Shown: positions 1-64,000 of the stretch, one piece after another
How positions within the stretch are numbered: position 1 is the stretch's first letter
How the letters are laid out: each line of letters starts with the position of its first letter
DNA from: a virus
IMG/VR virus record: IMGVR_UViG_3300046459_000436
Span: 16,674-80,673 of that record
Direction: 5' to 3' (one strand)
DNA: 64,000 bases
Notes under the pieces: generated by a model
Databases searched by the model: none
What the model was told of the DNA's origin: nothing
What the model saw: the letters and a program-made list of their open reading frames with translations, nothing else
Program-made: the position numbers and the translations under genes

Positions 1-815
1 CTCTGCACGCCTTCGGATTGGTACAGCGACAGGGCGCCTTGGTCGGCGGCGGTGGTCATGGCCCAGTCGACAATGAACGCGACTGATTCCACGTCCGTGC
101 CGGTGAGGACGTTCATCGCGTCCTCAATCATCTGGTCGCGGCTGGCACCGTCCTCGGCCCCTTGCGCGAGTATCCGACCGAGGTCTGCCGCGGCCCGGTC
201 GATAGTGCGGCCGAGCCAGCCGCCCGTGTCCGCCCAGATCTCGTCGAGGCGTTCCAGGGACTGGTAGGCGTCGCCGAAGGCGATGTTCCAGTCGAGGCCG
301 ATCCGGTTGGCGCGTTCGGCGGCGATGGCGACCGCGTTGACCATGCCCTCCGCCCGGCCGGCTGCGATGGCATTCCTCAGCGCGGTGCGCAGGGCATCCC
401 ATCCGGCGCCGGCTGCGTCGGCGATTGCGTGCAGCATGGCTTTGGCGGCTTCGAGTGCTTCAGTGCGGATGCTGGGCTTGCCGTGGTCGGCTTCGGTGAG
501 TCCGGCCTGCTGCCGGAACCGGTCAACCACGGCGGCGACCGCGTCCCGGCCGATGAGGTCGCGCCACGCATCGGCCACGAATGGTACGTGCTTGGCCTGC
601 TGCTCCTCGCGGCGTTGGAACAGTAGCGCCCACATGCCTTCGAGCTTGCCGAGGTCGATGGTGACTTCGAGGATGCGCGGGTCGTCAGCGTGCTCGATGG
701 CGAGCGCCACGGCTGCGGTGGAAGCGCGCCGCACGCGGTTCGTCATCGGCCCCCCGGAGACGGCCCAGCCTGCAGCGAACGCCTCGCGGGCGAAGCCCTC
801 AATGGGGTGCGGCAT
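1..815 (-). CDS. Head morphogenesis / minor capsid protein (3' end outside window)
   Basis: Own translation MPHPIEGFAREAFAAGWAVSGGP..., open to position 1; GAAGGGGG RBS; position downstream of portal. Confidence 0.6.
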   Translation of the reverse strand, partial: MPHPIEGFAREAFAAGWAVSGGPMTNRVRRASTAAVALAIEHADDPRILEVTIDLGKLEGMWALLFQRREEQQAKHVPFVADAWRDLIGRDAVAAVVDRFRQQAGLTEADHGKPSIRTEALEAAKAMLHAIADAAGAGWDALRTALRNAIAAGRAEGMVNAVAIAAERANRIGLDWNIAFGDAYQSLERLDEIWADTGGWLGRTIDRAAADLGRILAQGAEDGASRDQMIEDAMNVLTGTDVESVAFIVDWAMTTAADQGALSLYQSEGVQ

Positions 816-867
816 GGGCACCCCCCTTCAGCGCCAGGATTGGAGACCCAAGAGGAAAGCAACGCCC

Positions 868-1647
868 TCATGGCTTCTGAGGCGAAGCCTGCCTCCGGGC
901 TCGCGCCCGCTCCCGCAGGCAGGTTCGGCACTTGCGGCTGGGAGTCTTGCCATTACCGCTTCGCTCGATCACGGTATTTGCCTCGTCATAGGGGTGACCC
1001 TGAGGGCAGTGTGTCTTCCGCCCTGGCCGCCCCTGTGCGCGCCACTCTGCCCACCACTTTCGTTTCGCCTCTGCGACCTTCGCCCGCGAGGACGCGTTGG
1101 TCATCGGCTGAAGTGCGCGCGCCTTGGCTGCTTTGCTCAGCTTGCCCCGGGTCTCGTCCGAGGTGATGCTTCCCGCCGCTCGCCAGTCTGCCCAGCGTTT
1201 CGTCGTGGCCTCCGAGACCGCCTTCCGTGTGTTCGCTGGAATCGTCTTGCCCTTGTGCACGCGACTGACGGCCTGGCGCCGGACGGGGTCTTTCATCCGT
1301 TCGAGGGCGGCCTGCCGAATCCGCTCTCGGGTTTCGGGGGATGCGATGCGCCCCAGGGTTCCAGGGCCGCCATCAGTCGCGTTGGTCAGGCGAGCGCCCT
1401 GAGCTCTGTACGTGGTGATCCATCGCCGCTCGGCTTCTCCGTGGCTCTCGATCGGAACGATCTCAATCTCCGTCATGACTGGCGAGACACCGACTTTGAG
1501 CAATGAGCGGATCCACCGGCTCTTGTAGTCCTGGCGCCCAGTATCGGAGATGTGCCCTCGAAGCCGCTCGGCGAGCGAGCGTGTTGTGACCCCGACGTAG
1601 CGAACTTCACCGTTACGAGGGTCACTCAACGTGTAGATCCAGGCCAT
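868..1647 (-). CDS. Free-standing GIY-YIG homing endonuclease with NUMOD3-like repeats and C-terminal Zn finger
   Basis: WIYTL...RYVGVT...RLRGH; SPETRERI/SDETRGKLS repeats; KTHCPQGHPY...RKCRTC; start could be up to about 1680. Confidence 0.85.
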   Translation of the reverse strand: MAWIYTLSDPRNGEVRYVGVTTRSLAERLRGHISDTGRQDYKSRWIRSLLKVGVSPVMTEIEIVPIESHGEAERRWITTYRAQGARLTNATDGGPGTLGRIASPETRERIRQAALERMKDPVRRQAVSRVHKGKTIPANTRKAVSEATTKRWADWRAAGSITSDETRGKLSKAAKARALQPMTNASSRAKVAEAKRKWWAEWRAQGRPGRKTHCPQGHPYDEANTVIERSGNGKTPSRKCRTCLRERARARRQASPQKP

Positions 1648-1662
1648 CCGCTCATGCACGTC

Positions 1663-1682
1663 CATGTACATCAATGTACATG
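1663..1682. promoter_or_regulatory. Phd/YefM-type operator palindrome
   Basis: CATGTACAT-CA-ATGTACATG with two TGTACA cores, the known YefM/Phd operator core. Confidence 0.7.
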
Positions 1683-1708
1683 AGTGGCTCTCTCTGTACT
1701 CTGGCGTT

Positions 1709-1903
1709 ATGAAGGAAGAACCAGTCGAGATGAGTACCGCTGAAGTTCGCACGAACCTTGCGGACGTGGTCAACGCGGCAGTCCGAAACCGGATCACTTT
1801 CGTGACCAGTCGCGGGCGCCGCGTGGCGGCGGTTGTCCCGCTATCCATCGCCGAGGAGGCAGTGGAACGCGAAGACGGGGGCCCTAGCCGACCCGCTTCT
1901 TGA
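1709..1903 (+). CDS. Orphan Phd/YefM family antitoxin-like DNA-binding protein
   Basis: MSTAEVRTNLADVVNAAVRNRITFVTSRGRRVAAVVP. Confidence 0.85.
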   Translation: MKEEPVEMSTAEVRTNLADVVNAAVRNRITFVTSRGRRVAAVVPLSIAEEAVEREDGGPSRPAS

Positions 1904-1979
1904 TGAGCGGCAGCACATCCTTGGCGCGCAGCGGATGGTTCGGAGGATCGGGCGGCAGCGGTTCAGGCGGCACGCTCAT
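1884..1979 (-). CDS. Small hypothetical protein (31 aa) coupled to the portal gene
   Basis: MSVPPEPLPPDPPNHPLRAKDVLPLIKKRVG; AGGAGG RBS inside the portal 3' end. Confidence 0.45.
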   Translation of the reverse strand: MSVPPEPLPPDPPNHPLRAKDVLPLIKKRVG

Positions 1980-3528
1980 CGACACCTCCTGGCAGCGTGG
2001 CCAGCGCCTCCCGCAGCCGAGCCCTGTACCGGGCATGCAGCGCCTCGACGGGCGGCTCCTTCTCCGGCTCAGCTGGCTCCTCGGATTGCCCTGGGGGCGC
2101 CTTGCCCGCGAACGCGGCGAGCTGGGGCGGCACGGGGGCGGGCTCGGGCTTCTCCACCGCGATCGGCTCGCCGTGCTCTGGCGCAGCTGGCTCCAGAGCG
2201 GTGCCGCGGAGTCTGTTGGCGATGAACGCCTTGGATGCGGCATCCATGTCGGCCCACTTCACCAGGTTGGTGCGGTCGATCAGGACCGGCTGGTCGCCGC
2301 CGTCGACAGGGGGTTCGCCGATGTCGGCTCGGGCCCGGTTGAGGGTCCATTCACCGTTGCGGATCCGCATGTCACGGATGTCCTCAACGGTCTTGGAGTC
2401 ACGCATGTCGACATCACGGAACTTGAGCTTCCAGCCTTCGACGCCGAAGCCGTTCTTCGCGAGGTGGAAGTTCAGGGCCTCCAGCACCAGTTCGGCCAAC
2501 GGCTGGCATGTGTTGACCATGAACGTGCGGTCCTGCGCCTCGCCGGTGCCGCCGCCGAGGTTCCCGGACTCGATGATGCCGACCTTGGATGGCGGAACCC
2601 CGTAGGCGGCGATGATCTCGTCGCGCTTCTGGTTGAGGAACTGCAGGTAGTCCATGGTGCGGGACTGCGACAGTTCGTTGACGCCGGCGCCGCCCTTGGT
2701 GTTGATCGGGTTGCCGATGTTGCGCGGGCCGATGTTGCGCTGCTGGTACTGGGCGTTCCACCGGTTGATGTCCGACGGGGAGGCGCCCGCCGGGTGGTCC
2801 ACATGGAGGACCGGGGGGCAGCCCTTCCGGAAGATCTCCTTCGAGGTTGCTGCCGAGAACAGCCAGGACACGATCGGCAGCATCGCCGCCTGCGTCGGGC
2901 TGACACCGAACACCCCGGACCGCGGCGAATCCAGCGAAATGTGGATGACGTCGCGCGGCTCGAACGTCGCCCGCTGGCCGAGTTCGGTGACCTGCACGTA
3001 GCTGGTGATCGTGCCATGTTCGTCGGCGATCGGCAGCATGCTCGGGCAGTCCAGCGAGTACAGGGCGACCGGCTGCTGGCCGAGCCAGACGACCTCGATG
3101 AACGCGTCACCGAACACGAGCAGGTCGGTGATGACGCCGCGGAGGATCTGCCGGACATTCTCCCGCGGGTTGCAGTAGGCCAGCATCCGCTCCAGCAGGA
3201 GCACCTGCTGTGGCTTGTCCGGCTGCTCCTCGTCGCCCTCACCGTTGTCGTTGTCCCAGTCGGTGACGAGGCCGCCCGCAGTGATGGTGCGCGCGATGGC
3301 GTTCACGGATGCCCACGACCAGGGACAGGCGAGGTACGCCTCGTAGAGCTGGTTCAGCATCGATCGGCGGTCGGACTGGGTGGCTGCGCCGATGCCCTGA
3401 TTGGACTCGGTCAGGCCACCCGGGCTGATGCCGTACTCGAAGCCCGAACGCTCCGGGAGCTTCGCCGGGGCCGTCTCCAGCACCTCGGTCTCCGACCGCA
3501 GACTGTTCCACCAGGTGCGCAGACTCAC
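1963..3528 (-). CDS. Phage portal protein
   Basis: LLVFGDAFIEV, DVIHISLD...FGVSP, EIIAAYGVPPSKVG, WTLNRARADIGEPP motifs; follows terL. Confidence 0.92.
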   Translation of the reverse strand: MSLRTWWNSLRSETEVLETAPAKLPERSGFEYGISPGGLTESNQGIGAATQSDRRSMLNQLYEAYLACPWSWASVNAIARTITAGGLVTDWDNDNGEGDEEQPDKPQQVLLLERMLAYCNPRENVRQILRGVITDLLVFGDAFIEVVWLGQQPVALYSLDCPSMLPIADEHGTITSYVQVTELGQRATFEPRDVIHISLDSPRSGVFGVSPTQAAMLPIVSWLFSAATSKEIFRKGCPPVLHVDHPAGASPSDINRWNAQYQQRNIGPRNIGNPINTKGGAGVNELSQSRTMDYLQFLNQKRDEIIAAYGVPPSKVGIIESGNLGGGTGEAQDRTFMVNTCQPLAELVLEALNFHLAKNGFGVEGWKLKFRDVDMRDSKTVEDIRDMRIRNGEWTLNRARADIGEPPVDGGDQPVLIDRTNLVKWADMDAASKAFIANRLRGTALEPAAPEHGEPIAVEKPEPAPVPPQLAAFAGKAPPGQSEEPAEPEKEPPVEALHARYRARLREALATLPGGVDERAA

Positions 3529-5038
3529 GGGACGTTCACCGTCCCCCCAGCGCGCGGCGCCTCATCGTCATCGAACCACCAGGCGTCGTCGCTCGGCGCA
3601 GACTCGGACGGGCGCACGGCCATCGTCGGCCCGAGCGGCTTCAGAACCTCCGTGGTGGCGACCGGGGCTGCGTCGTCGAGGATGACGAACTCTGGGCCGG
3701 AGCCAAGGTTGGACAGGAGGTACCTGACCGCGTCGGCCAAGTGGTCATCTGCGGTGGTGTCGGCGTCTTCCGGGTCACCCTTGGTGGCGTGCGGCAGATC
3801 CGACAGTTCCCGGTAGAGATCGGGGCACGTCGTGAAGATGTGCATTTTCGGGCAGGTGTCCCAGCCCTGCGCCCGGTGATGCGGGCAGGCCGGCGCCTCG
3901 GCAAGGTAGGAACGCACCCGCTGCCAGCCGATGACGCGGGAGCCCGCTCCCTTGCCGGCCTGGGCCAGGTGCACTCCGTTGTCGGCGTACACCGCGGCAA
4001 TGGGCTTCGCATCGCCGCGGGTGGCCCACATCGCGTCATCGGCGTACCGCACGGCGATGTGTTCGCCGTGCGCTTCGGCCGCGAGGATGCTCTGGGCCTG
4101 CTCCGCTTCGCCGACTCCGCGCCGGTAGATCTCGCGGTAGACCCAGACGCGACCGTCTTCGTCGACGGCAGCCCATAGGACTGCCCAGGGGGCTGCGAAG
4201 CCCCAGTCGATGCCGTTGTATCGCTTCCACGTCGCGGGCAGTGCGATCGGCTCGATGACGTGCCGGTCGCGCTTGAGTTGGAACATCTGGCCTTGGAACA
4301 CGTCCCAGTCCCCGTCCAGGAATGCGGCCCGCAACTTTTCGGGCAGCGCCTTGAGGTCGGCGGCGTATTCAGGGTTGACGTGGGGGTTGTCGGACAGCTT
4401 CGACGGGATGAAGCGCACCGTGCGCCCGCGCTCATCGACGATGACCTTGCTGCCGTAGCCAGTGGGCTTGATGTAGCGGGTCTTCACCGCGCCGTGGCCC
4501 GGGCCGCCCGGGTTGGTGCCGGAGCGGATGCCGAGAACGGGGATGTCGCGGCGTCCGGACCGCAGCCGGGATTCGAGGAAGCTGCACACGTCGGGTGGGG
4601 TGAGGGTCCGCTCGTCGAAGATAAGCAGCTGGTACTGGCCGCCCTGCCTGCGGGTGGCGTCCTGGACGGTCTCGGCGTACCGAAACATGATCAGGCTGCC
4701 GTTGGGGAACCGGAGCTCGTACTCGGTGCCGTTCCAGCGGGCCCCGAGGTCTTTGGCGAAGTTGAGGTTCACCAGTTCGGCGATCAGTGACTCTTTGAGT
4801 TCGCCGTAGGTGCGGCGGAAAGCCCCGACGCGCAGCCCCGGGTAGCGGACGCATTCCCGGATGGCGTGCGCTGTCAGGGCCCGGCTTTTCCCCCGCCCGC
4901 AGCGCCGCCGAACAGGACGTCGAACTCTTCTGCACTGTGGAAGGTCAGCTGCTTCGGGGTGGGGGTGTAGCCGAGGGCGCCGAAGACGTCCTGTGGGGGT
5001 GCTTCCAGCATCTGGGCGGCGAGGATGAGGGCGTCCAC
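3525..5038 (-). CDS. terL: Terminase large subunit, split by a -1 frameshift at about 4886-4892
   Basis: N-terminus MDALILAAQ...FDVLFGGAAGGGK (stop at 4874) continues as SRALTAH in the -1 frame; Walker B LLIFDE, TNPGG, nuclease GIDWGF and DDHLADAVRY. Confidence 0.92.
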
Positions 5039-5055
5039 GACTCACCCCTTCCTGA

Positions 5056-5769
5056 TCAGACGGCGCGGAGGTGGCGGGCGGCGACTTGCTTGGCCGCGGC
5101 AGCAGATTCGCCGGTCACGCCAGCCGCGATGAGTGCCGCGTCGATGGCCCGCAACACGGTCTCGGCCTGCTTCTCGGTGATTGCCGCAAGCCTCTCGTCG
5201 ATGTTGAGGCGGGCGATGTTGGCGAGCAGCGTTCCGGCCTGGTTGACGGCCCTTTCGTACAGGGCGACTTCGGCGCGGAGTTGCTCGCCGGCGCCGCCCT
5301 TGTAGCGGATCTCTTCGAGTTCGTTGACCTTGGCGCCGAGCGCGTTCTTGAACGCGAGCACTTCGCCGGCCAGCTCGCTGAGTGCGGTGAGCGGGTTGTC
5401 GACGGGGCTGGCGCCGATCTGGACGAGCAGCTTGTTGGCTTCCTTCATCAGCTTCACCTCCGCGATCCGCTTCCCCGCCGCTTTGAGGGCGTTGGGTGCT
5501 TTGCCGCCGTGCGCCTTGCAGACGTCCTGGCCCCTCATGGCCCAGTCGGTGCAGCGCTGTCCGGCGTTGTGGCCGTTCTTGGTGGTGCCGGTGCAGCGGC
5601 GTTCGTCGGGTGCTTTGCCGATGAGGCCTTGGCCGCTGTGGCGGTGGCAGACGTCGTAGCCGGGGAGCGTCCAGAGTTGGCAGCGTCCGCGGGGGTCGCC
5701 GCTGGGGTAGAGGCGGATGGTGACGCATTGCCGGTCTGGGGGTGGCTTGCGGGGGCCGGGGTGTGCCAT
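5056..5769 (-). CDS. Probable terminase small subunit (C..C..HGG Zn-binding type)
   Basis: RCTG...RCTDWAMRGQDVCKAHGG motif, helical C-terminus; immediately upstream of terL. Confidence 0.65.
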   Translation of the reverse strand: MAHPGPRKPPPDRQCVTIRLYPSGDPRGRCQLWTLPGYDVCHRHSGQGLIGKAPDERRCTGTTKNGHNAGQRCTDWAMRGQDVCKAHGGKAPNALKAAGKRIAEVKLMKEANKLLVQIGASPVDNPLTALSELAGEVLAFKNALGAKVNELEEIRYKGGAGEQLRAEVALYERAVNQAGTLLANIARLNIDERLAAITEKQAETVLRAIDAALIAAGVTGESAAAAKQVAARHLRAV

Positions 5770-6194
5770 TAGCTGCTGCCGGTAGTCCAGTGCTCGGGCA
5801 GCAGTGTCGGCGCGGGTTCGTCGACCGGCTCGGGCTCGGGCAGCGGCTCGGGGGTGCAGTCGCAGCCGGGCAGGTCCGCCTCGCTGGGCGCGGTGCAGCT
5901 GCTGGCATGGACGAGTGCGGCGGCGTCCATGTCGATGGCGTGCGGTCCGCAGGCGAAGACGGGGGTGGTGCACTCGTCGGCCTGCGGGAGCGGCCCGAAC
6001 TCGGGGGCCGGGAGCTGAGGGTCGGCGAGGAGGAGCCGCTCGTCGCGCTTCTCCTGTTCGAGGGTGATGTGCGCGGCGAGTTCGGCGGCGGTGAGGCGCC
6101 GCCGCCACTGCACGATCGCCCGGTCGGGGCAGGCCGTACACCGCGGGCCTGCGGGCGCCGGAGCGGCCGGGGTGGTGTCGGCAGGGCTGGTCAC
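5769..6194 (-). CDS. Hypothetical Cys-rich protein
   Basis: GAGGAGG RBS, TAATG coupling to the next gene, CxxC motifs. Confidence 0.6.
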   Translation of the reverse strand: MTSPADTTPAAPAPAGPRCTACPDRAIVQWRRRLTAAELAAHITLEQEKRDERLLLADPQLPAPEFGPLPQADECTTPVFACGPHAIDMDAAALVHASSCTAPSEADLPGCDCTPEPLPEPEPVDEPAPTLLPEHWTTGSS

Positions 6195-6204
6195 AGTGGC
6201 CTCC

Positions 6205-7617
6205 TCAGGCGGGTTCTGGGCCGATGTTTTCGAGGCGCATCCGGAACGGGTACGCGGTGTGGGCGTAGACGACTCCGGAGCCGGTGCCCTGATGCGCGAG
6301 CGCGACCGTGATGCTGCCCGCGTTGATGTGACCGGCGCCGATGGTGAACATCTCAACCATCTCCTCGTACCCGAAGCTCAGCGAGGGGTACAGGTCCGGG
6401 TCACCCTCAGGGAGCGGGCTGCTGGTGAAAGTGCCCGCATAGATGGCGATCGCGCCCGCGTTGTCGAGGAGGGCCCAGTCGAGGAAGTGGCTGCCGGCGC
6501 GCATGAACCCGCCGTGGACCTTGATGCGGTCGCCCACGGCCGCCGCAATCGAGCACTGGAGCTTCGTCGTCGCGGACGTCTGCACGATCGTCCACGACGC
6601 GGCCGACGGCAGGCCACCCAGGTTGTCGTCGGTGATGCGAATGCTGGCCGTGCGGGTCGATGAGCCGCCGCTACCAGCCGGGAGCACTACCCCGATCGTC
6701 CCGGATGCCGACCGGACCTTGAGGACGCCACCCTCGACGTACAGCACTGCACCGGAGGCCGGGTTGCTGTCGGGGATAGTGACTGCATTGGGCAGGTGCA
6801 GCACCCCAACGCCGTCGCCGAAGTCGACACCGCCGTCCAGCAGCGCAACATTTGGCCCGCTCACCCCGGGCTGCACGCGCAGCACGGGCACACCGTTGGC
6901 CGAGTCGACGAGGTACAGGTCTTGTGACCCCGGACCCATCTGCCAGGCCCAGCGGTCCACGCCCGCCGTGCGCAGTCCGTAGGCGGCGTAGTTGGTGGTG
7001 GCACCGCGGTCCACGGCGTTGATGGCGGTGCCGGTGGAGTCGACGATGAGGTTGCCGTCGGCGATGGTGACGGTGCCATCGACGGTGCCGCCGCCATCAA
7101 GGGCGAGGTACTTCGCGGCGGCGTCAGCTTCGGCAGCCGCTGTTGCGGCATCGGCCTTCGTCGTGGCATCCGTGGCCGCCGCGCCGATCGCCGCCGCCTG
7201 GGCCGCGTTGGCCTTGGTGGTCGCATCGGTTGCCGCTGCGGCCTGGGCGGCTGCTGCTGCTCCGATCGTGTCGAAGTCGCCGACCGCATGGGTGGCCGCC
7301 GTGCCGAGACCGAGGTTGTTGCGGGAGGTAGTGGCGTTCTGTACGTCGGACAGATTGTTCTCGGCGAGCAGCGCCCCGACCGTGCCGGCGCCGCCGAAGG
7401 TGATGCCGCTGCCTGGCCATGCTCCGGCCACCTTGGGTCCGTACAGGACTGCAGAGGTGGGGTAGTTGGTGGTGTCCACGTAGTAGTCGCCGTCGATGCC
7501 CGTACCGCTGGACGGTGCGCCGACGCCGTTGAGAACGGCGTTGCCGCGCGGGCCTTGTGCGCCGGTTGGGGAGACGATGACGGTGGGTGGGGCGGTGACG
7601 GTGACGGGCACGGTCAC
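6205..7617 (-). CDS. Virion fibre-like structural protein
   Basis: GAQGPRG, GIDGDYYVD, ENNLSDV..SRNNLGLG fibre motifs; Ala/Thr-rich coiled segment. Confidence 0.65.
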   Translation of the reverse strand: MTVPVTVTAPPTVIVSPTGAQGPRGNAVLNGVGAPSSGTGIDGDYYVDTTNYPTSAVLYGPKVAGAWPGSGITFGGAGTVGALLAENNLSDVQNATTSRNNLGLGTAATHAVGDFDTIGAAAAAQAAAATDATTKANAAQAAAIGAAATDATTKADAATAAAEADAAAKYLALDGGGTVDGTVTIADGNLIVDSTGTAINAVDRGATTNYAAYGLRTAGVDRWAWQMGPGSQDLYLVDSANGVPVLRVQPGVSGPNVALLDGGVDFGDGVGVLHLPNAVTIPDSNPASGAVLYVEGGVLKVRSASGTIGVVLPAGSGGSSTRTASIRITDDNLGGLPSAASWTIVQTSATTKLQCSIAAAVGDRIKVHGGFMRAGSHFLDWALLDNAGAIAIYAGTFTSSPLPEGDPDLYPSLSFGYEEMVEMFTIGAGHINAGSITVALAHQGTGSGVVYAHTAYPFRMRLENIGPEPA

Positions 7618-7620
7618 CTC

Positions 7621-7992
7621 CTACTGTGCGGCGACGAGGGAGCTGTTGAAGGTGCCCTCGACCCAGCAGGTTGCCGTGGTGAGACCGGGATTGGCCCACA
7701 GCGCGTGCGGGCGGGCACCCTTGCCGAGGAGCGTGGTGGCCGCCGGGGTCAGAGTCACGGTCACGGTGGCGGTGGGGATGTCCACGGCGATCTGACCCTG
7801 TGCGGTCGCGGTGGTGGTGACCTTGACGAGCGGGGGCACGGTGGCGTCGGTGACGTTCGACCGGATGACGAACTCCCACGTCATCCCCGTCAGGTTCACG
7901 AGGGTGCCGTCACCGTTCTTGAGGGTGAACGACTGCACCCACTGCGATCCGGCGGCCGTAAAGGTGTTCCACTGCATCGGTAGCGCGGCCAC
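7621..7992 (-). CDS. Virion structural protein (Ig/BppU-N-like beta domain)
   Basis: QSFTLKNGDGTLVNLTG...GQIAVD..VTVTLTPAAT pattern. Confidence 0.55.
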   Translation of the reverse strand: MAALPMQWNTFTAAGSQWVQSFTLKNGDGTLVNLTGMTWEFVIRSNVTDATVPPLVKVTTTATAQGQIAVDIPTATVTVTLTPAATTLLGKGARPHALWANPGLTTATCWVEGTFNSSLVAAQ

Positions 7993-8004
7993 GATCCACC
8001 GCCC

Positions 8005-8166
8005 TTAGCTGAGGTGCTGTCCGGCGTGAATCACGAACGGGATCCCGAAGGCGACGAGCCCGGCGGCGACCATCCGTACCCGGTCGAGGGCCGGTGTCGC
8101 ATTGGGGGCGATCGCGGCGAGGCCCCAGATGACGACGGCGATCAGGTAGCAGATCAGGTCAAGCAC
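8005..8166 (-). CDS. Small membrane protein (2 TM)
   Basis: Two hydrophobic segments; GAGGAGG RBS. Confidence 0.6.
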   Translation of the reverse strand: MLDLICYLIAVVIWGLAAIAPNATPALDRVRMVAAGLVAFGIPFVIHAGQHLS

Positions 8167-8176
8167 GGTGGCCTCC

Positions 8177-8491
8177 TCAGCTCTTAGCGCGGCGCAGGTA
8201 TGCGGACCCCGGCGAACCGTGAATGCCGAGGCTCCGCAGTTCTCGCTGCACGACGTCACGGAGGTCACGTTCGTTGAGGACGCCGCCGTGGACGTGGATG
8301 GTGATCGCGGTCGGCGGGCCGTCCGACTCGGTAGCGGTCTGCTCGTGCGCCGCGTCGATGTGCTCGCGGATCCCGTCCGCGATCGCCCCGCAGGGGATGC
8401 GCAGGTTGCGTTCGTCGCCGCCGTCGATGAGGACGCTCAGCGGGCAGTCGCAGACGGGGCACAGGACTCGGATCGCGCGAATGTCGGGCAC
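8177..8491 (-). CDS. Hypothetical protein
   Basis: ORF track; CPVC motif; operon context. Confidence 0.55.
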   Translation of the reverse strand: MPDIRAIRVLCPVCDCPLSVLIDGGDERNLRIPCGAIADGIREHIDAAHEQTATESDGPPTAITIHVHGGVLNERDLRDVVQRELRSLGIHGSPGSAYLRRAKS

Positions 8492-8494
8492 GGG

Positions 8495-8719
8495 CTACGC
8501 CTCCTGCTCGGCGTGCGCCGTGACGAATGCGACCGCATCCGCTTCGATATCGAGGATCGCGGCGGGGACGGTGAGCCGGGCCTCGGCCTGCCCGTTCACG
8601 TCGAGGACGAGTTCCACGCGGGACACGAAGGTCAGCGGCTCGCCGTCGAGTTCGATGGTTGCCGTGGTGGGGTCGCCGTCGCAGCGGACGACGAGGCGGT
8701 GGCGTTCGGGTTGGGGCAT
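8495..8719 (-). CDS. Hypothetical protein
   Basis: ORF track; RBS; operon context. Confidence 0.55.
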   Translation of the reverse strand: MPQPERHRLVVRCDGDPTTATIELDGEPLTFVSRVELVLDVNGQAEARLTVPAAILDIEADAVAFVTAHAEQEA

Positions 8720-8742
8720 GCAGGTCTCCAGGGTGTGCGGTA

Positions 8743-8947
8743 GCCCCGGCGCCTGGAACGCCGGGGCCGCCTACCCGGCCGCGATCAACGGCGGGCGATG
8801 GGGGGTGTTGGGGCCCGCTGCCCGGCGGGCTCGGTGAAGTACCGGGCAGCGGGGTTCCGGCACGCTCGGGGGGGGGCGTTGAGCGCCGGTTGTGTCCTCG
8901 CGGCCGGGAGCGACCCGCAAGCGCTCAACCGGACCGCGAGGAGCGTG
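8743..8947 (-). ncRNA. Candidate structured RNA / late-operon leader with tandem hairpins
   Basis: Inverted repeats at 8743-8767, 8814-8853, 8857-8889 and 8895-8942 in a gene-free gap. Confidence 0.35.
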
Positions 8948-8951
8948 GGGG

Positions 8952-9194
8952 TTACGCGGCCTGTAAGGCGACGCGACGGGCGTGCGGACCGGTGGCCGCC
9001 TGCTGCCGCTCTTCGGCGATCGCTTCTATCTCCGGCCTGGCGTACATGGTGCCGTCACAGCGGCGTTGCCCCGGGAACCTGTGGATCTTCCCGCGAGTGG
9101 CCCACTGTCGGACCGCCGCCTCAGAGACGCCAGCAATCTCGGCGGCCTCGCTGGCAGAGATGAGGTCCTCGGGATCAAGATGCCAGATATCCAT
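8952..9194 (-). CDS. MerR/Xis-like HTH DNA-binding protein
   Basis: LISASEAAEIAGVSEAAVRQWATRGKI. Confidence 0.8.
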   Translation of the reverse strand: MDIWHLDPEDLISASEAAEIAGVSEAAVRQWATRGKIHRFPGQRRCDGTMYARPEIEAIAEERQQAATGPHARRVALQAA

Positions 9195-9323
9195 GGCACC
9201 CCCTACATGGCAGAACCCCCGCCGCTGTGCGACAGGGGTTCAAAGGCATAGATGTTGCGCTGGTGCCGATTGTGACATCCGGGGTAGATCTTTGTCTAGC
9301 GGGTCTGTCAAGGGGTGCGCCGG

Positions 9324-10022
9324 TCAAGCTGCGACCGATTCTCCAGGGGTGCCGTGGAGGGCATCGCGGAGCTTCTCCCACGCTTCACGGTCGGGCCATT
9401 CGGTGCCGCAGCCCTGACACTTGATGGCCTCCTTCCGGGTGGACGCGGTGAGTTGGCGTTTGCACGGGCCGTCAACGGTGAGGACCGGGCAGGCGCCAAT
9501 GCGGATGGGCCCGATCCTCCGATCCGGCGACAGAGCAGCCGTGCACTCGGAGTGCAGCCGCCGGATCTCCTCCACGTCCTGCCCGACCTCCGCGTACCGT
9601 TCGCACGCCCACCCGAGGTTGTTGGTCAGGAACTCGATCTGCTTGGGCAGGGATTGGCCGGCGTTGCCGCGCCACGGTGTGACCGTCCAGCCGAGGGTCT
9701 GCCGCCACGCGTCCTCAATTACCTGCAGACGGGTGGCGACTCCTCCAGCCGCGGCGAGGTTGAGGACTTCGGCGTTGGCGGGGATCGGCGGCACGCGCGA
9801 CCCGGTGGGCATCCCGGTTCCACGCCGGGAGCCCCGGACGAGCGCGGCGGTCGTGTTGACGCGGGCGAAGAGGGCGGGGAGTTCGGCGAGCCGCTTCCCG
9901 GTGCGGTCCTGACAGGGACGGCACGCCCAGCGGTCGGTCTCGTCGGCCCACAGGTCTTTGCTGCAGGCCACGCAGCGCGGCCACACGTAGCTGGAGTCTT
10001 CGGCGGTAGCAAGGTCGTGCAC
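9324..10022 (-). CDS. Zn-finger phage protein, possible late-gene regulator
   Basis: CVAC...CRPC and IGACP...C...CQGCG motifs; position before the late operon. Confidence 0.55.
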   Translation of the reverse strand: MHDLATAEDSSYVWPRCVACSKDLWADETDRWACRPCQDRTGKRLAELPALFARVNTTAALVRGSRRGTGMPTGSRVPPIPANAEVLNLAAAGGVATRLQVIEDAWRQTLGWTVTPWRGNAGQSLPKQIEFLTNNLGWACERYAEVGQDVEEIRRLHSECTAALSPDRRIGPIRIGACPVLTVDGPCKRQLTASTRKEAIKCQGCGTEWPDREAWEKLRDALHGTPGESVAA

Positions 10023-10052
10023 GGCGGGTCTCCTTGCGGTGGTGCGGGCAGT

Positions 10053-10391
10053 TCAATGGCTGATGTAGATGGTCGCCTTGGTGTGGGCGGCGCAGGCATC
10101 ACGGAGGCGACGCAGATAGTCGAGGGCGCCGTCGTAGTTGCCCCAGCCATTGGTGGGGTTCATGGCCTCGTACTTGGCGGGGTTGGCTTCCATATCCGCA
10201 ACGGCGCGGCTGAGGTCGCCGATGCAGTCGCCAGCCGTCTTGTCCTTCAACTCGGCAAGTCGGTAGCCGAGGGCTTCGGTCCACATGCTGGAGACGTTGG
10301 CGGTGTAGTTGCCGATGTCGGCGGGGCAGAACTCGTGGGGCTCGGGGCCGCCCGTGTCGACTGTGACGTAGAGGGCGATGTCGTAGCTCAC
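10053..10391 (-). CDS. Hypothetical phage protein
   Basis: MSYDI...NYTANVSSMW...NGWGNYDGAL; RBS. Confidence 0.65.
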   Translation of the reverse strand: MSYDIALYVTVDTGGPEPHEFCPADIGNYTANVSSMWTEALGYRLAELKDKTAGDCIGDLSRAVADMEANPAKYEAMNPTNGWGNYDGALDYLRRLRDACAAHTKATIYISH

Positions 10392-10459
10392 GGGCGGTGC
10401 TCCTCGGGTGCGGGCGGTACGAGGTGCTCAGTCTCTGACTGTAATCATGCACACAGCGC

Positions 10460-10708
10460 GTGACATCCAGGCCAATGGCTGCGCAGATTGCACAATCTCC
10501 CCACCGTGCGCCGGTTCCCCCCGCCACACTCGACCTCATGGCGGTCGCGTTGTGGGCGTTGGGTGATGACGAGGCGGAGCTGGCCGAGTGGCTGGCTGCT
10601 CACGGCATGCTGCCGGTGGGGCAGCCGGTGCACGGGATCACGGCACGGGCCCGGCTGATGCAACGCTGCGAGCCACGGGGCGGCGTACCCGAGCCCACCG
10701 ACGGCTGA
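10460..10708 (+). CDS. Hypothetical protein, divergent orientation
   Basis: ORF followed by a hairpin terminator. Confidence 0.45.
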   Translation: MTSRPMAAQIAQSPHRAPVPPATLDLMAVALWALGDDEAELAEWLAAHGMLPVGQPVHGITARARLMQRCEPRGGVPEPTDG

Positions 10709-10733
10709 GGCCCCCGCTTTCGGCGGGGGCCTC
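10707..10733. terminator. Hairpin terminator between convergent genes
   Basis: GAGGCCCCCGC-TTTCG-GCGGGGGCCTC. Confidence 0.75.
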
Positions 10734-10762
10734 GATGTGGCGGGGCGGGCTCGGGGTGGGGC

Positions 10763-11600
10763 TCAGATGCGGGTGAGTCCGATGACGCTGGGAGCCCAGC
10801 CGCTCCACTCGCGCCACTCGGCGGGGTTGTTCAGGTCGGTCTCGGCGACGAGCATCGGCCCGCGCTCCTCGGTGAAGATCAGCGCGTAGATGTCACCCAG
10901 TCGATCACGGAAGCGGACGAGGATTTCGGGGGCCTCGGATTCGGCGCTCACGGCGGTCACCTTCCGATCGCGTTACCGGGGGCCATGCGGATGCGCCCGT
11001 CGGGTTCGTCGAGGACCAGCCAGTCGTGGTGCGGCTGGCAGTGGAACAGGCCGCGGACCTTGGGTTCGCCGCAGTACGAGGCGCGGGAGTCCCAGCCCGA
11101 TTCGCTGATCTGGTAGCCGCACGTCTGGCTGCTGCGCGGCGGCTCGCGGTCGAGGGTCTTCGCCACGGTCAGATGCCCTTGCGGAGGTGCTTGAGGTGCT
11201 TGGGCAGCTTCTTCCCGGCGTCGCGGACGGCCTCCTGGAGGCGGTCGTCTTCCTCGTTCTCGATGAGGATCCCGGCCCGGGACTGCTTGGCGGTGTTGTC
11301 GTACAGGTCGGCCTGCGCGCGACGGAAGTCGGCGAGGGCCTCGTTGTGGTCGGCGTATTCCGCGAGTTCGTCGCGGGTGGGCTTGGACATGGTGGTCTCC
11401 TAGTAGCTGGGCTTGATGCGGGTCGTGCCGAGGGGCGTGACGTGGCGGTGTTCGCCGTTTCGGTCGGCGTCGCGGATGGCTCGGTCGATTTCCTGCTGGG
11501 TCCACATGCACGCGTCGCGCAGGTGGGCGCGGAGGTTGGCCTCATTGAAGGACTGCCGGGAGTCGGGCGAGCTGATGACGTCGTAGTAGGCGGTGGGCAT
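10763..11600 (-). CDS. Four small hypothetical genes (10763-10960, 10957-11166, 11169-11390, 11400-11600)
   Basis: Coupled short ORFs with RBSs at the distal end of the tra operon. Confidence 0.55.
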
Positions 11601-11630
11601 TGCGTCCCCTCCTTGTGCGGTTGGCGGTGT

Positions 11631-12173
11631 TCAGATGTTGCGCGAGCCAGCGAGGTCGGCGGCCTGGTCCAGGAGGCGAAGGGGCACGGTGGGCCTGCCC
11701 CACGCGTCGTTGAATCCGGGCACGCTGTCCGCGTTGGTGAACTGCCGGCGGATGGCGTCCAGCAGAACGTCCAGCCCCTCGCTCGCCAGCCCGTAGTTGC
11801 CGCGGGCTTCCTTGTAGATCGCGGATTGCAGGCAGTCGGGGCCCGGCACGCTGGTCGTCGGGGTGTGGCCGCACCATCCGTCGCGGGTGAGCCGCTGGAG
11901 GGCCCGCTGGAGGAGGGCTGCGACGGGTGTCGGGTACAGGTCGACGGGCGTCCGGGGGGAGTCGACGGGGCCGCGGATGACGTCGGCTAAGTCGACGGGC
12001 TCGGTGGCGATGTGGGCGGTGTTGATGTCGTTGGCGAGGCTGGCTTCTTCGAGGCGGATGGTCATGGCCGCGTCCACGGCCGCCATCCGCGCTTCCAGGC
12101 TCAGTACCGGGGCGGGGGTGGTGCGGGCCGCGGGCTGAACCTGGGCGGCGAGGGTGACGGTCGTGGCGGGCAT
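11631..12173 (-). CDS. DUF6197-like protein
   Basis: LLQRALQRLTRDGWC...CLQSAI...VPGFND pattern; paralog at 46587-46967. Confidence 0.55.
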   Translation of the reverse strand: MPATTVTLAAQVQPAARTTPAPVLSLEARMAAVDAAMTIRLEEASLANDINTAHIATEPVDLADVIRGPVDSPRTPVDLYPTPVAALLQRALQRLTRDGWCGHTPTTSVPGPDCLQSAIYKEARGNYGLASEGLDVLLDAIRRQFTNADSVPGFNDAWGRPTVPLRLLDQAADLAGSRNI

Positions 12174-12176
12174 GGA

Positions 12177-13885
12177 TCAGCCTTCCTGGGACTTCGCGCG
12201 CTCGTCGGCTTCGCGGGTGATCCGGTCGGCTTCGGCGTGGTCGGCGGGGTCGCTGGAAAGGTTGAGTTTCACGGTCTTGACCAGGTCGCGGACGTTGTCC
12301 GCGCCCCAGACGGCGGGGTTGAGTTTCATGGCGGGTCTCCTATCGCTGGAAGGGGTTGTTGGCGCGCTGTCGTTCGCGGCGTTGCTGGACGGGGCAGGTG
12401 TCGGGGTGTTCGACGTCGCGCGGGCTGCAGCACCCGCAGTGGGGCCAGCGCGCGCGCTGGCCTTTGCCGCAGTGGTCGCACATGGTCAGTTGCCGAGGTG
12501 GTCGAGGCCGTGGCGGCGTTCCCACTCGCGGGTAAGGCCCTGGGCGACATCGCGGTTGCCGTCGAGCCCGGCGCGCTCGTAGACGTCCATGGCGTCGAGG
12601 AGTTCGGCGTCGGTGTAGTTGGGGATCGTCTTGTTCGCCCAGCTCTTGCCGGAGAAGTCGATGGCCATGGCGGTCAGGCCTTCGTGAGTTCTTCGGCGTA
12701 GAAGCCGATGTAGCCGCCGACGGCCTCGCGAACGCGGCCTTCGATTCCCTTGACGGCGATCAGGCCGCCGGACTTTGATCCGTCGTCAACGACCGTGCCG
12801 GTCTTGCCGTGGTGGGCGAGGTTGTCCAAGTTGGGGCGGCTGACGGTGACGCGGTCACCGGGCTGGAACTGCATGCGGGTCTCCTTAGCCCTGCGGAAGG
12901 AATGAGCAGGTGTTGGCGTGGTCCTGGGCCTGCTGCGTGATCTGGAAGTCGTAACCGCCACCGATGTTCGTGTCGCTGCAGCCGGTGCACCGCCAGCCGA
13001 GATAGGCGGCACCGTCCTCCTTGACGACGTTGACGTGGGCTCCGGATTTGTTCGGGACCGTGGAGAGGATCTTTGGTTCCATGGTGTTTCTCCTTGGGTT
13101 ACTGGGGCCGGACTGTCCGGCCGCCGAACCCCACACCGGTCGGGGCGTGTGGAGCACGGCGGGTGGGCAGGTCAGTACCAGGACCAGGGCTGACCGTTGC
13201 TGGCGTGGCGTTCGGCGACGACGGCGAGTTCGCGGGCGCTGACGGCCCAGAACGCGGGCATTCGGGGACTTGCTGCCGCCGTTCGGAAGATCTGCGCCAT
13301 ACGGGCCGCATCACGGACTGCAATGTCGAACGGGCCGTCGCCACGGTTGGCGTTGTGGAACAGCGGCTGAATGGTCCGCCAGTCTGCGGCGGGCACGATG
13401 TGGGCGATGTGCTGGCCGAGTTCGACCATTGCGGTTGCGGACCGGTAGGCGCCGCCGTTACTCCATCCCATGACGAACTCCTCTCAGGCGGCGCGTCGGC
13501 CGCGCTTGGGCTGGGTGGAGTAGTCGTTGAGGTTGCCGCCGCGAATGTTGGGCCCGTCGTCCTCGTTGAGCCATTCGCGGTACTGGCTCAGGGTCATGAG
13601 GCCCTTGCAGGGGGCGGCGTTGCGGTTGTCGTAGACGGGGCCGGCGCACGCCCACAGGTCGGGGGCGCCTTCGGGCAGGCCGGTGAAGGTCGAGATCTTC
13701 GTGAAGACGTGCTCGTCGAGGTACTGCCGAGCGCCCGGCCCGTTGTCCGACTTGATCGTGTAGTAGGTCTTGCCGAGCACGACCTTCTTCGCGAAGCGCT
13801 TGGCTTCGTTGCTGGCGCCGGACTTGTGGATGGCGTCGGTGAGCTTGCAGTCGAGGTAGTTGGTGGCGCGGTACCAGGTGCCCAT
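12177..13885 (-). CDS. Cluster of small plasmid-type ORFs (12177-12329, 12340-12483, 12486-12668, 12674-12874, 12885-13082, 13172-13471, 13484-13885)
   Basis: Each has a GGAG RBS; 12340-12483 is a small Cys/His-rich protein of the type seen in Streptomyces plasmid spread regions. Confidence 0.55.
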
Positions 13886-13984
13886 GACGGGCTCCTTTCG
13901 GGTTGGTCCGGGGTGATCCCCGGTTTTTGGGTGTGCTGAGGGAAGCCCCCGGCGGGGGCTGGTGGTTTGTGATGGTTTGTGGGG

Positions 13985-14150
13985 CGTACACCCCCCGTAC
14001 AGTGACCGCTATATGCCGGTATGCGGGGCGTACAGTCGGGGCGGTCAGCCGTACAGGTGGACGGCTCCAGGTGGCCGGTGAGCGGGGGGTGTACGGGTCA
14101 CATACCGGCATCTACCTGGGCAAACAGCCGCCCTGTACGGGGGGTGTACG
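13985..14150. repeat. clt-like locus: seven CGTACA repeats in a nested inverted repeat directly downstream of traB
   Basis: CGTACA at 13985, 13996, 14029, 14050; TGTACG at 14090, 14134, 14145; perfect 18-bp IR 13985-14002/14133-14150; 11-bp IR 14013-14023/14101-14111. Confidence 0.75.
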
Positions 14151-14155
14151 GCCTA

Positions 14156-16384
14156 TCAGGCAGCCTCCGGGGAGGCGAACTGGTCCCGCTTGAAGCCCTT
14201 CAGGCGCTTCCCGGCACCGAAGGTCACGATGTTCGTTGTTGTGATCCCATCCCGGCGCAGACGCTCCCGCAGAGCATCCACATCAACGCCCAGCTCCTCG
14301 GCCAGCAACTCAGCCGTCAGCCCCTGCGTCTCCGGAACCCCCAGCCGATCGAACACCGCCACCGCATCCCGGCGCATCTCCGCCGCACGCGCCACCGCCT
14401 CATCGACACGACTACGCGACGCCGCCTGACCCGTCAGCGTCCCGGCCTTCACCCGCAGGTCGTAGCCGCGCTCCACGATCTCCCGGAACTCCGGCAGCTC
14501 GATCACATCGGACTTCTGCGTGATGTGACCCGACTCCGCACCCTGGTCCAAGACCACGACACCCTTGTGGTGCTCCAGCAGCTTGTGCGGCGCCGCGCCG
14601 GCCTGCACGGCGTCGTCGCCGAGAACCATCCGCGCGGAGGCGTCGCCCTTGACCCGAAAGCAGGCGCGCTTCACGCACACCCCGCGCAGCTTGGTCGGGA
14701 CGCTGTCGGAGTCGGGGCGCTGGGTGATGAACACGCCCATGCCGCCGACGAACCGGGCCACGCGCACGTACCGGGCGAGGGTCTCGACCAGCACGTCCTT
14801 GCCGTTGCGGTGCTTCGCGCCCTTGCCGTCCTCGTCCTCCTCGACGACCTTGACGCGGGTGTTCGCGGCGGCGTCCAGGAGTTCCTGGAGCTCGTCGACG
14901 ATGAGGAGGGTGAGCCTCTTGTCGGGCTGCCGGGCAAGCGCCGGGGTGAGCTTGCCTTCGGGGCACTGCTGGGGGTCGGTCTCGGACAGGCTCTCCAGCT
15001 GCTCGCCGAGGTTCTGCATGCTGCCGATCAGGTCGTCCAGCACCTCGTGGACTTCGACGAGGGTGTCCGGCTTGGAGCCGGAAATGTAGGCGTGGGCGAT
15101 CTTCTTGAGGGCTGCCCAGTCCGGCCCGGACTTGCCGGTGATGACGATGATCCGCACGTAGGGGTCGAGGGCAGCTGCAGCAGCGATCAGCCGTGCCAGG
15201 TACGACTTGCCGTAGTCCTGCAGTCCGCCGATCAGCAGCGACGACCACAGCAGGTGCAGTGCCTGCCGGTCATGCCGGGCGTCCTGGCCGAGCGGTACGC
15301 CGTGCTGCCAGAAGTTCCACTCGGGGGCGTTGATCAGGGGGGACGGGGTCTTTCCGGCGCCGAACGGGTTGTCGGCGTCGGCGACCCAGATGGTGAATCG
15401 GCTCTCGTGCCCCTCGGCGCTGGTGTCCTTCTTCAGTTCGATGCGGGACGCCTTGACGCGCAGTGCGCCGGCGAGCGGTACGAGGCGGGCGATGGCCTGC
15501 TCTGCGGTGCGTCCGCCGGGCAGTTCGATGGTGGCGGTCCAGCCGGGGCCGTCGGTGCGCAGGCCGAGGACGCTGGTCTCTTCGCGGTCGGCCTCCTCGA
15601 TGATCTTCGCTTTGACGAGGGCGGTGACCAGGTCGTTCGCACCCCGCACCTGCACGTCCTCGGACTTCGTGAGCACGACCGGACCCGCAGCACTCGCGGA
15701 GGCCGCGGCGGCGATGGTGGCGGGCGACTCAGCGGCCAGCGTCACCGGAGACGACTCCTTGTCGTCGGCTTCGCGGTTCCGCCCCGCCCACCAGGCCGCA
15801 CCGAACCCTCCGAGGAGGACGGCGAGGAGGCCGAGGATGGGGTGCTGCATCTTCCCCAGCAGCATCCAGCCGGCCACCACGCCCGCGGCGACCATGGCGC
15901 ACCGACTGGCCTGCTGGGTGCGCTTGTGGCGCTTGATGTCCTTCTCGGTGACGTCGTCGTCGGCGTGCGGGAGGACGGGGCCGACGGTGACGCGCGTGGC
16001 GAACGCCTGGTTGAAGCGGTCCGCCTGCCCGGGGTGCCCCTGGTTGGCGGCGGTGGCGGCCTGCTTCTGCAGGTCCCGGACTTCGCTGTGGTGCTGGCGG
16101 ATGGCCTTGCGGTTCTCGGCAGCCCGCTTGTGGATGACGTCCTTGGCGAGGTTCTCCTCGTCGACACCTTCAAGGAGCACCCAGGCGCGGCCCTGCTGGT
16201 AGAGGGTCTGGCAGCCGCGCTTGGTCTGCGCCCACACGGTCAGCTTGACGACCGGCGGCGGGGCATCGGCGGGCACCGGCTTGAGGAGTACGTGGGCGGG
16301 CGGGTTGGTGGGCATGGGCGGGACGTGATTCTGGACCGGGATCTGGGGGCCCGCCGTCTCGGGCGGGGTGGCGTGCGTGGTCAT
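14156..16384 (-). CDS. traB: FtsK/SpoIIIE-family conjugative DNA translocase (TraB-like)
   Basis: 2 TM segments, Walker A LLIGGLQDYGKS, Walker B LLIVDELQE, TQRP motif, C-terminal wHTH-like region. Confidence 0.88.
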   Translation of the reverse strand: MTTHATPPETAGPQIPVQNHVPPMPTNPPAHVLLKPVPADAPPPVVKLTVWAQTKRGCQTLYQQGRAWVLLEGVDEENLAKDVIHKRAAENRKAIRQHHSEVRDLQKQAATAANQGHPGQADRFNQAFATRVTVGPVLPHADDDVTEKDIKRHKRTQQASRCAMVAAGVVAGWMLLGKMQHPILGLLAVLLGGFGAAWWAGRNREADDKESSPVTLAAESPATIAAAASASAAGPVVLTKSEDVQVRGANDLVTALVKAKIIEEADREETSVLGLRTDGPGWTATIELPGGRTAEQAIARLVPLAGALRVKASRIELKKDTSAEGHESRFTIWVADADNPFGAGKTPSPLINAPEWNFWQHGVPLGQDARHDRQALHLLWSSLLIGGLQDYGKSYLARLIAAAAALDPYVRIIVITGKSGPDWAALKKIAHAYISGSKPDTLVEVHEVLDDLIGSMQNLGEQLESLSETDPQQCPEGKLTPALARQPDKRLTLLIVDELQELLDAAANTRVKVVEEDEDGKGAKHRNGKDVLVETLARYVRVARFVGGMGVFITQRPDSDSVPTKLRGVCVKRACFRVKGDASARMVLGDDAVQAGAAPHKLLEHHKGVVVLDQGAESGHITQKSDVIELPEFREIVERGYDLRVKAGTLTGQAASRSRVDEAVARAAEMRRDAVAVFDRLGVPETQGLTAELLAEELGVDVDALRERLRRDGITTTNIVTFGAGKRLKGFKRDQFASPEAA

Positions 16385-16407
16385 GGCGGCGGGGCTCCAG
16401 GCTTGGG

Positions 16408-16947
16408 TTAGAAGTTGGTGAGGGTGTTGGCGGCAGCGGTGACGGCGGAGTTGGTGAGCTGCTTGATCAGCGGGCCGACGAACGTCCCGTCCAGGAGCAC
16501 CCCGAGCGCGACGAGCGTGATCGCCCAGCTGGCGGCGACCTTCCGGCCCTTGATGCCGATGAACACGATCACGCCGATCAGCATCAGGCCGACGATGCCA
16601 ACGCCGATCGTGCCGCCGCTGACGTTCGCCGGCGTGACGTTGTTGACGGCCGGGGTGACGTTCGTGTCGACCACGGGGGCGACGGACGGCTGGACGGCGG
16701 CCACGGTGACGACCGCAGCCGAGTGGTCGGCGGTGGCCGTGTAGTGGGTGGTGGGCAGGCCCCGGACGGTCATGGCGCGGGTGCCGTCGGCGAGGCGGAC
16801 GCTGGTGTCGGTGGCGGCCTGGACGGAGGTCACGGTCGCGGTGTGCTGGGTGGCTGCGGCGACCGCCGGGGTGGCGATCCCGAGCGCCGCCAGAGCAGCA
16901 CCCGACAGGGCCACGGAGCGGACGATACGGATGGACTGGCGGGACAT
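16408..16947 (-). CDS. Signal-peptide/membrane protein, putative spread (Spd) protein
   Basis: N-terminal signal peptide, two C-terminal TM helices; adjacent to traB. Confidence 0.6.
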   Translation of the reverse strand: MSRQSIRIVRSVALSGAALAALGIATPAVAAATQHTATVTSVQAATDTSVRLADGTRAMTVRGLPTTHYTATADHSAAVVTVAAVQPSVAPVVDTNVTPAVNNVTPANVSGGTIGVGIVGLMLIGVIVFIGIKGRKVAASWAITLVALGVLLDGTFVGPLIKQLTNSAVTAAANTLTNF

Positions 16948-16967
16948 GATGGGGACTCCTTCGAGGG

Positions 16968-18389
16968 TCAGTTCTGGTCGGTGTTTGAGGTGTTCTCGGT
17001 GGCGAGCCGACGACGTACATCGACGGCCTGCGCGCGCTTTGCGATGGGGTGGAACGGGGCGCTGTCGCCGCGTGTCCGGCGGGGCGGAATCGGCTTCGGT
17101 CGGGGACTGGTTCGGGGCTTCGCGGGAGAGGGGGATAGATGGGAGCTACGCTGCGCGTTCGTGACCTTGCTGGGTGTGTTCCCGGGGGCTTCTGAGAGGG
17201 CCGCTGCGACGCGTCGTGCGGCGACGTTGCGGGTGCGGATGACGTCGACGCTGTCGCCCGGGTCGGTGCCCTCGATGTCTCTGTAGGCGCGGATCCAAAC
17301 GGCTTCGGTCACGGTCGTCTCGCCGAGCGCGGCAGCCAGCTTCAGTGCGTGCTCCCACACCTCCTGGAACTCCTTAGCGCGGTCAGTGGCGAGCTTGTTC
17401 GCGGCTTCCTCGGCAGCCTTGAGATCCGCCGCCTTCGCGTCGTCGGCAGCCTTCTTCTCTGCGGCCTTCCCGGCCGCCGCGCGGGCCTCGGCCTTCTCCT
17501 TCGCCTTGCGCTCCCGACGGGTGAGCGCGCCGTCACGCTTACGGATCCGGCCGTGCTCGTGGAGATCCCAGACGCCCGGGCCGGCGACGGACGCGAACGC
17601 GGTACCGATGGCGGTCGCCGGGTCGAAGGCGTTCAGGCCGTGCCACAGGTTGACCCCGGCGGCGATGAACGCCAGCAGCCACGCGATGAGCCGGTAGTGC
17701 CAGTGCGGACGGTGCCCGGCGACCGCGGCGGCAGCACCCTTGAGGACGACCGCCGCACCACCTTCGAGCATGAGCGGGGCGATCACGAGCCACGGGGCGA
17801 CGGGGGTCCAGAACGCGGCGATCTGCACAGGCAGGGCGACGACGGCGCACACGATGTAGAAGCCGAGGGCGTACCGGCGCCACCGGGCGTCGGCGACGGC
17901 GATCTCCTTCGCCGCCTTGTCGGCGGCTTCCTGCTGAATCCGCTGCTCCTCAGCGGCGGACTGCGCTTCGTCGTCGGCCTCCTTGCGGGAGGCGGCGGCC
18001 TGCCGGTCGATCTCCTCCTGCTCGGCCTGGAGTTCGGCGAGCTTCCGGGCGTGCGCGGCCTGCTTCTCCTCCATGGCCATGCGGTTGCGCTCGTTGGCGA
18101 GCCGCAGACGCTCCGCCTCAGCCTCGGCCTTGGCGCGGATCGCGTCGGCCTCGGCGAGGGCCTTCACGCGGGCGGCCTCGACGGCGGCGGCGGTCTGGGC
18201 CCGGATCGCCTCGGCCTCAGCCTCGGCGCGCGGGTCGACGATGGGGACGGGAGTGGCGGCAGGCTCAAGCTCGGGGGCGGTCTGCTCGTCCTGGATGACG
18301 CCGTTGATGATCGGGAACGACTGCCAGCCCTCATACACGGGCACGGCAAGCCGCTTGGTGCCGTTCACCTGGGCCGGGTTGGCGCTCAC
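16968..18389 (-). CDS. DUF2637/SpdB-like coiled-coil plus 4-TM protein
   Basis: Long coiled coil, four TM helices, AGVNLWHG; upstream of traB. Confidence 0.7.
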   Translation of the reverse strand: MSANPAQVNGTKRLAVPVYEGWQSFPIINGVIQDEQTAPELEPAATPVPIVDPRAEAEAEAIRAQTAAAVEAARVKALAEADAIRAKAEAEAERLRLANERNRMAMEEKQAAHARKLAELQAEQEEIDRQAAASRKEADDEAQSAAEEQRIQQEAADKAAKEIAVADARWRRYALGFYIVCAVVALPVQIAAFWTPVAPWLVIAPLMLEGGAAVVLKGAAAAVAGHRPHWHYRLIAWLLAFIAAGVNLWHGLNAFDPATAIGTAFASVAGPGVWDLHEHGRIRKRDGALTRRERKAKEKAEARAAAGKAAEKKAADDAKAADLKAAEEAANKLATDRAKEFQEVWEHALKLAAALGETTVTEAVWIRAYRDIEGTDPGDSVDVIRTRNVAARRVAAALSEAPGNTPSKVTNAQRSSHLSPSPAKPRTSPRPKPIPPRRTRGDSAPFHPIAKRAQAVDVRRRLATENTSNTDQN

Positions 18390-18424
18390 GGGAGATCTCC
18401 TTGTCTGGTCGGGCGGTTCGGGGT

Positions 18425-18700
18425 TCAGGCGGTCGCGGTCTTGGACTGGCGCTGCTGCACCACGTACTGGCGGCCCAGCAGGGCGACCGTCAGCAGGGCC
18501 TTCGGGTTGAAGCGGGCGATGACCACGATCAGCAGCGCGGGTACCGTGATCCACGGCTGGTGGAGCATCCACACGGGCACGGCCAGCAGGGACGGCGCGG
18601 ATCCGAGGACGGCGACCAGCAGCACCCACAGGGCGACGGTCGACGCGCTGAGCCTGCGCGGCGGCGGGGTGGGGGCGGTCGGGGCGGCTGGAGTAGACAC
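18425..18700 (-). CDS. Small membrane protein
   Basis: Hydrophobic segments; in tra operon. Confidence 0.55.
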   Translation of the reverse strand: MSTPAAPTAPTPPPRRLSASTVALWVLLVAVLGSAPSLLAVPVWMLHQPWITVPALLIVVIARFNPKALLTVALLGRQYVVQQRQSKTATA

Positions 18701-18778
18701 GGGGGTTCCTTCCGGTGGTCGGGTCGGGGTTACTGCGGTCGGATCTCCTGGCGGCCCGTGCGGGACGGGCATCCAGGG

Positions 18779-19144
18779 CTACCGGCCGGCAGGGACGGTC
18801 AGGCCAAGGAGGTGGTACGGGAACGGGTCGGATTCGGTCCGGGCGCTGGCCCACTTGATCCAGTACCAGTGGAACGGGAACGACTCGACGCCCATCTCCA
18901 TGAGGGCGATCGCCCGGTGGTGCCCGTCGCCGACGTACACATCGAAGTACCGGTCGTCGACGCCCAGCAGGATCGGCACCTGAAGCCCGCGCACCGCGAT
19001 CGACGCCTTCAGCTCATCGACCTTCACGCGGTCCTTCCCGGGCCGGCCGAACTGGCGTCGGGCGTGATCCCACTTCCGGAACTCCGTCGGGTGGATCTGC
19101 TGGTCGTTGAGGAACGCGGTGGGCATCTGGCCGAAGTACTTCAT
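18779..19144 (-). CDS. Stand-alone ParB/Srx N-terminal domain protein
   Basis: DELKASIAVRGLQVPILL...VGDGHHRAIAL. Confidence 0.8.
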   Translation of the reverse strand: MKYFGQMPTAFLNDQQIHPTEFRKWDHARRQFGRPGKDRVKVDELKASIAVRGLQVPILLGVDDRYFDVYVGDGHHRAIALMEMGVESFPFHWYWIKWASARTESDPFPYHLLGLTVPAGR

Positions 19145-19284
19145 CGAGACGGACTCCTCTCAGGTCGGTGGTGCGGTCGGGTGGTGTACCGCCACCCCGG
19201 GCCGCGGGGGAACACCCCGGGGTGACGGCGGTTCTTGCCGGGCTTGACGGGTCGTCGGAGCGGTCCCCGCGAAACCCGGCGGTC

Positions 19285-20860
19285 TCAGGCGAGCCGAAGC
19301 TCTTCGTTGGCCTCGTACAGCAGCCGGTCGACCTGCTTGAGCAGCCGCTCCCGGGTCGTGGCGGCGTCGTCGCCGAGGTGCTGCACGGTTCGGAGCAGGT
19401 CGGCGGCCTCGGTCAGCCACTCGCGGGTCTGGCCGAGCGAGCCGAGCCGGTTGGCCGCGGTGTCGAGGAAGCCGATGAACCCGGCCTCGGTGCAGTCGTC
19501 GGCGTCGAGGGTGATACCGACGGCGTCGGCGATTGTTACGGCGTAGTCGGTGATCAGGGTGTCGATGGTGATGGGCGTGGTCTTCACTTCGGCTCCTCGA
19601 TGACTGGCGGCGGCGGAACGGGCGTCTCCTGGTTGGCGCCGTAGTCATCAAGCGGGGTGCTCACGACCGGCCTCCCTGCTGGCGTCGGGCGGCCTCGGCT
19701 GCCTTCGCGGCGGCCATGGCGTTGGCGATCCGCTGCTGGGCGAGCGCGTCGGCGGCCTGCTGCTCCGGGTTCTCGGCCACCGTCACTCACCCCCGCCCAC
19801 GAGAGCGGCGGCGGCGGTGGGCAGGTCCCGGTTGGCGGCGCTCAGGAATGCGAGCGTCATGGCCGGTGTCAGCCGGTACGTGGTCTGCCAGAACGCGCCA
19901 CGCTCGTCCCGGCTCGTCAGGGTGAGCAGGCCGCCACCATCGGGGGTCTCCTCGACCTTGAACATCGTCAGGTCGTCGATCAGCGGGGCCGGGGCCGCGG
20001 CAGTGGTGGGCTGGATCGCGTACACCGTCACCACCCCCGCACGGCGGCGGCCAGTCGACGCAGCGCCCTGGCGAACGCGAACCTCGGCGGCAGGTCCGGG
20101 ATGATCGGGGGGAGGCCGCTCATCGCGCACCCGCCTCGGTCTCGGCGAGCCGGTCCGCAGACTCCCGGAGCCTGGCCGCCCGCTCAAGCAGCACGAGCAG
20201 CTGCTCCCGAAGCGCAGGCCGCTCGCCAGCCGGAACCGTGAAGTAGTTCAGCCCGTTCTGCAGCTTCCGGGCCTCGTCCTGGACGATGCGCAACTCGGCG
20301 TAGAGGTCACTCGATGTCAACTGCTCGCTCATCGGACACCCCCGGGCTGCTCGCCGTGCTTGGCGGCGTTCCCCGACGCGTCCTGGTAGGCGGCCTGGTA
20401 GTGGCCGACGCTCCCGGCCGACGGGTGACCCGGCGTGGCCTGGATCTCCACGATCCGCGCGGCCAGACCGTTGGCACGGCTCTGCTCCTCGGCGGCGAAG
20501 GCCGGAGACGGAAGGTGGCTCACAGGTCCTCACCACCGGCGGCGAGCTCGTAGGCGACCTGCTCGGGGATCCGGGCAGCCCACGCGGAGTCCTGGAGGTC
20601 AAGCTCCTGGTACGCGGCCTCGATCTGCTCGGCCGGCGACAGGGTGGCGCCCGGGGCGCGCTTCGGCAGGCGGACGTGCGAGGCGGCGGCGTGCGCGGCG
20701 GCATCGGCCTGAGACATCGGGGCGGCGTAGGCGGTGGTCACTGCGACCACCGGTCCGTCGCGACGAGAAGCCGCTGGAGCGCCGCGAGACCCGAGGCGGA
20801 AAGGCCCGAGGCGACGACGATGGGGGACGGTACGGGGGCGGTGCGGGGGGTCGTGCTCAT
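19285..20860 (-). CDS. Cluster of short translationally coupled ORFs (including 19285-19587, 19661-19786, 20329-20523, 20520-20750)
   Basis: Chains of ATGA/GTGA overlaps following the Xis-like gene. Confidence 0.5.
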
Positions 20861-21063
20861 GACGCGAGCTCCTCGGGGGTCGGGTCGACGCCCGTCAGGG
20901 CGGCTTCGGGGACACGGATCGCTCCGCCGCCGCGCTGGGCGGGGGCGCCTACGGCCTGCGGCTTTCCGTACCGGATCGCCTCTAGGCGACCCTCCTGGAT
21001 CCACCGGTAGACGGTGGCGGGGTGCACGTTGAGGCGCTTGGCGACCTCCTTTACGCGCAGCAT
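20857..21063 (-). CDS. Excisionase-like HTH protein, first gene of the tra operon
   Basis: MLRVKEVAKRLNVHPATVYRWIQEGRLEA. Confidence 0.85.
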   Translation of the reverse strand: MLRVKEVAKRLNVHPATVYRWIQEGRLEAIRYGKPQAVGAPAQRGGGAIRVPEAALTGVDPTPEELAS

Positions 21064-21229
21064 GCGGGCTCCAATCGTTGGTTTCGCAACTGCCGCAACC
21101 ATAACTGTTTAATCGGAGATGTAGCAAGCTTCTGAGTCCATGAATGTCCGCCTCAGAGTCGCTGCGCGTAATCATCAAGGGCTTAAGGTTGAGGTCAGCG
21201 CCGCAACGACCTTCGAGAGGGGCCCGCCA

Positions 21230-21757
21230 GTGACTGCGAAGTGGACCAGTACGTCTACGCCATACCTGCTACCACGCAGGCCCGGACAGGTAGACGCCTG
21301 GACGCAGGAGGCCGGAGCGCGCGGGGGTCAGCGCCTCATCGAGGTGGCCATCAAGGTGCCGCCGGCCGAGGTTGCGGAATCCCTCGGTCTCGCCGTTGGA
21401 GAGAGTGCGGTAGCGCGTCGGCGGGTGATGACCCTCGACGGGCAGCCCGTTGAACTCACCGACTCGTACTACCCGCAGAGCGTTGCGGTGGGGACGCAAC
21501 TCGCTGAGCACGCCAAGATCCGGGGTGGCGCTCCAACACTCCTCCGCAGCCTCGGCTACGAGGTGCACCGAGTAGCCGAAGAGGTAGAGGCGCGGGCGAC
21601 AACGCCTGACGAGGCCGAAGCTCTCGGCCTTGAACCGGGAACTCCCGTACTCACGCTGCTGCGAGTGACCTACTCCTGCAGTGAACAACCCATCGAGGCA
21701 TCACTGATGGTCATGAAGGGCCCTCACCGCCTCCGGTACGAAATGGAGATCGGCTGA
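21230..21757 (+). CDS. UTRA-domain-only protein (no wHTH)
   Basis: PPAEVAESLGL...RRRVMTLDGQPVELTDSYYP...EEVEAR; similar to the C-domain of the next gene. Confidence 0.8.
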   Translation: MTAKWTSTSTPYLLPRRPGQVDAWTQEAGARGGQRLIEVAIKVPPAEVAESLGLAVGESAVARRRVMTLDGQPVELTDSYYPQSVAVGTQLAEHAKIRGGAPTLLRSLGYEVHRVAEEVEARATTPDEAEALGLEPGTPVLTLLRVTYSCSEQPIEASLMVMKGPHRLRYEMEIG

Positions 21758-21758
21758 C

Positions 21759-22520
21759 GTGGTCAAGCACAAGGACAAGCGCGCCGTGGCTGAGCGCATC
21801 GCCGCGAACATCAGATTCCTGATCATGTCCGGCGAGTGGGAGCCCGGAAAGAAGCTCCCGACCAACAGCGAACTCATGGCGGACTACGGCACATCCAACG
21901 TCACCGTGCAGCGCGCCCTCGGAATCCTCAAGGACGAACTCCTCCTCGAAGGCCGGGCAGGCAGCGGCGTCTACGTCCGCGCGCGGGCACCTCAGACCAT
22001 CATCCCAGCGTCCTACATGGCACCCTCGGACCCCGGACATCCATACCGGTGGGTCACCGAAGCCAGCAACCGCGACCAGCACGGAAGTAACAGGATCCTC
22101 CAGGTCGCCGAGGTCGAACCGCCCAAGCGCGTCGCAAAGATCCTGGGCCTGGAGCCCGGCGACACGGCGGTTCTCCGGACGCGGGTCGGCCTCCTGGACG
22201 ACGAGCCGGCGGAGATGACGTACTCGTACTACCCGGCCAACCTTGCGCGGGGTACGCGCCTCGCTGACCGTCGGAAGATCCCTGGCGGATCGCCGACGCT
22301 GCTCGCAGAGATGGGCTACCCGCCCCGCGAGCAGGAGGACGAGGTGGCCGCCCGGATGGCGACGACCGAGGAGTACGAGCTGCTGGAGATCCCCGGCGAT
22401 ACGCCAGTGATCGAGGTCTTCCGGGTGGTCTACAGCGACGGCCGGCGCCCGATCGAGGTGACCGTGATGGTGAAGCCCGGCCACCTGTACAAGATGGGCT
22501 ATCACCTGCCGGTTTCCTGA
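21759..22520 (+). CDS. GntR/HutC-family regulator (KorSA/TraR-like)
   Basis: IMSGEWEPGKKLPTNSELMADYGTSNVTVQRAL...GSGVYV plus UTRA; divergent from the tra operon. Confidence 0.9.
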   Translation: MVKHKDKRAVAERIAANIRFLIMSGEWEPGKKLPTNSELMADYGTSNVTVQRALGILKDELLLEGRAGSGVYVRARAPQTIIPASYMAPSDPGHPYRWVTEASNRDQHGSNRILQVAEVEPPKRVAKILGLEPGDTAVLRTRVGLLDDEPAEMTYSYYPANLARGTRLADRRKIPGGSPTLLAEMGYPPREQEDEVAARMATTEEYELLEIPGDTPVIEVFRVVYSDGRRPIEVTVMVKPGHLYKMGYHLPVS

Positions 22521-22740
22521 CTCGGCAAGCCTCAGCCCCCGTCCGATGCGGCGGGGGCTCTGTGATGCATGGATGCGAAAGCTTGATACAAAAGCGAATA
22601 CGCCCTACTGTCGTTCCCGTGAAGGTGGCGCACGCCACAACACAAAGGCCGGACGGTTGCCACCGTCCGGCCTGGGATCAAAGCGGGGTGCAACCCGCCG
22701 ATCAGCTGAGGCCCCATCCGCCTGGAAGGAACTCTCGCCT

Positions 22741-23073
22741 GTGAGCGTACAACAGAGCACATCCGTTCGACCCATCGAGACCCCTGAGGCATCCGTCACG
22801 CCGCCCGCCCTCACCCTGCTGGCGAAGCTGTGGCAGTCGACGCCGCTCCCCCTGCTCCTGGAGGCCGCGAACGCCCGCGTCCTCGACTCGGAAGAGATCG
22901 ACGACGAATGGTTCATGGGCGCTGCGGTACAGCGCAAGGACGGCCGAATGTTCTTCGTGATGCCGCCCAACCGACCCGAGGTAGAGCGCGACACGATCGT
23001 TCGGGACCTGATGGCGCGGATGCTCCGCGTGCCACTGCCCGGGATGACACCCACCGGACGAGTAGCCGCATGA
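22741..23073 (+). CDS. Hypothetical protein with hairpin-rich leader (about 22645-22700)
   Basis: GGAAGGA RBS; coupled to the next gene. Confidence 0.6.
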   Translation: MSVQQSTSVRPIETPEASVTPPALTLLAKLWQSTPLPLLLEAANARVLDSEEIDDEWFMGAAVQRKDGRMFFVMPPNRPEVERDTIVRDLMARMLRVPLPGMTPTGRVAA

Positions 23074-23405
23074 CCGACGGCGGCATCCCCGACTACTACA
23101 TGGAGCGCGCGCGCTTCCTCGCCACCGTCAAGGACATCGGCGAGGGGACCGAGGTGGCCGACGCGGCGCTCGACCTGATGATCAGGCTGGAGAGTTCCAT
23201 CCAGTCACCCTGGGCCGTCACGGACCCGTTCGCCGCCGAGCGCTACCTCGTGGCACGCGGAGCCGACCCGGACGTCGCATCCGAGGAGGGTGTCGTCTTC
23301 GAGATCCAGATGCGCGCCCTCGTCGGCATCGGCCTCGGACGCCCCGTCCAGTCGTTCGACGAGATCGCTGACTGGATCGCCGAACACGTCGACACCACCC
23401 CGTAG
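23070..23405 (+). CDS. Hypothetical protein
   Basis: ATGA overlap with the previous gene. Confidence 0.6.
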   Translation: MTDGGIPDYYMERARFLATVKDIGEGTEVADAALDLMIRLESSIQSPWAVTDPFAAERYLVARGADPDVASEEGVVFEIQMRALVGIGLGRPVQSFDEIADWIAEHVDTTP

Positions 23406-23406
23406 T

Positions 23407-23428
23407 TGTCAGTCCCTGCCCGTATCGT
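23407..23428 (+). promoter_or_regulatory. PafBC/RecA-NDp-type DNA-damage promoter upstream of tnpB
   Basis: TGTCAG-N10-TATCGT matches TGTCRG-N10-TANNNT. Confidence 0.65.
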
Positions 23429-23457
23429 CCACCGTGCCGCACCCGAGAGGAGGCCCC

Positions 23458-24975
23458 GTGCAGACCGAGATCCTGAAGGCGTTCAAGTTCGCGCTCGACC
23501 CGACCAGCGCTCAGATCGAGGCCCTGTCGAGGCATGCGGGTGCGGCGCGGTGGGCGTTCAACCACGCACTCGCGGCGAAAGTCGCGGCGCACGAGCAATG
23601 GCGTAGCGAGGTTGCCGCGCTGGTCGAGGCTGGCACTCCCGAGACGGAAGCGCGCAAGAAAGTGCGCGTGCCGATCCCGATGAAGCCGTCGATCCAGAAG
23701 GCCTTGAACCAAGTCAAGGGCGACTCGCGCACGGGAATTGACGGTGTGTGCCCCTGGTGGCATGAGGTCAACACCTACGCCTTCCAGTCCGCATTCATCA
23801 ACGCGGACCGCGCGTGGAAAAACTGGCTCGACTCCCTGTCCGGAAAGCGCGCTGGCCATCGAGTCGGCTATCCCCGATTCAAGAAGAAAGGGCGGACCCA
23901 GGACTCATTCCGTCTGCACCACGACGTAGACAAGCCAAGAATCCGGCTTGCTGGTTACCGTCGGCTGCGCCTGCCAACAATCGGCGAGATTCGGCTGCAT
24001 GACTCGGCGAAGCGTCTGTCACGATTGATCGACCGTGACAATGCGGTGGTGCAGTCGGTGACGGTGTCTCGTGGCGGTCATCGCTGGTACGCCTCCGTCC
24101 TGTGCAAGGTCGTCGTGGATGTCCCAGCGAAGCCGACTCGGCGACAGGCCGGGCGGGGCACCGTGGGAGTAGACCTCGGGGTGAAGTACCTCGCAGCACT
24201 GTCGCAACCGCTCACGGAAGGCAACGAGTCAACCCAACTAGTCCAGAATCCCCGTCATCTACGCCGCACGGAGAAGCGCCTGACGAAGGCGCAGCGCTCT
24301 CTATCTCGAACAGTCAAGGGTTCTGCGCGGCGAGAGAAGGCCAAGCGCCGCGTCGGCCGGCTGCACCACGAGGTGGCGGCACGCCGCGCAAGCGCCCTAC
24401 ATCAGGTGACCAAGCGACTCGCCACTGAATTCGCCGTGGTGGCCCTTGAGGACTTGAACGTCGCCGGGATGACGCGATCCTCTCGGGGCACCGTGGCGGC
24501 GCCGGGGAAACGGGTGCGACAGAAGGCCGGGCTGAACCGAAGCGTTTCGGATGCAGCTCTAGGTGAGTTCCGGCGGCAGGTCACCTACAAGACTTTCTGG
24601 TACGGGTCGAAGCTGGCGGTCTTGGATCGCTGGTTCCCGTCGAGTAAGACCTGTTCGATGTGTGGGTGGCGAAACCCAAACCTCACGCTCAAGAACAGGG
24701 TGTTCCACTGCGACAACTGCGAGACGGCCATGGACCGGGACCTGAATGCAGCCCGGAACATCGCGCGCCATGCGGTGCCGATTGATCAACACGTCGCCTG
24801 CGATACGCGGGAGACGAAAAACGCCCGTGGAGCCCCTACAAGACCGACCATCCCTCGGGATGGCTGGCAAGGAGCGTCGAAGCGGGAAGACGCGGCTCGC
24901 AAGGCCGCGCCACCCCAGCGGAGTAATCCGCTGGCACTCCCACCCGTGGGCCACGGACAGATCACGCTGTTCTAA
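23458..24975 (+). CDS. tnpB: RNA-guided endonuclease TnpB / Cas12-like (505 aa), no tnpA
   Basis: KAFKFALDPT N-terminus; RuvC-I GVDLG, RuvC-II ALEDL, Zn finger CSMC...CDNC, RuvC-III DRDLNAARN; catalytic D-E-D intact. Confidence 0.93.
   Translation: MQTEILKAFKFALDPTSAQIEALSRHAGAARWAFNHALAAKVAAHEQWRSEVAALVEAGTPETEARKKVRVPIPMKPSIQKALNQVKGDSRTGIDGVCPWWHEVNTYAFQSAFINADRAWKNWLDSLSGKRAGHRVGYPRFKKKGRTQDSFRLHHDVDKPRIRLAGYRRLRLPTIGEIRLHDSAKRLSRLIDRDNAVVQSVTVSRGGHRWYASVLCKVVVDVPAKPTRRQAGRGTVGVDLGVKYLAALSQPLTEGNESTQLVQNPRHLRRTEKRLTKAQRSLSRTVKGSARREKAKRRVGRLHHEVAARRASALHQVTKRLATEFAVVALEDLNVAGMTRSSRGTVAAPGKRVRQKAGLNRSVSDAALGEFRRQVTYKTFWYGSKLAVLDRWFPSSKTCSMCGWRNPNLTLKNRVFHCDNCETAMDRDLNAARNIARHAVPIDQHVACDTRETKNARGAPTRPTIPRDGWQGASKREDAARKAAPPQRSNPLALPPVGHGQITLF
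24790..24965 (+). ncRNA. Putative omega RNA scaffold plus guide overlapping the tnpB 3' end
   Basis: Hairpins CCATCCC-TC-GGGATGG, GCGGC-TCGCAAG-GCCGC, CCAGCGGA-GTAA-TCCGCTGG; GGGAG...CTCCC closing; boundaries approximate. Confidence 0.6.
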
Positions 24976-24990
24976 CAGCATGATCGGCGA

Positions 24991-25146
24991 GTGCCCGACC
25001 TGGGTGTACAGGGAGCGATCATCCGAGCATTGCGAGATGTGCCGCCGCCACTTGGACCTAACCCGGGCACGCACGGAGTGATCGGAGACCTCTGTGTCTC
25101 GTCGATGCACCTGGTGCTGTCCAGTCCAAGGGTGCAGGGAGCGATT
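24991..25146. CRISPR. Degenerate CRISPR-like mini-array: three 28-30 bp repeats at an exact 63-bp period
   Basis: Repeats at 24991-25020, 25054-25083, 25117-25146; consensus RYCYRRYCYRRGNRYRCASGGAGYGATY; unique 33-bp intervening sequences. Confidence 0.45.
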
Positions 25147-25309
25147 GAACTTCTCGCAGCCGCTGAGCCAAGAGGTGCCACCGTGTCCCCTGCGCCCCGT
25201 GTTGCCGCCCCGTCGGTGACGCCCGCCACACTCTCCGCCCGCCCCGTTGCCACCCCCGCAACGCCCGGCCACCCTGGCGTCCTCACCGTGGCGACAAGGG
25301 GGCCGGGTC

Positions 25310-25633
25310 ATGATCTGTCCGTCAGGCAAATGCGGATCGTCGAACGTCGAGTCCCTGCCGCACTACTGGCAGAGTCTCCCCTCGGACAGCCCTCTGAAAG
25401 CGCAGTACGCGGAGCCGCCGGTCGTCGCGGCCCAGTACCTGTGGGCGGTCGGGGGCATCGTTCTGGGTGTGATGACGCTGGCTCGGAGCGTGGTGGCCGG
25501 CCTGCTGTTCGTGGCCCTGGGCGTGGCGTGGTGCGTCGCCACGCATCGGCAGGCGGAGGCTGCGGATTCTGCGCGCGCGGAGTGGGGCAGCTCGCTGATA
25601 TGCCTGGCGTGCACCGGGCAGTTCCTGCCCTGA
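25310..25633 (+). CDS. 2-TM membrane protein with split Zn ribbon
   Basis: CPSGKC ... two TM helices ... CLAC. Confidence 0.7.
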   Translation: MICPSGKCGSSNVESLPHYWQSLPSDSPLKAQYAEPPVVAAQYLWAVGGIVLGVMTLARSVVAGLLFVALGVAWCVATHRQAEAADSARAEWGSSLICLACTGQFLP

Positions 25634-25893
25634 GCTACCCCCGAGCGCAGCAAAGAGCCCCCGGGCCCGTTGTGGGCGCCGGGGGCTTCGTCGGTTCTGC
25701 TGACCGTGGGGTTCGTAAGTAAATCGCGCACACTTTCGATTTGCTTACGATGCCGTCCCGGGTCTCCCTACTCACAGGTAGGGCCGTTAGTGTGGACTCG
25801 ATTGGATGGTTCTCCGCACACCATGGGTCCGCCGAGTCGCATGTGGGGGCGACTCGACTACGGTGGAAGCGAGGAACGCAGAGGGGACCGATC

Positions 25894-26346
25894 ATGGCCA
25901 ACGTCAACGACGTAGCCGCATACATTCTGGCCAAAGCCGCACCGATGACCGCCATGAAGCTGCAGAAGCTCTGCTACTTCGCCTACGGCTATCACCTGGC
26001 ATGGGAAGACCGGCAGCTCTTCCCCGAACGGTTCCAGGCCTGGGCGAACGGCCCCGTGTCCCCCACCCTGTACGACAGGCACCGCGGGCGGTTCCAGCTG
26101 AACCGCGGCGACATCGCCGGCGACCCGTCCGTACTGGACGAGGGCGAGTGCGAGACGGTCGACCTGGTCCTTGACGCGATGGGCGGCTTCTCCGCGCACG
26201 AGCTGTCGGGCATGACTCATCGGGCGGGCCCGTGGCTGGCCGCCCGCGAGAGGGCCGGTGCCGCCGATCTGGAGCGGTCCACCGAGGAACTCCGCGACGA
26301 GGACATAGAAGATTTCTTTGGGGCGCTGGCGGGCAGCGACGACTGA
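25894..26346 (+). CDS. Panacea/SocA (DUF4065) antitoxin
   Basis: VAAYIL...MTAMKLQKLCYFAYG...LFPERFQAWANGPV...LSGMTH..GPW. Confidence 0.9.
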   Translation: MANVNDVAAYILAKAAPMTAMKLQKLCYFAYGYHLAWEDRQLFPERFQAWANGPVSPTLYDRHRGRFQLNRGDIAGDPSVLDEGECETVDLVLDAMGGFSAHELSGMTHRAGPWLAARERAGAADLERSTEELRDEDIEDFFGALAGSDD

Positions 26347-26816
26347 TGGTCAAGGGGGGAAAGCCGAAGAAGCGGCTCGCTGTGCCCCCGATGGGGCCTG
26401 CGAGCGGCAAGCAGATCGGCAACGCCAAGGGCCTGCTCCCCGGAGCGGGCAACTCGTCCGAGCGGTTGTGCTGGCGCTTCACCTATGTCGATCACGAGAG
26501 CCGCTGGGACTTCTGCGCCATCACGCCAGAGCTGATGTGCGAGATCTTGGGCAAGATGGCCGACTGCGAGTCCATGACCATCGACGAGCTGCGGAAGACC
26601 TGGCGGCTGTTCAAGGATTACGAGTTGCCGGGCGGCCTGTGCAAGGAAGCTCTCGACCGTTTGACGGCGACGGGCCGCGATGACCAGACGAAGATCCAGC
26701 GTCTGGAGTTCAAGGGCACGCAGCGGCTGTACGGCTTCCTCGAAGACAACGTCTTTCACGTCATCTGGTGGGACCCGGACCACGAGGTCTACCCGTCCAC
26801 GCTGAAGCACACCTGA
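26346..26816 (+). CDS. Putative cognate toxin (RelE-like RNase fold)
   Basis: TGATG coupling to the antitoxin; QRLYGFLEDNVFHVIWWDPDHEVYP. Confidence 0.65.
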   Translation: MVKGGKPKKRLAVPPMGPASGKQIGNAKGLLPGAGNSSERLCWRFTYVDHESRWDFCAITPELMCEILGKMADCESMTIDELRKTWRLFKDYELPGGLCKEALDRLTATGRDDQTKIQRLEFKGTQRLYGFLEDNVFHVIWWDPDHEVYPSTLKHT

Positions 26817-26828
26817 CACCGACGGTTG

Positions 26829-27032
26829 TCACCCGAACAGCCCGTCCTGCGGCACGTCGAACCGCCCGACGCCCGGCCCGATCCGGATGCCGAGCTTCTG
26901 CCGACACCGCGGCCCGAGCCGGTACAAACGCGAGATACGGTCGTGCAACTCCTCATCGCACTCGTCGCACGGAACGACGACGCGCCCCGTCGCCAGCTCG
27001 TGGGAGCGGGCGAGGAGCGCGTCAGGAGTCAT
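26829..27032 (-). CDS. DUF6011-like Zn-binding protein
   Basis: CDECDEELHDRISRLYRLGPRC. Confidence 0.6.
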   Translation of the reverse strand: MTPDALLARSHELATGRVVVPCDECDEELHDRISRLYRLGPRCRQKLGIRIGPGVGRFDVPQDGLFG

Positions 27033-27047
27033 GCGTCCAGTGTGCGG

Positions 27048-28397
27048 CTACGCGGCGCTCTCGCGGCCGGGGAGGCGCATCTCCAGCGTATGGCCGCCGT
27101 CGACGTCCAGGAGCTTCGCCAGCGGGGCCGTGACGGCCTCGTGGCGCGGGATGGCCAGGGTCTGCGCCTGCTGCGGGATGCGCCCGGTAGCGGCCTGCCG
27201 CGTCCCCCACCCGTTGCGCCGCAGCGTCGCCAGCGCGTAGAGCCGGAGCGGGATGAGGAGTGTCAGGTTCATCAGCGCGTACAGCGGCGCCGCGGCGAAC
27301 GTGAGCAGCCGGTCGGTACGCGGAACCTGGCCGGCTGAGCGGAGGTAGTGCAGCGACCGGAACCACGCGGCGGCCGAGACGTACACGGCGTACCAGGCGA
27401 ACACCGTCCAGGCGTGCGGGTTGGACGCGAATACGGCGAGGGCGACCAGCAGGGCCGAGGTGAACGCGATCCACGTGGCGAGCTCGACGAGGTTGAGCCA
27501 CCAGTAGGCGCGGCCCATCGAACTGACCTTCAAGGCCAGGAGGACGCCCTCGCGGATGAAGCTCTTCGTCCACCTGCATTGTTGAACGAGATACTTCCGA
27601 AGATTCTCCGGCACGTCGGTCCAGGCGACCGCGGTGGGCACGATCAGCGACTGGCCCTCCAGCAGGCAGTAGTACGTGAGCCTGCGGTCGTCGCCGAAGG
27701 TGCACTCCTTGCCGAGGAAGCGCTGCTGCAGGAAGTCATCGAGGTACTTCCGGACCGTCGAGCCGCGATAAAGGGCGAGGCTTCCGCAGGCGCACAGGAC
27801 GGAGCCGAGGCGGGAGTAGGCCACCCGCTCGCCGAGGAACGCATTCTGATACCGCATGTCGATCAGCCGGGTGAGCAGGTTCTTCGAGCGATTCGCAGCC
27901 AGGACCAGCCCGGTAACCGCGTGGACGCGGCGGCGGGCGAACGGCCGGGCGGCCTCCTCGACGGCGTGCTCGTCCAGGACGGTGTCGGAGTCGATGCACA
28001 GGTAGATGTCCGCGTCCTGGCGGGCGTTGAACCCGGCCGCCAACCCGTGGCGTTTGCCTCTGTTGACGGGGAAGCGGATGAAGTCCAGGCGGATCCCGGC
28101 GGCGGCGAACGCCGGGCGCAGCAGGTCGATGACGCCGGCGGCCGAGCGGTCCTTCGAGCAGTCGTCGATGACGGTGAGACTGTCGGGCCGGCGGGTCTGG
28201 TCGAGGATCGATTCCAGGCAGCGGCGGAGGGCGGCAGGCGATTCGTTGAAGGTCGTGACAACTCCGTGAATGACATGGCCGGTCGGCCCTGCCGGCTGCT
28301 GTGCGGTGGGTCTGCGGCGCCGCTTCATGGACGCGAGGAGCTTGATGGCGAGCAGGCTGCCCACGGCTATGCCGTACCAGCCCAGGTGGTTGTGCAC
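27048..28397 (-). CDS. Processive GT2 glycosyltransferase, hyaluronan synthase/NodC-like
   Basis: FNE, IDDCS, NRGKRH, IDSDT, LCACGSLALYR, TFGDDRRLT, QQCRWTKSF motifs and C-terminal TM helices ending NGWGTR. Confidence 0.88.
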   Translation of the reverse strand: MHNHLGWYGIAVGSLLAIKLLASMKRRRRPTAQQPAGPTGHVIHGVVTTFNESPAALRRCLESILDQTRRPDSLTVIDDCSKDRSAAGVIDLLRPAFAAAGIRLDFIRFPVNRGKRHGLAAGFNARQDADIYLCIDSDTVLDEHAVEEAARPFARRRVHAVTGLVLAANRSKNLLTRLIDMRYQNAFLGERVAYSRLGSVLCACGSLALYRGSTVRKYLDDFLQQRFLGKECTFGDDRRLTYYCLLEGQSLIVPTAVAWTDVPENLRKYLVQQCRWTKSFIREGVLLALKVSSMGRAYWWLNLVELATWIAFTSALLVALAVFASNPHAWTVFAWYAVYVSAAAWFRSLHYLRSAGQVPRTDRLLTFAAAPLYALMNLTLLIPLRLYALATLRRNGWGTRQAATGRIPQQAQTLAIPRHEAVTAPLAKLLDVDGGHTLEMRLPGRESAA

Positions 28398-28434
28398 AGG
28401 GGTCCCCCGTGTAGGTGGTTCGAGTGGTGGTTGG

Positions 28435-30929
28435 TCAGGTGCGGCGGGTCTTGGCCACGACAACGTCTACGCACGCCGCGGGCAGGTCCACGACGCGATC
28501 AAAGTCCCCGAGCCCCACGCCGTGTTGGGCTGCAGCGGCAAGCAGATCCCGGAGCAGCTCCAATGCAGCGGCGCGGGTCTCCGGGCTGATCGCCGGCCCG
28601 TGGCGGTGGACGGCGGCGATGGCCTCGGCCGGGGTGCGGGCGGTCACGGTTTCTCCCCGTATTCGGCGACGGTGTCGACGCTGACGGTGGCCTTGTATCC
28701 GGCGCCGCCGAGCGCCGACTCGATGACGGCGGTGACATCCTCGGCCTCATCCTCGGAGTCGAGGTTGCTAACCCAGATGCTCAGGTTGGCGTAGTGGCTG
28801 CTCACTGCTGGGCTCCTCAGGTGCGGTTGGATTCGAGGGAGAAGAACAGGACGACCGGATCCGTGGCACGGACTCGCTCCGAGGCGTCACCGAGGATTGC
28901 CTCGTACACGTCCTGCCGTGTGGTGCCAGGCGCGCGGTCGACGGTGCCGGATACGGTCCGCACCTCCTTTCCGGCTCGGCCTTCCCATTGGATGGTCAGG
29001 ACCCAGAAGAGCCTTGCCGACGCGTGGCTGCTCATCGCTGCTCCTCGTTGTCGCTCCACCGCGCGTCGGCGCTGGGGTCGTAGTGCTCGCGGTTCTCGGC
29101 GCTGCGGCTGTTGATGTGGCCCGGGGACTTCCGGCAGATGAGGGTGCGGCCGTCCTCGGTGCGGGTGGCGAGGCAGAGGTCGCGGGTGCCAGTCACGCCG
29201 GGTCCCGTTCGGTGACGGGCTCGACCCGGAGGTCGCGCAGGCCGTGGTCGCGCATCAGGTCGGCAGCCGTCTCGACCAGGGCGCCGCTCAGTTCCACCTC
29301 AAGGGCGGCCAGCAACTCCGGATGCACGGCGGGGTCGTGGCCCCACTCGGCGACCAGCGCGGCTCCGAGATCGCGCATCCCGCTGAGGGGTGAGAGGTAG
29401 CAGGCCTTCAGGTGTTCGTAGTCCCGACGGCCGAGGGTGACGTACTCGCGGGAATCCAGGCCGTATCGGCTCACGTCGTCCTCCTAGCGTTCGGATGACA
29501 GTCGGCCGTCGGACCGTGCCCGCAGTCGCACGGGCTGCCGGTCGGGGAGTGGAACTGGCAGGCGTCGGCGGGGGCGTCGAGGCCCTCGGTGGGGCCGAAC
29601 CGGGCGCGGGACCCGGTGGGCCATCCGGCGACCACGTCGGCGAAGAAGTGGCCGGCCTGGCTGGCGCGGTCGTCCACGTCGGGGAAGTTCGCGGCCTCCC
29701 GAAGGCGGGCGTCGTAGCGGGTCTCCACGGCGCGGATGAGGAGGTCGAGGTTGGGGAGGCAGTGCTCACGGAATGCGGCCTCGCGTGCGTCCTCCACGGC
29801 CTGCTCGGCGCGCTCCAGCGGGGTGGTCACGACGTGCTCCGACCGGCGGGCGTGGCCCACTCCAGCAGCCGGTGCAGGGTGTCGCCAGCCACGCTGATGT
29901 CGCTGCCCCAAATGCCGCCCAAGTTCTCGCGGACATCGGCGGCTTCGGCGGCGGTCATGCGGATGGTGATCGCGCCGTCCGGTTCGATGCGGATGGATTC
30001 CACGTGCATGCCCTCCTCGGGCTGTCGGTCGGTTAGCGCGTGGTGTCTTCTGTGCACCAGGGCGCATCGGCGTCGTCGTAGATGACAGGGGGGTGGGTGT
30101 CGGCGCGGTGGCCTGTCGGGGCGAATGTGATGCGCGTCCTGGCTGTGGCGTCATCCGTCTCGGTGCTGGTGACGGTGCGGTCGTAGCCGGTGCCGTCAGA
30201 GATCCGCATGCCGGGTTTCAGGTCACGGGCCTTGTGCCAGGTGGTGTGGGGGAAGGGGCCGGGCTTTCCGGCGAGGTTGGCGCTTCTCACGGTGGCCCTC
30301 CTCGGGCTGTCGGTCAGGCGTCGGTGTCGTTGGCGGGCGGCATGTAGTGGACGATGTCGCCGGGCTGGAGCCAGGCGGGCGGCTCCCACAGGTGGGAGTC
30401 GATGTCGAGGAGGTCCAGGCGTAGGCGGGCGGGCTGACCCGGGCACGGGTCCGGAGTGACCTGGTCGACGATGGCGCAGCGGTCGCCGAGGTCGGCGATC
30501 GCGCCGACGGGGAGGCGGTCGGCGGTGTCGAGCGTCATGCGGGACATGTGGCCCTCCTCGGGCTGTCGTCGGCACCCGGCCGCGAAGGACGGGCAGGGGC
30601 GGGGGTCAGGCGTCGAGCAGCGGGTCGCCGTGGTCGTCCAGGTACTGACGCTGGGCGGGCAGTTCCTCGCGGACGGTGAGCGGGTGCGGCTCCAGTGCCA
30701 ACCAGTCGCATCCGGCGTCCAGGTGAATGGATCCGTCGTCCTCCTGGCGGGCGTCGTCGATCGCGAAGGCCATGTTCTGCGCCTCGATGACGAACTGGCC
30801 GCGTGCAAGGTCGCGCTCGGCGAAGACGCCGAGGACGCTGCCGCCCTCGTGGTGCTCGCCCTTGCTGAGGATCCACACGACCGGACCGGTCGGAGCCTGC
30901 TGCGGCTGGTGGCGGTCGAGTTCCTGCAT
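28435..30929 (-). CDS. Operon of small hypothetical genes (including 28435-28647, 28644-28805, 29193-29474, 29827-30009, 30033-30290, 30314-30547, 30606-30929)
   Basis: Short coupled ORFs with RBSs, starting from the divergent promoter region at about 30970. Confidence 0.55.
30010..30568 (-). repeat. Three identical 18-bp start-associated repeats
   Basis: GCCCTCCTCGGGCTGTCG at 30010, 30295 and 30551 (CGACAGCCCGAGGAGGGC on minus), each just before a start codon. Confidence 0.85.
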
Positions 30930-30973
30930 TGCGGGCTCCTCTGCGGTTGGCGTTTGCCTACTGACTCCATAAT

Positions 30974-31008
30974 TGCCAACTCACTTGCTATTGTCAACTC
31001 AGTTGGCA
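30974..31008. promoter_or_regulatory. Operator repeats in divergent promoter
   Basis: TGCCAACTCACTTGC and TGTCAACTCAGTTGGCA in an AT-richer gap. Confidence 0.6.
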
Positions 31009-31043
31009 TTCACAGTTACAACCCGGTGTGGCACTATGACCGC

Positions 31044-31316
31044 ATGGACACCTCTGCGCTCGAAACCGCAGCCCACCGCTACAAGCGGGCTGACGACACC
31101 CTCAAGGCAGCCCGCGACACCCTCCAGGCCGAGGCGGTTGCCGCGCTGCGAGCCGGAGCGCGGCCCACCGACGTTGCCCGCATCACCGAATGGAGCCGTG
31201 AGTACCTGCGCCGCCTCCGCGACGATGCCGACAAGCGCGACGCCGAGGCGGAAGTTGCAACGCTGCGGCAGCAAGTCGCCGAACTCCGGGCCGCTGCCGA
31301 CCAGCCCGACGCCTGA
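31044..31316 (+). CDS. Small HTH regulator with coiled coil
   Basis: ALRAGARPTDVARITEWSREYLRRL. Confidence 0.75.
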   Translation: MDTSALETAAHRYKRADDTLKAARDTLQAEAVAALRAGARPTDVARITEWSREYLRRLRDDADKRDAEAEVATLRQQVAELRAAADQPDA

Positions 31317-31475
31317 CCCACCACCGCCCGCCGACCTCGACCGCCGCGAACACGGCGAGGCCGACGGCGAGGATCAGCCACCACGGCGGGAGCGCGTGGC
31401 CGGTGACCACCCACGCCACGGCGGGTGACATCCCGACGGCGAACCACGCGGTGAAGGTGACGGCGTGGCGGGCGG

Positions 31476-32552
31476 TCACGGGACGGCCGGCGGGGTGGTG
31501 TCGGCCGGGCCGTCGAGGGCGGTACGGATGCAGTCGGCAGCCTTGCTGAAGCCGAGGACGGCGCCGAGCTGGTCCAGGTCGGCGAACTTGTCGGCGACAA
31601 CGCGGACGGCGGCGAGCGTGGCCTCGGCGGTCTCGGCGCGGCGGACGGCAGCAACCCGGTCGGTCTCGTTGTCGGCGAGTTCGTCATGCCACCGGTCGCG
31701 GTCTCCCTCGGCGTCCAGGGCGCGGGCGCTGACGGTACGGCACCAGTCGCCGAGGCGCTCCACCTCGGCGGCGAGTTGCTTCATGCGGCGGTCGCGGACT
31801 GCGAGGACCGCCTCGGCGAGGTGGTGGTCCCAGTCGTACTCATCAGCGTCGCCGCCCTCGCGCCAGTCTCCGCATCGGCAGGGCATGTTGCCGTCGGCGT
31901 CGGCCTCGTCCCGGTTGGTGATGAGGTAGTGCTCGCGCATCGCCGCCGCGTACCGCTCGCGCAGCCCGTTGTCCGTCTCGTTGTTGCTGGCCGCCGGGTT
32001 GTCCGGGGCCGTCCGGGCGGTCGCCGCACGCAGCAGCGCACCCGGTTCCCGTGCGCATGCCGTGCCGGGTTCCGGTGTCGGGCAGGTGACGCAGATGGTC
32101 AGTCCGGCCCATGTGGCGGCGGGGCAGGTGGACGTCGGCTTGTCCCGGCATCCGCACACCTGCCGCTGGTCGGGCATGGGCGTGGTGGGCTCCCCGAACT
32201 CGGTAGCGCGGACCTGTTCGGCGAGTTCCGCCTGCTGGCCGTCGGTGAGGCAGTCGGGCCAGACGCAGGCCGTCGGGTCGTACAGGGCGCACCGTCCGGC
32301 GTAGGCGTGGCCCTCGGCGCACTCCCCACCGCAGGCCGTGGCGGGTAGGGCGGTGGCCTTGTGCGACTCGGCCAGGGCGGGACTGAAGACAGCCAGCGAT
32401 TCCATCAGCAGCCGGTGAAACTCCTTCGTGGAAGCGAATGCGTCGGGGCTCGGGGTGAAGTCGTCGAGGATGTCGCAGATCTCGGCGGCGTTGATCTCGA
32501 CGTGGATGCGTTGCTCGCCGTCGATGCGGTTCGTGTAGATGCGGGTTGGCAT
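31476..32552 (-). CDS. Hypothetical mosaic phage protein
   Basis: ORF track; coding-like composition; RBS. Confidence 0.6.
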   Translation of the reverse strand: MPTRIYTNRIDGEQRIHVEINAAEICDILDDFTPSPDAFASTKEFHRLLMESLAVFSPALAESHKATALPATACGGECAEGHAYAGRCALYDPTACVWPDCLTDGQQAELAEQVRATEFGEPTTPMPDQRQVCGCRDKPTSTCPAATWAGLTICVTCPTPEPGTACAREPGALLRAATARTAPDNPAASNNETDNGLRERYAAAMREHYLITNRDEADADGNMPCRCGDWREGGDADEYDWDHHLAEAVLAVRDRRMKQLAAEVERLGDWCRTVSARALDAEGDRDRWHDELADNETDRVAAVRRAETAEATLAAVRVVADKFADLDQLGAVLGFSKAADCIRTALDGPADTTPPAVP

Positions 32553-32610
32553 GGCGCACGTCTTTCGGTTGGGCCCGGCCGGTCGTCCCGGCCGGGCAAC
32601 AGGTGGGCGG

Positions 32611-33000
32611 TCAGGCGGCGGGGTCGACCTCGGGGTGCACGAACTCGACGGGCAGGCCGAGGCCTCGGGCGTAGGCGATCTCGGAGCGGGTCGAGTCGCC
32701 GATGCGCGTGCCGACGACGAGCACCCGGTCAGCGAGCCGGATCTTCGCCTTGTGCAGGCCGTCGAGGCGGAGCTTGAGGGCCTCGGCGTCGACCGGGTCG
32801 GCCCACAGCGGGTGCGGGAGCTTCATGTTGCAGCCGACGGACAGCACGATCCGGCCGAGCGCGGTCTGCTGGACGTTGGCCTCCGTGAACTCGTCCATGA
32901 ACGCGGTGCTGCCGCAGAGGACGACGATCTCCGGGATGTTGAGGCGCTCCTTGGCGTGGGCGAGCTTCTCTTCGGGGCTGAGCAGTTCGGGGTACGACAT
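32611..33000 (-). CDS. Nucleoside deoxyribosyltransferase-like fold protein
   Basis: IVVLCGST...HKAKIRLADRVLVV...IGDSTRSEIAYA. Confidence 0.6.
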   Translation of the reverse strand: MSYPELLSPEEKLAHAKERLNIPEIVVLCGSTAFMDEFTEANVQQTALGRIVLSVGCNMKLPHPLWADPVDAEALKLRLDGLHKAKIRLADRVLVVGTRIGDSTRSEIAYARGLGLPVEFVHPEVDPAA

Positions 33001-33112
33001 GGTCGGGTCCTTCCGGGTGGGTTGGGTCGTGCGGGTCACAGGCGTTCCCCCCGCCGCCAGCCGGCGATGGCGCAGGCGGCGGCGAGGACGGACAGGGCGA
33101 TGTGGGGCCAGG

Positions 33113-34277
33113 TCACGGCTGGTCCGGCTGCGGGTCGTTGCGGCGGAAGATGGCGCGGGCCGCTTCGAGGGCCAGGGCGCGCCCGTAGTCCTCGTCGTAG
33201 GGCAGCGCGAACCCCTCCTCGGGCGTGATCAGCGCGGGGGCGATGAGGTCGGCGAGCTCCTGGGCGGTGTACGTGTCGAACCCGATCGCCGGGTGGCCGT
33301 CGGTGTCGGCGTAGACCCGGCTGATGCTGAGCGTGGGCTCGGACTCTCGGGCGTGGGCGCACTCGCCCCACACGAGGGTGTGCACTCCGGGCTTGCGGCA
33401 GGCGCGGGCGCAGCCGTCCCAGTCGCCAAGCCCCAGGCTGCGCTCGTAGCGGGGTTGGTAGTCCAGGCAGCCCGCGCAGGTCGCCTGCGTCCCAACGGGC
33501 AGCGCTCCCTGGGTCGTCGAATAGCCGCACAGCGCGGGCCCGGTGGCCCACTCCTGGAAGCCCGGCAGCCACTCGTACACCGACAGGTGGATCACGTCGG
33601 GCTGGTCCGGCAGGTCGAGGCGGGCGACGGGTGCGAGGTAGCGACGGGACCGGTCGAGGCTCTGTGCGCCCGTCTGCGGCCCGTTCAGGCCCCCCGGTCG
33701 CCGCTCGGTGCCAACTGAGGGGGTTTCGTGGCTCTCAGCGGCGTACAGCGGGCTTCCTGGCGCCTCGGAAGCCCTGTCGCTAGATGCTGTCATCAGTCGG
33801 CCGTCCGTTCTGTAGTGGTTCGCGGCTTATCGAGGCCCAGTTGGATAGCGGCGAGTTCCACGGCCTCCCGGATCGACAGCCCGTCCTCCGAAGCGGCCCG
33901 GATCGCGAGCGCCCGGATGTGCAAGTCGTCGGCGATCACCTGCTGTTCGTCGGTCAGTTGCGGGCGGCCCTGGCGGTTGCGGTCCTTCGCCATCAGCTCT
34001 CGCCGCCCTTCGCGGCCACAGGAGCGCCGCTGAGCGCATCCGGGGCCGCTCGCTGGGGCTCAGGCACTCCCGACGCCTCCACGGCGCTCACAGCCCCGTC
34101 CTGCCCCCGCAGTCGCCGTACCTCCGCCGTCAGCCCGCCCACCGTCCGCCGCGCCTGCTCCAGACCCGCCACCAACTCCCGCACCCCAGCCCGCAGGCGG
34201 ACCGCCTCATCCGGCAGCAGCGAACCGGCCTCCGCGCGGTCGATCAGGTGCATGAGATCCGACACGGCGGCGGTCAC
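33113..34277 (-). CDS. Three hypothetical genes (33113-33793, 33793-33993, 33993-34277)
   Basis: Translationally coupled ORFs. Confidence 0.55.
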
Positions 34278-34705
34278 TGGGCGTCCTGCCGTGGCTCAAC
34301 GTCCGACGGGGCGGCGAACGCGGCCTCCTTGGGCGTGGTGTCGACGAACGACTGCAGCGGCAGCGGCGAGTTTGCGACGAGCAGCAGCCAGTCGCCATGG
34401 CACGGGTCGCCGACCTTGCACCAGCACATGAGCGTCTTGCCGGCCAGTTGCTCCCGGATTCGGCGCAGGTACTCGATGTCGTGGGTTCGGGCGTTGCGGT
34501 AGCTGTCGACGGCCTGCTGCTGGGTGAGCGGCTCGTGCGGTCGGCGGTCGATCCAGCCGCCGGGGAGGACGGTGTGTCCGGTGTCGCCGACCCTCCATGA
34601 GTTCGACCAGACCGACGGGCGGCCCACGTACAGGGCGCCATCAGGGGCGGACCATCCGGCCGTGCGGCGGCGTTGGATGCGGGTGGGCTTGCTGGGTTCG
34701 GACAT
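34274..34705 (-). CDS. DUF4326 family protein
   Basis: RIQRRRTAGW...YVGRPSVWSN...LAGKTLMCWC...PCHGDWL. Confidence 0.8.
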   Translation of the reverse strand: MSEPSKPTRIQRRRTAGWSAPDGALYVGRPSVWSNSWRVGDTGHTVLPGGWIDRRPHEPLTQQQAVDSYRNARTHDIEYLRRIREQLAGKTLMCWCKVGDPCHGDWLLLVANSPLPLQSFVDTTPKEAAFAAPSDVEPRQDAQ

Positions 34706-34810
34706 CAGGTCACTCCGGTCTGGGTGGGCGGGGGTCAGGCGGCGGGTCGGTACGGCGGGGTGGTGTGCTGGGGATGCGCCGCCCGGCTAGGCCCCGGGCG
34801 GCGTGCTGCG

Positions 34811-36538
34811 TCATGCGGCGGCGTCGAGGGCGCTGTGGATGACGGCTCGCAGCCGGGACCCGATCCATGCCCCGACCTGTGGGGATACGGCGTTGCCGAA
34901 CCCGTCCACCTGGTTCCGGGCGGACCCCCAGACGGTGAAGCTGCCGCGGTAGTCGTTGAAGTCGACGTCGAAGCCGCAGCCGCGGCCGATCTCGTGCGCC
35001 GCCATCATTCGGTAGAAGCAGTCCTCAAGCGGAAGCTCGGCGAGCGACGCCTGCCACTGGGCCATGAGCAGCGCAGTCGTGTCATGGGAGGTGAGGGTGC
35101 CGAGCGGGTCCGTAACCGGGTGAGGCGCGGTCTCGTTCCCGGTGGGGCCGTTCTGCTTGTACCAGCCGGCGGCCGTCAGCACCGCCGGGATCTGCTCCGA
35201 GGTGAAGGTGGGCATCGCCTCGCTGTACAGCGTGGGCAGCGTGTTCTTCCGGTACGGGATGACACCGGAGGACAGCAGGGCGAAGGTCTCCGACCCGACC
35301 TGGGTGGGCAGCGGCTCCCCGGCGCCACGGGGGGCGCCCTGGTAGTTGTCCACCGCGAGGGCCATCGCCGGTGCGGCCAGTCCGTCAGCGGCGGCCTGTG
35401 CCCACAGCGGCTGGACGACCGGTCCGGTCGACAGGATCGCGGTCTCCTGCTGGCTGGTCTGCGTTGCCATCGGCTGCAGCAGGAGCCGCTCCGAGCCGTG
35501 CACGCCCTTCGCCGGCATGAGGATCGCCGGGAACTCGGCGAAGCGCTGGCGGCACCGTTCCGCGCGCGTCATCGAGGAGCGCGCGAGCGGTCCGACGAAG
35601 CCGTCCTTGAACGTCTTGGCCGGCTTGTCGCCGATGCGCGTGCCGAGATTGGTGAGGTCGAGCGCGGTCAGCGACGGCGTCATCGGCGGGACGACGGGGC
35701 GGCGGCAGGACGGGCACCGGTACTCGTACTGCTTGCCGTACATCACCGTGCCGGTCGCCGGGATGCCGGTCTTCCACGTCCACACCGCCTCGACGTCCTT
35801 GTCGCAGTGCCCGCAGCGCGACACCGGCCGGTGCTCCAGGTCGGGTTCGGGCAGGGACCTGTCCCAGAACACCCAGTAGCCGCGGTCCCGGGACTGCGGG
35901 ACCCCGAAGAACTGCGAGTTCAAGAACCGGACCTTGTGGTCGTAGTTCAGGAGGTCGAACTGCTTGAGCCACCACCGATAGGCGGAGCCGTCACCGACCT
36001 TCGGGCGGTTCGGCAGCGCGGGCCCCCACGAGATGAGCTGGGTGGTGCACTCGACCAGGATCAGCCGCGGGCGGTGCTGCTGCGCGTAGTGCAGCACGCA
36101 ATTCGCAGTCGCCCGGTCCCGCTCCGACTTCGTGACCCGCGCATCGAAGTCAGGATCGTCCAGCTCGAACAGCGTCATGCCCTGCTCGTAGGCCTTGACC
36201 GTGTTGGCGAGCGAGTGGTTGACGCAACTCACTCCAGCGACCAAGAGGTCAGCCGGGGGAAGGTCGCGGGCGGAGTGGTAGTCCGCCGCTTCGGGGTCGA
36301 CCAGGTCGGCGATCCAGTGTTCGGCGTTCGGGTGGTTCGCCTCGTGGACCTCGACCTTGTAGGCGTTGTGGTTCGCGGCCATGATCGTGGTGAACCCGGC
36401 GATCTCGATGCCCTTGGTGAGGCCCCCGAAGCCGCTGAAGAGGTCGACCGCGATGAGGTCGTCGTGGCGGAACCGACGCCGTCTGGTGGCCGGCCGGTGT
36501 GTGGCGGTGCGGATCTTCTGCGTGGATGCGCGGGTCAT
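34811..36538 (-). CDS. Orphan C5 DNA cytosine methyltransferase
   Basis: DLFSGFGG motif I, AGVSCVNHS motif IV variant, FGVPQSRDR, GNAVSP. Confidence 0.88.
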   Translation of the reverse strand: MTRASTQKIRTATHRPATRRRRFRHDDLIAVDLFSGFGGLTKGIEIAGFTTIMAANHNAYKVEVHEANHPNAEHWIADLVDPEAADYHSARDLPPADLLVAGVSCVNHSLANTVKAYEQGMTLFELDDPDFDARVTKSERDRATANCVLHYAQQHRPRLILVECTTQLISWGPALPNRPKVGDGSAYRWWLKQFDLLNYDHKVRFLNSQFFGVPQSRDRGYWVFWDRSLPEPDLEHRPVSRCGHCDKDVEAVWTWKTGIPATGTVMYGKQYEYRCPSCRRPVVPPMTPSLTALDLTNLGTRIGDKPAKTFKDGFVGPLARSSMTRAERCRQRFAEFPAILMPAKGVHGSERLLLQPMATQTSQQETAILSTGPVVQPLWAQAAADGLAAPAMALAVDNYQGAPRGAGEPLPTQVGSETFALLSSGVIPYRKNTLPTLYSEAMPTFTSEQIPAVLTAAGWYKQNGPTGNETAPHPVTDPLGTLTSHDTTALLMAQWQASLAELPLEDCFYRMMAAHEIGRGCGFDVDFNDYRGSFTVWGSARNQVDGFGNAVSPQVGAWIGSRLRAVIHSALDAAA

Positions 36539-37486
36539 CAGCTGGCCTTCCTGGCGTCGCGTGCGTCACAAACGCCCTGGTCGGGGGCCCGTCGCACGGT
36601 GAGGTGCGGGGGGTGGGGCGGGGTCATGAGGTCGGCCAGTTCGGCGGCCAACCGGTGGATGCCGCCGGCGTGCGGGCTACCGAGCGACGTGGCTTCAAGG
36701 ACCCAGCCGACCAAGATGTAGGCCTCGGTCGGGCTGAACCCGGGCGGACTCTGCGTGCACGGCCGGTGCGTGCCCCGGTCGATCTGCCCGAGCTCACGCC
36801 GGACCCGTTCCAGCCGCGGCACGTCGGCCACCGGGCGGTCCGTACCGCGGTTGGCGCGGATGACGCGGATGAGGATTTCCCGCATCGCCGGGTACGTGGC
36901 GTTCCACAGGTCGGCGAGGTGGTCGGCCTGGTCGGCGGTGAGGTGGCGGTAGGTGCGGAGGGTGGTGGGAGTGATGGTCATGACGTCCTCCAGTGCCGGG
37001 TGTTGGGGGTGCAGCCGCATTCGCAGACCGCGCGGGCTCGGCGCTCTTCATCAGTCATGGCCCGGAATTCGTCGACCGCGGCCTGCCACGCTTCGGGCGG
37101 CTGGGGCCGGACGGGGGTGGGGCGTCCGCACCCTGCGGGCCAGGCGCCGGGGCGGCGCGGCGGTTCTTCCGTGGCTTCCGTCTCGGCGGCGCTCACCGGT
37201 CGGGGTCCTTCCGGGCGAGGTGCTTGCGGGCCCGGTTGATCGCGGCCTGCTCGTAGACCTCGCCGGTCAGGTGGCGGTCGAACAGCGGGGCGTCGTTGGC
37301 CGGTTCGGGCGCGAGGATGCGGCCGGGGACGGCACCCCAGGAGCAGGTCCAGGTGTGGCGGCAGGCCGGGCAGCGGTAGCCGGCCACGATCCCGTCGGCG
37401 CCGTCGGCTATCGACGACTCGGGGATGACGTCGTACTGGCCGCAGTTCTCGCAGGCGTCGGCGTACAGCGGGTTGAGGTCGGTCAC
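36538..37486 (-). CDS. Three hypothetical genes (36538-36981, 36978-37196, 37193-37486)
   Basis: Coupled ORFs downstream of the helicase. Confidence 0.55.
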
Positions 37487-38799
37487 CAGATCGCTCCCGT
37501 CGGGGAGAAACCGCTGTACGGGTCGGCGTCGACGGGCTGGTAGGACTCCCACGGCCAGCGGGTGCCCTGCTTGACGAACTGGGGCCAGTCGCGCTCGTCG
37601 CGCATGCCGCGCCACGGGACGACGCGGCGTCCTCGGCAGCCGTCGGTGTTGGCGGACGACTTGTCGTCCTCGACGGGGCGCAGGCCGAATCCGAACTCCG
37701 GCCAGCGCATCCACAGCGACGAGCCGAGGGGGCGCAGGGCTCGGGGTCCCATGCCGTTGCCGTGGGGGGCGTGGGCTTCCATGAGGACGGCGCAGCCGGA
37801 GGTGGCGCGGGCTTCGTCGATGACGACGGATACCTTGCGGGCGAGCTCTTCGTCGTTGGGGTTGCCGGCGTGGAGCCGGTACACCGGACCGATGATCAGC
37901 ACGTCGGGCTTGAGGCGTTCAACGCGGCGCATCATCCAGGCCCGGTCGACGGGCCGGCTCAGGTCGAGGCCCTCGGGGCGGCATTCGATGTGGAACATGC
38001 CTCGGCGGACGGACCGCTTGGTGTTGTCGGCCGATGCGAGCAGCGGGCGGAATGCGCGGCGGGAGGCGGGTGCTCCGTTTTCGCAGTCGAGGGCGAGGAC
38101 GCGCCGGGGGTCGATGAGCTCGGTGGGCTTGAACGGGTGGATGCCCGCGGCGAGGGTCACGGCCAGTTGCCGCATCATGACGCTCTTTCCGCCGCCTTCG
38201 CTGGCGGTGAGGATGAGCCGGTCGCGGCGCTCCAGGAGGTTCGGGACGAGCCAGTCGTAGGTGTCCTGGTGGGCGACGAAGTCGTGGATATCTTCGGTGG
38301 GTACCTCTTCGGTGGCGCGGCCGCGGTCACGGAGTTCGCGGGCCATGGAGACGGCCTGCTCGACGAGCTCGAAGGTGTCCTGGTCCTGGCCGTAACCCAT
38401 CCGAACCAGCTCGGTGCCGAGTTCGACCAACGCACGACGCAGGGCCCGGTCCTGGACGATCTCGGCGTAGTACTCGGCGTTGGCGGCGGTGACTGTTTCG
38501 TTGGCCAGGGTGAAAAGTTGGGTCGTGCCGCCGACGCGGACGAGGTCGCCGGAGTCGGCGAGGTGCTTGCCGAGGGTGATCGGGTCGACGGGGTCGCCCT
38601 TTGCGTGCATGCGGCCGATGGCGTTGAAGATCGCGGTGTGAGCGGGCCGGTAGAAGTCGGCGGGGTCAAGGACGTCGAGGACTGCGCGGCATGCGTCGCG
38701 GCTGAGCATGCAGGCGCCGAGGACGGACACTTCCGCGCCGAGATCCTGGGGCGGCGTGCGCTCGATGGCGTGAGGGTCGTGGTCGTACTGGTCGGTCAT
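37483..38799 (-). CDS. Replicative helicase-like protein: DnaB N-terminal domain plus RecA/AAA ATPase
   Basis: PPQDLGAEVSVLG...DFYRPAH...ANAEYYAEIV; Walker A ASEGGGKS. Confidence 0.85.
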   Translation of the reverse strand: MTDQYDHDPHAIERTPPQDLGAEVSVLGACMLSRDACRAVLDVLDPADFYRPAHTAIFNAIGRMHAKGDPVDPITLGKHLADSGDLVRVGGTTQLFTLANETVTAANAEYYAEIVQDRALRRALVELGTELVRMGYGQDQDTFELVEQAVSMARELRDRGRATEEVPTEDIHDFVAHQDTYDWLVPNLLERRDRLILTASEGGGKSVMMRQLAVTLAAGIHPFKPTELIDPRRVLALDCENGAPASRRAFRPLLASADNTKRSVRRGMFHIECRPEGLDLSRPVDRAWMMRRVERLKPDVLIIGPVYRLHAGNPNDEELARKVSVVIDEARATSGCAVLMEAHAPHGNGMGPRALRPLGSSLWMRWPEFGFGLRPVEDDKSSANTDGCRGRRVVPWRGMRDERDWPQFVKQGTRWPWESYQPVDADPYSGFSPTGAIW

Positions 38800-39725
38800 C
38801 AGAAAACTCCGCGTTCTTCGGGTGAGGGTTGGTAGGCGCGGCCGTTGCCGCGTTGCGCTCGTTCGGACTTGTGGTTGGCGGAGTCGCGCATCCACTTCTG
38901 CCAGGCGTCGTGCCAGTTGCGCTTTCGCCGGCCTTCGGAACGCCAGTAGGAGATGAACTGTTCGGTCTCGAACTGGGGGTCGAGGGCCTGGCCGAAGGTC
39001 GAGACGGACCAGCGGCGCATCTGATCGTTGAGGTGGAAGTCGTCTGGAATGAGGTGAAGACCGGTGGTCCCAGGGCCCTCGCTGTGGCTAGGGCGCCCGC
39101 CCTCTCTTTCTTGTACTGGTGGTTGATTGGTGGTTGGGCGCCAAGATTTTGGGTGTGTTTCCGCAGGTGGGGGCCCTGTGTCACAGGCTTTGCGCCTGTG
39201 AGTCACAGGCTTTGCGCCTGTGACGGCCAGGCTTTGCGCCTGTGACATCGCAGATTCGCTGTCCGGTATGTCGCCTGTCACAGACTCTGAGTGCGTGACC
39301 GTCACGGACTCTGCGCCCGTGACGGTCACAGGCTTTGCGCCTGTGACGCGCTTCGCACGGGACCGCCGCTTGCGCTCGGCAGCCGCGGTGCGGAGTGCGT
39401 CCTCCTCGGCCTCCAACTCCTTCCAGTCCGAAGCCGGCCGACGCAGATCGACTGCAAGCCGCCAGCACGTCCGGCCGCCTACGACTCCGTCCCGCTTGAT
39501 CAGCCCTGCCTGCTCCAGGCGGCGCATCGCGCGTTCGGTTGTCGTCTTGTCGTAGCCGGTGCGGTACCTGATGCGGAGCATCGAGGGGTGCGCGTTCGAG
39601 CCGTCCTTGCGGGCATGCTCGGCGAGCGCTTGGAGGACGTGCCGGGCTGTGGTGTCCGGCTTACCTCCCACGGTGCGCAGCATGGGGGCGTCATCCATGG
39701 CCCACTGCACTGCCTCGTTGCTCAC
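38799..39725 (-). CDS. Replication initiator (N-terminal wHTH, internal iterons)
   Basis: MSNEAVQWA...TARHVLQALAEHA...AHPS; C-terminal EQFISYW...NWHDAWQKW; upstream of the helicase. Confidence 0.8.
   Translation of the reverse strand: MSNEAVQWAMDDAPMLRTVGGKPDTTARHVLQALAEHARKDGSNAHPSMLRIRYRTGYDKTTTERAMRRLEQAGLIKRDGVVGGRTCWRLAVDLRRPASDWKELEAEEDALRTAAAERKRRSRAKRVTGAKPVTVTGAESVTVTHSESVTGDIPDSESAMSQAQSLAVTGAKPVTHRRKACDTGPPPAETHPKSWRPTTNQPPVQEREGGRPSHSEGPGTTGLHLIPDDFHLNDQMRRWSVSTFGQALDPQFETEQFISYWRSEGRRKRNWHDAWQKWMRDSANHKSERAQRGNGRAYQPSPEERGVF
39180..39348. repeat. Iterons / probable replication origin
   Basis: Six to seven copies of palindromic-ended GTCACAGGCTTTGCGCCTGTGAC variants inside the initiator gene (lambda O-like layout). 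Confidence 0.8.
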
Positions 39726-39923
39726 GTATCTCTTCTCTCGGGGTCATCCGTGCTGGTCAGGGCCGCTTTACGGCAGCACTCATGGGGGCTTCGAGAGGGA
39801 GGTCCCCACCCCTTTGGCACATCGCCAGCTTACCCCAGGGTGACCGGTCAGGTGATAGCCACGTGCAATCATTTTGCGGGCCAGGGGGTGATAGGTCACC
39901 GACCAGTCAGTTACAGTGGCGTC

Positions 39924-40136
39924 ATGACTACGAAAGGCACCCCGGGAAGAGTCGTCCGCATCGAGGACGATCTTTGGGATGACTTCGAACAGGTCTGCAA
40001 GGCGAAGGGTCTCGCCCGCGCCACGGACATCCGCATGTACGTCGTGCGTGAGGTCACCGCCTGGCGCGAGAAGCAGGACCGCCAGGCCGCCATCAAGCGC
40101 CGGCTCGCGAAGACCGCCGAAGCCCCCGACGCCTGA
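39924..40136 (+). CDS. Ribbon-helix-helix regulator divergent from the replication operon
   Basis: TPGRVVRIEDDLWDDF; GGTGA-N4-TCACC-like operators at 39839-39900. Confidence 0.75.
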   Translation: MTTKGTPGRVVRIEDDLWDDFEQVCKAKGLARATDIRMYVVREVTAWREKQDRQAAIKRRLAKTAEAPDA

Positions 40137-40189
40137 CCCCCGCTCCCCCTTCGCCCCGCCCCCGCGGCGGGGCGTCCCCATGCCCGCGT

Positions 40190-40468
40190 TCACCGCGCAC
40201 CGTCCTCGTCGCCCGAGGCCCCGGCTATGGCGGCCCGTTCGGCCGCGCTCTTCCCGCCGAGGACTCCGGCTCTCCCGTTGGCGCCGGCGGTGCCTTCCTG
40301 CTCCAGTGCCCAGGTGAGGCAGCGCGCTTCGATCGGGCACCGGCCGCAGACGGTCTTCGCTGCGACAGCACGGGTGGCCCACGACATGCCCGGTACGCGC
40401 TTGTCGCCGAACAGCGGCATGTTGTCGGGGATGAGGCACAGGCCGGCGGCCTGCCAGTCGGCGGTCAT
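40190..40468 (-). CDS. whiB: WhiB-family transcription factor
   Basis: WQAAGLC...AKTVCGRCPIEARCL...GVLGG. Confidence 0.85.
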   Translation of the reverse strand: MTADWQAAGLCLIPDNMPLFGDKRVPGMSWATRAVAAKTVCGRCPIEARCLTWALEQEGTAGANGRAGVLGGKSAAERAAIAGASGDEDGAR

Positions 40469-40740
40469 GCGGCACCTGCTGTCTGCTGCCGACGTTCGCG
40501 GCCGATGCGGTACCGCTGGTGTCGGTCGAGTCCGCCGTATACGCCGGCGCGGTATGCGGGGGTGCTGTCGCCTTCGCGTTCGAGGGCGTAGGCCAGGCAT
40601 TCGGGCCGGACCCTGCAGTGCGCGCAGACGGCCTTCGCCTCGCGGGTCTGGGTCAGGGCGACGTAGCCGACACCGTCGGGAAACATGACTTCCGGCCCGA
40701 CGGTGACGCAGCGGGCGTCGAGCGTCCAGGCGGGGATCAT
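40465..40740 (-). CDS. whiB: WhiB-family transcription factor
   Basis: WTLDARC...AKAVCAHCRVRPECL...GVYGG. Confidence 0.88.
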   Translation of the reverse strand: MIPAWTLDARCVTVGPEVMFPDGVGYVALTQTREAKAVCAHCRVRPECLAYALEREGDSTPAYRAGVYGGLDRHQRYRIGRERRQQTAGAA

Positions 40741-41372
40741 GACGCCACCGCCTGCTTCTGGAGTTCTTTCTGCCGTGCACTGGTGGTGATGTCTTCGATG
40801 TGGGCGGGTTGGACGCACAGGTCATGGCCGCAGTGGGGGCGGGCTGATCCATGGGGGTCGTTGCCGGTGTGGAGTTGGTAGGCGATGCGGGCGGCGAGGT
40901 AGTTGCGGTTCCGGTAGCGGAACCGGGGGACGCCGCCAGTGGTGACGGAGCCGGTCCAGAGGAGGTGTCCGTCGTCGGCGGGCTGGGTGTAACTGGCCCA
41001 CCGTTCTTCGATGAATTCCTGGGCTTTGGCGGGCTTGGCGTCGATGCGGCTGCCGTCGGGGTTGAAGTCGCGGTCGGGCCAGCCGTCCTTGTTCCAACGG
41101 AGGATGGTGCGGGCGTTGGCGCCGACGCGCTCGGCGACCAGCTTGTTGCGGCGGGCTATGTCGTCCTCGTAGGACAGGAGGGCGTAGAGGCGCCGCGCGG
41201 TCTCGTACTTCTCGGCCTCGTTGAGTTCGGCCGGCTCGCCGTTGAGGGCGCGTTCCATGGCCATGACGTCGTAGGGGCCGTCGTTGAGGGTTTCGGTGTC
41301 CCAGATGTAGAAGCGGGACCGGTGGCCCATCGGGTTGGAGCCGGCGAGGGGCTCCCAGTGGGCGGTGCTCAC
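40737..41372 (-). CDS. HTH plus degenerate HNH-like domain protein
   Basis: VAERVGANARTILRW; GHLLWTG...AARIAY...CGHDLCVQPAH. Confidence 0.65.
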   Translation of the reverse strand: MSTAHWEPLAGSNPMGHRSRFYIWDTETLNDGPYDVMAMERALNGEPAELNEAEKYETARRLYALLSYEDDIARRNKLVAERVGANARTILRWNKDGWPDRDFNPDGSRIDAKPAKAQEFIEERWASYTQPADDGHLLWTGSVTTGGVPRFRYRNRNYLAARIAYQLHTGNDPHGSARPHCGHDLCVQPAHIEDITTSARQKELQKQAVAS

Positions 41373-42380
41373 CGCGGGTCCTCCTCGCCGATGTAGTCGT
41401 AGGCGGGCATCGCCCACAGCCGCTCGCACAGGTCGAGCGCCTCGGCTGCGTCGATGTGCGCGTAGAGGTCGGCCTGTGCCTCGAGGTCGACCGGCCATCC
41501 GTCCCCGCCGCCGGCGTTGTCTGCCCACGGCGCCCCGTTCTCCTCGGCGTCGCTCGCGGTGGCTTCGGTCCGCATGTCGCGCGGGTCACTGGTTCCGAGC
41601 CACACGCCGACCGCGAGACAGGCGGCGACCAGGGCGGTGAGGTGCCAGGGGCTGGAGCAGAACCAGGCGAGGAAGCAGACGGCGGCCCAGACGTAGTCGC
41701 TCATGCCGCCCTCCGCTCGGCCGCGCGGCCCGCACGCCGGTCAGTAAGGAACTTGCGTCCGGCGCCGGTCAGCCGGTAGATGCCGACCTTCTTGCCGTGG
41801 GCCTTCGGGTTGACGGAGGGGACTTCGCCGACGGGGCGGAGGATGAGCGGGCTTTCAAGCTCGATGAGACTGCGGAAGTACAGGCCGGCCCGCTTGCAGG
41901 CGTCCTCGGGGAGGACGGTCCGCAGGTCGTTCATGCCGAAGGGCTGGCCGTCGGAGGCGATGGCGAGGACGGCCTGGTCGAGGAGCGCGGTGTCCCAGTC
42001 GGTGACGGTCTTGTAGAGGGAGGCGAGGGTGGCGTTGGCTTCGGCGCGGGCCTGCTCGGGCGTGATGGTCATGACGTGGCCCCCTCGTCGACAAGCTCGG
42101 CGTCCTGACCGACTGCGATCTCGGCGATCTCGTCATCGGTCATCAGGTAGGCGGGGATGCGGCCGTTGATGAGGGCGTGTCGGATGTCGTTGCCGGCCTG
42201 CCGGGTCTGCATGGCCCGGGCTCGGCCGACGTCGGTGGTGGCCTGGTCGGCGATCTGCAGGTAGCGGTCGGAGAGGAGGCCGAGGGCGGTCTGCATCCGG
42301 ACGGCCTCGTCGTGGATCGGGTCGTGGCTGGGTCCGTCGTGGGCGAGGGCTACGAGCAGTCGGCGGAGGAAGGTGCGCAT
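41369..42380 (-). CDS. Three hypothetical genes (41369-41704, 41701-42072, 42069-42380)
   Basis: Coupled ORFs. Confidence 0.6.
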
Positions 42381-42446
42381 GGGAGACTCCTGGTGGTCTG
42401 CCGTGGCCGCGCTGTTTCGGGCAGCGCGGCCACGGCGAAGCGGGGG

Positions 42447-43208
42447 TTACGGGGTGGGCGGTTCGGCGTCAGCCGGGACCGTGGCGGGGATCAGCGGCCA
42501 GAACTGGTTGACGTTCACGTCGGGGTTCAGCCGGCGCAGGTGCTCCTGGAACGGGCCAGCCCAGCGGGTGTGCCACTTGATCTGCCAGGCGTGCAGCTGG
42601 TGGGCGTCGACCTGCAGCTCGGGGTACTTCTCGCCGATGCGCACGGCGACCTCGAGCGCAGCCTGCGCATCGGCGGCAGCGGTGTGGGCGTCGGTCAGTT
42701 CGACGCCGTAGTGGGCGCAGAGCGCCTCGAGCCGCCGCTTGCCCTTGCGGTACTTGTCGGCCGCGCGGTCCAGAACGAGCGGGTCAACGATCGGCGCGAC
42801 CGGTCCCCCGTTCCGGTCGGCCAGTGTCGGCAGACCGTGACGGGTGCATTCGCGGTCGAGGATGCTCAAATCGAACGGCGCATTCATGATCACGATCGAG
42901 GCGCGGGAGGCGAGTTCGTCGGCCAGGGCCTCGGCGATCTCGTCGATGACCAGCGCGGCGGGCTGCCCGTGCGCCCTGGCGTGCTCTGTCGTGATGCCGT
43001 GCACGTTGCTCGCCTCGACGGGGATGTCGACCTGCGGGTCGGCCAGCCACAGGCGCGGCTCCCGACCGGGCACCACCAGGGCGGCGCTGACGATGCGCGC
43101 CTCGTCGACATCCGTCCCCGTGGTCTCCGTGTCGAAGCCAGCGAGGTAGCCGAGGTGCCACGGGGCGCCGAGTACGCCGCCCTGCTCGGGCTGCACGAAG
43201 GCGGTCAT
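42447..43208 (-). CDS. DEDDh 3'-5' exonuclease (DnaQ-like)
   Basis: FDTETTG, VHGIT, MNAPFDLSIL, AHTAAADA. Confidence 0.9.
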   Translation of the reverse strand: MTAFVQPEQGGVLGAPWHLGYLAGFDTETTGTDVDEARIVSAALVVPGREPRLWLADPQVDIPVEASNVHGITTEHARAHGQPAALVIDEIAEALADELASRASIVIMNAPFDLSILDRECTRHGLPTLADRNGGPVAPIVDPLVLDRAADKYRKGKRRLEALCAHYGVELTDAHTAAADAQAALEVAVRIGEKYPELQVDAHQLHAWQIKWHTRWAGPFQEHLRRLNPDVNVNQFWPLIPATVPADAEPPTP

Positions 43209-43735
43209 GATGCGGCCTCCGTGACGGGCGCCGGTGCGATCTGCGGCAACTCGAGGTGGGCGAGCTTCCCGTCACGCCAGGCGGCGGCGATGGCCTCGCG
43301 GCCGTCCTTCGTGGGCCGCACCGAGTGGGTGAGGCTGCGGGTCGCGCGGACCTCGACGCCGGGCACGTCCTCGACGACGCCCGTCTCCTTGTCGGCCACG
43401 ACGGCGACGCCGGCCGCGGTCATCTCCGCCAGCAGCGCGGTGGTGTAGGCGGGGCGGACTTCGGTGACGACGCGGGAGGTGACGTTGTGCGGCGAGTAGG
43501 TGCGGACGAACTCGAGGAACGCCTTGTCGTCGGTGACGACCGCGGCGGGCTTCGGGTCGGAGCGGGAGATCGTAGCGACCTTCGTGCCGTCGGGAAGGGC
43601 GGCTTCCACGCTCTTGGCGCCGGTGGTGATGAGGGCTTCCTGCATGCTGGCCTTCACCTCCTTCAGGCGATCGAGTACGGCGTCGGCGAGGGTCTTGAGG
43701 GCGGCCTCTTCGAGGGCGAGCTGGCTCAGGTCCAT
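43205..43735 (-). CDS. Hypothetical protein of the recombination module
   Basis: Lies between the annealase and exonuclease genes; coupled. Confidence 0.6.
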   Translation of the reverse strand: MDLSQLALEEAALKTLADAVLDRLKEVKASMQEALITTGAKSVEAALPDGTKVATISRSDPKPAAVVTDDKAFLEFVRTYSPHNVTSRVVTEVRPAYTTALLAEMTAAGVAVVADKETGVVEDVPGVEVRATRSLTHSVRPTKDGREAIAAAWRDGKLAHLELPQIAPAPVTEAAS

Positions 43736-43803
43736 GGGCTGTGTTCTCCTGTTGGGTGGCCGCCCCCGATATCCGCGGGGGCGGCCGTTGTGCGTGCGGG
43801 GGG

Positions 43804-44892
43804 TTAGGCAGCGGTGCCGCGGAGTTCGGTGAGGAAGCCGCGGATCTGGGCGGCGGTGGCCTCGGACAGGGGCAGGCCCTTGGCGCCCTCGAAGTCGGCG
43901 GCGATGCCCGGCAGTCCGGAGGCGTCGGCCCAGGCGCGCAGTTCGCGCTCGGCGGCCTGCGCGTCCGACTCGGGGTTGTCCGTCACAATCTCGGCGTCCA
44001 CCGCGTCATCGCTCTGCTCGGCGGCGGCCTTCTGCTTGCCGACGTCGGCGATCTGCGCCAGGTACTCCGGCACCGCGCCCTCACCCTTGGCGTCCTGCCA
44101 GATGAGCCGCACCGTGGCGGCGTCCGGCGCGGCGAGCGCCTCGTGCAGGTAGTCGCGGCCTGCGGGGGTCAGCGATTCCGGCGGTACGTCCGCCGTGCCC
44201 GCCTGCACGGTCGCCGCGGGCGTGGCCCACTGGTCCGCCTGTCCGGCCGGGACCGAGCGGAGCTGCTGGACTTCCGCTTCCATCGGCAGACCCTCGGCGT
44301 CCACCCGGGCGCCCAACTCCTCGGGCGTGTAGATCGCGCCGTGCAGCACCTCGGGGCAGGCGGAGCGCACGCACTCGGAGATTGCGCGCGCCCGCAGCAT
44401 CGCCCGCGGGTACTTCTCCCAACTCTGCTTCTCGCCCTTGCTGCTACGGGAGTAGGGACGGTTGTCGCGGATCTCGCACAGCCCGGCGGTGACGGCGTCG
44501 TCGAGGGTCCACTCGATGCGGTTCTCGAAGTCGGGGTCGTCGTTCCGCCAGATGCTTACCGCGCAGGACCCGTTGCCGGGGACGATGCGCACCTTGTGGC
44601 CGGCGGAGCGCGCCCGGGACAGCATCAGGTCGGCGGACTGCGAGGGCTTGCCCTTGATGACGTGGATGGTGGTGATGGTGGTGACGACGTCCAGGTTGAG
44701 GGCGCGGCCGTACTCGAGGGCCCACAGCACGGAGGCGGGCTGGCGGCGGTAGGCGTCGGGCAGGAGCGGCGTGTCGGCGAGGGCCTCGCAGAACAGCCAC
44801 GCGTCGTGCGGGGTCATGTTGGCGAGGGAGAGGGCGCCTGCGCCACGGGGGGCGGGGGCTGTCGGCTGGCGGGTGGCGATTTCGGTGCTCAC
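43804..44892 (-). CDS. RecT-like single-strand annealing protein
   Basis: LLPDAYRRQPASV...IHVIKGKP...WEKYPRAMLRARAISECVR..CPEVL.G.YTPEE. Confidence 0.78.
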   Translation of the reverse strand: MSTEIATRQPTAPAPRGAGALSLANMTPHDAWLFCEALADTPLLPDAYRRQPASVLWALEYGRALNLDVVTTITTIHVIKGKPSQSADLMLSRARSAGHKVRIVPGNGSCAVSIWRNDDPDFENRIEWTLDDAVTAGLCEIRDNRPYSRSSKGEKQSWEKYPRAMLRARAISECVRSACPEVLHGAIYTPEELGARVDAEGLPMEAEVQQLRSVPAGQADQWATPAATVQAGTADVPPESLTPAGRDYLHEALAAPDAATVRLIWQDAKGEGAVPEYLAQIADVGKQKAAAEQSDDAVDAEIVTDNPESDAQAAERELRAWADASGLPGIAADFEGAKGLPLSEATAAQIRGFLTELRGTAA

Positions 44893-45083
44893 GGTGTCTC
44901 CGGTGGTTGATGTTCGGGTGATGCGGGTGGTGCGGTGGATGTGGCGTTGGCGATTGGGGCGGCCCACGCCCGTCAGGGGGTTGGGCGTGGGCCGCCTGTG
45001 GCCCGGAACCGTTGGGGGGAGGTCGGTCCGGGCCGTTGGCGCCGTCTACTGGCGGGGGAGCCAGGAGGCGCCGGTCGGGGTGG

Positions 45084-45257
45084 TCAGAGGTGGTCGTCGA
45101 TCACGTCGGCGGCGAACTCGATGGCGGGCGGTCCGACCCACACGACGAGGGCTCCGGCGATCCCTGCGACGGCCGTCCACAGTCCGCTGTGGCTGAGGCC
45201 CCAGGTGATCCCCGATGCGGCGGCGGCGAGCCCGAGACCGGCGAGGAAGCGGGTCAC
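45084..45257 (-). CDS. Small 2-TM protein coupled to the vWA gene
   Basis: Own translation MTRFLAGLGLAAAASGITWGL...; GTGA overlap. Confidence 0.55.
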   Translation of the reverse strand: MTRFLAGLGLAAAASGITWGLSHSGLWTAVAGIAGALVVWVGPPAIEFAADVIDDHL

Positions 45258-46000
45258 CGGACGATCCCGGCGGCGGTGGCAGCTGCCAGCCAGCCGGCGT
45301 ACTCGTGGGTAAGCCCGTCGTACAGGTCGGCGTCGCGGATACCGCGCGGGTTCGTACCGGCACCGAAGAACGAGGCGTTGTCGACGGCCCGGCCGCGCAG
45401 GTCGTCGAGCTTCTCCAGGAAGCTGACCCGCCCGCCGAAGCCGACGAACGCCCAGTGGATCGGCAGGTTGGATGCCTCGCGGAGGAGACGCTCGACGGCG
45501 CCCCGGTCGTCGGGTTCGCCGTCGGTCTGGAAGATGACGAACGCCGGGGCGGTGGCGCCGGAGGCCTGGTGCTCGTCGATGACGTTGCGCATCGCGGCGA
45601 CGTAGTTGGTGGTGCCCCAGCGGACCGCGCTGTGGGTGCGGTCGATGACGCCCTGGTAGTTGTCGAGGCGCACGTCGAGCATGGCTTCGGCGGTGGAGTG
45701 GAAGTAGCCGACGGGCACCACGCCGTCGTCGTCGAGGTTGACGGACAGTCCGAGGGCCTGCTCGGCGAGGTGCTGGACGGAGCCGTCGCGGTAGTACGGG
45801 CGCATGCTGCCGGAGTGGTCGAGGACCAGGTACACGGCGGCGCGCTGCCCGGTGAGGCCCTTCTTCTCCAGTGAGATGGCGGCGGTCTTGGCGAGCGACA
45901 CGAGGCCGGGTGCGGTCTGCTGGACCTTCTCCAGGCTGATCGCGGGGCCGGTGCCGGTCGGGGCCGACGGGGTGGCGGTGGGGCGGCGGAACAGACTCAC
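45254..46000 (-). CDS. vWA domain protein (TerF-associated vWA type)
   Basis: ISLEK...AAVYLVLDHSGSM, GTTNY, FVIFQTDG MIDAS motif. Confidence 0.85.
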   Translation of the reverse strand: MSLFRRPTATPSAPTGTGPAISLEKVQQTAPGLVSLAKTAAISLEKKGLTGQRAAVYLVLDHSGSMRPYYRDGSVQHLAEQALGLSVNLDDDGVVPVGYFHSTAEAMLDVRLDNYQGVIDRTHSAVRWGTTNYVAAMRNVIDEHQASGATAPAFVIFQTDGEPDDRGAVERLLREASNLPIHWAFVGFGGRVSFLEKLDDLRGRAVDNASFFGAGTNPRGIRDADLYDGLTHEYAGWLAAATAAGIVR

Positions 46001-46071
46001 GGGGAACTCCTGTTTGATGTCAGTGGTGTCGCGCCCGGATTCCGCCCGGGCGCGGCGCTTCGGGTGGTGGG

Positions 46072-49000
46072 TCAGGTGGCGGCGGCCCGTGGTCCGCCGG
46101 AGACGGTGACCTTGTTGGCCTCGTCGAGCAGCCGCGACAGGACTCGCGCGGTGGCGGGGAAGCGCTGCTCGGGCGTCGGGTCGCCGAGTTCGACGGCCAG
46201 GACCGCCGGCCCGACGGGGGCCTTGGCGAGCGGCGAGTCCTGCAGTGGCGTGGGTTGCCACTTCTCGCGCCGCTGGTCGAGGTAGTCGTCGGGGAATTCG
46301 TCGCCGACGTGCTGCACCCCTCGCGGCACCGTTGCCTGGTCCTCGATGGCGCTGGTATCGCGGACGCCGATCTGCGTGGACACGGCGGTGGCGTACTTCT
46401 CGTTCGCGTCAAGCGCCCGTGCAAGCTGGGTCTGCAGCTCGTTGACTTCGACGACGGCGTTCCCGAGTTCGCTGGCGGTGTGTCGCAGCCGGTTCCGGAG
46501 GCGCCGGCACTCTTCGCGGGCGGCGTCCCGGTCGTGGCGGAGGTGTCGTTTGGTGTAGCGGTGTGCGCCCGCTCCGGTGAAGGGCCTCATACCGCCACCT
46601 CCGGCGCCTCGACGCTGGCCGGGCGGAGGCTCGCGGCGGTCTCCCGCATCGCCGCGATGACCTCCTCGACCGTGCGTCCGTCGGCGTCGTTGAAGGCAAA
46701 GGCGTTCCACCCGAGGTGCTCGTGGAGGGCCACCAGCGCGAAGTCGACGACGGCGAGATCGTCGGCGTCCCCGCCGAAGCGCGGCTCGCCGAGTACGACC
46801 GCCTTGAGCGCGCCGTAGATGTCGGTGCGGCACTCGGCCAGCAGTGCGCCTGCGGCGAGTTGCTTGCCGTCGTACATGGCGCCCTGAATCCACCCCCACT
46901 CGGCGAGGTGGTCGGCGGCCTTGTCGAGGACATCGGCCTGCGCGGCGGGGGTGGGGAAGGTGGTCACAGCGATCGACCTCGGTTCGTCTGGTGCGGGATC
47001 TGGGAGACGTGGCGGGCGATGCGCGCCCCGCCGGCCTTCGGGTTGTCGACGGCGGGGAGCGCGTTGTACGGCTCGGGCTCCGGCGGCGCCATCCCGGCGG
47101 GCCCGGTGGGCTTCGCGCCGGTGATGACGTTCAGGCCGGGGACGCGGGAGGCGCAGATGAGGACTGCGCAGCCGACCACGATCACGACCAGGGCGGAGAG
47201 GAAGAGGATCGTGGAGGTGCTCACGCGGCACTCCCCGTCTCGGCGTCGAGCGTTGCCTGAGTCGTGTCGCCCTTGATGTGCGGGCATCGCTTCGCGAGGT
47301 CGATGTCGGCCCGGTAGCGGTCCCAGCCCATCAGTTCCAACTGGTAGCCCTGGCGGGTGTACTTGGCCCGTTCGCGCTGCGTGGGCCAGATCTCCCGGAG
47401 CGCCTGGTCGAGCGTGGCGTGGGCGGTGTCCCCGTAGGCGGCGGTGAGGGCGCCGGTCGGGCATCCGCAGGGTGCGAATGTGATCCACACGCACTTGCTC
47501 AGCGGCCACAGCGTGCCGTCGATCTGCACCATCAGGTCAGGCACGGTTGCCACCGCCCTCGGGCAGCATCTCGATGTCCATGCCGATCCCGACTTCGGGG
47601 ACCTCGGGCCGGGTGCTGTCGTTCATGATGACCGGGCGGCCGGACAGCAGCGCGGTCATGATGGCCTCGCCTAGTCCGTTGTCCTCGGCACCCATGTCGA
47701 CGCGGATCGGATCGGTGTTCTCAGACATTGCGGCCCTCCTCGGGCGGGTTGGGGATGAGGCCGAGTGCGGCCATGAACTGGAAGTCCTCCAGCGGCAGTT
47801 CGGGAAGCTCGCGTCCGCCGAGGCCGAGCGCACGGATGAGCCCGGACCCCACGGCGTTACGCGTCTCAGGCGGCGCGTCCGGCAGGTGCTCCAGCGCGTC
47901 CACGGCCTGAGCAACATCGGTCGTCACGCCACCGCCCGCTTCCGGTAGGCGCGGGAGTCGTTCCGCCACCGCTGCCGATCGGCGGGAGCCCGCAGCACCG
48001 GCACATCGAGGTTCGCGGCGGCACAGCCCTCCAGGAACCCGGCGGCCGACGCCAGATGGTCGCCGGAGATCAGCGACCGGAAGAACCCGTCCGTGTCGTC
48101 ACCCTCGGATGCGGCCCGCAGACCGGCGTTGAAGCCGAGCATGTACAGCTGCTGGCCCTCGGCCGGCAGGTGTGCGCAGTGCGTGAGCGCGCGGTCGTAG
48201 GTCTTCATGCCGCCTCTTTCTGCGGGTGGAACTGCTCGTGGATGGCGCCGAGGGTCGCGAGGTAGACGCGGCGGGTCTTCGGTCCCCACGCGGTCTCGTC
48301 GGCGCCGAACTGGCGGTGGAACAGGGCATCGACCCGGGCGAGTTCGGCCTCCTCGACGTCCTCGGGCCGGGTCTCGTAGACCGGCGGGAGGTCATCGGTG
48401 GCGGGGAGGTCGTCGGCCCAGTCGGCCAGCAGCAGGGGGCTCATGCCTGGCTCCCCGTGATCTGCTCGGCACGGAAGTCGGCGAGCTCCTTGAAGGCCTG
48501 CGACATGCGCAGCAGGTAGGCGGGAGTCGCCATCGACGGGTCGAGGTTCAGGCTGTCGCCCAGCTTCAGCAGGGCCATCGGATGACCACCGCTCATGAAG
48601 TGGTGGACGCTGATCTCGTGCGCGTCCTCGCCCAAAACCACCTGCGGCGTCGACACGTAGGACGAACGACTCATGCCGCACCGCCCTCGGTGCCGTCGGC
48701 GAGTTCCAGCGCCGGCTGAGGGGTGGCGAGCTTCCGCAGGCCGTAGCGGGTGACCTTGTCGTAGCGGCGGATGCCCCAGAGGATCGCGTGGCAGGCCCAC
48801 AGGAACGATCGCTCGTAGTCGCGGAAGCTGAACTCCCACGTCTCGCCGAAGTCGAAGCCCTTGAACTCGAAGGACTCCAGCAGGTCCCGGGCCTCCCGCT
48901 CGTCCGGCAGTTCCCTGTTCAGGATCTCCTCACGAACCGCCCTGCCCAGCCCTCGGGGGGCGTCGCCACACTGGACTGCACTCACGAACAGCTCGGTGAC

Positions 49001-50213
49001 GATCTGCTTGAACGCGTCCTCGGAGTAGACCTTCGCGGAGTCCCGGTGGCCGTCGAGCTTCTGCACCCAGTAGTACGGGTTGATGCCCCACCGGCGGTCG
49101 GCCCGGAAGAACGGGAGCATGTCCCGCTCGCGGGTGAAGGTGTAGGCGTCGCCGTAGTCCCCACGGATGGTGAGGCAGCCGGGCCAGGTGATCAGGTCGA
49201 ACCAGTACTCGCCGTAGCCGCGCGGGTTGCTGGTGAACCGCAGGTGCCGGTACAGGTCGTCGTCGTGCAGGATCGTCATTGCGTGCTTGGCGGTGTCGTC
49301 GGCGAACCGCCGGGCGATGCCCTGCTCGCGGTCCTCGACCGTCACGAACGATGCGGGCTTAGTGGGCGGGGCGACGGGCGCGAAGTTCTCCGGGGCGCCC
49401 ATCAGGGCCGCGCCCTCGGCCGCCGTCAGAAGGGTGGCGTTGGCGGTCATGCGGTCACCTCGGGGGTGGTCTCGTTGTCGTCGCAGGGGCAGCCGGGTGC
49501 CATGTGGGCGCAGGCCGTCTCGTGGGCCGGGGCTTCCAGCTCGTGGCGGAACGTGTCGGTCAGCGACAGGGACAGGCGGTAGGCCTCCACCTGGACGTCA
49601 GCGGCCGCGCGCTGCCGGGTCACCAGGTCTGTGAGGCCGGGGAGCGGGCGGGGAGAGACGGGGGCGGTCATGACGTGCACCCCGCTCCGCAGCCGAAGCG
49701 GACCAGTGCCGACGGGTACGGGCCGCCGTGCTTCAGTGGGTCGATCTCGTTCGCTGCGTCACGGAGTCCTCGGGGCACGGCCCTCTCGCCCCCGATCTCC
49801 GCCTTGGCGGCCGTCATCCGCAGATCCCTTGCCGCCTCGGCCGCCGCGTAGGAGCCGACCGCCTGCTGGTAGCACAGGTGCACGTCCTCGGCGAGGCGGC
49901 TGGCCAGGAACGCGTGCACCTCGGCCGGAGTGACGGAGAAGCGCGACAGGTAGGCGGAGTCGCTGACGATGGGCTCACCGAGCGAGAGTTGGGTGAGCAT
50001 CCGCGACAGCTCGTACTGGGCGCCCAGAGCCTCACTGCCCGGGTCCGTGCTGTCGTCGATGAAGTGCTGCAGGGACTGGCTCACGCGCTTCGCAGCTGCG
50101 GCCAACTCAGCCAGCTCAATGCGCTGGCGCTCCGCCAGACGCTCCGGCGACAGGGGGACGGGGGTGAAGTCGGGGGCGGGTTCAGGGTTCTGAAAAGATG
50201 TGGTCACGGCCAC
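46072..50213 (-). CDS. Early operon of about 12 hypothetical genes (including 46072-46590, DUF6197-like 46587-46967, 46964-47224, 47221-47553, 48671-49450, 49668-50213)
   Basis: Continuous ATGA/GTGA-coupled ORFs. Confidence 0.6.
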
Positions 50214-50295
50214 TCCTGTTCTTCAGGGTTCTGGGGGTGGATCGAGGGCCCGGCTGCTGGTGTGAGGCGCCGGCGGTTGGGCCCGCAGACCGTCG

Positions 50296-50922
50296 TCAGG
50301 CGACGGCCGTCTCCGAAGCGGTGTCGCCCAGATCGCCACGCGCCTCGGCCAGCTCGGCGCGGAGTGTGCGCACCTCAGCGATGAGCAGAGGGGCCAGGCG
50401 GTGGGCGTGGATGATGAATTCGGCGATCGATCGGGCCTGGCAGTTGCGCCCTAGCCCTCTGCGGATCTCCGCGACGTCCTCATCGCAGCCGTCGTTGATC
50501 TCATCCGCAGGGCGGGAGAGCACGCGGTATCGCTGATCGTCGGAATCGAGAATGGGGAAAGAGAAGAACCAGGACCCATCAGGGGTGTCCAGGTACGCAT
50601 CGAGCAGCTCGGCAAGATCTTCATCCGAAGCCGACTCGACTTCCCCCGACCAGAACGCGGCCCGAGCGAACGCACGAAAGCGCAAGTAAGGCTGAGTGCT
50701 CTTGGCGATGTTGCATCGCTTGCAGGCGAGCGTCAGGTTGTCCTCGACGTCTCCCCCGCCCTCGGCGAGGGGGTCCTTATGGTCGACGTGCCAGGGACGC
50801 CTGTCGGGTCCAGCCTCCAAGCCGCCCGGCCGGTTGCAGTAGTGGCACCGGTAGTCGTGGGCGCGGATGAAGTCGTGCCGCCAGGCCAGTGGGCGAACGA
50901 TGCGGGCGATCTTCTCGGTCAT
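50296..50922 (-). CDS. HNH endonuclease domain protein
   Basis: CHYC...WHVDHKDPLAEGG...NLTLACKRCNIAK. Confidence 0.85.
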   Translation of the reverse strand: MTEKIARIVRPLAWRHDFIRAHDYRCHYCNRPGGLEAGPDRRPWHVDHKDPLAEGGGDVEDNLTLACKRCNIAKSTQPYLRFRAFARAAFWSGEVESASDEDLAELLDAYLDTPDGSWFFSFPILDSDDQRYRVLSRPADEINDGCDEDVAEIRRGLGRNCQARSIAEFIIHAHRLAPLLIAEVRTLRAELAEARGDLGDTASETAVA

Positions 50923-50944
50923 GGGTGGCGCTGGTCCTTTGGGC

Positions 50945-51250
50945 TCAGGCGGCGGTGCGGGCCGGCTTGCGGCTGGCCTGCTGAGGCACGGTGGCCTTGC
51001 GGGGTCGGCTGCGGGTGCGGCGTATGGACTTGGCGCCGCCGTGGCGCAGCTCGTAGATGGCCGCCCGGGTGGCGCGGTCGGTGACGACCCTGAGGCCGGG
51101 GGTGCCGGGGCGGCCGAGGGCCTTGAGGGCCTCTCGGACGGCCCGGACGCTGCACTTGAGGACGAAGGCGGTTTCCCGTCCGTCCATGTACTCGGCGTTG
51201 AGGTCGGTGGGGGCGACCGGGGTCTCGTACTGGGCGTACTTGCTGGACAT
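50945..51250 (-). CDS. Probable excisionase/HTH-like protein
   Basis: YMDGRETAFVLKCSVRAVR; second gene of the early operon. Confidence 0.5.
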   Translation of the reverse strand: MSSKYAQYETPVAPTDLNAEYMDGRETAFVLKCSVRAVREALKALGRPGTPGLRVVTDRATRAAIYELRHGGAKSIRRTRSRPRKATVPQQASRKPARTAA

Positions 51251-51251
51251 G

Positions 51252-51503
51252 TCACTTCCTTTCGGGCTGGGGGGTGTCTCCTCGGTGGGGGGCAAGGAGG
51301 TCGTCGTAGGTCGCTTGGAGCTCGCTGCAGAGCCGGGCGTATTTGGCCGGTCCTAGCTGTTTGCGTCGGCCGTTTTCGAGCTTTCGGAGGTAGCTGGCGC
51401 TGATCCCCACGGCGTCTGCGAGCTGCTGTGTGGGCAGACCGGCTCGCATACGTCTCTTGCGGATTGCGTCCCCGTCCACCTCGACCGTGGTCGTTTGGGG
51501 CAC
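51252..51503 (-). CDS. Cro-like XRE HTH protein
   Basis: AIRKRRMRAGLPTQQLADAVGISASYLRKLENG; divergent from the repressor. Confidence 0.85.
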   Translation of the reverse strand: MPQTTTVEVDGDAIRKRRMRAGLPTQQLADAVGISASYLRKLENGRRKQLGPAKYARLCSELQATYDDLLAPHRGDTPQPERK

Positions 51504-51681
51504 GTCTACAACCTAGGCGCTAGTTAGGCAGTTGTCCAGCACTAGGTCAGCATTAGTCGGACACAGTTCTGCAATAGTGCGACGTTTGTGCAGGTGGGGG
51601 CGATGTTGCAGAAGGGTCGATCTTCGGCCGACCTGCCGAACAGTCCTGGCTAGTCCCGCACAGTCCTGTCATGATGTGCGC
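51504..51681. promoter_or_regulatory. Immunity switch region
   Basis: Divergent intergenic region with repeated CTAG and AGTCC motifs. Confidence 0.6.
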
Positions 51682-52113
51682 GTGGCGACACCCGACCTCC
51701 AGCGGCTAGCGGCCTTCGTAGAGAAGCGCCGCCGAGACCTCAACCTGTCCGTAGTCCGCGCTGCCCGCGCATCTGGCATGAGCAGAGACACCTGGTCGCG
51801 CGTCGAAAACGGCCAGCCGGCTCGCCTGATGAACTACGACAAGATCGAAGACGTCCTCCAGTGGGCGACCGGGAGCTGTCAGAAGATCATGGACGGCGGC
51901 GAGCCCATAGAGGCCTCTTCCGTGAGCGATGAAGCACCCATTGAGTTCGCCGCCGTACCGCCCGAGGCGGTGGAGGAGAAGTGGCGTCAGGCCGTGCAGG
52001 GCGCAATGATCGCCGGGACGGATCTGACGGCCGACAAGATCCGTGACGTGACGGAGCGAGCCCTCGCCGAGGCGCGCAGGAACGGGCTGTTCCCTGGAAT
52101 CAAGGAAGATTGA
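51682..52113 (+). CDS. Immunity repressor (XRE HTH)
   Basis: RLAAFVEKRRRDLNLSVVRAARASGMSRDTWSRVENG. Confidence 0.82.
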   Translation: MATPDLQRLAAFVEKRRRDLNLSVVRAARASGMSRDTWSRVENGQPARLMNYDKIEDVLQWATGSCQKIMDGGEPIEASSVSDEAPIEFAAVPPEAVEEKWRQAVQGAMIAGTDLTADKIRDVTERALAEARRNGLFPGIKED

Positions 52114-52262
52114 CGCCACTTCCGTACAACCATTCGCACGTTACGCATTTGTGACAACCCGAATCGTAACCTCACCCGAACAACCCCATCACAACCAGCC
52201 ACACACGTGGCACTATCGGTCAAACCACTTGGGGGGCACTCCCATCCCTACGGGAGGGCCAT

Positions 52263-52463
52263 ATGGGAAAGTTGCTCACAGCCGACCTCGGTACCGGCAT
52301 CATCGGATGGCGGGGCGAGATCAACGGGAGCATGGTGTGTGTTGCCACACCCCGGGTCCTGCACGACCCCGCCGCATGGCGGAAAATGCGCGATCTGGTC
52401 AAGCTGCAGGGTGGCGACTGCGACGGCTGTCAAGGATGCCCGCTCGGGCAGGGAAACAGCTGA
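52263..52463 (+). CDS. Small Cys-rich hypothetical protein
   Basis: GGGAGG RBS; GGDCDGCQGCP. Confidence 0.6.
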   Translation: MGKLLTADLGTGIIGWRGEINGSMVCVATPRVLHDPAAWRKMRDLVKLQGGDCDGCQGCPLGQGNS

Positions 52464-52530
52464 CGTGACGTGAGGCCGGCGGCAGGGGTGCTACGCCGGA
52501 CCACACGCACCGATCCCCAGGGGTGACGAG

Positions 52531-53889
52531 ATGCCGTATGTAGAGGTGCGCGGGGGCAGTATCCGCGTCAAGTGGTGGGGTGGCGAGTACAAGACCGCCG
52601 AGGATGGTACGCGGACGAAGAAGTACGAGTCCGCCAGCGGCCCCGAGCCCGGCGTGAAGTTCCGGACCGAGCGGGAGGCCGAGGACTTCGGCAAGGACCG
52701 CGAGTACGAGGTGCGGCACGGCAAGCACATCCGGCGCGTCGACAGCAAGACGCTCATGGAGTCGTACTGCTGGGTCTGGTTCGACGCCGCGGAGGAGCTC
52801 CAGCCGAACAGCGTGAAGAGCTACCGTTCCATGCTGAACGCCGCCATCGTGCCCTACTGGGGCGGCAGGCCGGTCGGCGAGATCACACCCCCCGAGTACG
52901 ACGCGTGGAAGAAACAAATCAAGCAGTCGTACTCGGAGAACTACGTCAAGGGGCTCCTCGGTCTGTTCCGTCGGCTGATGGAAGACGCCGTGGTCAAGTA
53001 CAAGTTGCGCCCCGAGACGCCTGTCGTCGAGCAGCGGCGCCGCGGCCAGTACGTGAAGCGCAACACCCGCCGCGTGAAGCGGATCCTGCCCATCGAGGTC
53101 GTGCACCACCTGGCGACGAACGCCTACACGGTCTGGGGCTTCACCGGCTGGACCTACATCTGGACGGTGGGCTTCACGGGGATGCGCCCGCCCGGAGAGA
53201 TGTACGGCCTGCAGCGCGGCTTCGCCTCGCCGAACTGGCCGGCCTGCGACCCGGACCCGGACCGGCGCGAGGACGCGCTGGAGCGCTACGAGAAGATGCA
53301 CGCCCTGCGGGTGCAGCACCAGACGTACAAGGCGGGCGGCCAGTCGATCCTCGCAGGCCCGAAGTACGGCTCGTACCGGACGCTGGTGATCCCGCCGTTC
53401 CTGCACGACATGCACTCCGCGCTGCTCGCCTCCCACGACTCCCCGTGGGTGTTCACGTCCACGTCCGGCAAGCCCATGCTGGGCTCGCAGTTCCACCGGA
53501 GCTACTGGTGGCCGATCCGGGACGGCGCCCCCGCGCGACGCGGAAGGTTCGAGCGGCCTGCACTTCTGCCCGTGGAGGCGATGGCTGGTCAGGATCTGTA
53601 CCGGCTCCGGCACTGGATGAAGGAGCTCATGGACGAGCCCGGTGCGGATATTGCGAGGGCGGCGGTCGAGGGGCGCATGGGCCACGAACTGCCCGGCGTG
53701 GAGGGCACGTACAGCTACGTCACGCCTGCCATGGAGCGGCGGATCGTCGACTACCTGCAGGGCGTGTGGGAAACCTTCTGGGCGTCGGGGCCCTGGTGGG
53801 CTCCCCCATTTCCCAAACCTCTCCCAGATGGGCAACGGGCGGTAAATTCGCCCCTGTTCAGCGGGCTGCCGATCATTGGTGAGCATTGA
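52531..53889 (+). CDS. int: Tyrosine integrase
   Basis: N-terminal arm-binding region, FTGMRPPGE, GPKY, YRLRHW, RMGHE...TYSY. Confidence 0.9.
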   Translation: MPYVEVRGGSIRVKWWGGEYKTAEDGTRTKKYESASGPEPGVKFRTEREAEDFGKDREYEVRHGKHIRRVDSKTLMESYCWVWFDAAEELQPNSVKSYRSMLNAAIVPYWGGRPVGEITPPEYDAWKKQIKQSYSENYVKGLLGLFRRLMEDAVVKYKLRPETPVVEQRRRGQYVKRNTRRVKRILPIEVVHHLATNAYTVWGFTGWTYIWTVGFTGMRPPGEMYGLQRGFASPNWPACDPDPDRREDALERYEKMHALRVQHQTYKAGGQSILAGPKYGSYRTLVIPPFLHDMHSALLASHDSPWVFTSTSGKPMLGSQFHRSYWWPIRDGAPARRGRFERPALLPVEAMAGQDLYRLRHWMKELMDEPGADIARAAVEGRMGHELPGVEGTYSYVTPAMERRIVDYLQGVWETFWASGPWWAPPFPKPLPDGQRAVNSPLFSGLPIIGEH

Positions 53890-54044
53890 TCCGCCAGATG
53901 TAGCGGTCGGCTTTTCACCTGAGCCACCCACCTGCCGCTACTGGCGGATTAACCACTCTGACCTGCACGTTCCATCTCTCAGTCGGAATCTATCGGTAGT
54001 GTTCCGGCGGTGTTCGGACGACTTTCTTTCCCAATCGTCTCCCA
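53809..54044. other. Putative attP region bounded by arm-type direct repeats
   Basis: TTTCCCAAaCcTCTCCCA (53809) and TTTCCCAAtCgTCTCCCA (54027), 16/18 identical; core not identified. Confidence 0.55.
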
Positions 54045-54444
54045 TTCCCGGCCCCGGGCAGCAGAAAGACCGTCCCCGGGCCGCCACTTGGGGAGCGGCT
54101 TCCGGCCCGGGGACGGCCATCCTGATCAACGAGTCCATGTACGCGCAGGTGGCGGCCATTCTTGTCACTCGATTGAGTGAGTTTGATCGCGCGCCGACAA
54201 GAAAAGACCGGCCCCGCCGCTAGGGGGTGCTGCGACGAGACCGGCCGTCATGTGACGCCGGAGCGAACCGTTTCTGCTCCGGCGCCAAGCCTCTCGGATG
54301 CCACTGACATCGGGCACCGTTGCGTGGCGTTGCATGCATATATGCAGGCCGTGACCGGGCGTCTCCCATCACTACCCGGCCATGGCCGGAAAATGTGCAT
54401 GGCCATGTACAGACTTGGGATCTTGAGCCGACCAGCGTGGGCGC

Positions 54445-54690
54445 GTGCCACAAGATCCGCCCGACTGGGCCCTTGCCCGCCGCCGCGAGATCGGCCAACG
54501 ACTCCGCGCTCGCCGCCGCACCGCAGGCCTGTCCATGGAGCGGCTCGGCGAACAGGTCCGCGGCGTCGACCGGCGCACCGTCTCCGCCTGGGAGTACGGC
54601 ACCAGCGACCCGACCCTCACCGACCTGCTGCTCATTGCTCACGCCCTCGGGATCCCGGCCGCCGACCTCATCGCCGACCCGCCGGAGTAG
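54445..54690 (+). CDS. XRE HTH protein
   Basis: PDWALARRREIGQRLRARR...VSAWEYGTSDPTL. Confidence 0.85.
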   Translation: MPQDPPDWALARRREIGQRLRARRRTAGLSMERLGEQVRGVDRRTVSAWEYGTSDPTLTDLLLIAHALGIPAADLIADPPE

Positions 54691-54704
54691 CCGCCGGCCG
54701 CGGG

Positions 54705-55139
54705 TCACGCATCGCCGTCCCGCAGTACCGCACCGAGCGCCCGGTACAGCAGCCCGGCGCTGGTGAGGTAGTCGTCGACCTGCGTCGGCAGGATCCGCCA
54801 ATGCGGGATGCCGACGCACAGCAGACCGGGTACGCCGACCCAGGTGCCGGTGCCGCGCACGAAGACGCCGCGGCCGAGAGGTATGTCCCAGGCCGCTGCG
54901 GCGCCCGGCAGGATGAGCCAGTAGAGGACGTAGCCGTCGGAGATGATGGCGCCGTTGTCGTCGGCGAGGAGTTTGGCGACCTGCTCCCCTTCGGCGCGGG
55001 GTACGCGGATGGCGTCCCAGTATTCACCGGCGCGGGTGAGTCGGGAGTTGCGGGCGTCGGGTGGCAGCCACGGGAAGCGGGTCCTCGCACCGGCGGCGGC
55101 TGCTGTTCGGGGCCCGGCGTCGTCCGTAGGCTGGTCCAT
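54705..55139 (-). CDS. Hypothetical protein
   Basis: AGEYWDAIRVP...LYWLILPG...VGVPG. Confidence 0.6.
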   Translation of the reverse strand: MDQPTDDAGPRTAAAAGARTRFPWLPPDARNSRLTRAGEYWDAIRVPRAEGEQVAKLLADDNGAIISDGYVLYWLILPGAAAAWDIPLGRGVFVRGTGTWVGVPGLLCVGIPHWRILPTQVDDYLTSAGLLYRALGAVLRDGDA

Positions 55140-55301
55140 GCTGGCCTGCTCTCATCAGGTCGGTGGTTCCGCCCCCGGTGGCCGTGTCGCGCGGCGCCGG
55201 GGGTTTTCGCTGTTCAGACGCTACCGCCATATGCCGCCCTATGTGGCCCCATACGGCCACCTACGGATGCCTGGCGCGGCGTGCAGCTCTACGTTGCGAT
55301 C

Positions 55302-55538
55302 ATGAGCGAGGGGATCCCGCAGTACGTGTACATGCAGGTCGCCGACAAGGTGGAGGCGGAGATTCGTGCCGGTCGGCTGCCCGTAGGTGCCCGTCTGCCG
55401 AATGAGCGGGACATGGGCGCGCAGTACGGTGTCGCGCCTGGGACGGCGAGCCGGGCGGTCCGGGAGCTCCGGGACCGGGGCCTCGTGGTGACGCTGCCCA
55501 ACAAGGGCACGTTCGTGGTGGCGCCGGCGGGAGGTTGA
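55302..55538 (+). CDS. GntR wHTH-only regulator
   Basis: YMQVAD...GARLPNERDMGAQYGVAPGTASRAV...KGTFV. Confidence 0.88.
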   Translation: MSEGIPQYVYMQVADKVEAEIRAGRLPVGARLPNERDMGAQYGVAPGTASRAVRELRDRGLVVTLPNKGTFVVAPAGG

Positions 55539-55559
55539 CGCCGCCCGCGTTCATCCCGC

Positions 55560-55581
55560 TGTCACTGCCCGCGCCTATGAT
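55560..55581 (+). promoter_or_regulatory. PafBC-type promoter of a leaderless gene
   Basis: TGTCAC-N10-TATGAT, 6 nt before ATG 55588. Confidence 0.55.
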
Positions 55582-55587
55582 CGATCC

Positions 55588-55785
55588 ATGCCCCCAACCC
55601 CCGCCGCACCCTCTCCTGGCGCGCGCACGGCCGCCCAGGTGAACGCGGCGATCCGGGCCTTGTTCCGCCCGCGTTGGGGTCGCGGCCTGACCACGGAGGA
55701 GCGCCGGGAGTACGAGCGGCTGCTCGCGGAGTGGAAGGCGGCTGTGCGGGCTGAGGGGCAGGGCGGGTACGGGCGGGCCGCCTGA
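55588..55785 (+). CDS. Hypothetical protein
   Basis: RTAAQVNAAIRAL...ERREYERLLAEW. Confidence 0.65.
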   Translation: MPPTPAAPSPGARTAAQVNAAIRALFRPRWGRGLTTEERREYERLLAEWKAAVRAEGQGGYGRAA

Positions 55786-55791
55786 GGCCAC

Positions 55792-55813
55792 TGTCAGACC
55801 CGCCGCCTACGCT
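55792..55813 (+). promoter_or_regulatory. PafBC-type promoter of a leaderless gene
   Basis: TGTCAG-N10-TACGCT, 6 nt before ATG 55820. Confidence 0.65.
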
Positions 55814-55819
55814 CCCGCC

Positions 55820-56092
55820 ATGAGCATCGTGATCCCTCCCGCCTTGGCCGACCTGCAGCGCACCGCGACCGACACCTTCGAGACGATCAGCGCCTACGAG
55901 GAGCAGGTGGCCAAGCCAGCGTTGGAGTGGTCGGACGAGGAGCGGGCCCGGCTGGCGGAGTTGTGGGCGGCTACGAATGCGGCGGCGGATGCGCTGCGGG
56001 CCGCCATCGACGCGTCGGGGCTGGAGCAGGGTGACGGGTACGAGTTCCAGCGGGCGTTGAAGGCAGCCGCGCGGGAGTCGCTCAACGGCTGA
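55820..56092 (+). CDS. Hypothetical protein
   Basis: ORF track; promoter directly upstream. Confidence 0.65.
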   Translation: MSIVIPPALADLQRTATDTFETISAYEEQVAKPALEWSDEERARLAELWAATNAAADALRAAIDASGLEQGDGYEFQRALKAAARESLNG

Positions 56093-56252
56093 AGGACTGG
56101 AACGCCGCCCGCTCCACGCGCCCGGCACTCGCCGCGTCGGGCATGATGCGCGCCAGTGCGGGTGATGCGGCGGCGCTGCCCCGGGAGGCCAGTTCCGCGA
56201 GGGGGATGCGGCGGCGGGTCTGGGGTGCTGCGGGCGGCTGGGTGTCGGGCAT
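56082..56252 (-). CDS. FxSxx-COOH (FxsA)-like RiPP precursor peptide, 56 aa, orphan
   Basis: Own translation MPDTQPPAAPQTRRRIPLAELASRGSAAASPALARIMPDAASAGRVERAAFQSFSR; GAGGAG RBS; too short for the ORF track. Confidence 0.7.
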   Translation of the reverse strand: MPDTQPPAAPQTRRRIPLAELASRGSAAASPALARIMPDAASAGRVERAAFQSFSR

Positions 56253-56327
56253 CGGGGCTCCTCAAGTGGGGCGGCCTCGACTCGACGGGGGCGCGAGCCG
56301 AGGCCTGAAGTGAGGGTAGCGCGGGGG

Positions 56328-56588
56328 CTACGTGTGGACGGCGTGAGCGGCCACAGCAGCCCGGACGCTGTAGGCCACATTCGCAACGGTGTCCCCGCCG
56401 GTGGTGGCGAGGTCTCCGAGCGCGGGCAGGGCTTTGGCGATCTGCTCGTCGGGCCACGGTTCGCCCCATGCTCCGTCGATGTCGCGCTGGAGCCATGCGG
56501 CAGCGGCTTCGATGTCCGCGCGGGAGTGCCCGGTCGTGGCGGCCATATCGCGGATCGCGGCTTCTACAGTGTCGGTCACGGCTTCCAT
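56328..56588 (-). CDS. Hypothetical protein
   Basis: ORF track; operon context. Confidence 0.5.
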   Translation of the reverse strand: MEAVTDTVEAAIRDMAATTGHSRADIEAAAAWLQRDIDGAWGEPWPDEQIAKALPALGDLATTGGDTVANVAYSVRAAVAAHAVHT

Positions 56589-56742
56589 TCCTTGCGGTAG
56601 TCAGCGTAGGGCAGTGCGAGGAGCGGGAAGTCGGCCTGGTTGTAGTCGATGGCGCGAACCACTCGATGTGCAGCAGGATCGCCGCCTTGTCGCGCTGGCA
56701 GTCGATCGCGGGGTCACCCCCACACAACTCGCAACGGGTCAC
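56576..56742 (-). pseudogene. Degenerate DUF6221-like fragment
   Basis: DPAIDCQRDKAAILLH in one frame and LLALPYADYRKEWKP* in another. Confidence 0.35.
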
Positions 56743-58061
56743 GGCAACGGCTTCTTCTGCCAGTAGTCCGGGCGGGCGCCCCCGTTGAGGTGGTCGATCA
56801 AGTCGTCCATCGCCTTGCCAGGATCTATTGCGAGGTGCAGGAGACGGGAGTACTCCGCGTATGCCTCACGGTCGGCTGCGGTCAGGCCACGGCTCATCTT
56901 CCGGTCCCAGTAGGACCCTTCGCTCTCGAAGCGATCGAGAAGTTCATCTCGATTCAGCGTAGACAGGTCATTCTCGGTGAGCCGTTTGAATGCTGGCACG
57001 GCCAGTCCCCTCAGGTGCGCCTTCATTGGAGCGGGTCCCATCCGGCGCCCTCATCCCCGTCGAGCCACGCGTAGTAGTCGCTGCCCTGCCACGCGGTATG
57101 CCGTCCGTGATGGCCGCGTTCTCCGCAGTACGCCGTGTCGGGCATCGGGTCTTCGCGGAAGGTGGCAAGGCAGGTCGCCACGTCGTCCTGGTCGGGCCCG
57201 TACTTGCAGCCGGGCGCGTGCGGGAACGGGAACCGGTTGGACCGCTCACCGCACCCGTCGCCGTCGCAGACGTCGTATCCGAAACTGGTCATGACCGCTC
57301 CGCCGCCTTGATCGTTGCTCGGAATGGCGAGGCGGCGGCCGTGTACGAGCTCGCCGGGTTCGCCGCATCCACACTCGCAGGGCTCGACGTTCGGCGCGGT
57401 TACTGGAGCGACGGGCTCCTTGGGCATCGGCCACTGGTTGGTCCACTTGTCCTGATGCACTTTGCCGCCGTGTCCGGCAGACAGTACGCACGGGCTGGTG
57501 CCTGATCGCGGCTCGGGCTCGCGCGCCCCGCAGGTGTCGGTCACGACTGCTCACCCGCCGCGTCGGCGATCTCCTTCAGTTTCTCGATCAGCGCGGGCAG
57601 TTCGGAGAGCGGGACACTGCTGCCGTTCGGGTCGGTCTTGAAGTACACGCCACCGCCAGCATCGGGGATGTCGGCCGTCGTGATGAGCAGTCGGTCGCCG
57701 TCCACGTCGGCGTAGGTGAACTTCGGCGGCTGCGCGTTGACGACCGTAACGATGCTGGTCCGGGTTCGCGGGGTTTCAGCGGTGCCCACTGGCTCTCCTT
57801 GCTGCTCGATTGGGGCGGTCACGAGGTCACCACGACGGTGGCTCATGCGATCCGGTCCGGCTCGACCATCCACGTGAGGTCGATGACCTCGTCGTCTCCG
57901 GGTTGCCGCTTGGTGGGGTCGACGGCGACGAGGCCTGTGACCTCCACGAGCGTCTTCCCGCCGTGGTAGTGGATGTCACGGATAGCGACGAGCCCGCCGA
58001 TGGGGTTGACGCGCGTCGGATGCGGGACGAGGTTGCGGACCTCGCCGACGGTGATGGGCAT
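56739..58061 (-). CDS. Operon of four hypothetical genes (56739-57026, 57023-57544, 57541-57822, 57843-58061)
   Basis: Coupled ORFs divergent from the RHH gene. Confidence 0.55.
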
Positions 58062-58077
58062 CTCATTTCCCCTGCTC

Positions 58078-58132
58078 GTAGGTGGTTGACCACCTACAAT
58101 ATGGCACACCCTGGACAGGTGGTCAACCACCC
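58078..58132. promoter_or_regulatory. Twin palindromic operators
   Basis: GTAGGTGGT-TG-ACCACCTAC and AGGTGGTCAACCACCC. Confidence 0.75.
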
Positions 58133-58147
58133 TGGCAAGATTGCCCC

Positions 58148-58339
58148 ATGGCCAACATGCACAAGGAGAAGCTGCGCGGAGTGCGCGGCGTAGACGACCA
58201 GCTCTGGACCGACTTCGAAGCGGCTACCGCCCGAGCCGATAGCGACCGATCGGCCGAGCTCCGGCGCTACATGGAGTGGTACGTGCGGCGACCCGGTGCG
58301 GAACATCCCCGCAGACCCCAAGAATCCGAAGCGCCATAG
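58148..58339 (+). CDS. Ribbon-helix-helix regulator
   Basis: LRGVRGVDDQLWTDF...RSAELRRYMEWY. Confidence 0.78.
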   Translation: MANMHKEKLRGVRGVDDQLWTDFEAATARADSDRSAELRRYMEWYVRRPGAEHPRRPQESEAP

Positions 58340-58341
58340 AC

Positions 58342-58357
58342 TCGAACACGTGAGCGA
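58342..58357. promoter_or_regulatory. LexA (SOS) box overlapping a start codon
   Basis: TCGAAC-ACGT-GAGCGA compared with the actinobacterial TCGAAC-N4-GTTCGA. Confidence 0.6.
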
Positions 58358-58736
58358 ACAACCACCCCCGCGCGTGAAGGTCACCCTGCCGGACGGCACG
58401 GCCCTCGATGGACGGCTCCACGCGCGACGACGGCGCTCCGACGGGACCTGGTGGTACGAGGTCGCGGTCGAGGTGCCCGCCGGGGCCGTGACGCCGGTCG
58501 ACGGGGAGGACTACAGCGGGGTGCCCACCGAGCGGGCCGAGCCCCGGTACGTCGTCGACAACGGGCTGCCACCGGTCGACGGGAAGCCACGGCTCGAACT
58601 CCACATCGCCGGATGCTGGTCCATCAACCAGAGGCCCGGAGTCATCGTCACAGCCATCCCGGACGCGCGAGAGGCACGGATGATGTTGCGGTTCGAGGAC
58701 ACCGTGGCTTGCGGGGTGTGTCGGCCGGAGCCGTAG
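58350..58736 (+). CDS. DUF6233-like protein
   Basis: RRRRSDGTWWYEV...LHIAGCW...ACGVCRPE. Confidence 0.7.
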   Translation: MSEQPPPRVKVTLPDGTALDGRLHARRRRSDGTWWYEVAVEVPAGAVTPVDGEDYSGVPTERAEPRYVVDNGLPPVDGKPRLELHIAGCWSINQRPGVIVTAIPDAREARMMLRFEDTVACGVCRPEP

Positions 58737-58806
58737 GCGATGGGCTGACCGGAGTGGGTGGCGGGGGCTACTCGAAAGCGGCTTGAAGCCCTTCGAGCGT
58801 ACTCAA

Positions 58807-58837
58807 ACTCCGGATAACTCACACTTATCAAGTGGTA
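58807..58837. other. lox/dif-like recombination site upstream of the Cre-like gene
   Basis: GATAA-CTCACAC-TTATC inverted repeat in an AT-rich patch. Confidence 0.55.
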
Positions 58838-58871
58838 GAATTGGCACGTCAGTTCGCCATTTGGAGGTCGC

Positions 58872-59915
58872 ATGGACAAGGAACTCGAACCGATCGTGGA
58901 AGCCGAACTCGTCCTCGACGAGGAAGCGTCACGCGAACGCGACCACCACCTGTCCGGCGAGACGATCGCCGACCTGAAGCGGGCCACCGCCGCAGCCACG
59001 GACCGCGCATACGACCGATGGTGGAAGATGGCCCTCGCCTGGTGCGAGAGCGAGCAGCGCACCCCGCTCCCCATGACCGCAGAGACCCTCGCCGAGTTCA
59101 TCGGCCACCTCAAGCGATCCACATCGCCAAAGACCGGCAAGCCCTGGGCGCCGGCGAGCCTTAACCAGGCCGTGGCCGCCGTCCGTACCGCCCACTTCCG
59201 CGCTGGGTTCGAAGGTCGGCCGAATACTCGTGCCGCAATCGACCTCATCAAGGTGCACCGCCAGGACCGCGCGAAGGACGGCTGGCGAGCCCGGCGGGCC
59301 AACCCCGTCACCCTCGAAGTGCTGCGCCTTCTCCTGGCCCGCTGCGATCAGAACGCGCTCAGCGGCCGACGGGATGCCGCCGTCCTTGTGCTCGGGTACG
59401 GGCTGATGGGGCGCCGGTCGGAGTTGGCGGCCTGTCGCATCGAGCAACTCACCCTCGGCGATGCATGGCTGACCGTCTTCATCCCCATGTCCAAGACCGA
59501 CCAGGACGCGCAGGGCGAAGACGTCGACATCCCCCGCACCCTGGCTCCCGACATCGACGCCGTGGCCATCGTGCGCAGCTACCTGGATGGACTCGGCGAG
59601 CGTGGAATCACCGATGGTCCGCTACTCCGAAGCATCGACCGATGGGGGAACCTCGGCGAGAGCATCTCAGGAGAGGGGATCAGTGACATCGTCGTGAAGC
59701 TCGCACGCGAGGCGAATCTGACGGACGCAGAACGGACCACCGCGCACGGCCTCCGGGCCGGCGGACCGACCGATGCAGCCGAGCGTGGTGTCCCCATCCC
59801 CTTCATTGCCGAGCATGGCCGCTGGAGCAAGAACTCCACTCAGGTGCTGACCTACGTGCGTCCTGCTGACCGGCGCCGGAACAATCCGCTTCTGCCGCGC
59901 GACAACCGCGCGTAA
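58872..59915 (+). CDS. Cre-like tyrosine recombinase/resolvase
   Basis: TDRAYDRWW, RDAAVLVLGY..MGRRSEL, SKTDQ, HGLRAGG, GRW...TY. Confidence 0.9.
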   Translation: MDKELEPIVEAELVLDEEASRERDHHLSGETIADLKRATAAATDRAYDRWWKMALAWCESEQRTPLPMTAETLAEFIGHLKRSTSPKTGKPWAPASLNQAVAAVRTAHFRAGFEGRPNTRAAIDLIKVHRQDRAKDGWRARRANPVTLEVLRLLLARCDQNALSGRRDAAVLVLGYGLMGRRSELAACRIEQLTLGDAWLTVFIPMSKTDQDAQGEDVDIPRTLAPDIDAVAIVRSYLDGLGERGITDGPLLRSIDRWGNLGESISGEGISDIVVKLAREANLTDAERTTAHGLRAGGPTDAAERGVPIPFIAEHGRWSKNSTQVLTYVRPADRRRNNPLLPRDNRA

Positions 59916-59932
59916 GGAGTCGGGCCGCGGGG

Positions 59933-60121
59933 GTGGATGGCCGCTGGCGCTCCCACAGCATGCGGCGAGGATTCGTCACCGCCGCCCGAGCCGCCGGAAA
60001 GGACCTGGTGGACATCGGTCGGCATGGCGGATGGGCCGACGGGTCCAAGGCCCTGCTCGCGTACATCGAGGAAGACGACGGATGGGGCGAGAACAACCCG
60101 CTCATCGGCATTGGCCTCTGA
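59933..60121 (+). pseudogene. C-terminal remnant of a second Cre-like recombinase
   Basis: SHSMRRGFVTAA...IGRHGGWADGSKALLAY...NNPL, with no N-terminal domains. Confidence 0.8.
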
Positions 60122-60126
60122 CAGCG

Positions 60127-60158
60127 GAACGCCCGCCCCAAGCAGAGGGCGGGCGTTC
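60127..60158. terminator. Hairpin terminator
   Basis: GAACGCCCGCCC...GGGCGGGCGTTC. Confidence 0.7.
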
Positions 60159-60486
60159 GAGCGGCGGGTGTGACCCGCGCTACCGTCCGACGGCCGATCG
60201 GATGCCGCCACAGGGGTGCGCACCGCCAGACGGAGAAGCCAGCGTAGCGAACGTCCGTGTGGCCCCGCCCGGCTCTCCAGGTGGGGCCACACTCCGCGCG
60301 TACCCCGTGGGTGGCTGCGCGTTCAGCCGTATGAGCAGGGTGGCATGGGGCACTGACAGTGGGGTCGATGTCTTCGTCGGACCGCCGCGGGGTCACGGGA
60401 TGGTCACCACCACGGCGCGGGTGGATGTGAACCGGGTTCACAGCTGTACCGTCATGTCTCCATCAACTAGTCCTTGGGGGGACTTA

Positions 60487-61137
60487 ATGACTCAGCCGCC
60501 GCAATGGGGACAACAGCCCGATCAGCCGCAGCAGGGGCAGCCGCAACAACCGCAGTGGGGCCAGCAGTTCACCCAGCCCATCGCACCGCCGCCTGGCCCG
60601 CCCGGTCAGGGGCCAAGATGGGCACGGAAGCGCATCATCATCCCCGTTGCCGCGGGCCTGTTCTTCTTCGGTGTCATCATCGGCGCGGCGGGTGGGGGCG
60701 ACAGCACGACCGCCGCCAGCGCGAAGCCCGCGCCGACCGTCACCGTCACCACGAACACCGTCACCAAAGTCAGCGCCGCGCCGGAGCCGGCGGTCACCGT
60801 GACGAAGACCGTCACCGCCAAGCCCGCGGCGAAGAAAACCACCGCGGCGCCCGCCGGGAAGGCCCTGTTCAAGGTGTGGGGGTCGGCGCCGTCCGGGGTG
60901 GACATCACCTACGGCAGCGACGGCGAGAACATCGGCAGCCACAGCGTGACCATGTCCAAGACCCTTACCGTCAAGGACGACGCCCTGTACTACCAGATCA
61001 CCGCCCAGTTGCAGGGCGGCGGTGACATTCACTGCTCGGTCACCATCGACGGGAAAACCAAGACCGGGCACGCCAGCGGCGGGTACAACATCTGCTCGGC
61101 ACAGCTGAACGGGGACTTCGGCGGCGGGTTCAGCTAG
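60487..61137 (+). CDS. Membrane-anchored exported protein (MmpS-like C-domain), possible superinfection-exclusion moron
   Basis: Q/P-rich N-terminus, single TM, T/V-rich stalk, DITYG...IHCSVTIDGK...CSA. Confidence 0.7.
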   Translation: MTQPPQWGQQPDQPQQGQPQQPQWGQQFTQPIAPPPGPPGQGPRWARKRIIIPVAAGLFFFGVIIGAAGGGDSTTAASAKPAPTVTVTTNTVTKVSAAPEPAVTVTKTVTAKPAAKKTTAAPAGKALFKVWGSAPSGVDITYGSDGENIGSHSVTMSKTLTVKDDALYYQITAQLQGGGDIHCSVTIDGKTKTGHASGGYNICSAQLNGDFGGGFS

Positions 61138-61152
61138 GGCCGGACATGATGA

Positions 61153-61186
61153 AGCGCCCCGCCCTCCCGAAGGAGAGCGGGGCGCT
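61153..61186. terminator. Bidirectional terminator at the end of the late operon
   Basis: AGCGCCCCGC...GCGGGGCGCT between convergent genes. Confidence 0.75.
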
Positions 61187-61201
61187 GTTGCGTGCGGTCG
61201 G

Positions 61202-61363
61202 CTACGCGGTCTCCACGACGTCGTACCCGCTGAGTGGCGGCGCTGGCGGTTCGGGCGCAGCGACGGGCTGCTCGGGCAGCACGCCGAGGTCGACCATCGT
61301 CGTCGTGTCACCTGCCGTCGGATCCGGGCGCGGGGTGACCGGGCGGGGTGGGTTACTGGGCAC
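61202..61363 (-). CDS. Small Pro-rich protein (53 aa)
   Basis: Own translation MPSNPPRPVTPRPDPTAGDTTTMVDLG...; overlaps the previous stop. Confidence 0.45.
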   Translation of the reverse strand: MPSNPPRPVTPRPDPTAGDTTTMVDLGVLPEQPVAAPEPPAPPLSGYDVVETA

Positions 61364-62078
61364 GCTGGGCTCCGATCTTCCGGTAGGCGGCCGTCAGGGA
61401 AAGCGCACCCACCCCGAGCAGGCCATGGTTCGGCGAGGGAGAATCCGTGGGGGCCGGGCTGTCCGTCGAGGTGTCCGCGCAGTCGTACTGCGGGGCATCG
61501 TCCGGCGAATCGGCGGTGCGCGTGCACGTCACGTGGTGCGTCACCCCGGTGCCGTCCGTCCACGGATAGGACCAGCCCGCCGGCGGGGATCCGTCGGATC
61601 CGTCCCTGCCGTCGACCCCGGCCGGCCCGGGATCGCCCTGGACGCCGGCCGGACCCGGACTCCCCGCCGAACCTGGGACGCCGGCACCGCCGGGGGCCCC
61701 TGACGCACCAGGCGACGGCGTGATGGTCGGTGCTGGCTTCCCGGAAGCCCCAGCCGGTCCGGGTGGGCCCGGCGGCCCGGGTATCGGCACGGGCACCTCG
61801 GCGCGCGACGACAATGACGGCACAGCCTTCGTCGGATCCGGGGCGACCGGCGTGTCGCCCTTCGCCTTGACCTGCTGGCGCAGCGCCCGCACATCCCCGG
61901 CCAGCGTGGACACGGCGTTGCCGCGAAGATCCGCCTCCGTGGCCAGTTGGTCCGCGCGGTGGGACTCGGTCTGTATCTTCAGCCAGCCGAGAGCCACCGC
62001 CGCGGTGAGGAACAGCAACACCGCCACCAGGGCGAGCATTGAGCGGCGTCGGGCGAACAGGCGCTCCGTGCGGGTCAC
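61353..62078 (-). CDS. TM/coiled-coil/collagen-repeat protein of the lysis cassette
   Basis: N-terminal TM, Gly-X-Y repeats, C-terminal hydrophobic tail. Confidence 0.75.
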   Translation of the reverse strand: MTRTERLFARRRSMLALVAVLLFLTAAVALGWLKIQTESHRADQLATEADLRGNAVSTLAGDVRALRQQVKAKGDTPVAPDPTKAVPSLSSRAEVPVPIPGPPGPPGPAGASGKPAPTITPSPGASGAPGGAGVPGSAGSPGPAGVQGDPGPAGVDGRDGSDGSPPAGWSYPWTDGTGVTHHVTCTRTADSPDDAPQYDCADTSTDSPAPTDSPSPNHGLLGVGALSLTAAYRKIGAQRAQ

Positions 62079-62341
62079 GGGTGCCCCCCGAGCTGTGCCA
62101 CCTTCAGGCGCAAGCGCGCGGACTCCAGCCGTTCAGCTGCTAGTTCAGCGCGCACGGTTCGCACCTCGGCGATCAGCTCTTTGCGCTCCTCTTGGAGCTC
62201 GTTGGTCAGCGTGTTGTAGCCGCCGATGACTCCGCCCTCCCGCTGAGACCGCCCTGCGACCCGGTGGCCGTACAGGGCGCCGGCGCCGGCCAGTGACGAG
62301 CCGATGAGTGCGGCTATCGCCGTGACCGTGGCGGCGTCCAT
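62075..62341 (-). CDS. TM plus coiled-coil lysis cassette protein
   Basis: N-terminal TM followed by heptad repeats. Confidence 0.7.
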   Translation of the reverse strand: MDAATVTAIAALIGSSLAGAGALYGHRVAGRSQREGGVIGGYNTLTNELQEERKELIAEVRTVRAELAAERLESARLRLKVAQLGGHP

Positions 62342-62372
62342 ACGCTCTCCGAGCCGCTTGCATGGGGCGGGA

Positions 62373-62687
62373 TCAGGCGCCCGAGGGGCGGGCGGTCACC
62401 AGCGAGTCCTGCGCCTTGCGGGCCACACCGAGCGGCTGCCATGCCCCGTAGTGCACGGCGATCGCGGTCACGAGCGACACGATCCAGAACAGGACCCCGA
62501 CGCCGAGCTGGTAGTGGTCACCGGCCGCGGCCCACTCGTTGAGGAAGCCGTTCGCGGCGGTGAACACGATGAGCAGCAGGCTCTTGAGGGCGGAGCTGGT
62601 GAGTCTGGTGGTGACGAGGCCGACGAGGATCGGCAGGACGGTGGAGATGAGCAGGCCGATCACGGCCTGAGTGGTTGAGACGCCCAT
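62373..62687 (-). CDS. Holin
   Basis: Three TM segments, directly downstream of the endolysin. Confidence 0.75.
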   Translation of the reverse strand: MGVSTTQAVIGLLISTVLPILVGLVTTRLTSSALKSLLLIVFTAANGFLNEWAAAGDHYQLGVGVLFWIVSLVTAIAVHYGAWQPLGVARKAQDSLVTARPSGA

Positions 62688-62712
62688 GATGGCACTCCAG
62701 TTCGGTGAAAGA

Positions 62713-63519
62713 TCAGGCGGTGACGGTGAAGCCGTGGCGCTTGCCGAGGCGGGTCAGGGATGCGATGCCCGGGTAGCCGTCGGCTGCGGTCCCGGTGTAC
62801 GAGCCGCCGGCCTTGGACTTCTGCCACGCCGCGTAGGCAACCTTGGTCTTGGTGCCGAGGCTGCCGTCGACCCACTTCTTGGCGAGGAGCCCTTCGGCAC
62901 GCAGGGCCTGCTCCAGCAGGAGCGCCTCCGCCTTGTACGTGACGTGGCCCTGTGCCCCTGCTGCGTCGCGCTTCATGGCGGTGACCAGGTGGGCGACAGA
63001 CACGCTCTTGTGGGCCGCCGGGGGCGCCACGAGGGCGGTGGCGGCGGCCATGATGTCGGCGCGCTGCGCCTTCCGCAGGTCGCCGGGGCAGGCGGGGTGT
63101 CCGCCCCAGGCCTTGCCGCCGATGCCGTGGTAGGTCAGGCCGTGGGCGGTGGTGGAGTCGACGACGACCAGCGGCCAGCCGAACTCGGTGTGCCCCCAGG
63201 CGTAGATCTTGGCGACGCCCTCGATCTGCGCGGCGGTGAGCGGCTCCGACGGGTAGCCCTCCGTCTCGACGCTGGCGTAGTACGGATTGCCTGCGGCCTG
63301 AGTCCAGGCGTAGTCGACGCCGGTATTCACGTACTGCTCGATCACTCCGGTCTTGGAGACCCAGAAGTCGGAGCTGGCCTGTGAGGAGGCCTTGTTGAAC
63401 CAGCCGAACGGCGAGTTGTTGCCGGCCTGGACGTGCAGGACGAGGCCGCGGTGTTCCTTCACGCCGTTCGGGTGGAAGTTGACGACGGGGCGCCAGGTGG
63501 CGCCAGGCATGCGGGTCAT
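62713..63519 (-). CDS. Endolysin, N-acetylmuramoyl-L-alanine amidase plus peptidoglycan-binding domain
   Basis: LVLHV, IEQYV, SVETEG, H...HPACPG; DGSLGTKT...ADGYPG. Confidence 0.88.
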   Translation of the reverse strand: MTRMPGATWRPVVNFHPNGVKEHRGLVLHVQAGNNSPFGWFNKASSQASSDFWVSKTGVIEQYVNTGVDYAWTQAAGNPYYASVETEGYPSEPLTAAQIEGVAKIYAWGHTEFGWPLVVVDSTTAHGLTYHGIGGKAWGGHPACPGDLRKAQRADIMAAATALVAPPAAHKSVSVAHLVTAMKRDAAGAQGHVTYKAEALLLEQALRAEGLLAKKWVDGSLGTKTKVAYAAWQKSKAGGSYTGTAADGYPGIASLTRLGKRHGFTVTA

Positions 63520-63522
63520 GGG

Positions 63523-64000
63523 TCACAGCCCTTTCTGGACGGGCACCGTGGCAGCGACGTTGTTGTCGTGCGCCCACGCCTTCATCAGAGCCAGCGCCTG
63601 AACCAGGCGAGGATCCGCAGGAGGAGTGGGAACGGGGAGAGGGGATGGCGGCTCCGGCGTGGGCTCGGGCTGCGGGAGGGGGTTGGCCTCGCCGGTGAGG
63701 TCGGTGAATGCCGCCCCGAGCGCGTAGAACGACGGCAGGCCCGTGAAGTAGGCGCCCGCCTTCTGGACGCCGTCCTGGTCGAGGGCGACCCAGCCCTCAT
63801 CGACGTACTTCTTCCAGAACGCCCACGTCACCCGGGTGCGCGCGCCCCAGGTGATGATGTCGACGCCGGCCGTGTCGTAGCCGACGGCCATGACGCAGTG
63901 GCCGCCCTCGATGCGGGCGCCCTTGACGACGTCCCAGACCTGGCCCGCGTTGAACTGGTCCATCGCGGAGTCGGGGAAGTTCATGCCGATGTTCAGCGAG
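63523..64000 (-). CDS. Papain-like cysteine peptidase domain protein (5' end outside window)
   Basis: GGHCVMAVGYD...IITWG. Confidence 0.65.
   Translation of the reverse strand, partial: SLNIGMNFPDSAMDQFNAGQVWDVVKGARIEGGHCVMAVGYDTAGVDIITWGARTRVTWAFWKKYVDEGWVALDQDGVQKAGAYFTGLPSFYALGAAFTDLTGEANPLPQPEPTPEPPSPLPVPTPPADPRLVQALALMKAWAHDNNVAATVPVQKGL

Follow-up and report, generated by a model that had tools for sequence, protein, structure and literature searches.

A GntR-controlled SpdB2-TraB-clt-type cassette is carried within a complete tailed-phage genome

Our results support the view that a complete tailed-phage genome includes, as an integral component, a GntR-controlled SpdB2-TraB-clt cassette collinear with that of pSVH1. 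The DNA analyzed (the window) is a 64-kb stretch (G000:C1:16674-80673) of a single 80,673-bp IMG/VR virus record (IMGVR_UViG_3300046459_000436), the first and last 127 bp of which are identical, so that the assembly is circular, at approximately 80,546 bp. The genome hosting the module, whose phage gene set includes integrase, RecT, DnaB, TerL, portal, capsid, tape measure, and endolysin, is that of a complete tailed, integrase-bearing Streptomyces-type phage. In our analysis, positions 10763-22520 probably constitute a working Streptomyces-type dsDNA transfer and spread module of this temperate, siphovirus-like phage, and not a separate inserted element. Two other IMG/VR contigs (G1 and G2) carry the same module, with TraB proteins 94-95% identical. 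The relevant features are as follows, with related loci given by L numbers:

1963..3528, minus strand: portal protein (Pfam Phage_portal 4.1e-30)
3525..5045, minus strand: terminase large subunit, TerL (homologue alignments)
10763..11600, minus strand: four small ORFs, 65-73 aa, at the end of the stretch marked by the sequence-only reading
11631..12173, minus strand: DUF6197 protein, 180 aa (Pfam DUF6197 1.5e-14; phrog_16237)
12177-12329, 12486-12668, 12674-12874, and 12885-13082, minus strand: four small ORFs
13172-13471, minus strand: DUF7739 protein (Pfam DUF7739 1.6e-23)
13484..13885, minus strand: 133-aa conserved ORF (83-85% identical in G1 and G2; 38-39% in L020, L022, and L037)
13886..14155, no strand: clt candidate, intergenic, 270 bp (three exact copies of CGTACACCCCCCG)
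14156..16384, minus strand: TraB-type FtsK-like dsDNA translocase, 742 aa (phrog_1358; BLASTP; fold match)
16408..16947, minus strand: 179-aa protein, its N terminus signal-like and its C-terminal part containing membrane helices (translation)
16968..18389, minus strand: SpdB2 homologue, 473 aa (BLASTP to pSVH1 SpdB2, E 3e-14)
18425..18625, minus strand: conserved 66-aa ORF immediately preceding the SpdB2 homologue (G1 and G2 copies 97-98% identical)
18779..19144, minus strand: 121-aa protein with weak ParB N-terminal-like similarity (phrog_1033 5e-4; TIGR00180 1.1e-3)
19285..20750, minus strand: six small ORFs, 41-100 aa, without known family (GC3 frame plot)
20857..21063, minus strand: HTH_17/MerR-type, excisionase (Xis)-like DNA-binding protein, the operon's first gene (Pfam HTH_17 2.5e-12; excisionase families phrog_66 and phrog_2907)
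21140..21757, plus strand: UTRA-domain-only protein, a 205-aa ORF without HTH (Pfam UTRA 1.2e-24)
21759..22520, plus strand: GntR/HutC-type repressor, wHTH plus UTRA (Pfam GntR 2.4e-16, UTRA 4.6e-22)
52531..53889, plus strand: tyrosine integrase of the phage (phrog_1 8.2e-22; Phage_int_SAM_3 8.6e-5)

The minus-strand genes are all co-oriented from 21063 down to 10763 in a GC3 frame plot, and the plus-strand GntR/UTRA repressor gene is divergent from this string. The repressor is 29-34% identical to TraB-adjacent GntR genes of Streptomyces plasmids, pAmyja1, and pZL12 and is the counterpart of TraR (pSVH1) and KorSA (pSAM2), in agreement with the sequence-only reading, which had called it a divergent KorSA-like GntR. 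The UTRA-only ORF, directly upstream of the GntR gene in the same orientation and between it and the HTH gene, brings the true intergenic space to ~76 bp instead of ~700 bp. Tandem GntR-like pairs are found in the AICE-type loci L021, L025, and L027 as well. The first gene of the operon is Xis-like, as had been proposed, and behind it the six small ORFs (20520-20750, 20329-20523, 20120-20332, 19783-20034, 19661-19786, and 19285-19587) are placed as spdB3/spd79 are in pSVH1; the three that were scanned (19285-19587, 19783-20034, and 20520-20750) gave nothing significant in Pfam, PHROG, or NCBIfam. The ParB-N label proposed for the 121-aa protein survives as a weak similarity, since its score against TIGR00180 is 18.7 bits for a cut-off of 58; a 52% homologue lies in prophage locus L018. 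The 66-aa ORF has no family match in Pfam, PHROG, or NCBIfam.

In the SpdB2 homologue an Ala/Glu-rich N-terminal coiled coil precedes a multi-pass membrane core, and BLASTP aligns the protein to pSVH1 SpdB2 at 27% identity over 323 aa, transmembrane core included. The Spd half of the earlier DUF2637/Spd-like label is borne out by this alignment, whereas the DUF2637 half is weak, there being no Pfam match at 0.01 and weak tblastn matches to the DUF2637 gene of plasmid L001. SpdB2 homologues of 25-50% identity adjoin TraB in most genomic loci; in G1 the gene is just 37% identical (dN/dS ~1 at saturation), so that this part of the module has been swapped and is not strictly conserved. The 179-aa membrane protein between SpdB2 and TraB, placed as orf108 in pSVH1, is 84-94% identical in G1 and G2 and has 35-42% homologues in AICE-type loci.

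The identification of the large minus-strand ORF as TraB is upheld by several lines of evidence. It matches the FtsK/SpoIIIE family phrog_1358 (3e-25) and pSVH1 TraB (28% identity, BLASTP E 3e-25), and it comprises hydrophobic helices (residues ~160-200), a motor domain (~245-650) with intact Walker A (GGLQDYGKS) and Walker B (LLIVDE) motifs, and a C-terminal winged helix (~685-736), modeled as a helix-helix-strand-strand unit. The AlphaFold2 model (pLDDT 75.8) has the FtsK motor as its top Foldseek matches (6t8b/2iut, E 1.7e-14, TM 0.63 to target), followed by the conjugation coupling protein TcpA. Judged by sequence, the protein is nevertheless far from canonical TraB, scoring 30 bits against NCBIfam plasmid_TraB (cut-off 800); Pfam FtsK_SpoIIIE gave no match at E 0.01, and a sequence search of the PDB with the TraB family profile found nothing. 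A dN/dS of 0.17-0.20 among the three viral contigs compared indicates that traB is under purifying selection.

Directly 3' of traB lies the clt candidate, in which the 13-mer CGTACACCCCCCG occurs at 14138-14150 and 14083-14095 (both minus strand) and at 13985-13997 (inverted), all three within 166 bp and with no other exact copy in the 64-kb window, so that the clt-like repeats seen in the sequence-only reading are confirmed as a localized feature. Variants resembling GTACGCCCCG also occur in the region, as does, at 13944-13960, a GC hairpin carrying a T-run. The region is 97% identical in the three phage contigs, among which traB synonymous divergence is 0.07-0.16; this noncoding repeat region is thus better conserved than synonymous sites. 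The 13-nt, GTAC-containing unit is unlike the clt and TRS motifs in the literature, and no match to it exists among the clt repeats cited for pIJ101 and pJV1.

When the surroundings of the module are considered, the early-side genes (RecT, DnaB, and a C5-methylase) are found at 28-51 kb and TerL and the portal gene at 5.0-2.0 kb of the window, so that the module does sit between early and late phage genes, with the transfer cassette (GntR, SpdB2, TraB, and repeat locus) just upstream of the packaging genes. As the record is a metagenome assembly, a chimera of a plasmid or AICE with a phage could be imagined. However, depth in the probable source run is uniform (138-200) across the module and both flanks, exact Logan contigs from a second study cover both sides, and the same linkage is found in three independent viral contigs and in isolate chromosomes; we regard a chimera as vanishingly improbable.

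It is also highly improbable that the module is a separate AICE, or AICE remnant, inserted in the phage with its own ends. Its gene content does resemble the transfer and regulation half of AICEs, and AICE-type loci provide the best matches to its GntR gene and 179-aa ORF. AICEs of the pSAM2, SLP1, and pMEA300 type (PMC2440964, PMC3218068) share with this phage the TraB subfamily, GntR-type (KorSA-like) regulation, and integration by tyrosine integrase. However, AICEs are 9-24 kb in size, lack virion genes, and carry their own Rep beside int and xis (te Poele 2008, PMC2440964; Ghinet 2011, PMC3218068), whereas the present element is an entire tailed phage, with its tyrosine integrase 31 kb from the module. 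As the sequence-only reading had stated, integrase and Rep genes are absent from the module: neither domain was found in the 19 module ORFs scanned, four further ORFs of 41-70 aa lying outside the scan. The separate att ends that the same reading had named as counter-evidence were looked for, and no flanking att-like direct repeats (>=16 nt, high identity) surround the module. Its GC content is the same as that of the phage, and its junctions with phage genes are common to G1, G2, and the prophages.

The distribution of relatives bears on whether the cassette is kept for a function. This TraB subfamily is present at 23 genomic loci of Streptomyces/Kitasatospora. Ten of them are prophages, and in these TraB precedes TerL, portal, capsid, and tape measure by 8-20 kb, all in one orientation. 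The remaining 13 are not prophages, and those scanned have AICE-type genes; in L021, L025, L027, and L038, Prim-Pol, Xis, and Int lie next to a 45-56% identical TraB. The TraB tree requires at least four switches between prophage and non-prophage context, so exchange is frequent. This frequency, the presence of the subfamily in bona fide AICEs, the swapping of SpdB2 between close relatives, and the lone FtsK-like genes, without a known role, of Streptomyces phage Mischief19 and Cluster J mycobacteriophages would all suit a cassette that was acquired by recombination with an AICE or plasmid and has another use (kil/kor-type growth arrest, partition into spores, or exclusion of related plasmids, AICEs, or phages) or none. 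We consider such a passenger role distinctly unlikely. traB is under purifying selection, and the repeat region is more conserved than synonymous sites; the full collinear set is kept in G1 and G2, where it adjoins different head genes (other TerL, portal, and capsid families), and in the 10 prophages; and unrelated TraB lineages share the position before terminase, as is also seen for the more distantly related TraB-like gene of another prophage. Because the module is conserved in two mosaic relatives and 10 chromosomal prophages, it is not a chance insertion.

The closest parallel in gene order is pSVH1 (Thoma et al. 2015, PMC4447253), with which the module is collinear gene for gene: a divergent traR, small spd genes, spdB2, a small ORF, traB, clt, and further spd genes (traR, spdB3-spd79-spdB2, orf108, traB, clt), with the repeat locus 3' of traB in both. 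Unlike that of pSVH1, the module described here lies within an 80-kb phage, lacks a rolling-circle rep gene, and has an Xis-like HTH gene at the head of the operon, more small ORFs, and a UTRA-only gene beside the repressor. Spreading of pSVH1 requires the spd genes, whereas primary transfer does not, and transfer between mycelia is determined by TraB together with clt (PMC4447253). SpdB2 homologues in phiC31 and VWB were noted before and proposed to help spread phage DNA (PMC4447253). It is conceivable, though in our judgment unlikely, that TraB and SpdB2 only push replicating phage DNA through the cross-walls of the same mycelium after infection or induction, and not between mycelia, enlarging the lysogenised or lytic zone. 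The role of spd genes in pSVH1, the value of compartment-to-compartment movement to a phage in a multicellular host, and the place of the module between early and late genes favor this possibility. However, both TraB and a candidate clt are present here, and phiC31 and VWB manage with SpdB2 alone, so that the full TraB-clt set suggests more than spreading; pZL12, moreover, is cited as conjugally transferable.

Precedents exist in pZL12 (phage ZL12, GQ919031.1) and in the role already proposed for phage SpdB2. As cited in PMC3583192 and PMC4487206, pZL12 (Zhong et al. 2010, J Bacteriol 192:3747) needs its tra gene for conjugal transfer. Both are tailed Streptomyces phages with circular genomes of ~80-90 kb and an FtsK/SpoIIIE-like Tra of ~725-740 aa, in an operon directly upstream of packaging and structural genes; in record GQ919031 the order is GntR, divergent from small ORFs, a membrane protein, a 766-aa ORF, Tra, and then structural genes, the 766-aa ORF being extra. 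The Tra and membrane proteins have no detectable similarity, and the GntR genes alone match (29%). pZL12 is a plasmid prophage with ParA/ParB, whereas this phage has no such pair, one weak ParB-N-like ORF, tyrosine integrases, and chromosomal prophages as relatives. This TraB or SpdB2 is found in none of 50,697 deposited phages, so pZL12, with its dissimilar Tra, is the only cultured virion-forming phage known with such a module. phiC31, VWB, Mischief19 (gp79), and the Cluster J mycobacteriophages likewise carry plasmid-type genes, but as single SpdB2 or FtsK-like genes not detectably similar to those described here, and without the GntR/SpdB2/TraB/repeat set. The layout is of a little-noticed but already known kind, recurring in other prophages and in pZL12.

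From homology with pSVH1, pIJ101, and pSAM2 we infer a mechanism that would include TraB-repeat binding, excision coupling, and actual transfer. The GntR/UTRA repressor would keep the divergent operon off, perhaps modulated by the neighboring UTRA-only protein, and on de-repression the Xis-like first gene may couple prophage excision by the distant integrase to transfer-gene expression. TraB would act as a membrane-associated hexameric pump whose C-terminal winged helix recognizes the 13-mer repeats 3' of traB, driving the circular phage genome, unprocessed, into a neighboring hypha, and the SpdB2 homologue and small membrane proteins would pass the DNA across septal cross-walls in the recipient mycelium. 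Given the homology, the purifying selection, and the pZL12 precedent, virion-free hypha-to-hypha movement of the excised circle is plausible. If so, the phage would have virion-independent horizontal and intramycelial spread besides packaging; a point against this reading is that conjugative entry could be costly for the recipient if the 80-kb genome also goes lytic on arrival. The bypass of receptor-level defences put forward in the sequence-only reading would be a purely conjectural extension.

A different arrangement is seen in pAmyja1 of Amycolatopsis japonica (NZ_CP008954.1), a circular 92.5-kb molecule deposited as a plasmid, which shares the whole structural module of this phage (TerL 72%, capsid 64%, portal 59%, and tail tube 48%). 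There, a GntR gene is divergent from an SpdB2-like 417-aa gene followed by a 737-aa ORF without significant TraB similarity (hhalign E 0.044; no Pfam match), and the cassette comes after the tail and lysis genes, whereas in this phage it precedes terminase. TerL homologues align to the window's TerL from the K-S of Walker A onward only, the N-terminal part, through GGAAGGGK, being in another frame.

Downstream of the clt candidate, the 133-aa ORF, without a family match, is placed as spd198 in pSVH1, and the region 12177..13471 has scattered homologues in AICE-type and prophage loci alike. The four small ORFs at 10763..11600, which have no Pfam match, are probably part of the small-gene region of the phage itself and not of the transfer module. 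One of them (11169-11390) has 52-57% homologues in the prophage-type loci L018, L028, and L032, with none in any AICE-type locus and one weak tblastn match in plasmid L002. The DUF6197 gene comes after TraB in the prophage-type loci, and it has homologues in L018, L028, L029, L030, L032, and L034.

The sequence-only reading had placed a conjugation cassette inside a tailed phage genome, and that observation is confirmed: a co-oriented gene string runs along the minus strand from 21063 down to 10763, a GntR-type gene diverges from it, and phage genes lie on the same replicon. The genes of this module, in their order along the minus strand and followed by the divergent pair, are listed below.

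Genes of the transfer cassette
21063 end, minus: HTH_17 excisionase-like gene, which opens the string
next, minus: six small ORFs
next, minus: 121-aa ORF with weak ParB-N similarity
next, minus: 66-aa ORF, between the 121-aa ORF and the 473-aa gene
next, minus: 473-aa coiled-coil and membrane protein, SpdB2 homologue
next, minus: 179-aa membrane protein
next, minus: 742-aa ATPase, TraB homologue, followed by a 270-bp gap
past the gap, minus: about ten further small ORFs, DUF7739 and DUF6197 proteins among them
21140-21757, plus: UTRA-only ORF, divergent to the string
21759-22520, plus: full GntR/UTRA repressor, divergent to the string

This gene order is that of pSVH1, a dissected Streptomyces plasmid, and of two other Streptomyces plasmids, in which a divergent traR is accompanied by small spd genes, spdB2, a small ORF, traB and clt, the cis-acting locus of plasmid transfer. 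The 473-aa protein matches the biochemically characterised SpdB2 of pSVH1 across the membrane core (BLASTP, E 3e-14). The repressor, which has both GntR and UTRA domains, is of the TraR/KorA/KorSA kind, and its position matches that in pSVH1, in the Streptomyces plasmids L001 and L002 and in the plasmid-phage pZL12. Pfam returned no match for TraB, for SpdB2 (DUF2637 included) or for most of the small module ORFs. A scan for sigma-70 promoters gave no site, terminator-like sites did not exceed their frequency in shuffled sequences, and the repeats in 21040-21780 include no clear operator, the UTRA-only ORF filling most of that region. This ORF lacks an HTH, lies directly upstream of the repressor gene and stops one base before its start codon; its product may modulate the repressor. 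Tandem GntR-like pairs likewise flank TraB at loci of the AICE (integrative conjugative element) type, and a segment encoding only a GntR-type wHTH (55281-55538, plus; 54177-55538, plus) falls in the same PHROG as the module repressor and the N-terminus of the pZL12 GntR.

The 742-aa translation contains both Walker A and Walker B motifs, matches phrog_1358 (FtsK/SpoIIIE) at 3e-25 and is 28% identical to pSVH1 TraB over 372 residues (BLASTP, E 3e-25). Against the curated TraB equivalog NF041214 it scores 29.9 bits (E 2e-7) over only 78 residues, the cut-off being 800 bits, and Pfam FtsK_SpoIIIE (PF01580) gave no match at E 0.01. Judged by sequence, the protein is a divergent TraB subfamily and not an equivalog. 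A family profile of 26 TraB sequences found nothing among PDB sequences at E 0.01, and a structural assignment therefore needed fold comparison. When the AlphaFold2 model (pLDDT 75.8) was compared using Foldseek, the best matches were FtsK motor structures (E 1.7e-14), followed by the conjugation coupling protein TcpA. Residues 685-736 of the model form a helix-helix-strand-strand unit (pLDDT about 86-90), as expected of the clt-recognition domain of TraB, and this terminal unit may bind DNA.

A candidate for the DNA site lies directly after the traB stop codon, where the 13-mer CGTACACCCCCCG occurs in three exact copies (two direct, one inverted) within 166 bp. Variants resembling GTACGCCCCG and a GC-rich hairpin accompany these copies, all inside the 270 bp after traB, and a search of the 64-kb window found no fourth exact copy. 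The traB-proximal intergenic region is 97% identical in G1 and G2, two other IMG/VR viral contigs. The position and style of the repeats fit a clt, to which the TraB homologue would bind.

The replicon that carries the cassette is a single IMG/VR virus record of 80,673 bp, the window being its bases 16674-80673. Genome positions 1-127 are repeated exactly at 80547-80673 (window 63874-64000), as is typical when a molecule that is circular or has redundant ends is assembled with k=127; the assembly is therefore circular or terminally redundant, at about 80,546 bp. GC content is 65-72%, the minus strand holds nearly all genes, and all close protein matches indicate a Streptomyces-like host.

Phage functions on the same replicon
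1963-3528, minus: portal
3525-5045, minus: TerL
27048-28397, minus: family-2 processive glycosyltransferase
52531-53889, plus: tyrosine integrase (phrog_1, 8e-22)
62713-63519: Amidase_2 endolysin
elsewhere in the window: RecT, DnaB-type helicase and C5-methylase
within the 16.7 kb preceding the window: major capsid and tape measure

Terminase, portal, major capsid, tape measure, endolysin and integrase are all present on one replicon, with the caveat that the terL reading frame changes at Walker A, and the presence of these functions identifies a complete siphovirus-like temperate phage. A second tyrosine-integrase-like gene (58872-59915, plus; phrog_1, 1e-14) is found some 5 kb away from the main integrase, and a 561-aa ORF (23290-24975, plus) falls in the stretch of lower GC content (22.5-27 kb) that separates repressor and glycosyltransferase.

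The TraB subfamily is common to phages and classical AICEs, and the cassette could in principle be an AICE nested in the phage. A separate AICE has its own integrase, Rep and Tra genes between att repeats over 9-24 kb, and the module is not built in this way. The earlier claim that it has no integrase or Rep of its own is borne out by domain scans, which found neither in the ORFs scanned across 10763-21063; the att-like flanking repeats that would mark an inserted AICE were likewise sought and not found, a direct-repeat search around the module giving only low-identity chance matches. The GC content of the module is that of the phage, and the genes just downstream (10053-10391; 9324-10022) fall in phage protein families. 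We regard a nested AICE as very improbable. As for an assembly chimera joining the two parts, the probable source metagenome covers the module and its two flanks at uniform depth (138-200), and a run of another study yielded exact contigs for the terminase side and for traB; we give this explanation almost no credence. For a Streptomyces element the depth of about 150-190 in the probable source rhizosphere run is high, which suggests free replication or virions.

The 5' end of terL (4880-5045) is not one clean frame. The TerL proteins of L037, one of the genomic loci compared, and of the Amycolatopsis replicon pAmyja1 can be aligned with the ORF at 3525-5045 only from residue 53 onward (the K-S of GGAAGGGKS); their first 55-60 residues, through GGAAGGGK, match another frame, which runs into a stop four codons further on. 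At the site the sequence is G GGA AAA, and over 4597-5953 an independently made assembly of the probable source run is identical at every base. The split may be programmed -1 slippage or a defect that breaks the terminase; in the latter case, the element would be able to leave its host by the TraB route only.

Both G1 and G2 carry the same module, and IMG/VR classes one of them as a provirus. Their TraB proteins are 95% and 94% identical to that of the window phage, and traB dN/dS is 0.17-0.20. The SpdB2 of one is only 37% identical, and the terminase, portal and capsid of both belong to different families from those of this phage; the window's portal protein was sought in G1 and G2 and not found, another portal family being used there. 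These relatives are mosaic phages that have kept the cassette. That the cassette is cargo with another role, or none, has to be set beside this retention and the traB dN/dS, and we consider it decidedly improbable. The glycosyltransferase is 97% identical in G1 (G1 13320-14666), and a 35% homologue opens the second TraB-bearing prophage of Streptomyces sp. STR69 (G008:C22, L053/L054); since it occurs with TraB in the window, in G1 and in this prophage, the pair recurs in these phages. In this second STR69 prophage, too, terminase and portal are directly preceded by a TraB-like gene, a more distant one (27-29% identical).

A pattern scan of species-representative genomes returned 26 Streptomyces and Kitasatospora loci with TraB 45-64% identical, 23 of which were long enough for their context to be called. 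At ten of the 23 (L018, L020, L026, L028, L029, L030, L032, L033, L034 and L037), TraB lies 8-20 kb upstream of TerL, portal, capsid and tape measure in the same orientation, and these are prophages; at the remaining 13, inspection of the downstream 30 kb (five loci) or 10 kb (the others) revealed no phage genes. The scanned non-prophage loci are of AICE type, with Prim-Pol, Xis and a tyrosine integrase, or with a DnaB_N-DUF3987 replication protein. The co-occurrence of traB with terminase, a survey of which the sequence-only reading had proposed as a check, was seen in the ten prophage loci. Among 50,697 phage records, neither the module (by megablast) nor TraB or SpdB2 (by tblastn) had a match. 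At E <= 1e-80 the TraB subfamily occurs in 12 of 401 sampled Streptomyces species genomes; its prevalence is modest, and somewhat fewer than half of the examined loci are prophages. In a quick maximum-likelihood tree of TraB, rooted on three long plasmid branches, ten AICE-type TraBs form one supported clade, the phage-borne TraBs form several basal lineages, and at least four switches of context are needed. Rooting on such branches is unreliable, and we therefore claim no direction of donation between phages and AICEs.

The closest precedent in design is pZL12 / phage ZL12 (GQ919031.1; circular, 90,435 bp), in which GntR diverges from a string of small ORFs and genes for a membrane protein (398 aa), a 766-aa product and an FtsK/SpoIIIE-like protein (725 aa); the structural genes come next. 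Its proteins have no detectable similarity to those of the window, except GntR at 29%: BLASTP of SpdB2 against pZL12.73c gave E 0.018, and hhalign of the TraB profile against pZL12.71c gave E 0.084, which is not significant. pZL12 is a plasmid prophage equipped with ParA/ParB. In the window phage, the ORFs scanned, which cover part of the 80-kb genome, include no ParA/ParB pair; its contig carries virion genes and tra and is circular, and its relatives are integrated. The anatomy in the earlier interpretation holds; given pZL12, its novelty was overstated. A transfer function is plausible and has direct precedent in pZL12, which is cited as depending on its tra gene for conjugal transfer.

In Streptomyces, one protein and a short DNA site suffice for conjugation, and a phage can therefore add a conjugation route cheaply. 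We consider it probable that the cassette is functional. TraB would then move the phage genome as double-stranded DNA from hypha to hypha in a clt-dependent manner, SpdB2 would add passage across septa, the GntR repressor would keep the cassette off, and the leading Xis-like gene may couple excision with transfer. Homologues of SpdB2 in phiC31 and VWB have been proposed to spread phage DNA (Thoma et al. 2015, PMC4447253), and the cassette might serve spread inside one mycelium only; here the SpdB2 homologue stands beside traB and a candidate clt, and we think this restriction unlikely. Beyond TraB-driven transfer itself, it is conceivable that a recurrent temperate Streptomyces phage lineage routinely uses TraB, SpdB2 and clt as a second, virion-independent infection route, a lysogen conjugating its excised prophage into neighbouring hyphae independently of receptors. 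As its terminase is complete only with a change of frame at Walker A, packaging in this phage may be throttled or lost, with conjugation perhaps the main route. Such elements would be true phage-AICE intermediates and the probable source of some AICE transfer modules, or the reverse. We offer this extension tentatively, and lean towards doubting it.

Phages and conjugative elements are usually treated as having exclusive transfer routes. Phage-plasmid reviews describe virion-only transfer (PMC12282955, PMC10879196), AICE surveys exclude loci that lack the trio of Int, Rep and Tra, since these might be remnants, prophages or other islands, and our searches of the open literature turned up no account of TraB/SpdB2 cassettes within integrated prophages of Streptomyces. 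The pZL12 design is not unique: integrative phages found in rhizosphere and soil metagenomes carry a pSVH1-type TraB/SpdB2/clt cassette just before terminase, the cassette recurs in prophages, and its TraB subfamily is shared with AICEs. The cassette is placed alike in about ten Streptomyces strains with sequenced genomes, several of which are in culture and have usable genomes; Streptomyces sp. S186 (chromosomal locus L037) and Streptomyces sp. NBC_01384 (L033) are cultured carriers. Virion-free prophage spread, and hence passage beyond adsorption-level resistance, is now directly testable, as is module exchange between AICEs and phages.

The replicon pAmyja1 (NZ_CP008954.1, 92.5 kb), labelled a plasmid, amounts to an entire tailed-phage genome, in which head and tail genes are 30-72% identical to their counterparts in the window phage. 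The whole structural module is common to the two (TerL 72%, capsid 64%, portal 59%); the difference is that the GntR, SpdB2-like and 737-aa cassette of pAmyja1 lies elsewhere on the replicon. There (90095-92539 and 1-3612; L011/L012), GntR diverges from a 417-aa SpdB2-like gene, a small ORF and the gene for the 737-aa protein, which belongs to no known family and has a GKS motif. A comparison of the TraB profile with this protein by hhalign was not significant (E 0.044); the protein may be a further, very divergent transfer ATPase. Deposited phages otherwise have solitary FtsK-like genes only (Mischief19, Cluster J mycobacteriophages and large Bacillus phages). In the cultured Streptomyces phage Mischief19 (MK686071.1, L056), which has no Spd or GntR genes annotated nearby, the solitary 631-aa FtsK-like translocase (66357-68252) lies at the genome end and is weakly similar to pSVH1 TraB (29% over 225 aa).

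Follow-up and report, generated by a model that had tools for sequence, protein, structure and literature searches.

What is a TnpB-sized nuclease gene, trailed at a regular distance by three loosely similar sequences, doing on the genome of a phage? The locus lies in a 64,000-nt stretch of viral DNA (hereafter the window), and a first-pass annotation had read it as a phage-domesticated TnpB followed by a degenerate CRISPR-like mini-array, possibly an intermediate on the way from TnpB to Cas12. The evidence presented here leads us to consider that it is probably a compact type V-N (Cas12n) CRISPR-Cas cassette with a decayed three-unit array, borne by an actinophage.

Identity of the effector gene

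The effector gene and its ribosome-binding site are located as follows:

23445-23453, + strand: ribosome-binding site GAGAGGAGG, 4 nt ahead of the cas12n GTG start (sequence reading)
23458-24975, + strand: cas12n, type V-N effector, 505 aa, GTG start (Pfam, homology search, alignments)

The 505-aa product contains the Pfam domains HTH_OrfB_IS605 (PF12323), OrfB_IS605 (PF01385) and Cas12f1-like_TNB (PF07282), a set common to TnpB and Cas12n that does not discriminate between them. A phmmer search matched the protein to the RdCas12n structure 9J09 with an E-value of 1.2e-94, and the match to the ISDra2 TnpB structures was weaker (E 1e-56). Identity was 74% with the ortholog of Actinomadura craniellae, bearing out the suspected kinship with actinobacterial Cas12n, and 74-76% with the orthologs at loci L028, L005 and L002. 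The RuvC domain, described as intact in the first-pass annotation, proved to be so: the triad D239/E331/D428 aligned onto D287/E386/D484 of RdCas12n. The CCCC zinc finger of the TNB domain (C399, C402, C418 and C421) was also intact, and triad and zinc-finger residues were invariant in the 12 orthologs aligned. The PAM-reading motif HHDV, described for AcCas12n-like proteins (PMC12216341), was present as FRLHHDVDKP. Over residues 1-435 the dN/dS ratio was 0.12, and the substitution pattern indicates strong purifying selection on cas12n of the phage lineage. By sequence, the gene is thus assigned to Cas12n (type V-N, formerly V-U4) and not to a solo TnpB.

Two characterized proteins serve as references. 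AcCas12n (type V-N/V-U4/C2c9; Chen et al. 2023, Mol Cell, as summarised in PMC12216341 and PMC11641405) has 506 aa, an AAN PAM and a tracrRNA (review PMC11641405); the window protein resembles it in sequence, in its near-equal length and in the HHDV motif. RdCas12n of Rothia dentocariosa (PDB 9J09/9UDI), a monomeric TnpB-like enzyme with a tracrRNA and a 40-nt crRNA (PMC12216341), belongs to the same family, and its triad and zinc finger align with those of the window protein, but it represents another clade: its PAM-reading loop is of the PAPEK and not the HHDV kind, and its PAM is AAC rather than AAG (PMC12216341). By analogy with AcCas12n, the window protein would be expected to carry out RNA-guided cleavage of dsDNA with a 5′-AAN PAM.

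Phage context and cassette borders

The phage record has direct terminal repeats (DTR), was judged 100% complete and includes a portal gene; the cassette sits in an accessory island of this complete, soil-derived actinophage, in keeping with the earlier reading of a phage-borne element. The genome contains one cas12n homolog. No transposase domain was found in the ORFs neighbouring cas12n, so that the reported absence of tnpA was confirmed, and no adaptation machinery accompanied the cassette. Cultured phages gave no blastn match to the region, and no Rfam family scored above noise in it. A second soil run contained identical phage fragments at low depth, none of them over the array, and therefore gave no strain variation.

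Nucleotide homology with L002 and L004 begins at 23405-23407, and homology of the cassette with its relatives is confined to 23405-24944, with different flanks at every locus. A shared cassette wider than cas12n between L004 and the window was considered and rejected, the GntR regulators being just 29% alike. The surroundings of L004 encode GntR, PNPOx, DUF6907 and DUF7341 proteins, and its prophage status is not clear-cut.

These borders bear on the possibility that the gene and an omega RNA form a mobile TnpB element of the IS605/IS607 type, in which case the periodic units would be incidental. Such an element would explain the TnpB Pfam domains and the ISDra2 matches, and the window shares with ISDra2 TnpB and its omega RNA (PDB 8H1J, 8BF8) the fold and domains, a guide scaffold over the 3′ end of the gene and a first unit contiguous with that scaffold. 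In contrast to ISDra2 TnpB, the window has neither transposon ends nor TnpA, a single gene copy, tandem guides and array-linked relatives. Together with homology that stops at both ends of the cassette between locus-specific flanks, these differences make a mobile TnpB element extremely improbable.

Repeat units and spacers

The region downstream of the anti-repeat is organised as follows:

24942-24992, + strand: variable linker from anti-repeat to repeat 1, containing the cas12n stop codon and a sequence formerly taken for a fourth copy
24993-25020, + strand: repeat 1, 28 nt, contiguous with the tracr (repeat model E 0.015)
25021-25055, + strand: spacer 1, 35 nt, unlike the other spacers
25056-25083, + strand: repeat 2 (repeat model E 0.0055)
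25084-25118, + strand: spacer 2, 35 nt
25119-25146, + strand: repeat 3, the unit nearest to the family consensus (repeat model E 2.5e-5)
25147-25181, + strand: spacer 3, about 35 nt, with no recognisable terminal repeat after it

The ends of the three 30-nt units fall at 25020, 25083 and 25146, which gives a period of exactly 63 bp vs 61 in the family, and a recount returned precisely the 12 invariant columns and 14 further transition-only columns counted before. Pairwise likeness among the units is 54-68% (mean identity 0.61), and for this reason Tandem Repeats Finder reported no array at the locus. A sequence-only covariance model was derived from the repeats that flank orthologs of other organisms, the window sequence being excluded, and both strands of the entire 64-kb window were searched with it, unfiltered. 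The best three matches were these same units (25119-25145, 25058-25083 and 24993-25020, with the E-values listed above), and the fourth-ranked match in the window had an E-value of 0.56. No match, and hence no terminal repeat, was found downstream of repeat 3. The model also missed the fourth, weaker copy once proposed to end at 24963, which aligns as variable linker; the supposed guide at 24942-24961 is likewise part of this linker. These comparisons indicate that the units are homologous to Cas12n repeats, and they uphold the idea of a multi-guide array belonging to the nuclease.

Identity across the units is 83% in the 12-nt tracr-pairing handle, 44% in the 5′ part and 25% in the spacers, for a background of about 0.3; the intervening sequences are therefore unrelated, as had been stated. 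The conserved 3′ handle of the repeats reads GGGAGYGAUY. The 12-nt handles of the units are 75-92% identical to the A. craniellae repeat, in which the handle GGGAGCGATC is the same as in unit 1; between repeat 3 and the lone repeat of ortholog L015 identity reaches 89%. The same pattern of a kept handle and a decayed 5′ part recurs in L002 and L004. Alignment of the three units here, the two in L002 and the five in L004 indicates that the handle has been selectively retained.

Since 63 is divisible by 3, the period might also stem from a translated 21-aa repeat, encoded by the minus-strand ORF 24559-25329 or the plus-strand ORF 24991-25722. GC content peaks at one codon phase over 24880-25180, compatible with the minus-strand frame, but a signal of this kind is expected from any repeated 63-nt unit. 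The minus-strand product is Arg/Gly-rich, has no family match and overlaps cas12n by 416 nt, and the ORF was rejected as junk. Because homologous units occur in relatives at a period of 61, which makes coding impossible, we find this origin scarcely credible.

Solitary repeats on phages can serve as RNA anti-CRISPRs. The units could accordingly be decoys that mimic host type I-E or host Cas12n repeats and titrate host Cas proteins, as the first-pass annotation had envisaged. The likeness to type I-E stood as far as the geometry of the family repeats is concerned (28 + 33 = 61 nt) and failed beyond that, because in A. craniellae the repeat occurs nowhere but in the Cas12n array and Cse1 gave no match in the A. 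craniellae and L004 genomes, in a search whose control was positive in just 1 of 14 genomes. Moreover, a cognate nuclease and a matching anti-repeat lie immediately upstream, and it is the 5′ hairpin part, to which a Cas6-type protein would attach, that has decayed. A decoy function is thus very unlikely.

Scaffold RNA and anti-repeat pairing

The predicted guide RNA scaffold comprises the following elements:

24824-24941, + strand: tracrRNA scaffold in the ORF tail (RNAalifold covariation, dS drop)
24824-24886, 24891-24909 and 24915-24934, + strand: conserved scaffold helices (RNAalifold)
24935-24941, + strand: anti-repeat CACUCCC, pairing with 25011-25017

In the published Cas12n layout the tracr overlaps the ORF and the C-terminal tail is disordered (PMC12216341). 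As in AcCas12n, the window has its predicted tracr in the ORF tail and the array directly after the stop codon. RNAalifold on 19-20 loci returned 38 consensus pairs, of which 20 show compensatory change, the anti-repeat:repeat helix included. In this helix (24935-24941 with 25011-25017) covariation was seen at 4 of the 7 pairs across orthologs, which shows that the GGGAG/CTCCC pairing closes the scaffold, as previously proposed. In addition, dS was 0.49 over codons 436-505 vs 1.2-1.5 in the remainder of cas12n, a drop that fits a functional RNA overlapping the ORF. The 5′ end of the tracr may lie about 50 nt upstream of 24824. The linker (24942-24992) aligns poorly among orthologs.

The anti-repeat reads CACUCCC in the window vs CGCUCCC in A. 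craniellae. It pairs with GGGAGCG of repeat 1 (25011-25017) except at one of the 7 positions, where A faces C, and the 7-bp helix of unit 3 carries an A-C mismatch as well. In repeat 2, which has lost the first G, GGAGUG would form six contiguous pairs with CACUCC, as read from the sequence. RNAs may be produced from all three units, and it is possible that repeat 1 and the adjoining tracr make up an omega-RNA-like guide RNA acting in cis.

Spacer targets

Searches of spacers 1-3 against phage and plasmid collections, with E-values up to 10, gave chance matches only, so that targets of this kind, anticipated in the first-pass annotation, were not recovered there. Exact 20-mers of spacers 1-3 were absent from IMG/VR, as were those of spacers 1-2 from JGI metagenomes, and the phage's own genome contained no target. 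Against 401 Streptomyces genomes (G133 among them) the best per-genome E-value was 0.001, which is chance at that number. When 181 spacers from ortholog arrays were compared with the window phage and with phage G003, matches did not exceed 20 nt. The cassette may act in inter-element competition, and its biological target would be a competing mobile element or the DNA of the host.

Relatives of the cassette and origin of the decayed array

In a maximum-likelihood (ML) tree, the window protein is sister to L002, another viral copy (support 98/95), followed by L004, L005 and L028, and it nests together with the A. craniellae ortholog. Array-bearing relatives surround the phage copy, and canonical arrays are found in nearest relatives and outgroups. 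Alignment downstream of the homologous genes showed canonical arrays (28-nt repeat, 33-nt spacer, period 61) directly after the stop codon in most loci with a full-length ortholog. The A. craniellae locus has a 10-repeat array, L015 one repeat and some other orthologs zero; L002 has two units and L004 five. Phage G003, which has collinear genes in common with the window phage, carries cas12n and a degenerate array of two units. At least seven IMG/VR contigs contain array-bearing cas12n relatives.

This position amid array-bearing relatives argues that the degenerate array results from secondary decay and is not nascent. From the tree and the repeat alignments, degeneracy of the array is a derived state, reached by decay or minimisation, and not array capture under way. 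The earlier picture of a domesticated TnpB caught half-way had therefore to be abandoned. That Cas12n as an entire family is a TnpB-to-Cas12 intermediate has already been proposed in print. The cassette is a phage-borne member of this published family and no new kind of system. It differs from the AcCas12n locus, which is chromosomal and has 10 near-identical 28-nt repeats with 33-nt spacers, in being carried by a phage with three divergent units and 35-nt spacers.

How far decay has gone is a separate matter. Cas12n and the tracr might be functional while units 2-3, and perhaps unit 1, are leftovers that yield no usable crRNAs, in which case the nuclease would, as TnpB does, use one cis guide only, or would owe its retention to something else. 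The degenerate repeats, the off-family period, the helix mismatches and the lack of spacer targets in the collections searched all agree with a relic, as do the orthologs with one repeat or none. Array minimisation and re-emergence of omega RNA are moreover a published trajectory in Cas12f-derived lineages (Altae-Tran et al. 2023, PMC10691335), where, as here, the CRISPR array has shrunk towards the part of the repeat contacting the tracr; those lineages, however, comprise inactivated RpoE-linked nucleases, whereas the window has an intact nuclease and three units. Against a relic speak the uneven decay, with the handle kept while the remainder nears background, the 63-nt spacing, exact twice over, and the recurrence of this pattern in L002 and L004. 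We consider it rather unlikely that the array is a mere remnant.

Promoter upstream of cas12n

A single promoter element was recognised ahead of the gene:

23406-23428, + strand: PafBC/RecA-NDp-type DNA-damage promoter motif TTGTCAGTC-N8-TATCGT, 30 nt ahead of the start codon (consensus match)

The motif corresponds to the PafBC/RecA-NDp consensus tTGTCRgtg-8nt-TAnnnT (PMC5656591) and occurs only once in the 80.7-kb phage. It was found within 110 nt upstream of cas12n at 22 of 34 ortholog loci, and elsewhere 3 times in the 428 kb scanned. A scan for a consensus sigma-70 promoter and a terminator at the locus found neither. From the motif we infer that cas12n may be induced by DNA damage through PafBC. 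Its conservation ahead of most orthologs suggests that an actinobacterial CRISPR effector is under the control of DNA damage, of which there is no mention in the literature cited here.

Discussion

A working model of the Cas12n cassette can be proposed. The PafBC/RecA-NDp-type promoter would drive cas12n, and the final ~150 nt of the ORF would double as the tracrRNA scaffold. The 7-nt anti-repeat would pair with the 3′ handle of all three repeats, unit 1 folding in cis with the scaffold in the fashion of a TnpB omega RNA and units 2 and 3 supplying crRNAs in trans. The complex of Cas12n, tracr and crRNA would then cut DNA that matches a spacer and carries the 5′-AAN PAM. The array would descend, through decay, from a Cas12n array of the canonical 28/33-nt form, and the 5′ two-thirds of its repeats would have drifted because adaptation machinery is absent, while handle, tracr and nuclease would remain under selection. 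All in all, this points to a small fixed guide set rather than an adaptive array.

Archaeal viruses carry mini-arrays. CasPhi/Cas12j and Cas-lambda of huge phages and these archaeal-virus mini-arrays resemble the cassette in that a compact effector, a short array or both are present while adaptation genes are absent, and such virus-borne effectors and arrays presumably serve conflicts between mobile elements. They differ from it in effector family, in their well-kept repeats and in viral targets that are often identifiable.

We tentatively suggest, as a possibility and not as the expected outcome, that the lineage of the window phage and G003 possesses a hard-wired, non-adaptive cassette. Drift would have pared its repeats to the 10-12 nt engaged in pairing with the tracr, and the host's ssDNA-sensing PafBC response would fire the fixed trio of guides at a rival element or host DNA upon DNA damage or abnormal replication. 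If true, this would provide a natural minimal multiplex guide array and link type V effectors to the actinobacterial DNA-damage regulon.

The decayed arrays amount to natural mutagenesis, and retention of the handle suggests what the minimal repeat for AcCas12n-type enzymes may be, which would be useful in compact multiplex guide design. Cas12n has been known as a family of bacterial chromosomes, and it serves as a miniature genome editor; actinophages carry it as well.

cas12n encodes a type V-N nuclease in an island of the phage genome

Sequence and domain search bore out a 505-aa open reading frame (23458-24975) with the TnpB domain set. Its top match among solved structures was RdCas12n (9J09; E 1.2e-94), with ISDra2 TnpB far behind (E 1e-56). 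Residues D239, E331 and D428 align to RdCas12n D287, E386 and D484, and these three residues together with four zinc-finger cysteines are unchanged in twelve orthologs. A scan of bacterial genomes yielded 42 related loci, chiefly in Streptomyces, Nonomuraea, Nocardiopsis and Actinomadura. The protein is 74% identical to that of the Actinomadura craniellae locus L028, from the species that yielded the published AcCas12n, a tracrRNA-dependent enzyme of 506 aa with an AAN PAM (PMC12216341, PMC11641405), and it contains HHDV, the PAM-reading element of AcCas12n-like enzymes (PMC12216341). The phage protein belongs to the published Cas12n (type V-N) family. The first-pass annotation had proposed a TnpB-to-Cas12 intermediate; this holds as the existing view of the whole family, regarded as an early intermediate (PMC12216341, PMC11641405), the locus itself being a member of that known family.

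The 80,673-bp IMG/VR virus record, of which the window spans positions 16674-80673, has direct terminal repeats, a completeness judged to be 100% and a GC content of 69%. Its genes, mostly on the minus strand, include those for a portal protein, a DnaB-like helicase, a RecT-like protein and a cytosine methylase; identity of the portal to its counterparts in cultured Streptomyces, Gordonia and Arthrobacter phages does not exceed 27%. Contigs from two soil/rhizosphere studies contain the same phage DNA, and one of the two is probably the source sample. cas12n and its array are housed in a plus-strand island (~21759-26816) inside this minus-strand genome.

Features of the plus-strand island
21759-22520, plus strand: GntR/UTRA regulator (domain annotation)
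within ~21759-26816, plus strand: unannotated ORFs
23458-25181 region, plus strand: nuclease gene cas12n and array
25310-25633, plus strand: small Cys-rich membrane ORF, 107 aa, strong coding signal
25741-26346, plus strand: SocA/Panacea-domain protein (Pfam E 3e-15)

The 107-aa ORF, directly after the array, carries CxxxxC and CxxC motifs either side of a hydrophobic segment and gave no family match. An ORF without known function (26232-26816) overlaps or trails the SocA/Panacea-domain gene, and the two may form a toxin-antitoxin pair in the accessory island of cas12n. Besides its GntR/UTRA regulator, this tailed phage has an FtsK/SpoIIIE-like (TraB-type) ATPase at 14156-17020; a GntR/UTRA gene, only 29% identical to the phage's, likewise lies near cas12n in the bacterial locus L004.

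Several genes are common to this phage and the 63-kb phage G003, which carries the viral cas12n copy L002; they are collinear, with 45-77% amino-acid identity. The G003 cas12n occupies the corresponding part of the map, with different immediate neighbours. The two cas12n copies are 76% identical, a value comparable with those of the best-matching genes that the phages share; this fits either long residence in the phage lineage or acquisition more than once into one variable region.

Degenerate repeats could still pair with a predicted tracr scaffold

The three 30-nt units first noticed in the sequence (ending at 25020, 25083 and 25146) are present, and alignment confirmed 12 invariant and 14 transition-only columns; the intervening sequences are unrelated, their mutual similarity of 25% being background. 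As a chance test, a sequence-only covariance model was built from repeats beside Actinomadura and Streptomyces orthologs, excluding the window sequence, and scanned over the whole window on both strands with filters off. Its three top matches coincided with the three units (E 2.5e-5, 0.0055 and 0.015); the fourth match had E 0.56. A supposed fourth copy ending at 24963 was undetected by this model and corresponds, in an alignment of 19-20 loci, to the variable linker between anti-repeat and first repeat. The 10-nt motif of the handle, the conserved repeat 3′ end ([CG]GGAG[CT]GAT[CT]), also has three isolated minus-strand copies (20926, 37498 and 63349; ~0.85 per strand expected), which are without further repeat similarity and probably due to chance.

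Inspection downstream of the homologous genes revealed, in most full-length orthologs, a canonical CRISPR array of repeats and spacers straight after the stop codon (28-nt repeats, 33-nt spacers, period 61; 3-15 repeats within the fetched flanks). Short degenerate arrays resembling that of the window were found at L002, L004, L012, L017, L020 and L023; L015 has one repeat and a few loci have none. IMG/VR relatives with arrays, besides this phage, are L002, L003, L058, L059, L060 and L077 (42-75% identity). Arrays have also decayed to the handle in the bacterial chromosomal loci L004 (4057-4320), L012, L017, L020 and L023, which argues that array erosion is recurrent in the Cas12n family and not phage-specific.

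Folding an alignment of the 220 nt ending at the first repeat (19-20 loci) with RNAalifold predicted that the tail of the ORF contains a conserved scaffold of 38 pairs, 20 of them showing compensatory changes. Its last helix joins the 7-nt anti-repeat CACUCCC (24935-24941), just 3′ of a conserved hairpin, to the repeat 3′ part GGGAGCG (25011-25017). Four of these seven pairs covary across loci (CAUCCCC with GGGGAUG and CGUCCCC with GGGGACG, for example), confirming the early idea of a scaffold-closing GGGAG/CTCCC motif. Units 1 and 3 form six of the seven pairs, with one A-C mismatch, and unit 2 forms six contiguous pairs. Codon analysis gave dN/dS of 0.12-0.13 and dS of 1.2-1.5 for residues 1-435; for residues 436-505 dS was only 0.49-0.50 (dN/dS 0.5-0.7), a low value that agrees with a predicted RNA overlapping the ORF tail. 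The protein ends in QITLF-stop (24958-24975), and this Q-x-x-L-F-stop ending, present in 9 of 32 orthologs including the phage copy, resembles the beta-clamp-binding pentapeptide. Its codons overlap CUGUUCUAA, a conserved stretch in the RNA region; either a protein motif or RNA constraint could explain its conservation.

Array decay appears secondary

A maximum-likelihood tree built from 32 orthologs places the window copy as sister to L002 (support 98/95), with L004 next to them (83/83), and this group joins L005 and L028, both with perfect arrays; canonical arrays also occur on more distant branches. The suggestion of array capture in progress does not survive this placement among array-bearing relatives, and the canonical arrays of L005, L028 and the distant branches indicate that the degenerate state arose secondarily, several times within the family. 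Across their final 12 nt the units share 83% identity with one another and 75-92% with the A. craniellae repeat; mutual identity is 44% over the first 16 nt and 25% in the spacers (background ~30%). L002 and L004 show the same uneven decay, with the handle kept and the rest drifted. Loss of adaptation and Cas6-type processing, with tracr pairing still important, would produce this pattern, and retention of the handle amid decay gives moderate support to continued use of the guides. That support is built on few units, and these could instead be decayed leftovers with guides out of use; we consider this less likely given the difference between the handle and the unit 5′ part.

As to what guides in use would recognize, comparison with phage and plasmid collections, proposed at first pass, yielded no protospacer: none of the three 35-nt spacers had a target in cultured phages and plasmids. 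Searches of IMG/VR (spacers 1-3) and JGI metagenomes (spacers 1-2) for exact 20-mers, of the phage's own genome and of 401 Streptomyces genomes also gave no target. The repeat ends in ATC or ATT rather than AAN, and an enzyme with the AcCas12n PAM would therefore spare the array.

A predicted DNA-damage promoter precedes cas12n

Nucleotide homology to L002 and L004 starts at 23405-23407, ~50 nt before the start codon, where positions 23406-23428 read TTGTCAGTC-N8-TATCGT. This motif matches the RecA-NDp (PafBC) promoter consensus tTGTCRgtg-8nt-TAnnnT (PMC5656591), and the entire phage contains a single instance of the strict pattern. Of 34 ortholog loci, 22 have it at most 110 nt upstream of cas12n, with only 3 occurrences elsewhere in the 428 kb scanned.

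Loci named with the upstream PafBC/RecA-NDp motif
L002, L004-L018, L020, L022, L031
23406-23428: window copy

These data support a putative DNA-damage promoter upstream of cas12n; PafBC is activated by single-stranded DNA (PMC11804915). The motif's recurrence before cas12n suggests that type V-N effectors of Actinobacteria may be under DNA-damage control. Particular to this locus are its phage carrier, its repeats, which have decayed to the handle that pairs with the tracr and alternate with 35-nt spacers, and its conserved, predicted DNA-damage promoter.

Follow-up and report, generated by a model that had tools for sequence, protein, structure and literature searches.

The window analysed here is a 64,000-nt stretch of viral DNA corresponding to bases 16674-80673 of an 80,673-bp IMG/VR record. 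On its minus strand lies a short ORF closed by a TGA codon (Table 1), the translation of which is MPDTQPPAAPQTRRRIPLAELASRGSAAASPALARIMPDAASAGRVERAAFQSFSR. The original prediction had singled out an unlisted 56-aa ORF with a strong ribosome-binding site (RBS) as an FxSxx-COOH (FxsA)-like precursor peptide carried by a phage. We found this ORF with a GAGGAG element 5 nt ahead of its ATG, and the leader pattern and C-terminus that had been quoted (RIPLAEL...ALARIMP and AAFQSFSR) read exactly so in the sequence. The RBS, in the form GGAGGAG, is kept in two other viral contigs, L003 and L004 (alignment A2). In the leader, the columns R14, R15, I16, L18, E20, L21, A22, S23, R24, G25, and S26 were invariant (alignment A1), as were R35 and P38 on the leader side and V46, A49, and FQSFS in the core.

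Table 1. Positions in the window of the phage fxsA gene, its neighbours, and other genes mentioned in the text.
Feature	Position	Strand	Remarks
HNH/homing-endonuclease-like gene	868-1848	minus	
FtsK/SpoIIIE-like (TraB-type) ATPase	14156-17020	minus	
TnpB/transposase-like gene	23290-24975	plus	
Tyrosine integrase	52531-53889	plus	phrog_1, E 8e-22; fxsA 2.2 kb away
XRE-type repressor-like HTH protein	54445-54690	plus	PHROG families of transcriptional repressors, E ~1e-10; immunity region
Convergent 90-aa gene	55820-56092	plus	3' end overlaps fxsA stop region by 11 nt; GC3 0.91
fxsA-like ORF	56082-56252	minus	56 aa + TGA stop; TIGR04268 match, homology, dN/dS
Core FQSFSR, residues 51-56	56085-56102	minus	F51, Q52, S53, F54, S55 invariant in 31 sequences
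Leader motif RRRIPLAELASRGS, residues 13-26	56175-56216	minus	near-invariant in phage and bacterial alleles
RBS GAGGAG	56258-56263	minus	5 nt ahead of fxsA ATG, read from sequence
33-nt GC-rich hairpin in 5' leader	56273-56305	minus	invariant in three group-A phages
Five co-oriented small ORFs (86, 100, 173, 110, 95 aa)	56328-58130	minus	upstream of fxsA
Second tyrosine recombinase	58872-59915	plus	phrog_1, E 1e-14

The FxSxx-COOH model of NCBIfam (TIGR04268) matched the phage peptide with an E-value of 2.3e-5 and a score of 24.5 bits, which falls below its curated cut-off of 28 bits; model positions 4-42 of 44 covered residues 14-53, and R56 lies past the end of the model. The same model gave 22.9 bits for the FxsA of Streptomyces sp. 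NBC_01262, 29.9 bits for that of Streptomyces sp. NBC_01537, and 30.5 bits for a phage allele of group B (P0018, see below). Since the NBC_01262 FxsA, which is embedded in an fxs locus, scores lower still than the phage peptide, the low score appears to be a property of the allele group and not the mark of a degenerate phage copy. TIGR04268 under-calls this allele group, the NBC_01262 FxsA (WP_329312047.1, P0069) being named "hypothetical protein" because its 22.9 bits are below 28. A search of 5.8 billion proteins gave 35 homologues of the phage peptide (E 1e-8 to 1e-24, 72-96% identity), including proteins named by NCBI as "FxSxx-COOH cyclophane-containing RiPP peptides" from Streptomyces and Actinacidiphila, and a phmmer search against 1.8 billion representatives recovered six clusters only. 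With 35 homologues, the similarity is far above chance level, and the ORF encodes a true precursor of the FxsA family. It has the same leader motif and C-terminal Phe-x-Ser core as the known FxsA/FxSxx-COOH precursors (TIGR04268, with FxsB as TIGR04269; the SjiA family, NF040585; triceptides). PF27839 is precomputed on near-identical proteins; the Pfam search of the phage peptide itself gave no match, the PF27839 model being perhaps not covered. With tblastn against cultured phages, the peptide returned only noise (E >= 3).

In the TIGR04268 alignment, F51-Q52-S53 falls on the FxS of the model, and the tail that follows consists of three residues (FSR), not two. This extra C-terminal residue had been taken in the original prediction as a feature of a phage decoy. 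The chromosomal FxsA of NBC_01262 and NBC_01537, each adjoining FxsB, also end in FQSFSR, and the FxsA of ten other genomes end in FQSFSSK; the reading of it as a phage-specific decoy signature was therefore rejected as unsupported. More distant FxsA relatives terminate in the canonical FQSFV or FQSSI, whereas the phage peptide and its host alleles end in FQSFSR (FxSxxx), the end GRV(D/E)RAAFQSFSR being common to the phage peptide and the NBC_01262 FxsA. By this comparison, the C-terminal extension is real for the FxsA subfamily and is no phage adaptation. Triceptide maturases act on aromatic-X-X motifs, in which they bond the aromatic ring to residue three at its beta-carbon, and paracyclophanes have been observed for those acting on Phe motifs, MscB included (PMC11499958). 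Two such motifs, FQS and FSR, occupy the last six residues of the phage FxsA, so that FQSFSR can be read as two tandem cyclophane motifs exactly filling the C-terminus.

Conservation in other phages, on which the original prediction had been made to depend, was found: nine further IMG/VR contigs hold the peptide, and a broader profile returned the same nine viral loci. The carriers form two lineages, group A (the window, L003, and L004) and group B (L005-L011, L028, and L031), which share essentially no other genes and have fxsA at different sites. In group A, fxsA lies near the integrase and repressor genes and converges with a conserved 90-aa gene; in group B, it is two genes upstream of the large terminase and portal, with a conserved 180-aa gene in between. 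Every near-complete carrier encodes a tyrosine integrase. Each phage copy is compact and either has abrupt limits of homology or lies between direct repeats, the cassette of the window measuring about 220 bp. The group-B gene is bracketed by an imperfect direct repeat (L011 3599-3620 and 3797-3818, 21/22 nt, 198 nt apart; the counterpart in L009 at 9947-9972 and 10152-10177) that takes in two stop codons, that of fxsA and that of the gene before it, and has the look of a scar left by insertion or duplication. Downstream of the group-B fxsA there is a strong hairpin (about L009 10171-10205).

The fxsA gene of the window is placed in a lysogeny/accessory region. A second tyrosine recombinase lies 5 kb from the main integrase, and an HTH gene of the region has 76% DNA identity to one in Streptomyces phage Mulchroom. 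Homologues of the convergent 90-aa gene adjoin fxsA in L003 and L004, making it a conserved group-A neighbour; it had no Pfam, PHROG, or PADLOC match. The place of the five small ORFs upstream of fxsA is held by other genes in L003 and L004, and in a rhizosphere metagenome (X4) there are contigs with 56263 joined to 58335 and 56305 to 58332, junctions that indicate relatives without 2.0-2.1 kb of these five genes and with fxsA retained. On such comparisons, the five ORFs are variable accessory genes, swapped or missing in relatives. When the neighbouring small ORFs were searched against Pfam, PHROGs, and PADLOC, the sole match was that of one ORF to phrog_29184 (unknown function). Homology among the group-A phages begins at the 33-nt hairpin in the 5' leader of fxsA and ends shortly past its stop codon. 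The hairpin is present in a single copy in the window, and elsewhere only in the two other group-A viral contigs; the fold of 56250-56305 has a free energy of -30.2 kcal/mol (z -3.3). The three phages show many synonymous changes in the coding sequence, yet the hairpin, which lies directly ahead of the fxsA RBS, is 100% identical in them; it may therefore serve the cassette in regulation or RNA stability. A terminator consensus scan found none.

In the phage record we noted a terminal repeat of 127 bp and an overall GC content of 69%, and CheckV puts its completeness at 100%. Its genes include those for the portal, large terminase, major head protein, head-tail adaptor, and tape measure, as well as an endolysin, a DnaB-type helicase, a DNA methyltransferase, and a tyrosine integrase. 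The carrier is a temperate tailed phage (siphophage), complete at 80.7 kb. It also encodes an HNH/homing-endonuclease-like protein directly downstream of the portal gene, inside the packaging/head block, an FtsK/SpoIIIE-like ATPase, and a TnpB/transposase-like protein (Table 1).

The peptide gene is an orphan on this phage. The lack of a radical SAM gene, first noticed for the window, extends to the entire record: TIGR04269 (FxsB) had no match in the whole 80,673 bp, and neither had the radical SAM family PF04055, which was matched in 14 of 14 control genomes. FxsB was also not found in five related viral records, two of them 97% and 100% complete. A tblastn search of the phage DNA examined with the host FxsB, AAC(3)-like, FxsC, and FxsT proteins gave nothing at E <= 0.01, and no FxsT-type (NF040586) or TPR_12 (PF13424) protein was found in the phage genome. 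Looking for fxsB, fxsC, and fxsT in the rest of the phage, as had been suggested, thus yielded none of the three, whereas the host-type locus has them all. The phage does not hold a complete Fxs system (FxsB, FxsC, and FxsT in the locus or genome), and, unlike in FxsA/FxsB loci, its copy of the peptide gene stands without FxsB, HExxH, AAC(3)-like, FxsC, or FxsT anywhere in the genome. We are close to certain of both the identity of fxsA and its orphan status on the phage.

Compared with Streptomyces FxsA encoded directly upstream of FxsB, the phage peptide is 72-90% identical. The subfamily was present in 12 of the 401 sampled Streptomycetaceae genomes, the closest allele being that of NBC_01262 (43/48 identities, 90%, E 5e-28 by BLASTP), over a stretch that begins at the RRRIPL leader motif and runs through to the C-terminus; the genome was recognised as this strain by exact matches of its FxsB and acetyltransferase. 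Its locus has the order fxsA-fxsB-(AAC(3)-like)-fxsC (TIR-like)-fxsT, and its FxsB scores 569 bits on TIGR04269. The NBC_01537 FxsA, 80% identical to the phage peptide, is encoded directly ahead of an FxsB with radical SAM/SPASM domains and a HExxH beta-hydroxylase-type extension (567 bits on TIGR04269), and the next genes encode in turn an acetyltransferase of the AAC(3)-like kind, the TIR-like FxsC, and FxsT (1054 bits), in which a KGGVGR AAA domain is joined to an FxSxx_TPR region. The composition of fxs loci given in the original prediction, with FxsB, FxsC, and an NTPase/TPR protein FxsT, is therefore borne out in NBC_01537 and NBC_01262. Phage copies of FxsA are shorter than the host alleles by roughly 8-10 N-terminal leader residues.

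Some features of the bacterial loci can be mentioned here. In both Streptomyces loci examined, the AAC(3)-like N-acetyltransferase gene lies between fxsB and fxsC (L012 12363-13376; L026 16670-17467), and its product may perform a further peptide-modifying step and not be a resistance protein. Bacterial fxsA (L012, L014-L023) is preceded, some 60-110 nt ahead of the start codon, by a conserved AT-rich stretch in which TCCGGGAT ... ATTCCGGACA form a pair resembling an inverted repeat, a candidate promoter/operator of the fxs operon; this region was missing from all phage fxsA copies compared. One Streptomycetaceae genome (G144:C18:37314-38112; L024, L025) has two tandem fxsA-like genes ~660 bp apart, with 72% and 62% identity to the query.

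Substitution rates were estimated by the Nei-Gojobori method on 45 alignable codons. Between the window and L003, dS was 0.45 and dN 0.06 (dN/dS 0.14); between groups A and B, dS ranged from 0.56 to 1.37 and dN from 0.10 to 0.18 (dN/dS 0.09-0.28); and between the window and NBC_01262, dS was 1.08 and dN 0.08 (dN/dS 0.07). Phage-phage pairs with a dS of 0.45-0.9 gave dN/dS values of 0.09-0.21. Such low dN while synonymous sites are near saturation shows that fxsA is translated and under purifying selection in the phages, and was not picked up recently. In a tree of 135 nt, which leaves the number and direction of fxsA transfers unsettled, both phage lineages grouped with the NBC_01262 allele, the other bacterial alleles standing apart with a support of 98.

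These data bear on two further readings, a chance ORF and a neutral passenger. GC content by codon position did not single out the fxsA frame (GC3 0.84, no better than the 0.86 of one antisense frame, with a high GC2), so that composition alone would not prove a gene and could agree with a chance ORF in 69% GC DNA. This reading is effectively refuted by the 35 homologues and the strong purifying selection in frame, to which the HMM match and the conserved RBS may be added. That the phages carry a neutral passenger, a fragment of host DNA acquired and not lost yet, could suit a tiny gene in a variable accessory region with cargo turnover, but we find it distinctly improbable: dS to the closest host allele is near saturation with a dN of only 0.08, the gene is kept in two unrelated phage lineages and across diverged members of each, and what was kept is the ORF with its RBS and leader, without the host promoter region or fxsB.

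The host is probably a Streptomyces, as suggested by the peptide similarity, the GC content, the Streptomyces-phage-like genes, and co-occurrence in metagenomes. An fxs locus 99% identical in protein to that of NBC_01262 was found on contigs from metagenomes Ga0307517 and Ga0307508, which also yielded group-B phage contigs, and the region of the window is present in rhizosphere, root, and soil metagenome runs. A search of five fxsA-positive Streptomycetaceae genomes for the phage portal gave no match, and there were no tRNA genes in the window. Comparison of the integrase-adjacent region with NBC_01262 and NBC_01537 gave only weak matches of ~32 nt, and neither a convincing attB nor a prophage of the lineage of the window was found in NBC_01262; the host assignment thus stays inferential.

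Kaur et al. (2020, PMC7159879) described FxSxx peptide-processing modules in the conflict systems that multicellular bacteria possess, linked there to AP-ATPase/TPR and TIR proteins. FxsC, which combines an active with an inactive TIR, and FxsT, a fusion of ParA to an inactive TIR that has more sensor-type domains as well, have been called "TIR-ParA apoptosis systems," functionally uncharacterised, and the FxsAB peptide has been proposed to be an antiviral molecule or a diffusible alarm (bioRxiv 10.64898/2026.10.19.760177). The closest host loci match this architecture (TIR-like FxsC, FxsT with KGGVGR AAA and TPR), of which the phage copies the peptide component. Both papers (10.64898/2026.10.19.760177, PMC7159879) cover cellular loci only, and we found no mention of a phage-borne fxsA in them nor in the other full-text literature searched.

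From these sequence comparisons, hijacking or steering of the host Fxs module would be the best reading. Since the recognition leader is conserved, FxsB of an fxs-positive host would recognise the phage peptide and mature it in trans. The peptide would receive host-type modifications, that is, one or more cyclophane rings on FQS/FSR together with whatever the HExxH and acetyltransferase modules add, and, as its core is identical to that of the host and invariant in every phage copy, the phage gene would give the same mature product as the host peptide. Through this product the phage could control the peptide arm of the module formed by FxsC (TIR) and FxsT (ParA-like ATPase with TPR), which is predicted to be a suicide-type immune system. 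By ligand or antitoxin-type mimicry, the peptide would stay available, and the module silent, in situations such as infection, prophage induction, or collapse of host expression, in which the supply of host peptide would shift. That the steering would consist in such silencing is the version we favour, at about even odds. More doubtful, although possible, is a specific form of it, in which the FxsT sensor and the FxsC TIR effector are both kept inactive by mature FxsA as an "all is well" ligand, and temperate Streptomyces phages have repeatedly captured fxsA so that the radical SAM maturase of the host makes their counter-defence.

A comparable logic may be seen in known phage mimics. The pseudo-ToxI RNA of phage PhiTE counters ToxIN, and Dmd of T4 counters RnlA/LsoA, a phage copy or substitute of the labile, non-toxic part keeping the toxic arm off. 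Unlike these, the phage FxsA is a ribosomal peptide that would need modification by a host enzyme, and FxsA as the "off" component is only supposed. What we found is a selected phage homologue of a component of a host locus, as expected of a phage anti-defence mimic, the locus being immune by published prediction only; the immune role of Fxs is itself a prediction. The effect of an extra supply of peptide hinges on the sign of the peptide signal: if the published view of the peptide as an output is right, additional phage peptide would not obviously silence anything. The missing 8-10 N-terminal leader residues could also impair the processing or export of the phage peptide.

The serious rival to silencing, given that the carriers are temperate, is lysogenic conversion, in which a prophage fxsA would lead to more mature peptide via the host FxsB, and the lysogen would gain from an Fxs alarm or antiviral output that is strengthened or armed in advance when other phages superinfect. 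We regard it as unlikely, although the temperate nature of all carriers found, with a tyrosine integrase in every near-complete one, fits such a role equally well, the phage core is identical to that of the host, published models treat the peptide as an antiviral molecule or diffusible alarm, and the group-A gene sits in the accessory region close to the integrase and repressor. Against it, the host already has fxsA heading the operon, leaving little evident gain from an extra copy, and in group B the gene lies just ahead of the packaging genes, outside the immunity region. The same identity of the cores weighs the other way on a dead-end competitive decoy, whose leader would occupy FxsB, give no active product, and block maturation of the host peptide. 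A fully conserved leader motif (RRRIPLxELASRGS) and shortened N-termini in the phage copies could be expected of such a decoy, but the leader alone would suffice for it, and no phage copy departs from the core FQSFS(R), which is also that of the host; no decoy-specific substitutions were seen, and the "extra residue" is common to host alleles. We hold this reading to be improbable, and the titration of a host system that had been suggested at the outset fits poorly for the same reason.

Communication between phages can be weighed by comparison with arbitrium, the AimP/AimR peptide signalling of Bacillus phages. Here, a secreted peptide made by the host FxsB would report infection density and bias the decision between lysis and lysogeny. 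As in arbitrium, a short peptide gene is carried by temperate phages, all carriers being so; its conserved C-terminal core resembles that of signalling pro-peptides such as AimP, and a TPR-containing protein is present in the host Fxs system as a plausible receptor. Unlike in arbitrium, however, no cognate receptor beside the peptide gene or elsewhere on the phage, TPR_12 or FxsT-like, was found in the Pfam, PHROG, PADLOC, TPR_12, and FxsT-like searches, and the peptide copies one of the host, from a radical-SAM-modified RiPP family, a near-identity that would confound any phage-specific signal. We consider this reading highly improbable.

Steering of the host Fxs module thus remains our preferred reading, with consequences for the Fxs family. 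Fxs loci are found widely among filamentous actinomycetes, and their association of TIR-based suicide immunity with a modified peptide was predicted purely by comparative genomics. That two unrelated phage lineages keep a near-exact copy of the peptide, without the enzymes and with strong purifying selection acting on it, is independent evolutionary evidence that Fxs matters to phages. A known RiPP precursor family is found here in a new setting, standing alone on phages, where it would depend on the enzyme of the host locus, and this single gene of 56 codons offers a simple experimental handle on Fxs. If silencing is true, it would represent a new counter-defence principle, a phage-encoded substrate matured by the host immune locus itself. 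If, in addition, mature FxsA is an "all is well" ligand, it would be the first RiPP-precursor anti-defence factor dependent on the enzyme of the locus that it targets, and a function would be assigned to the peptide arm of Fxs.
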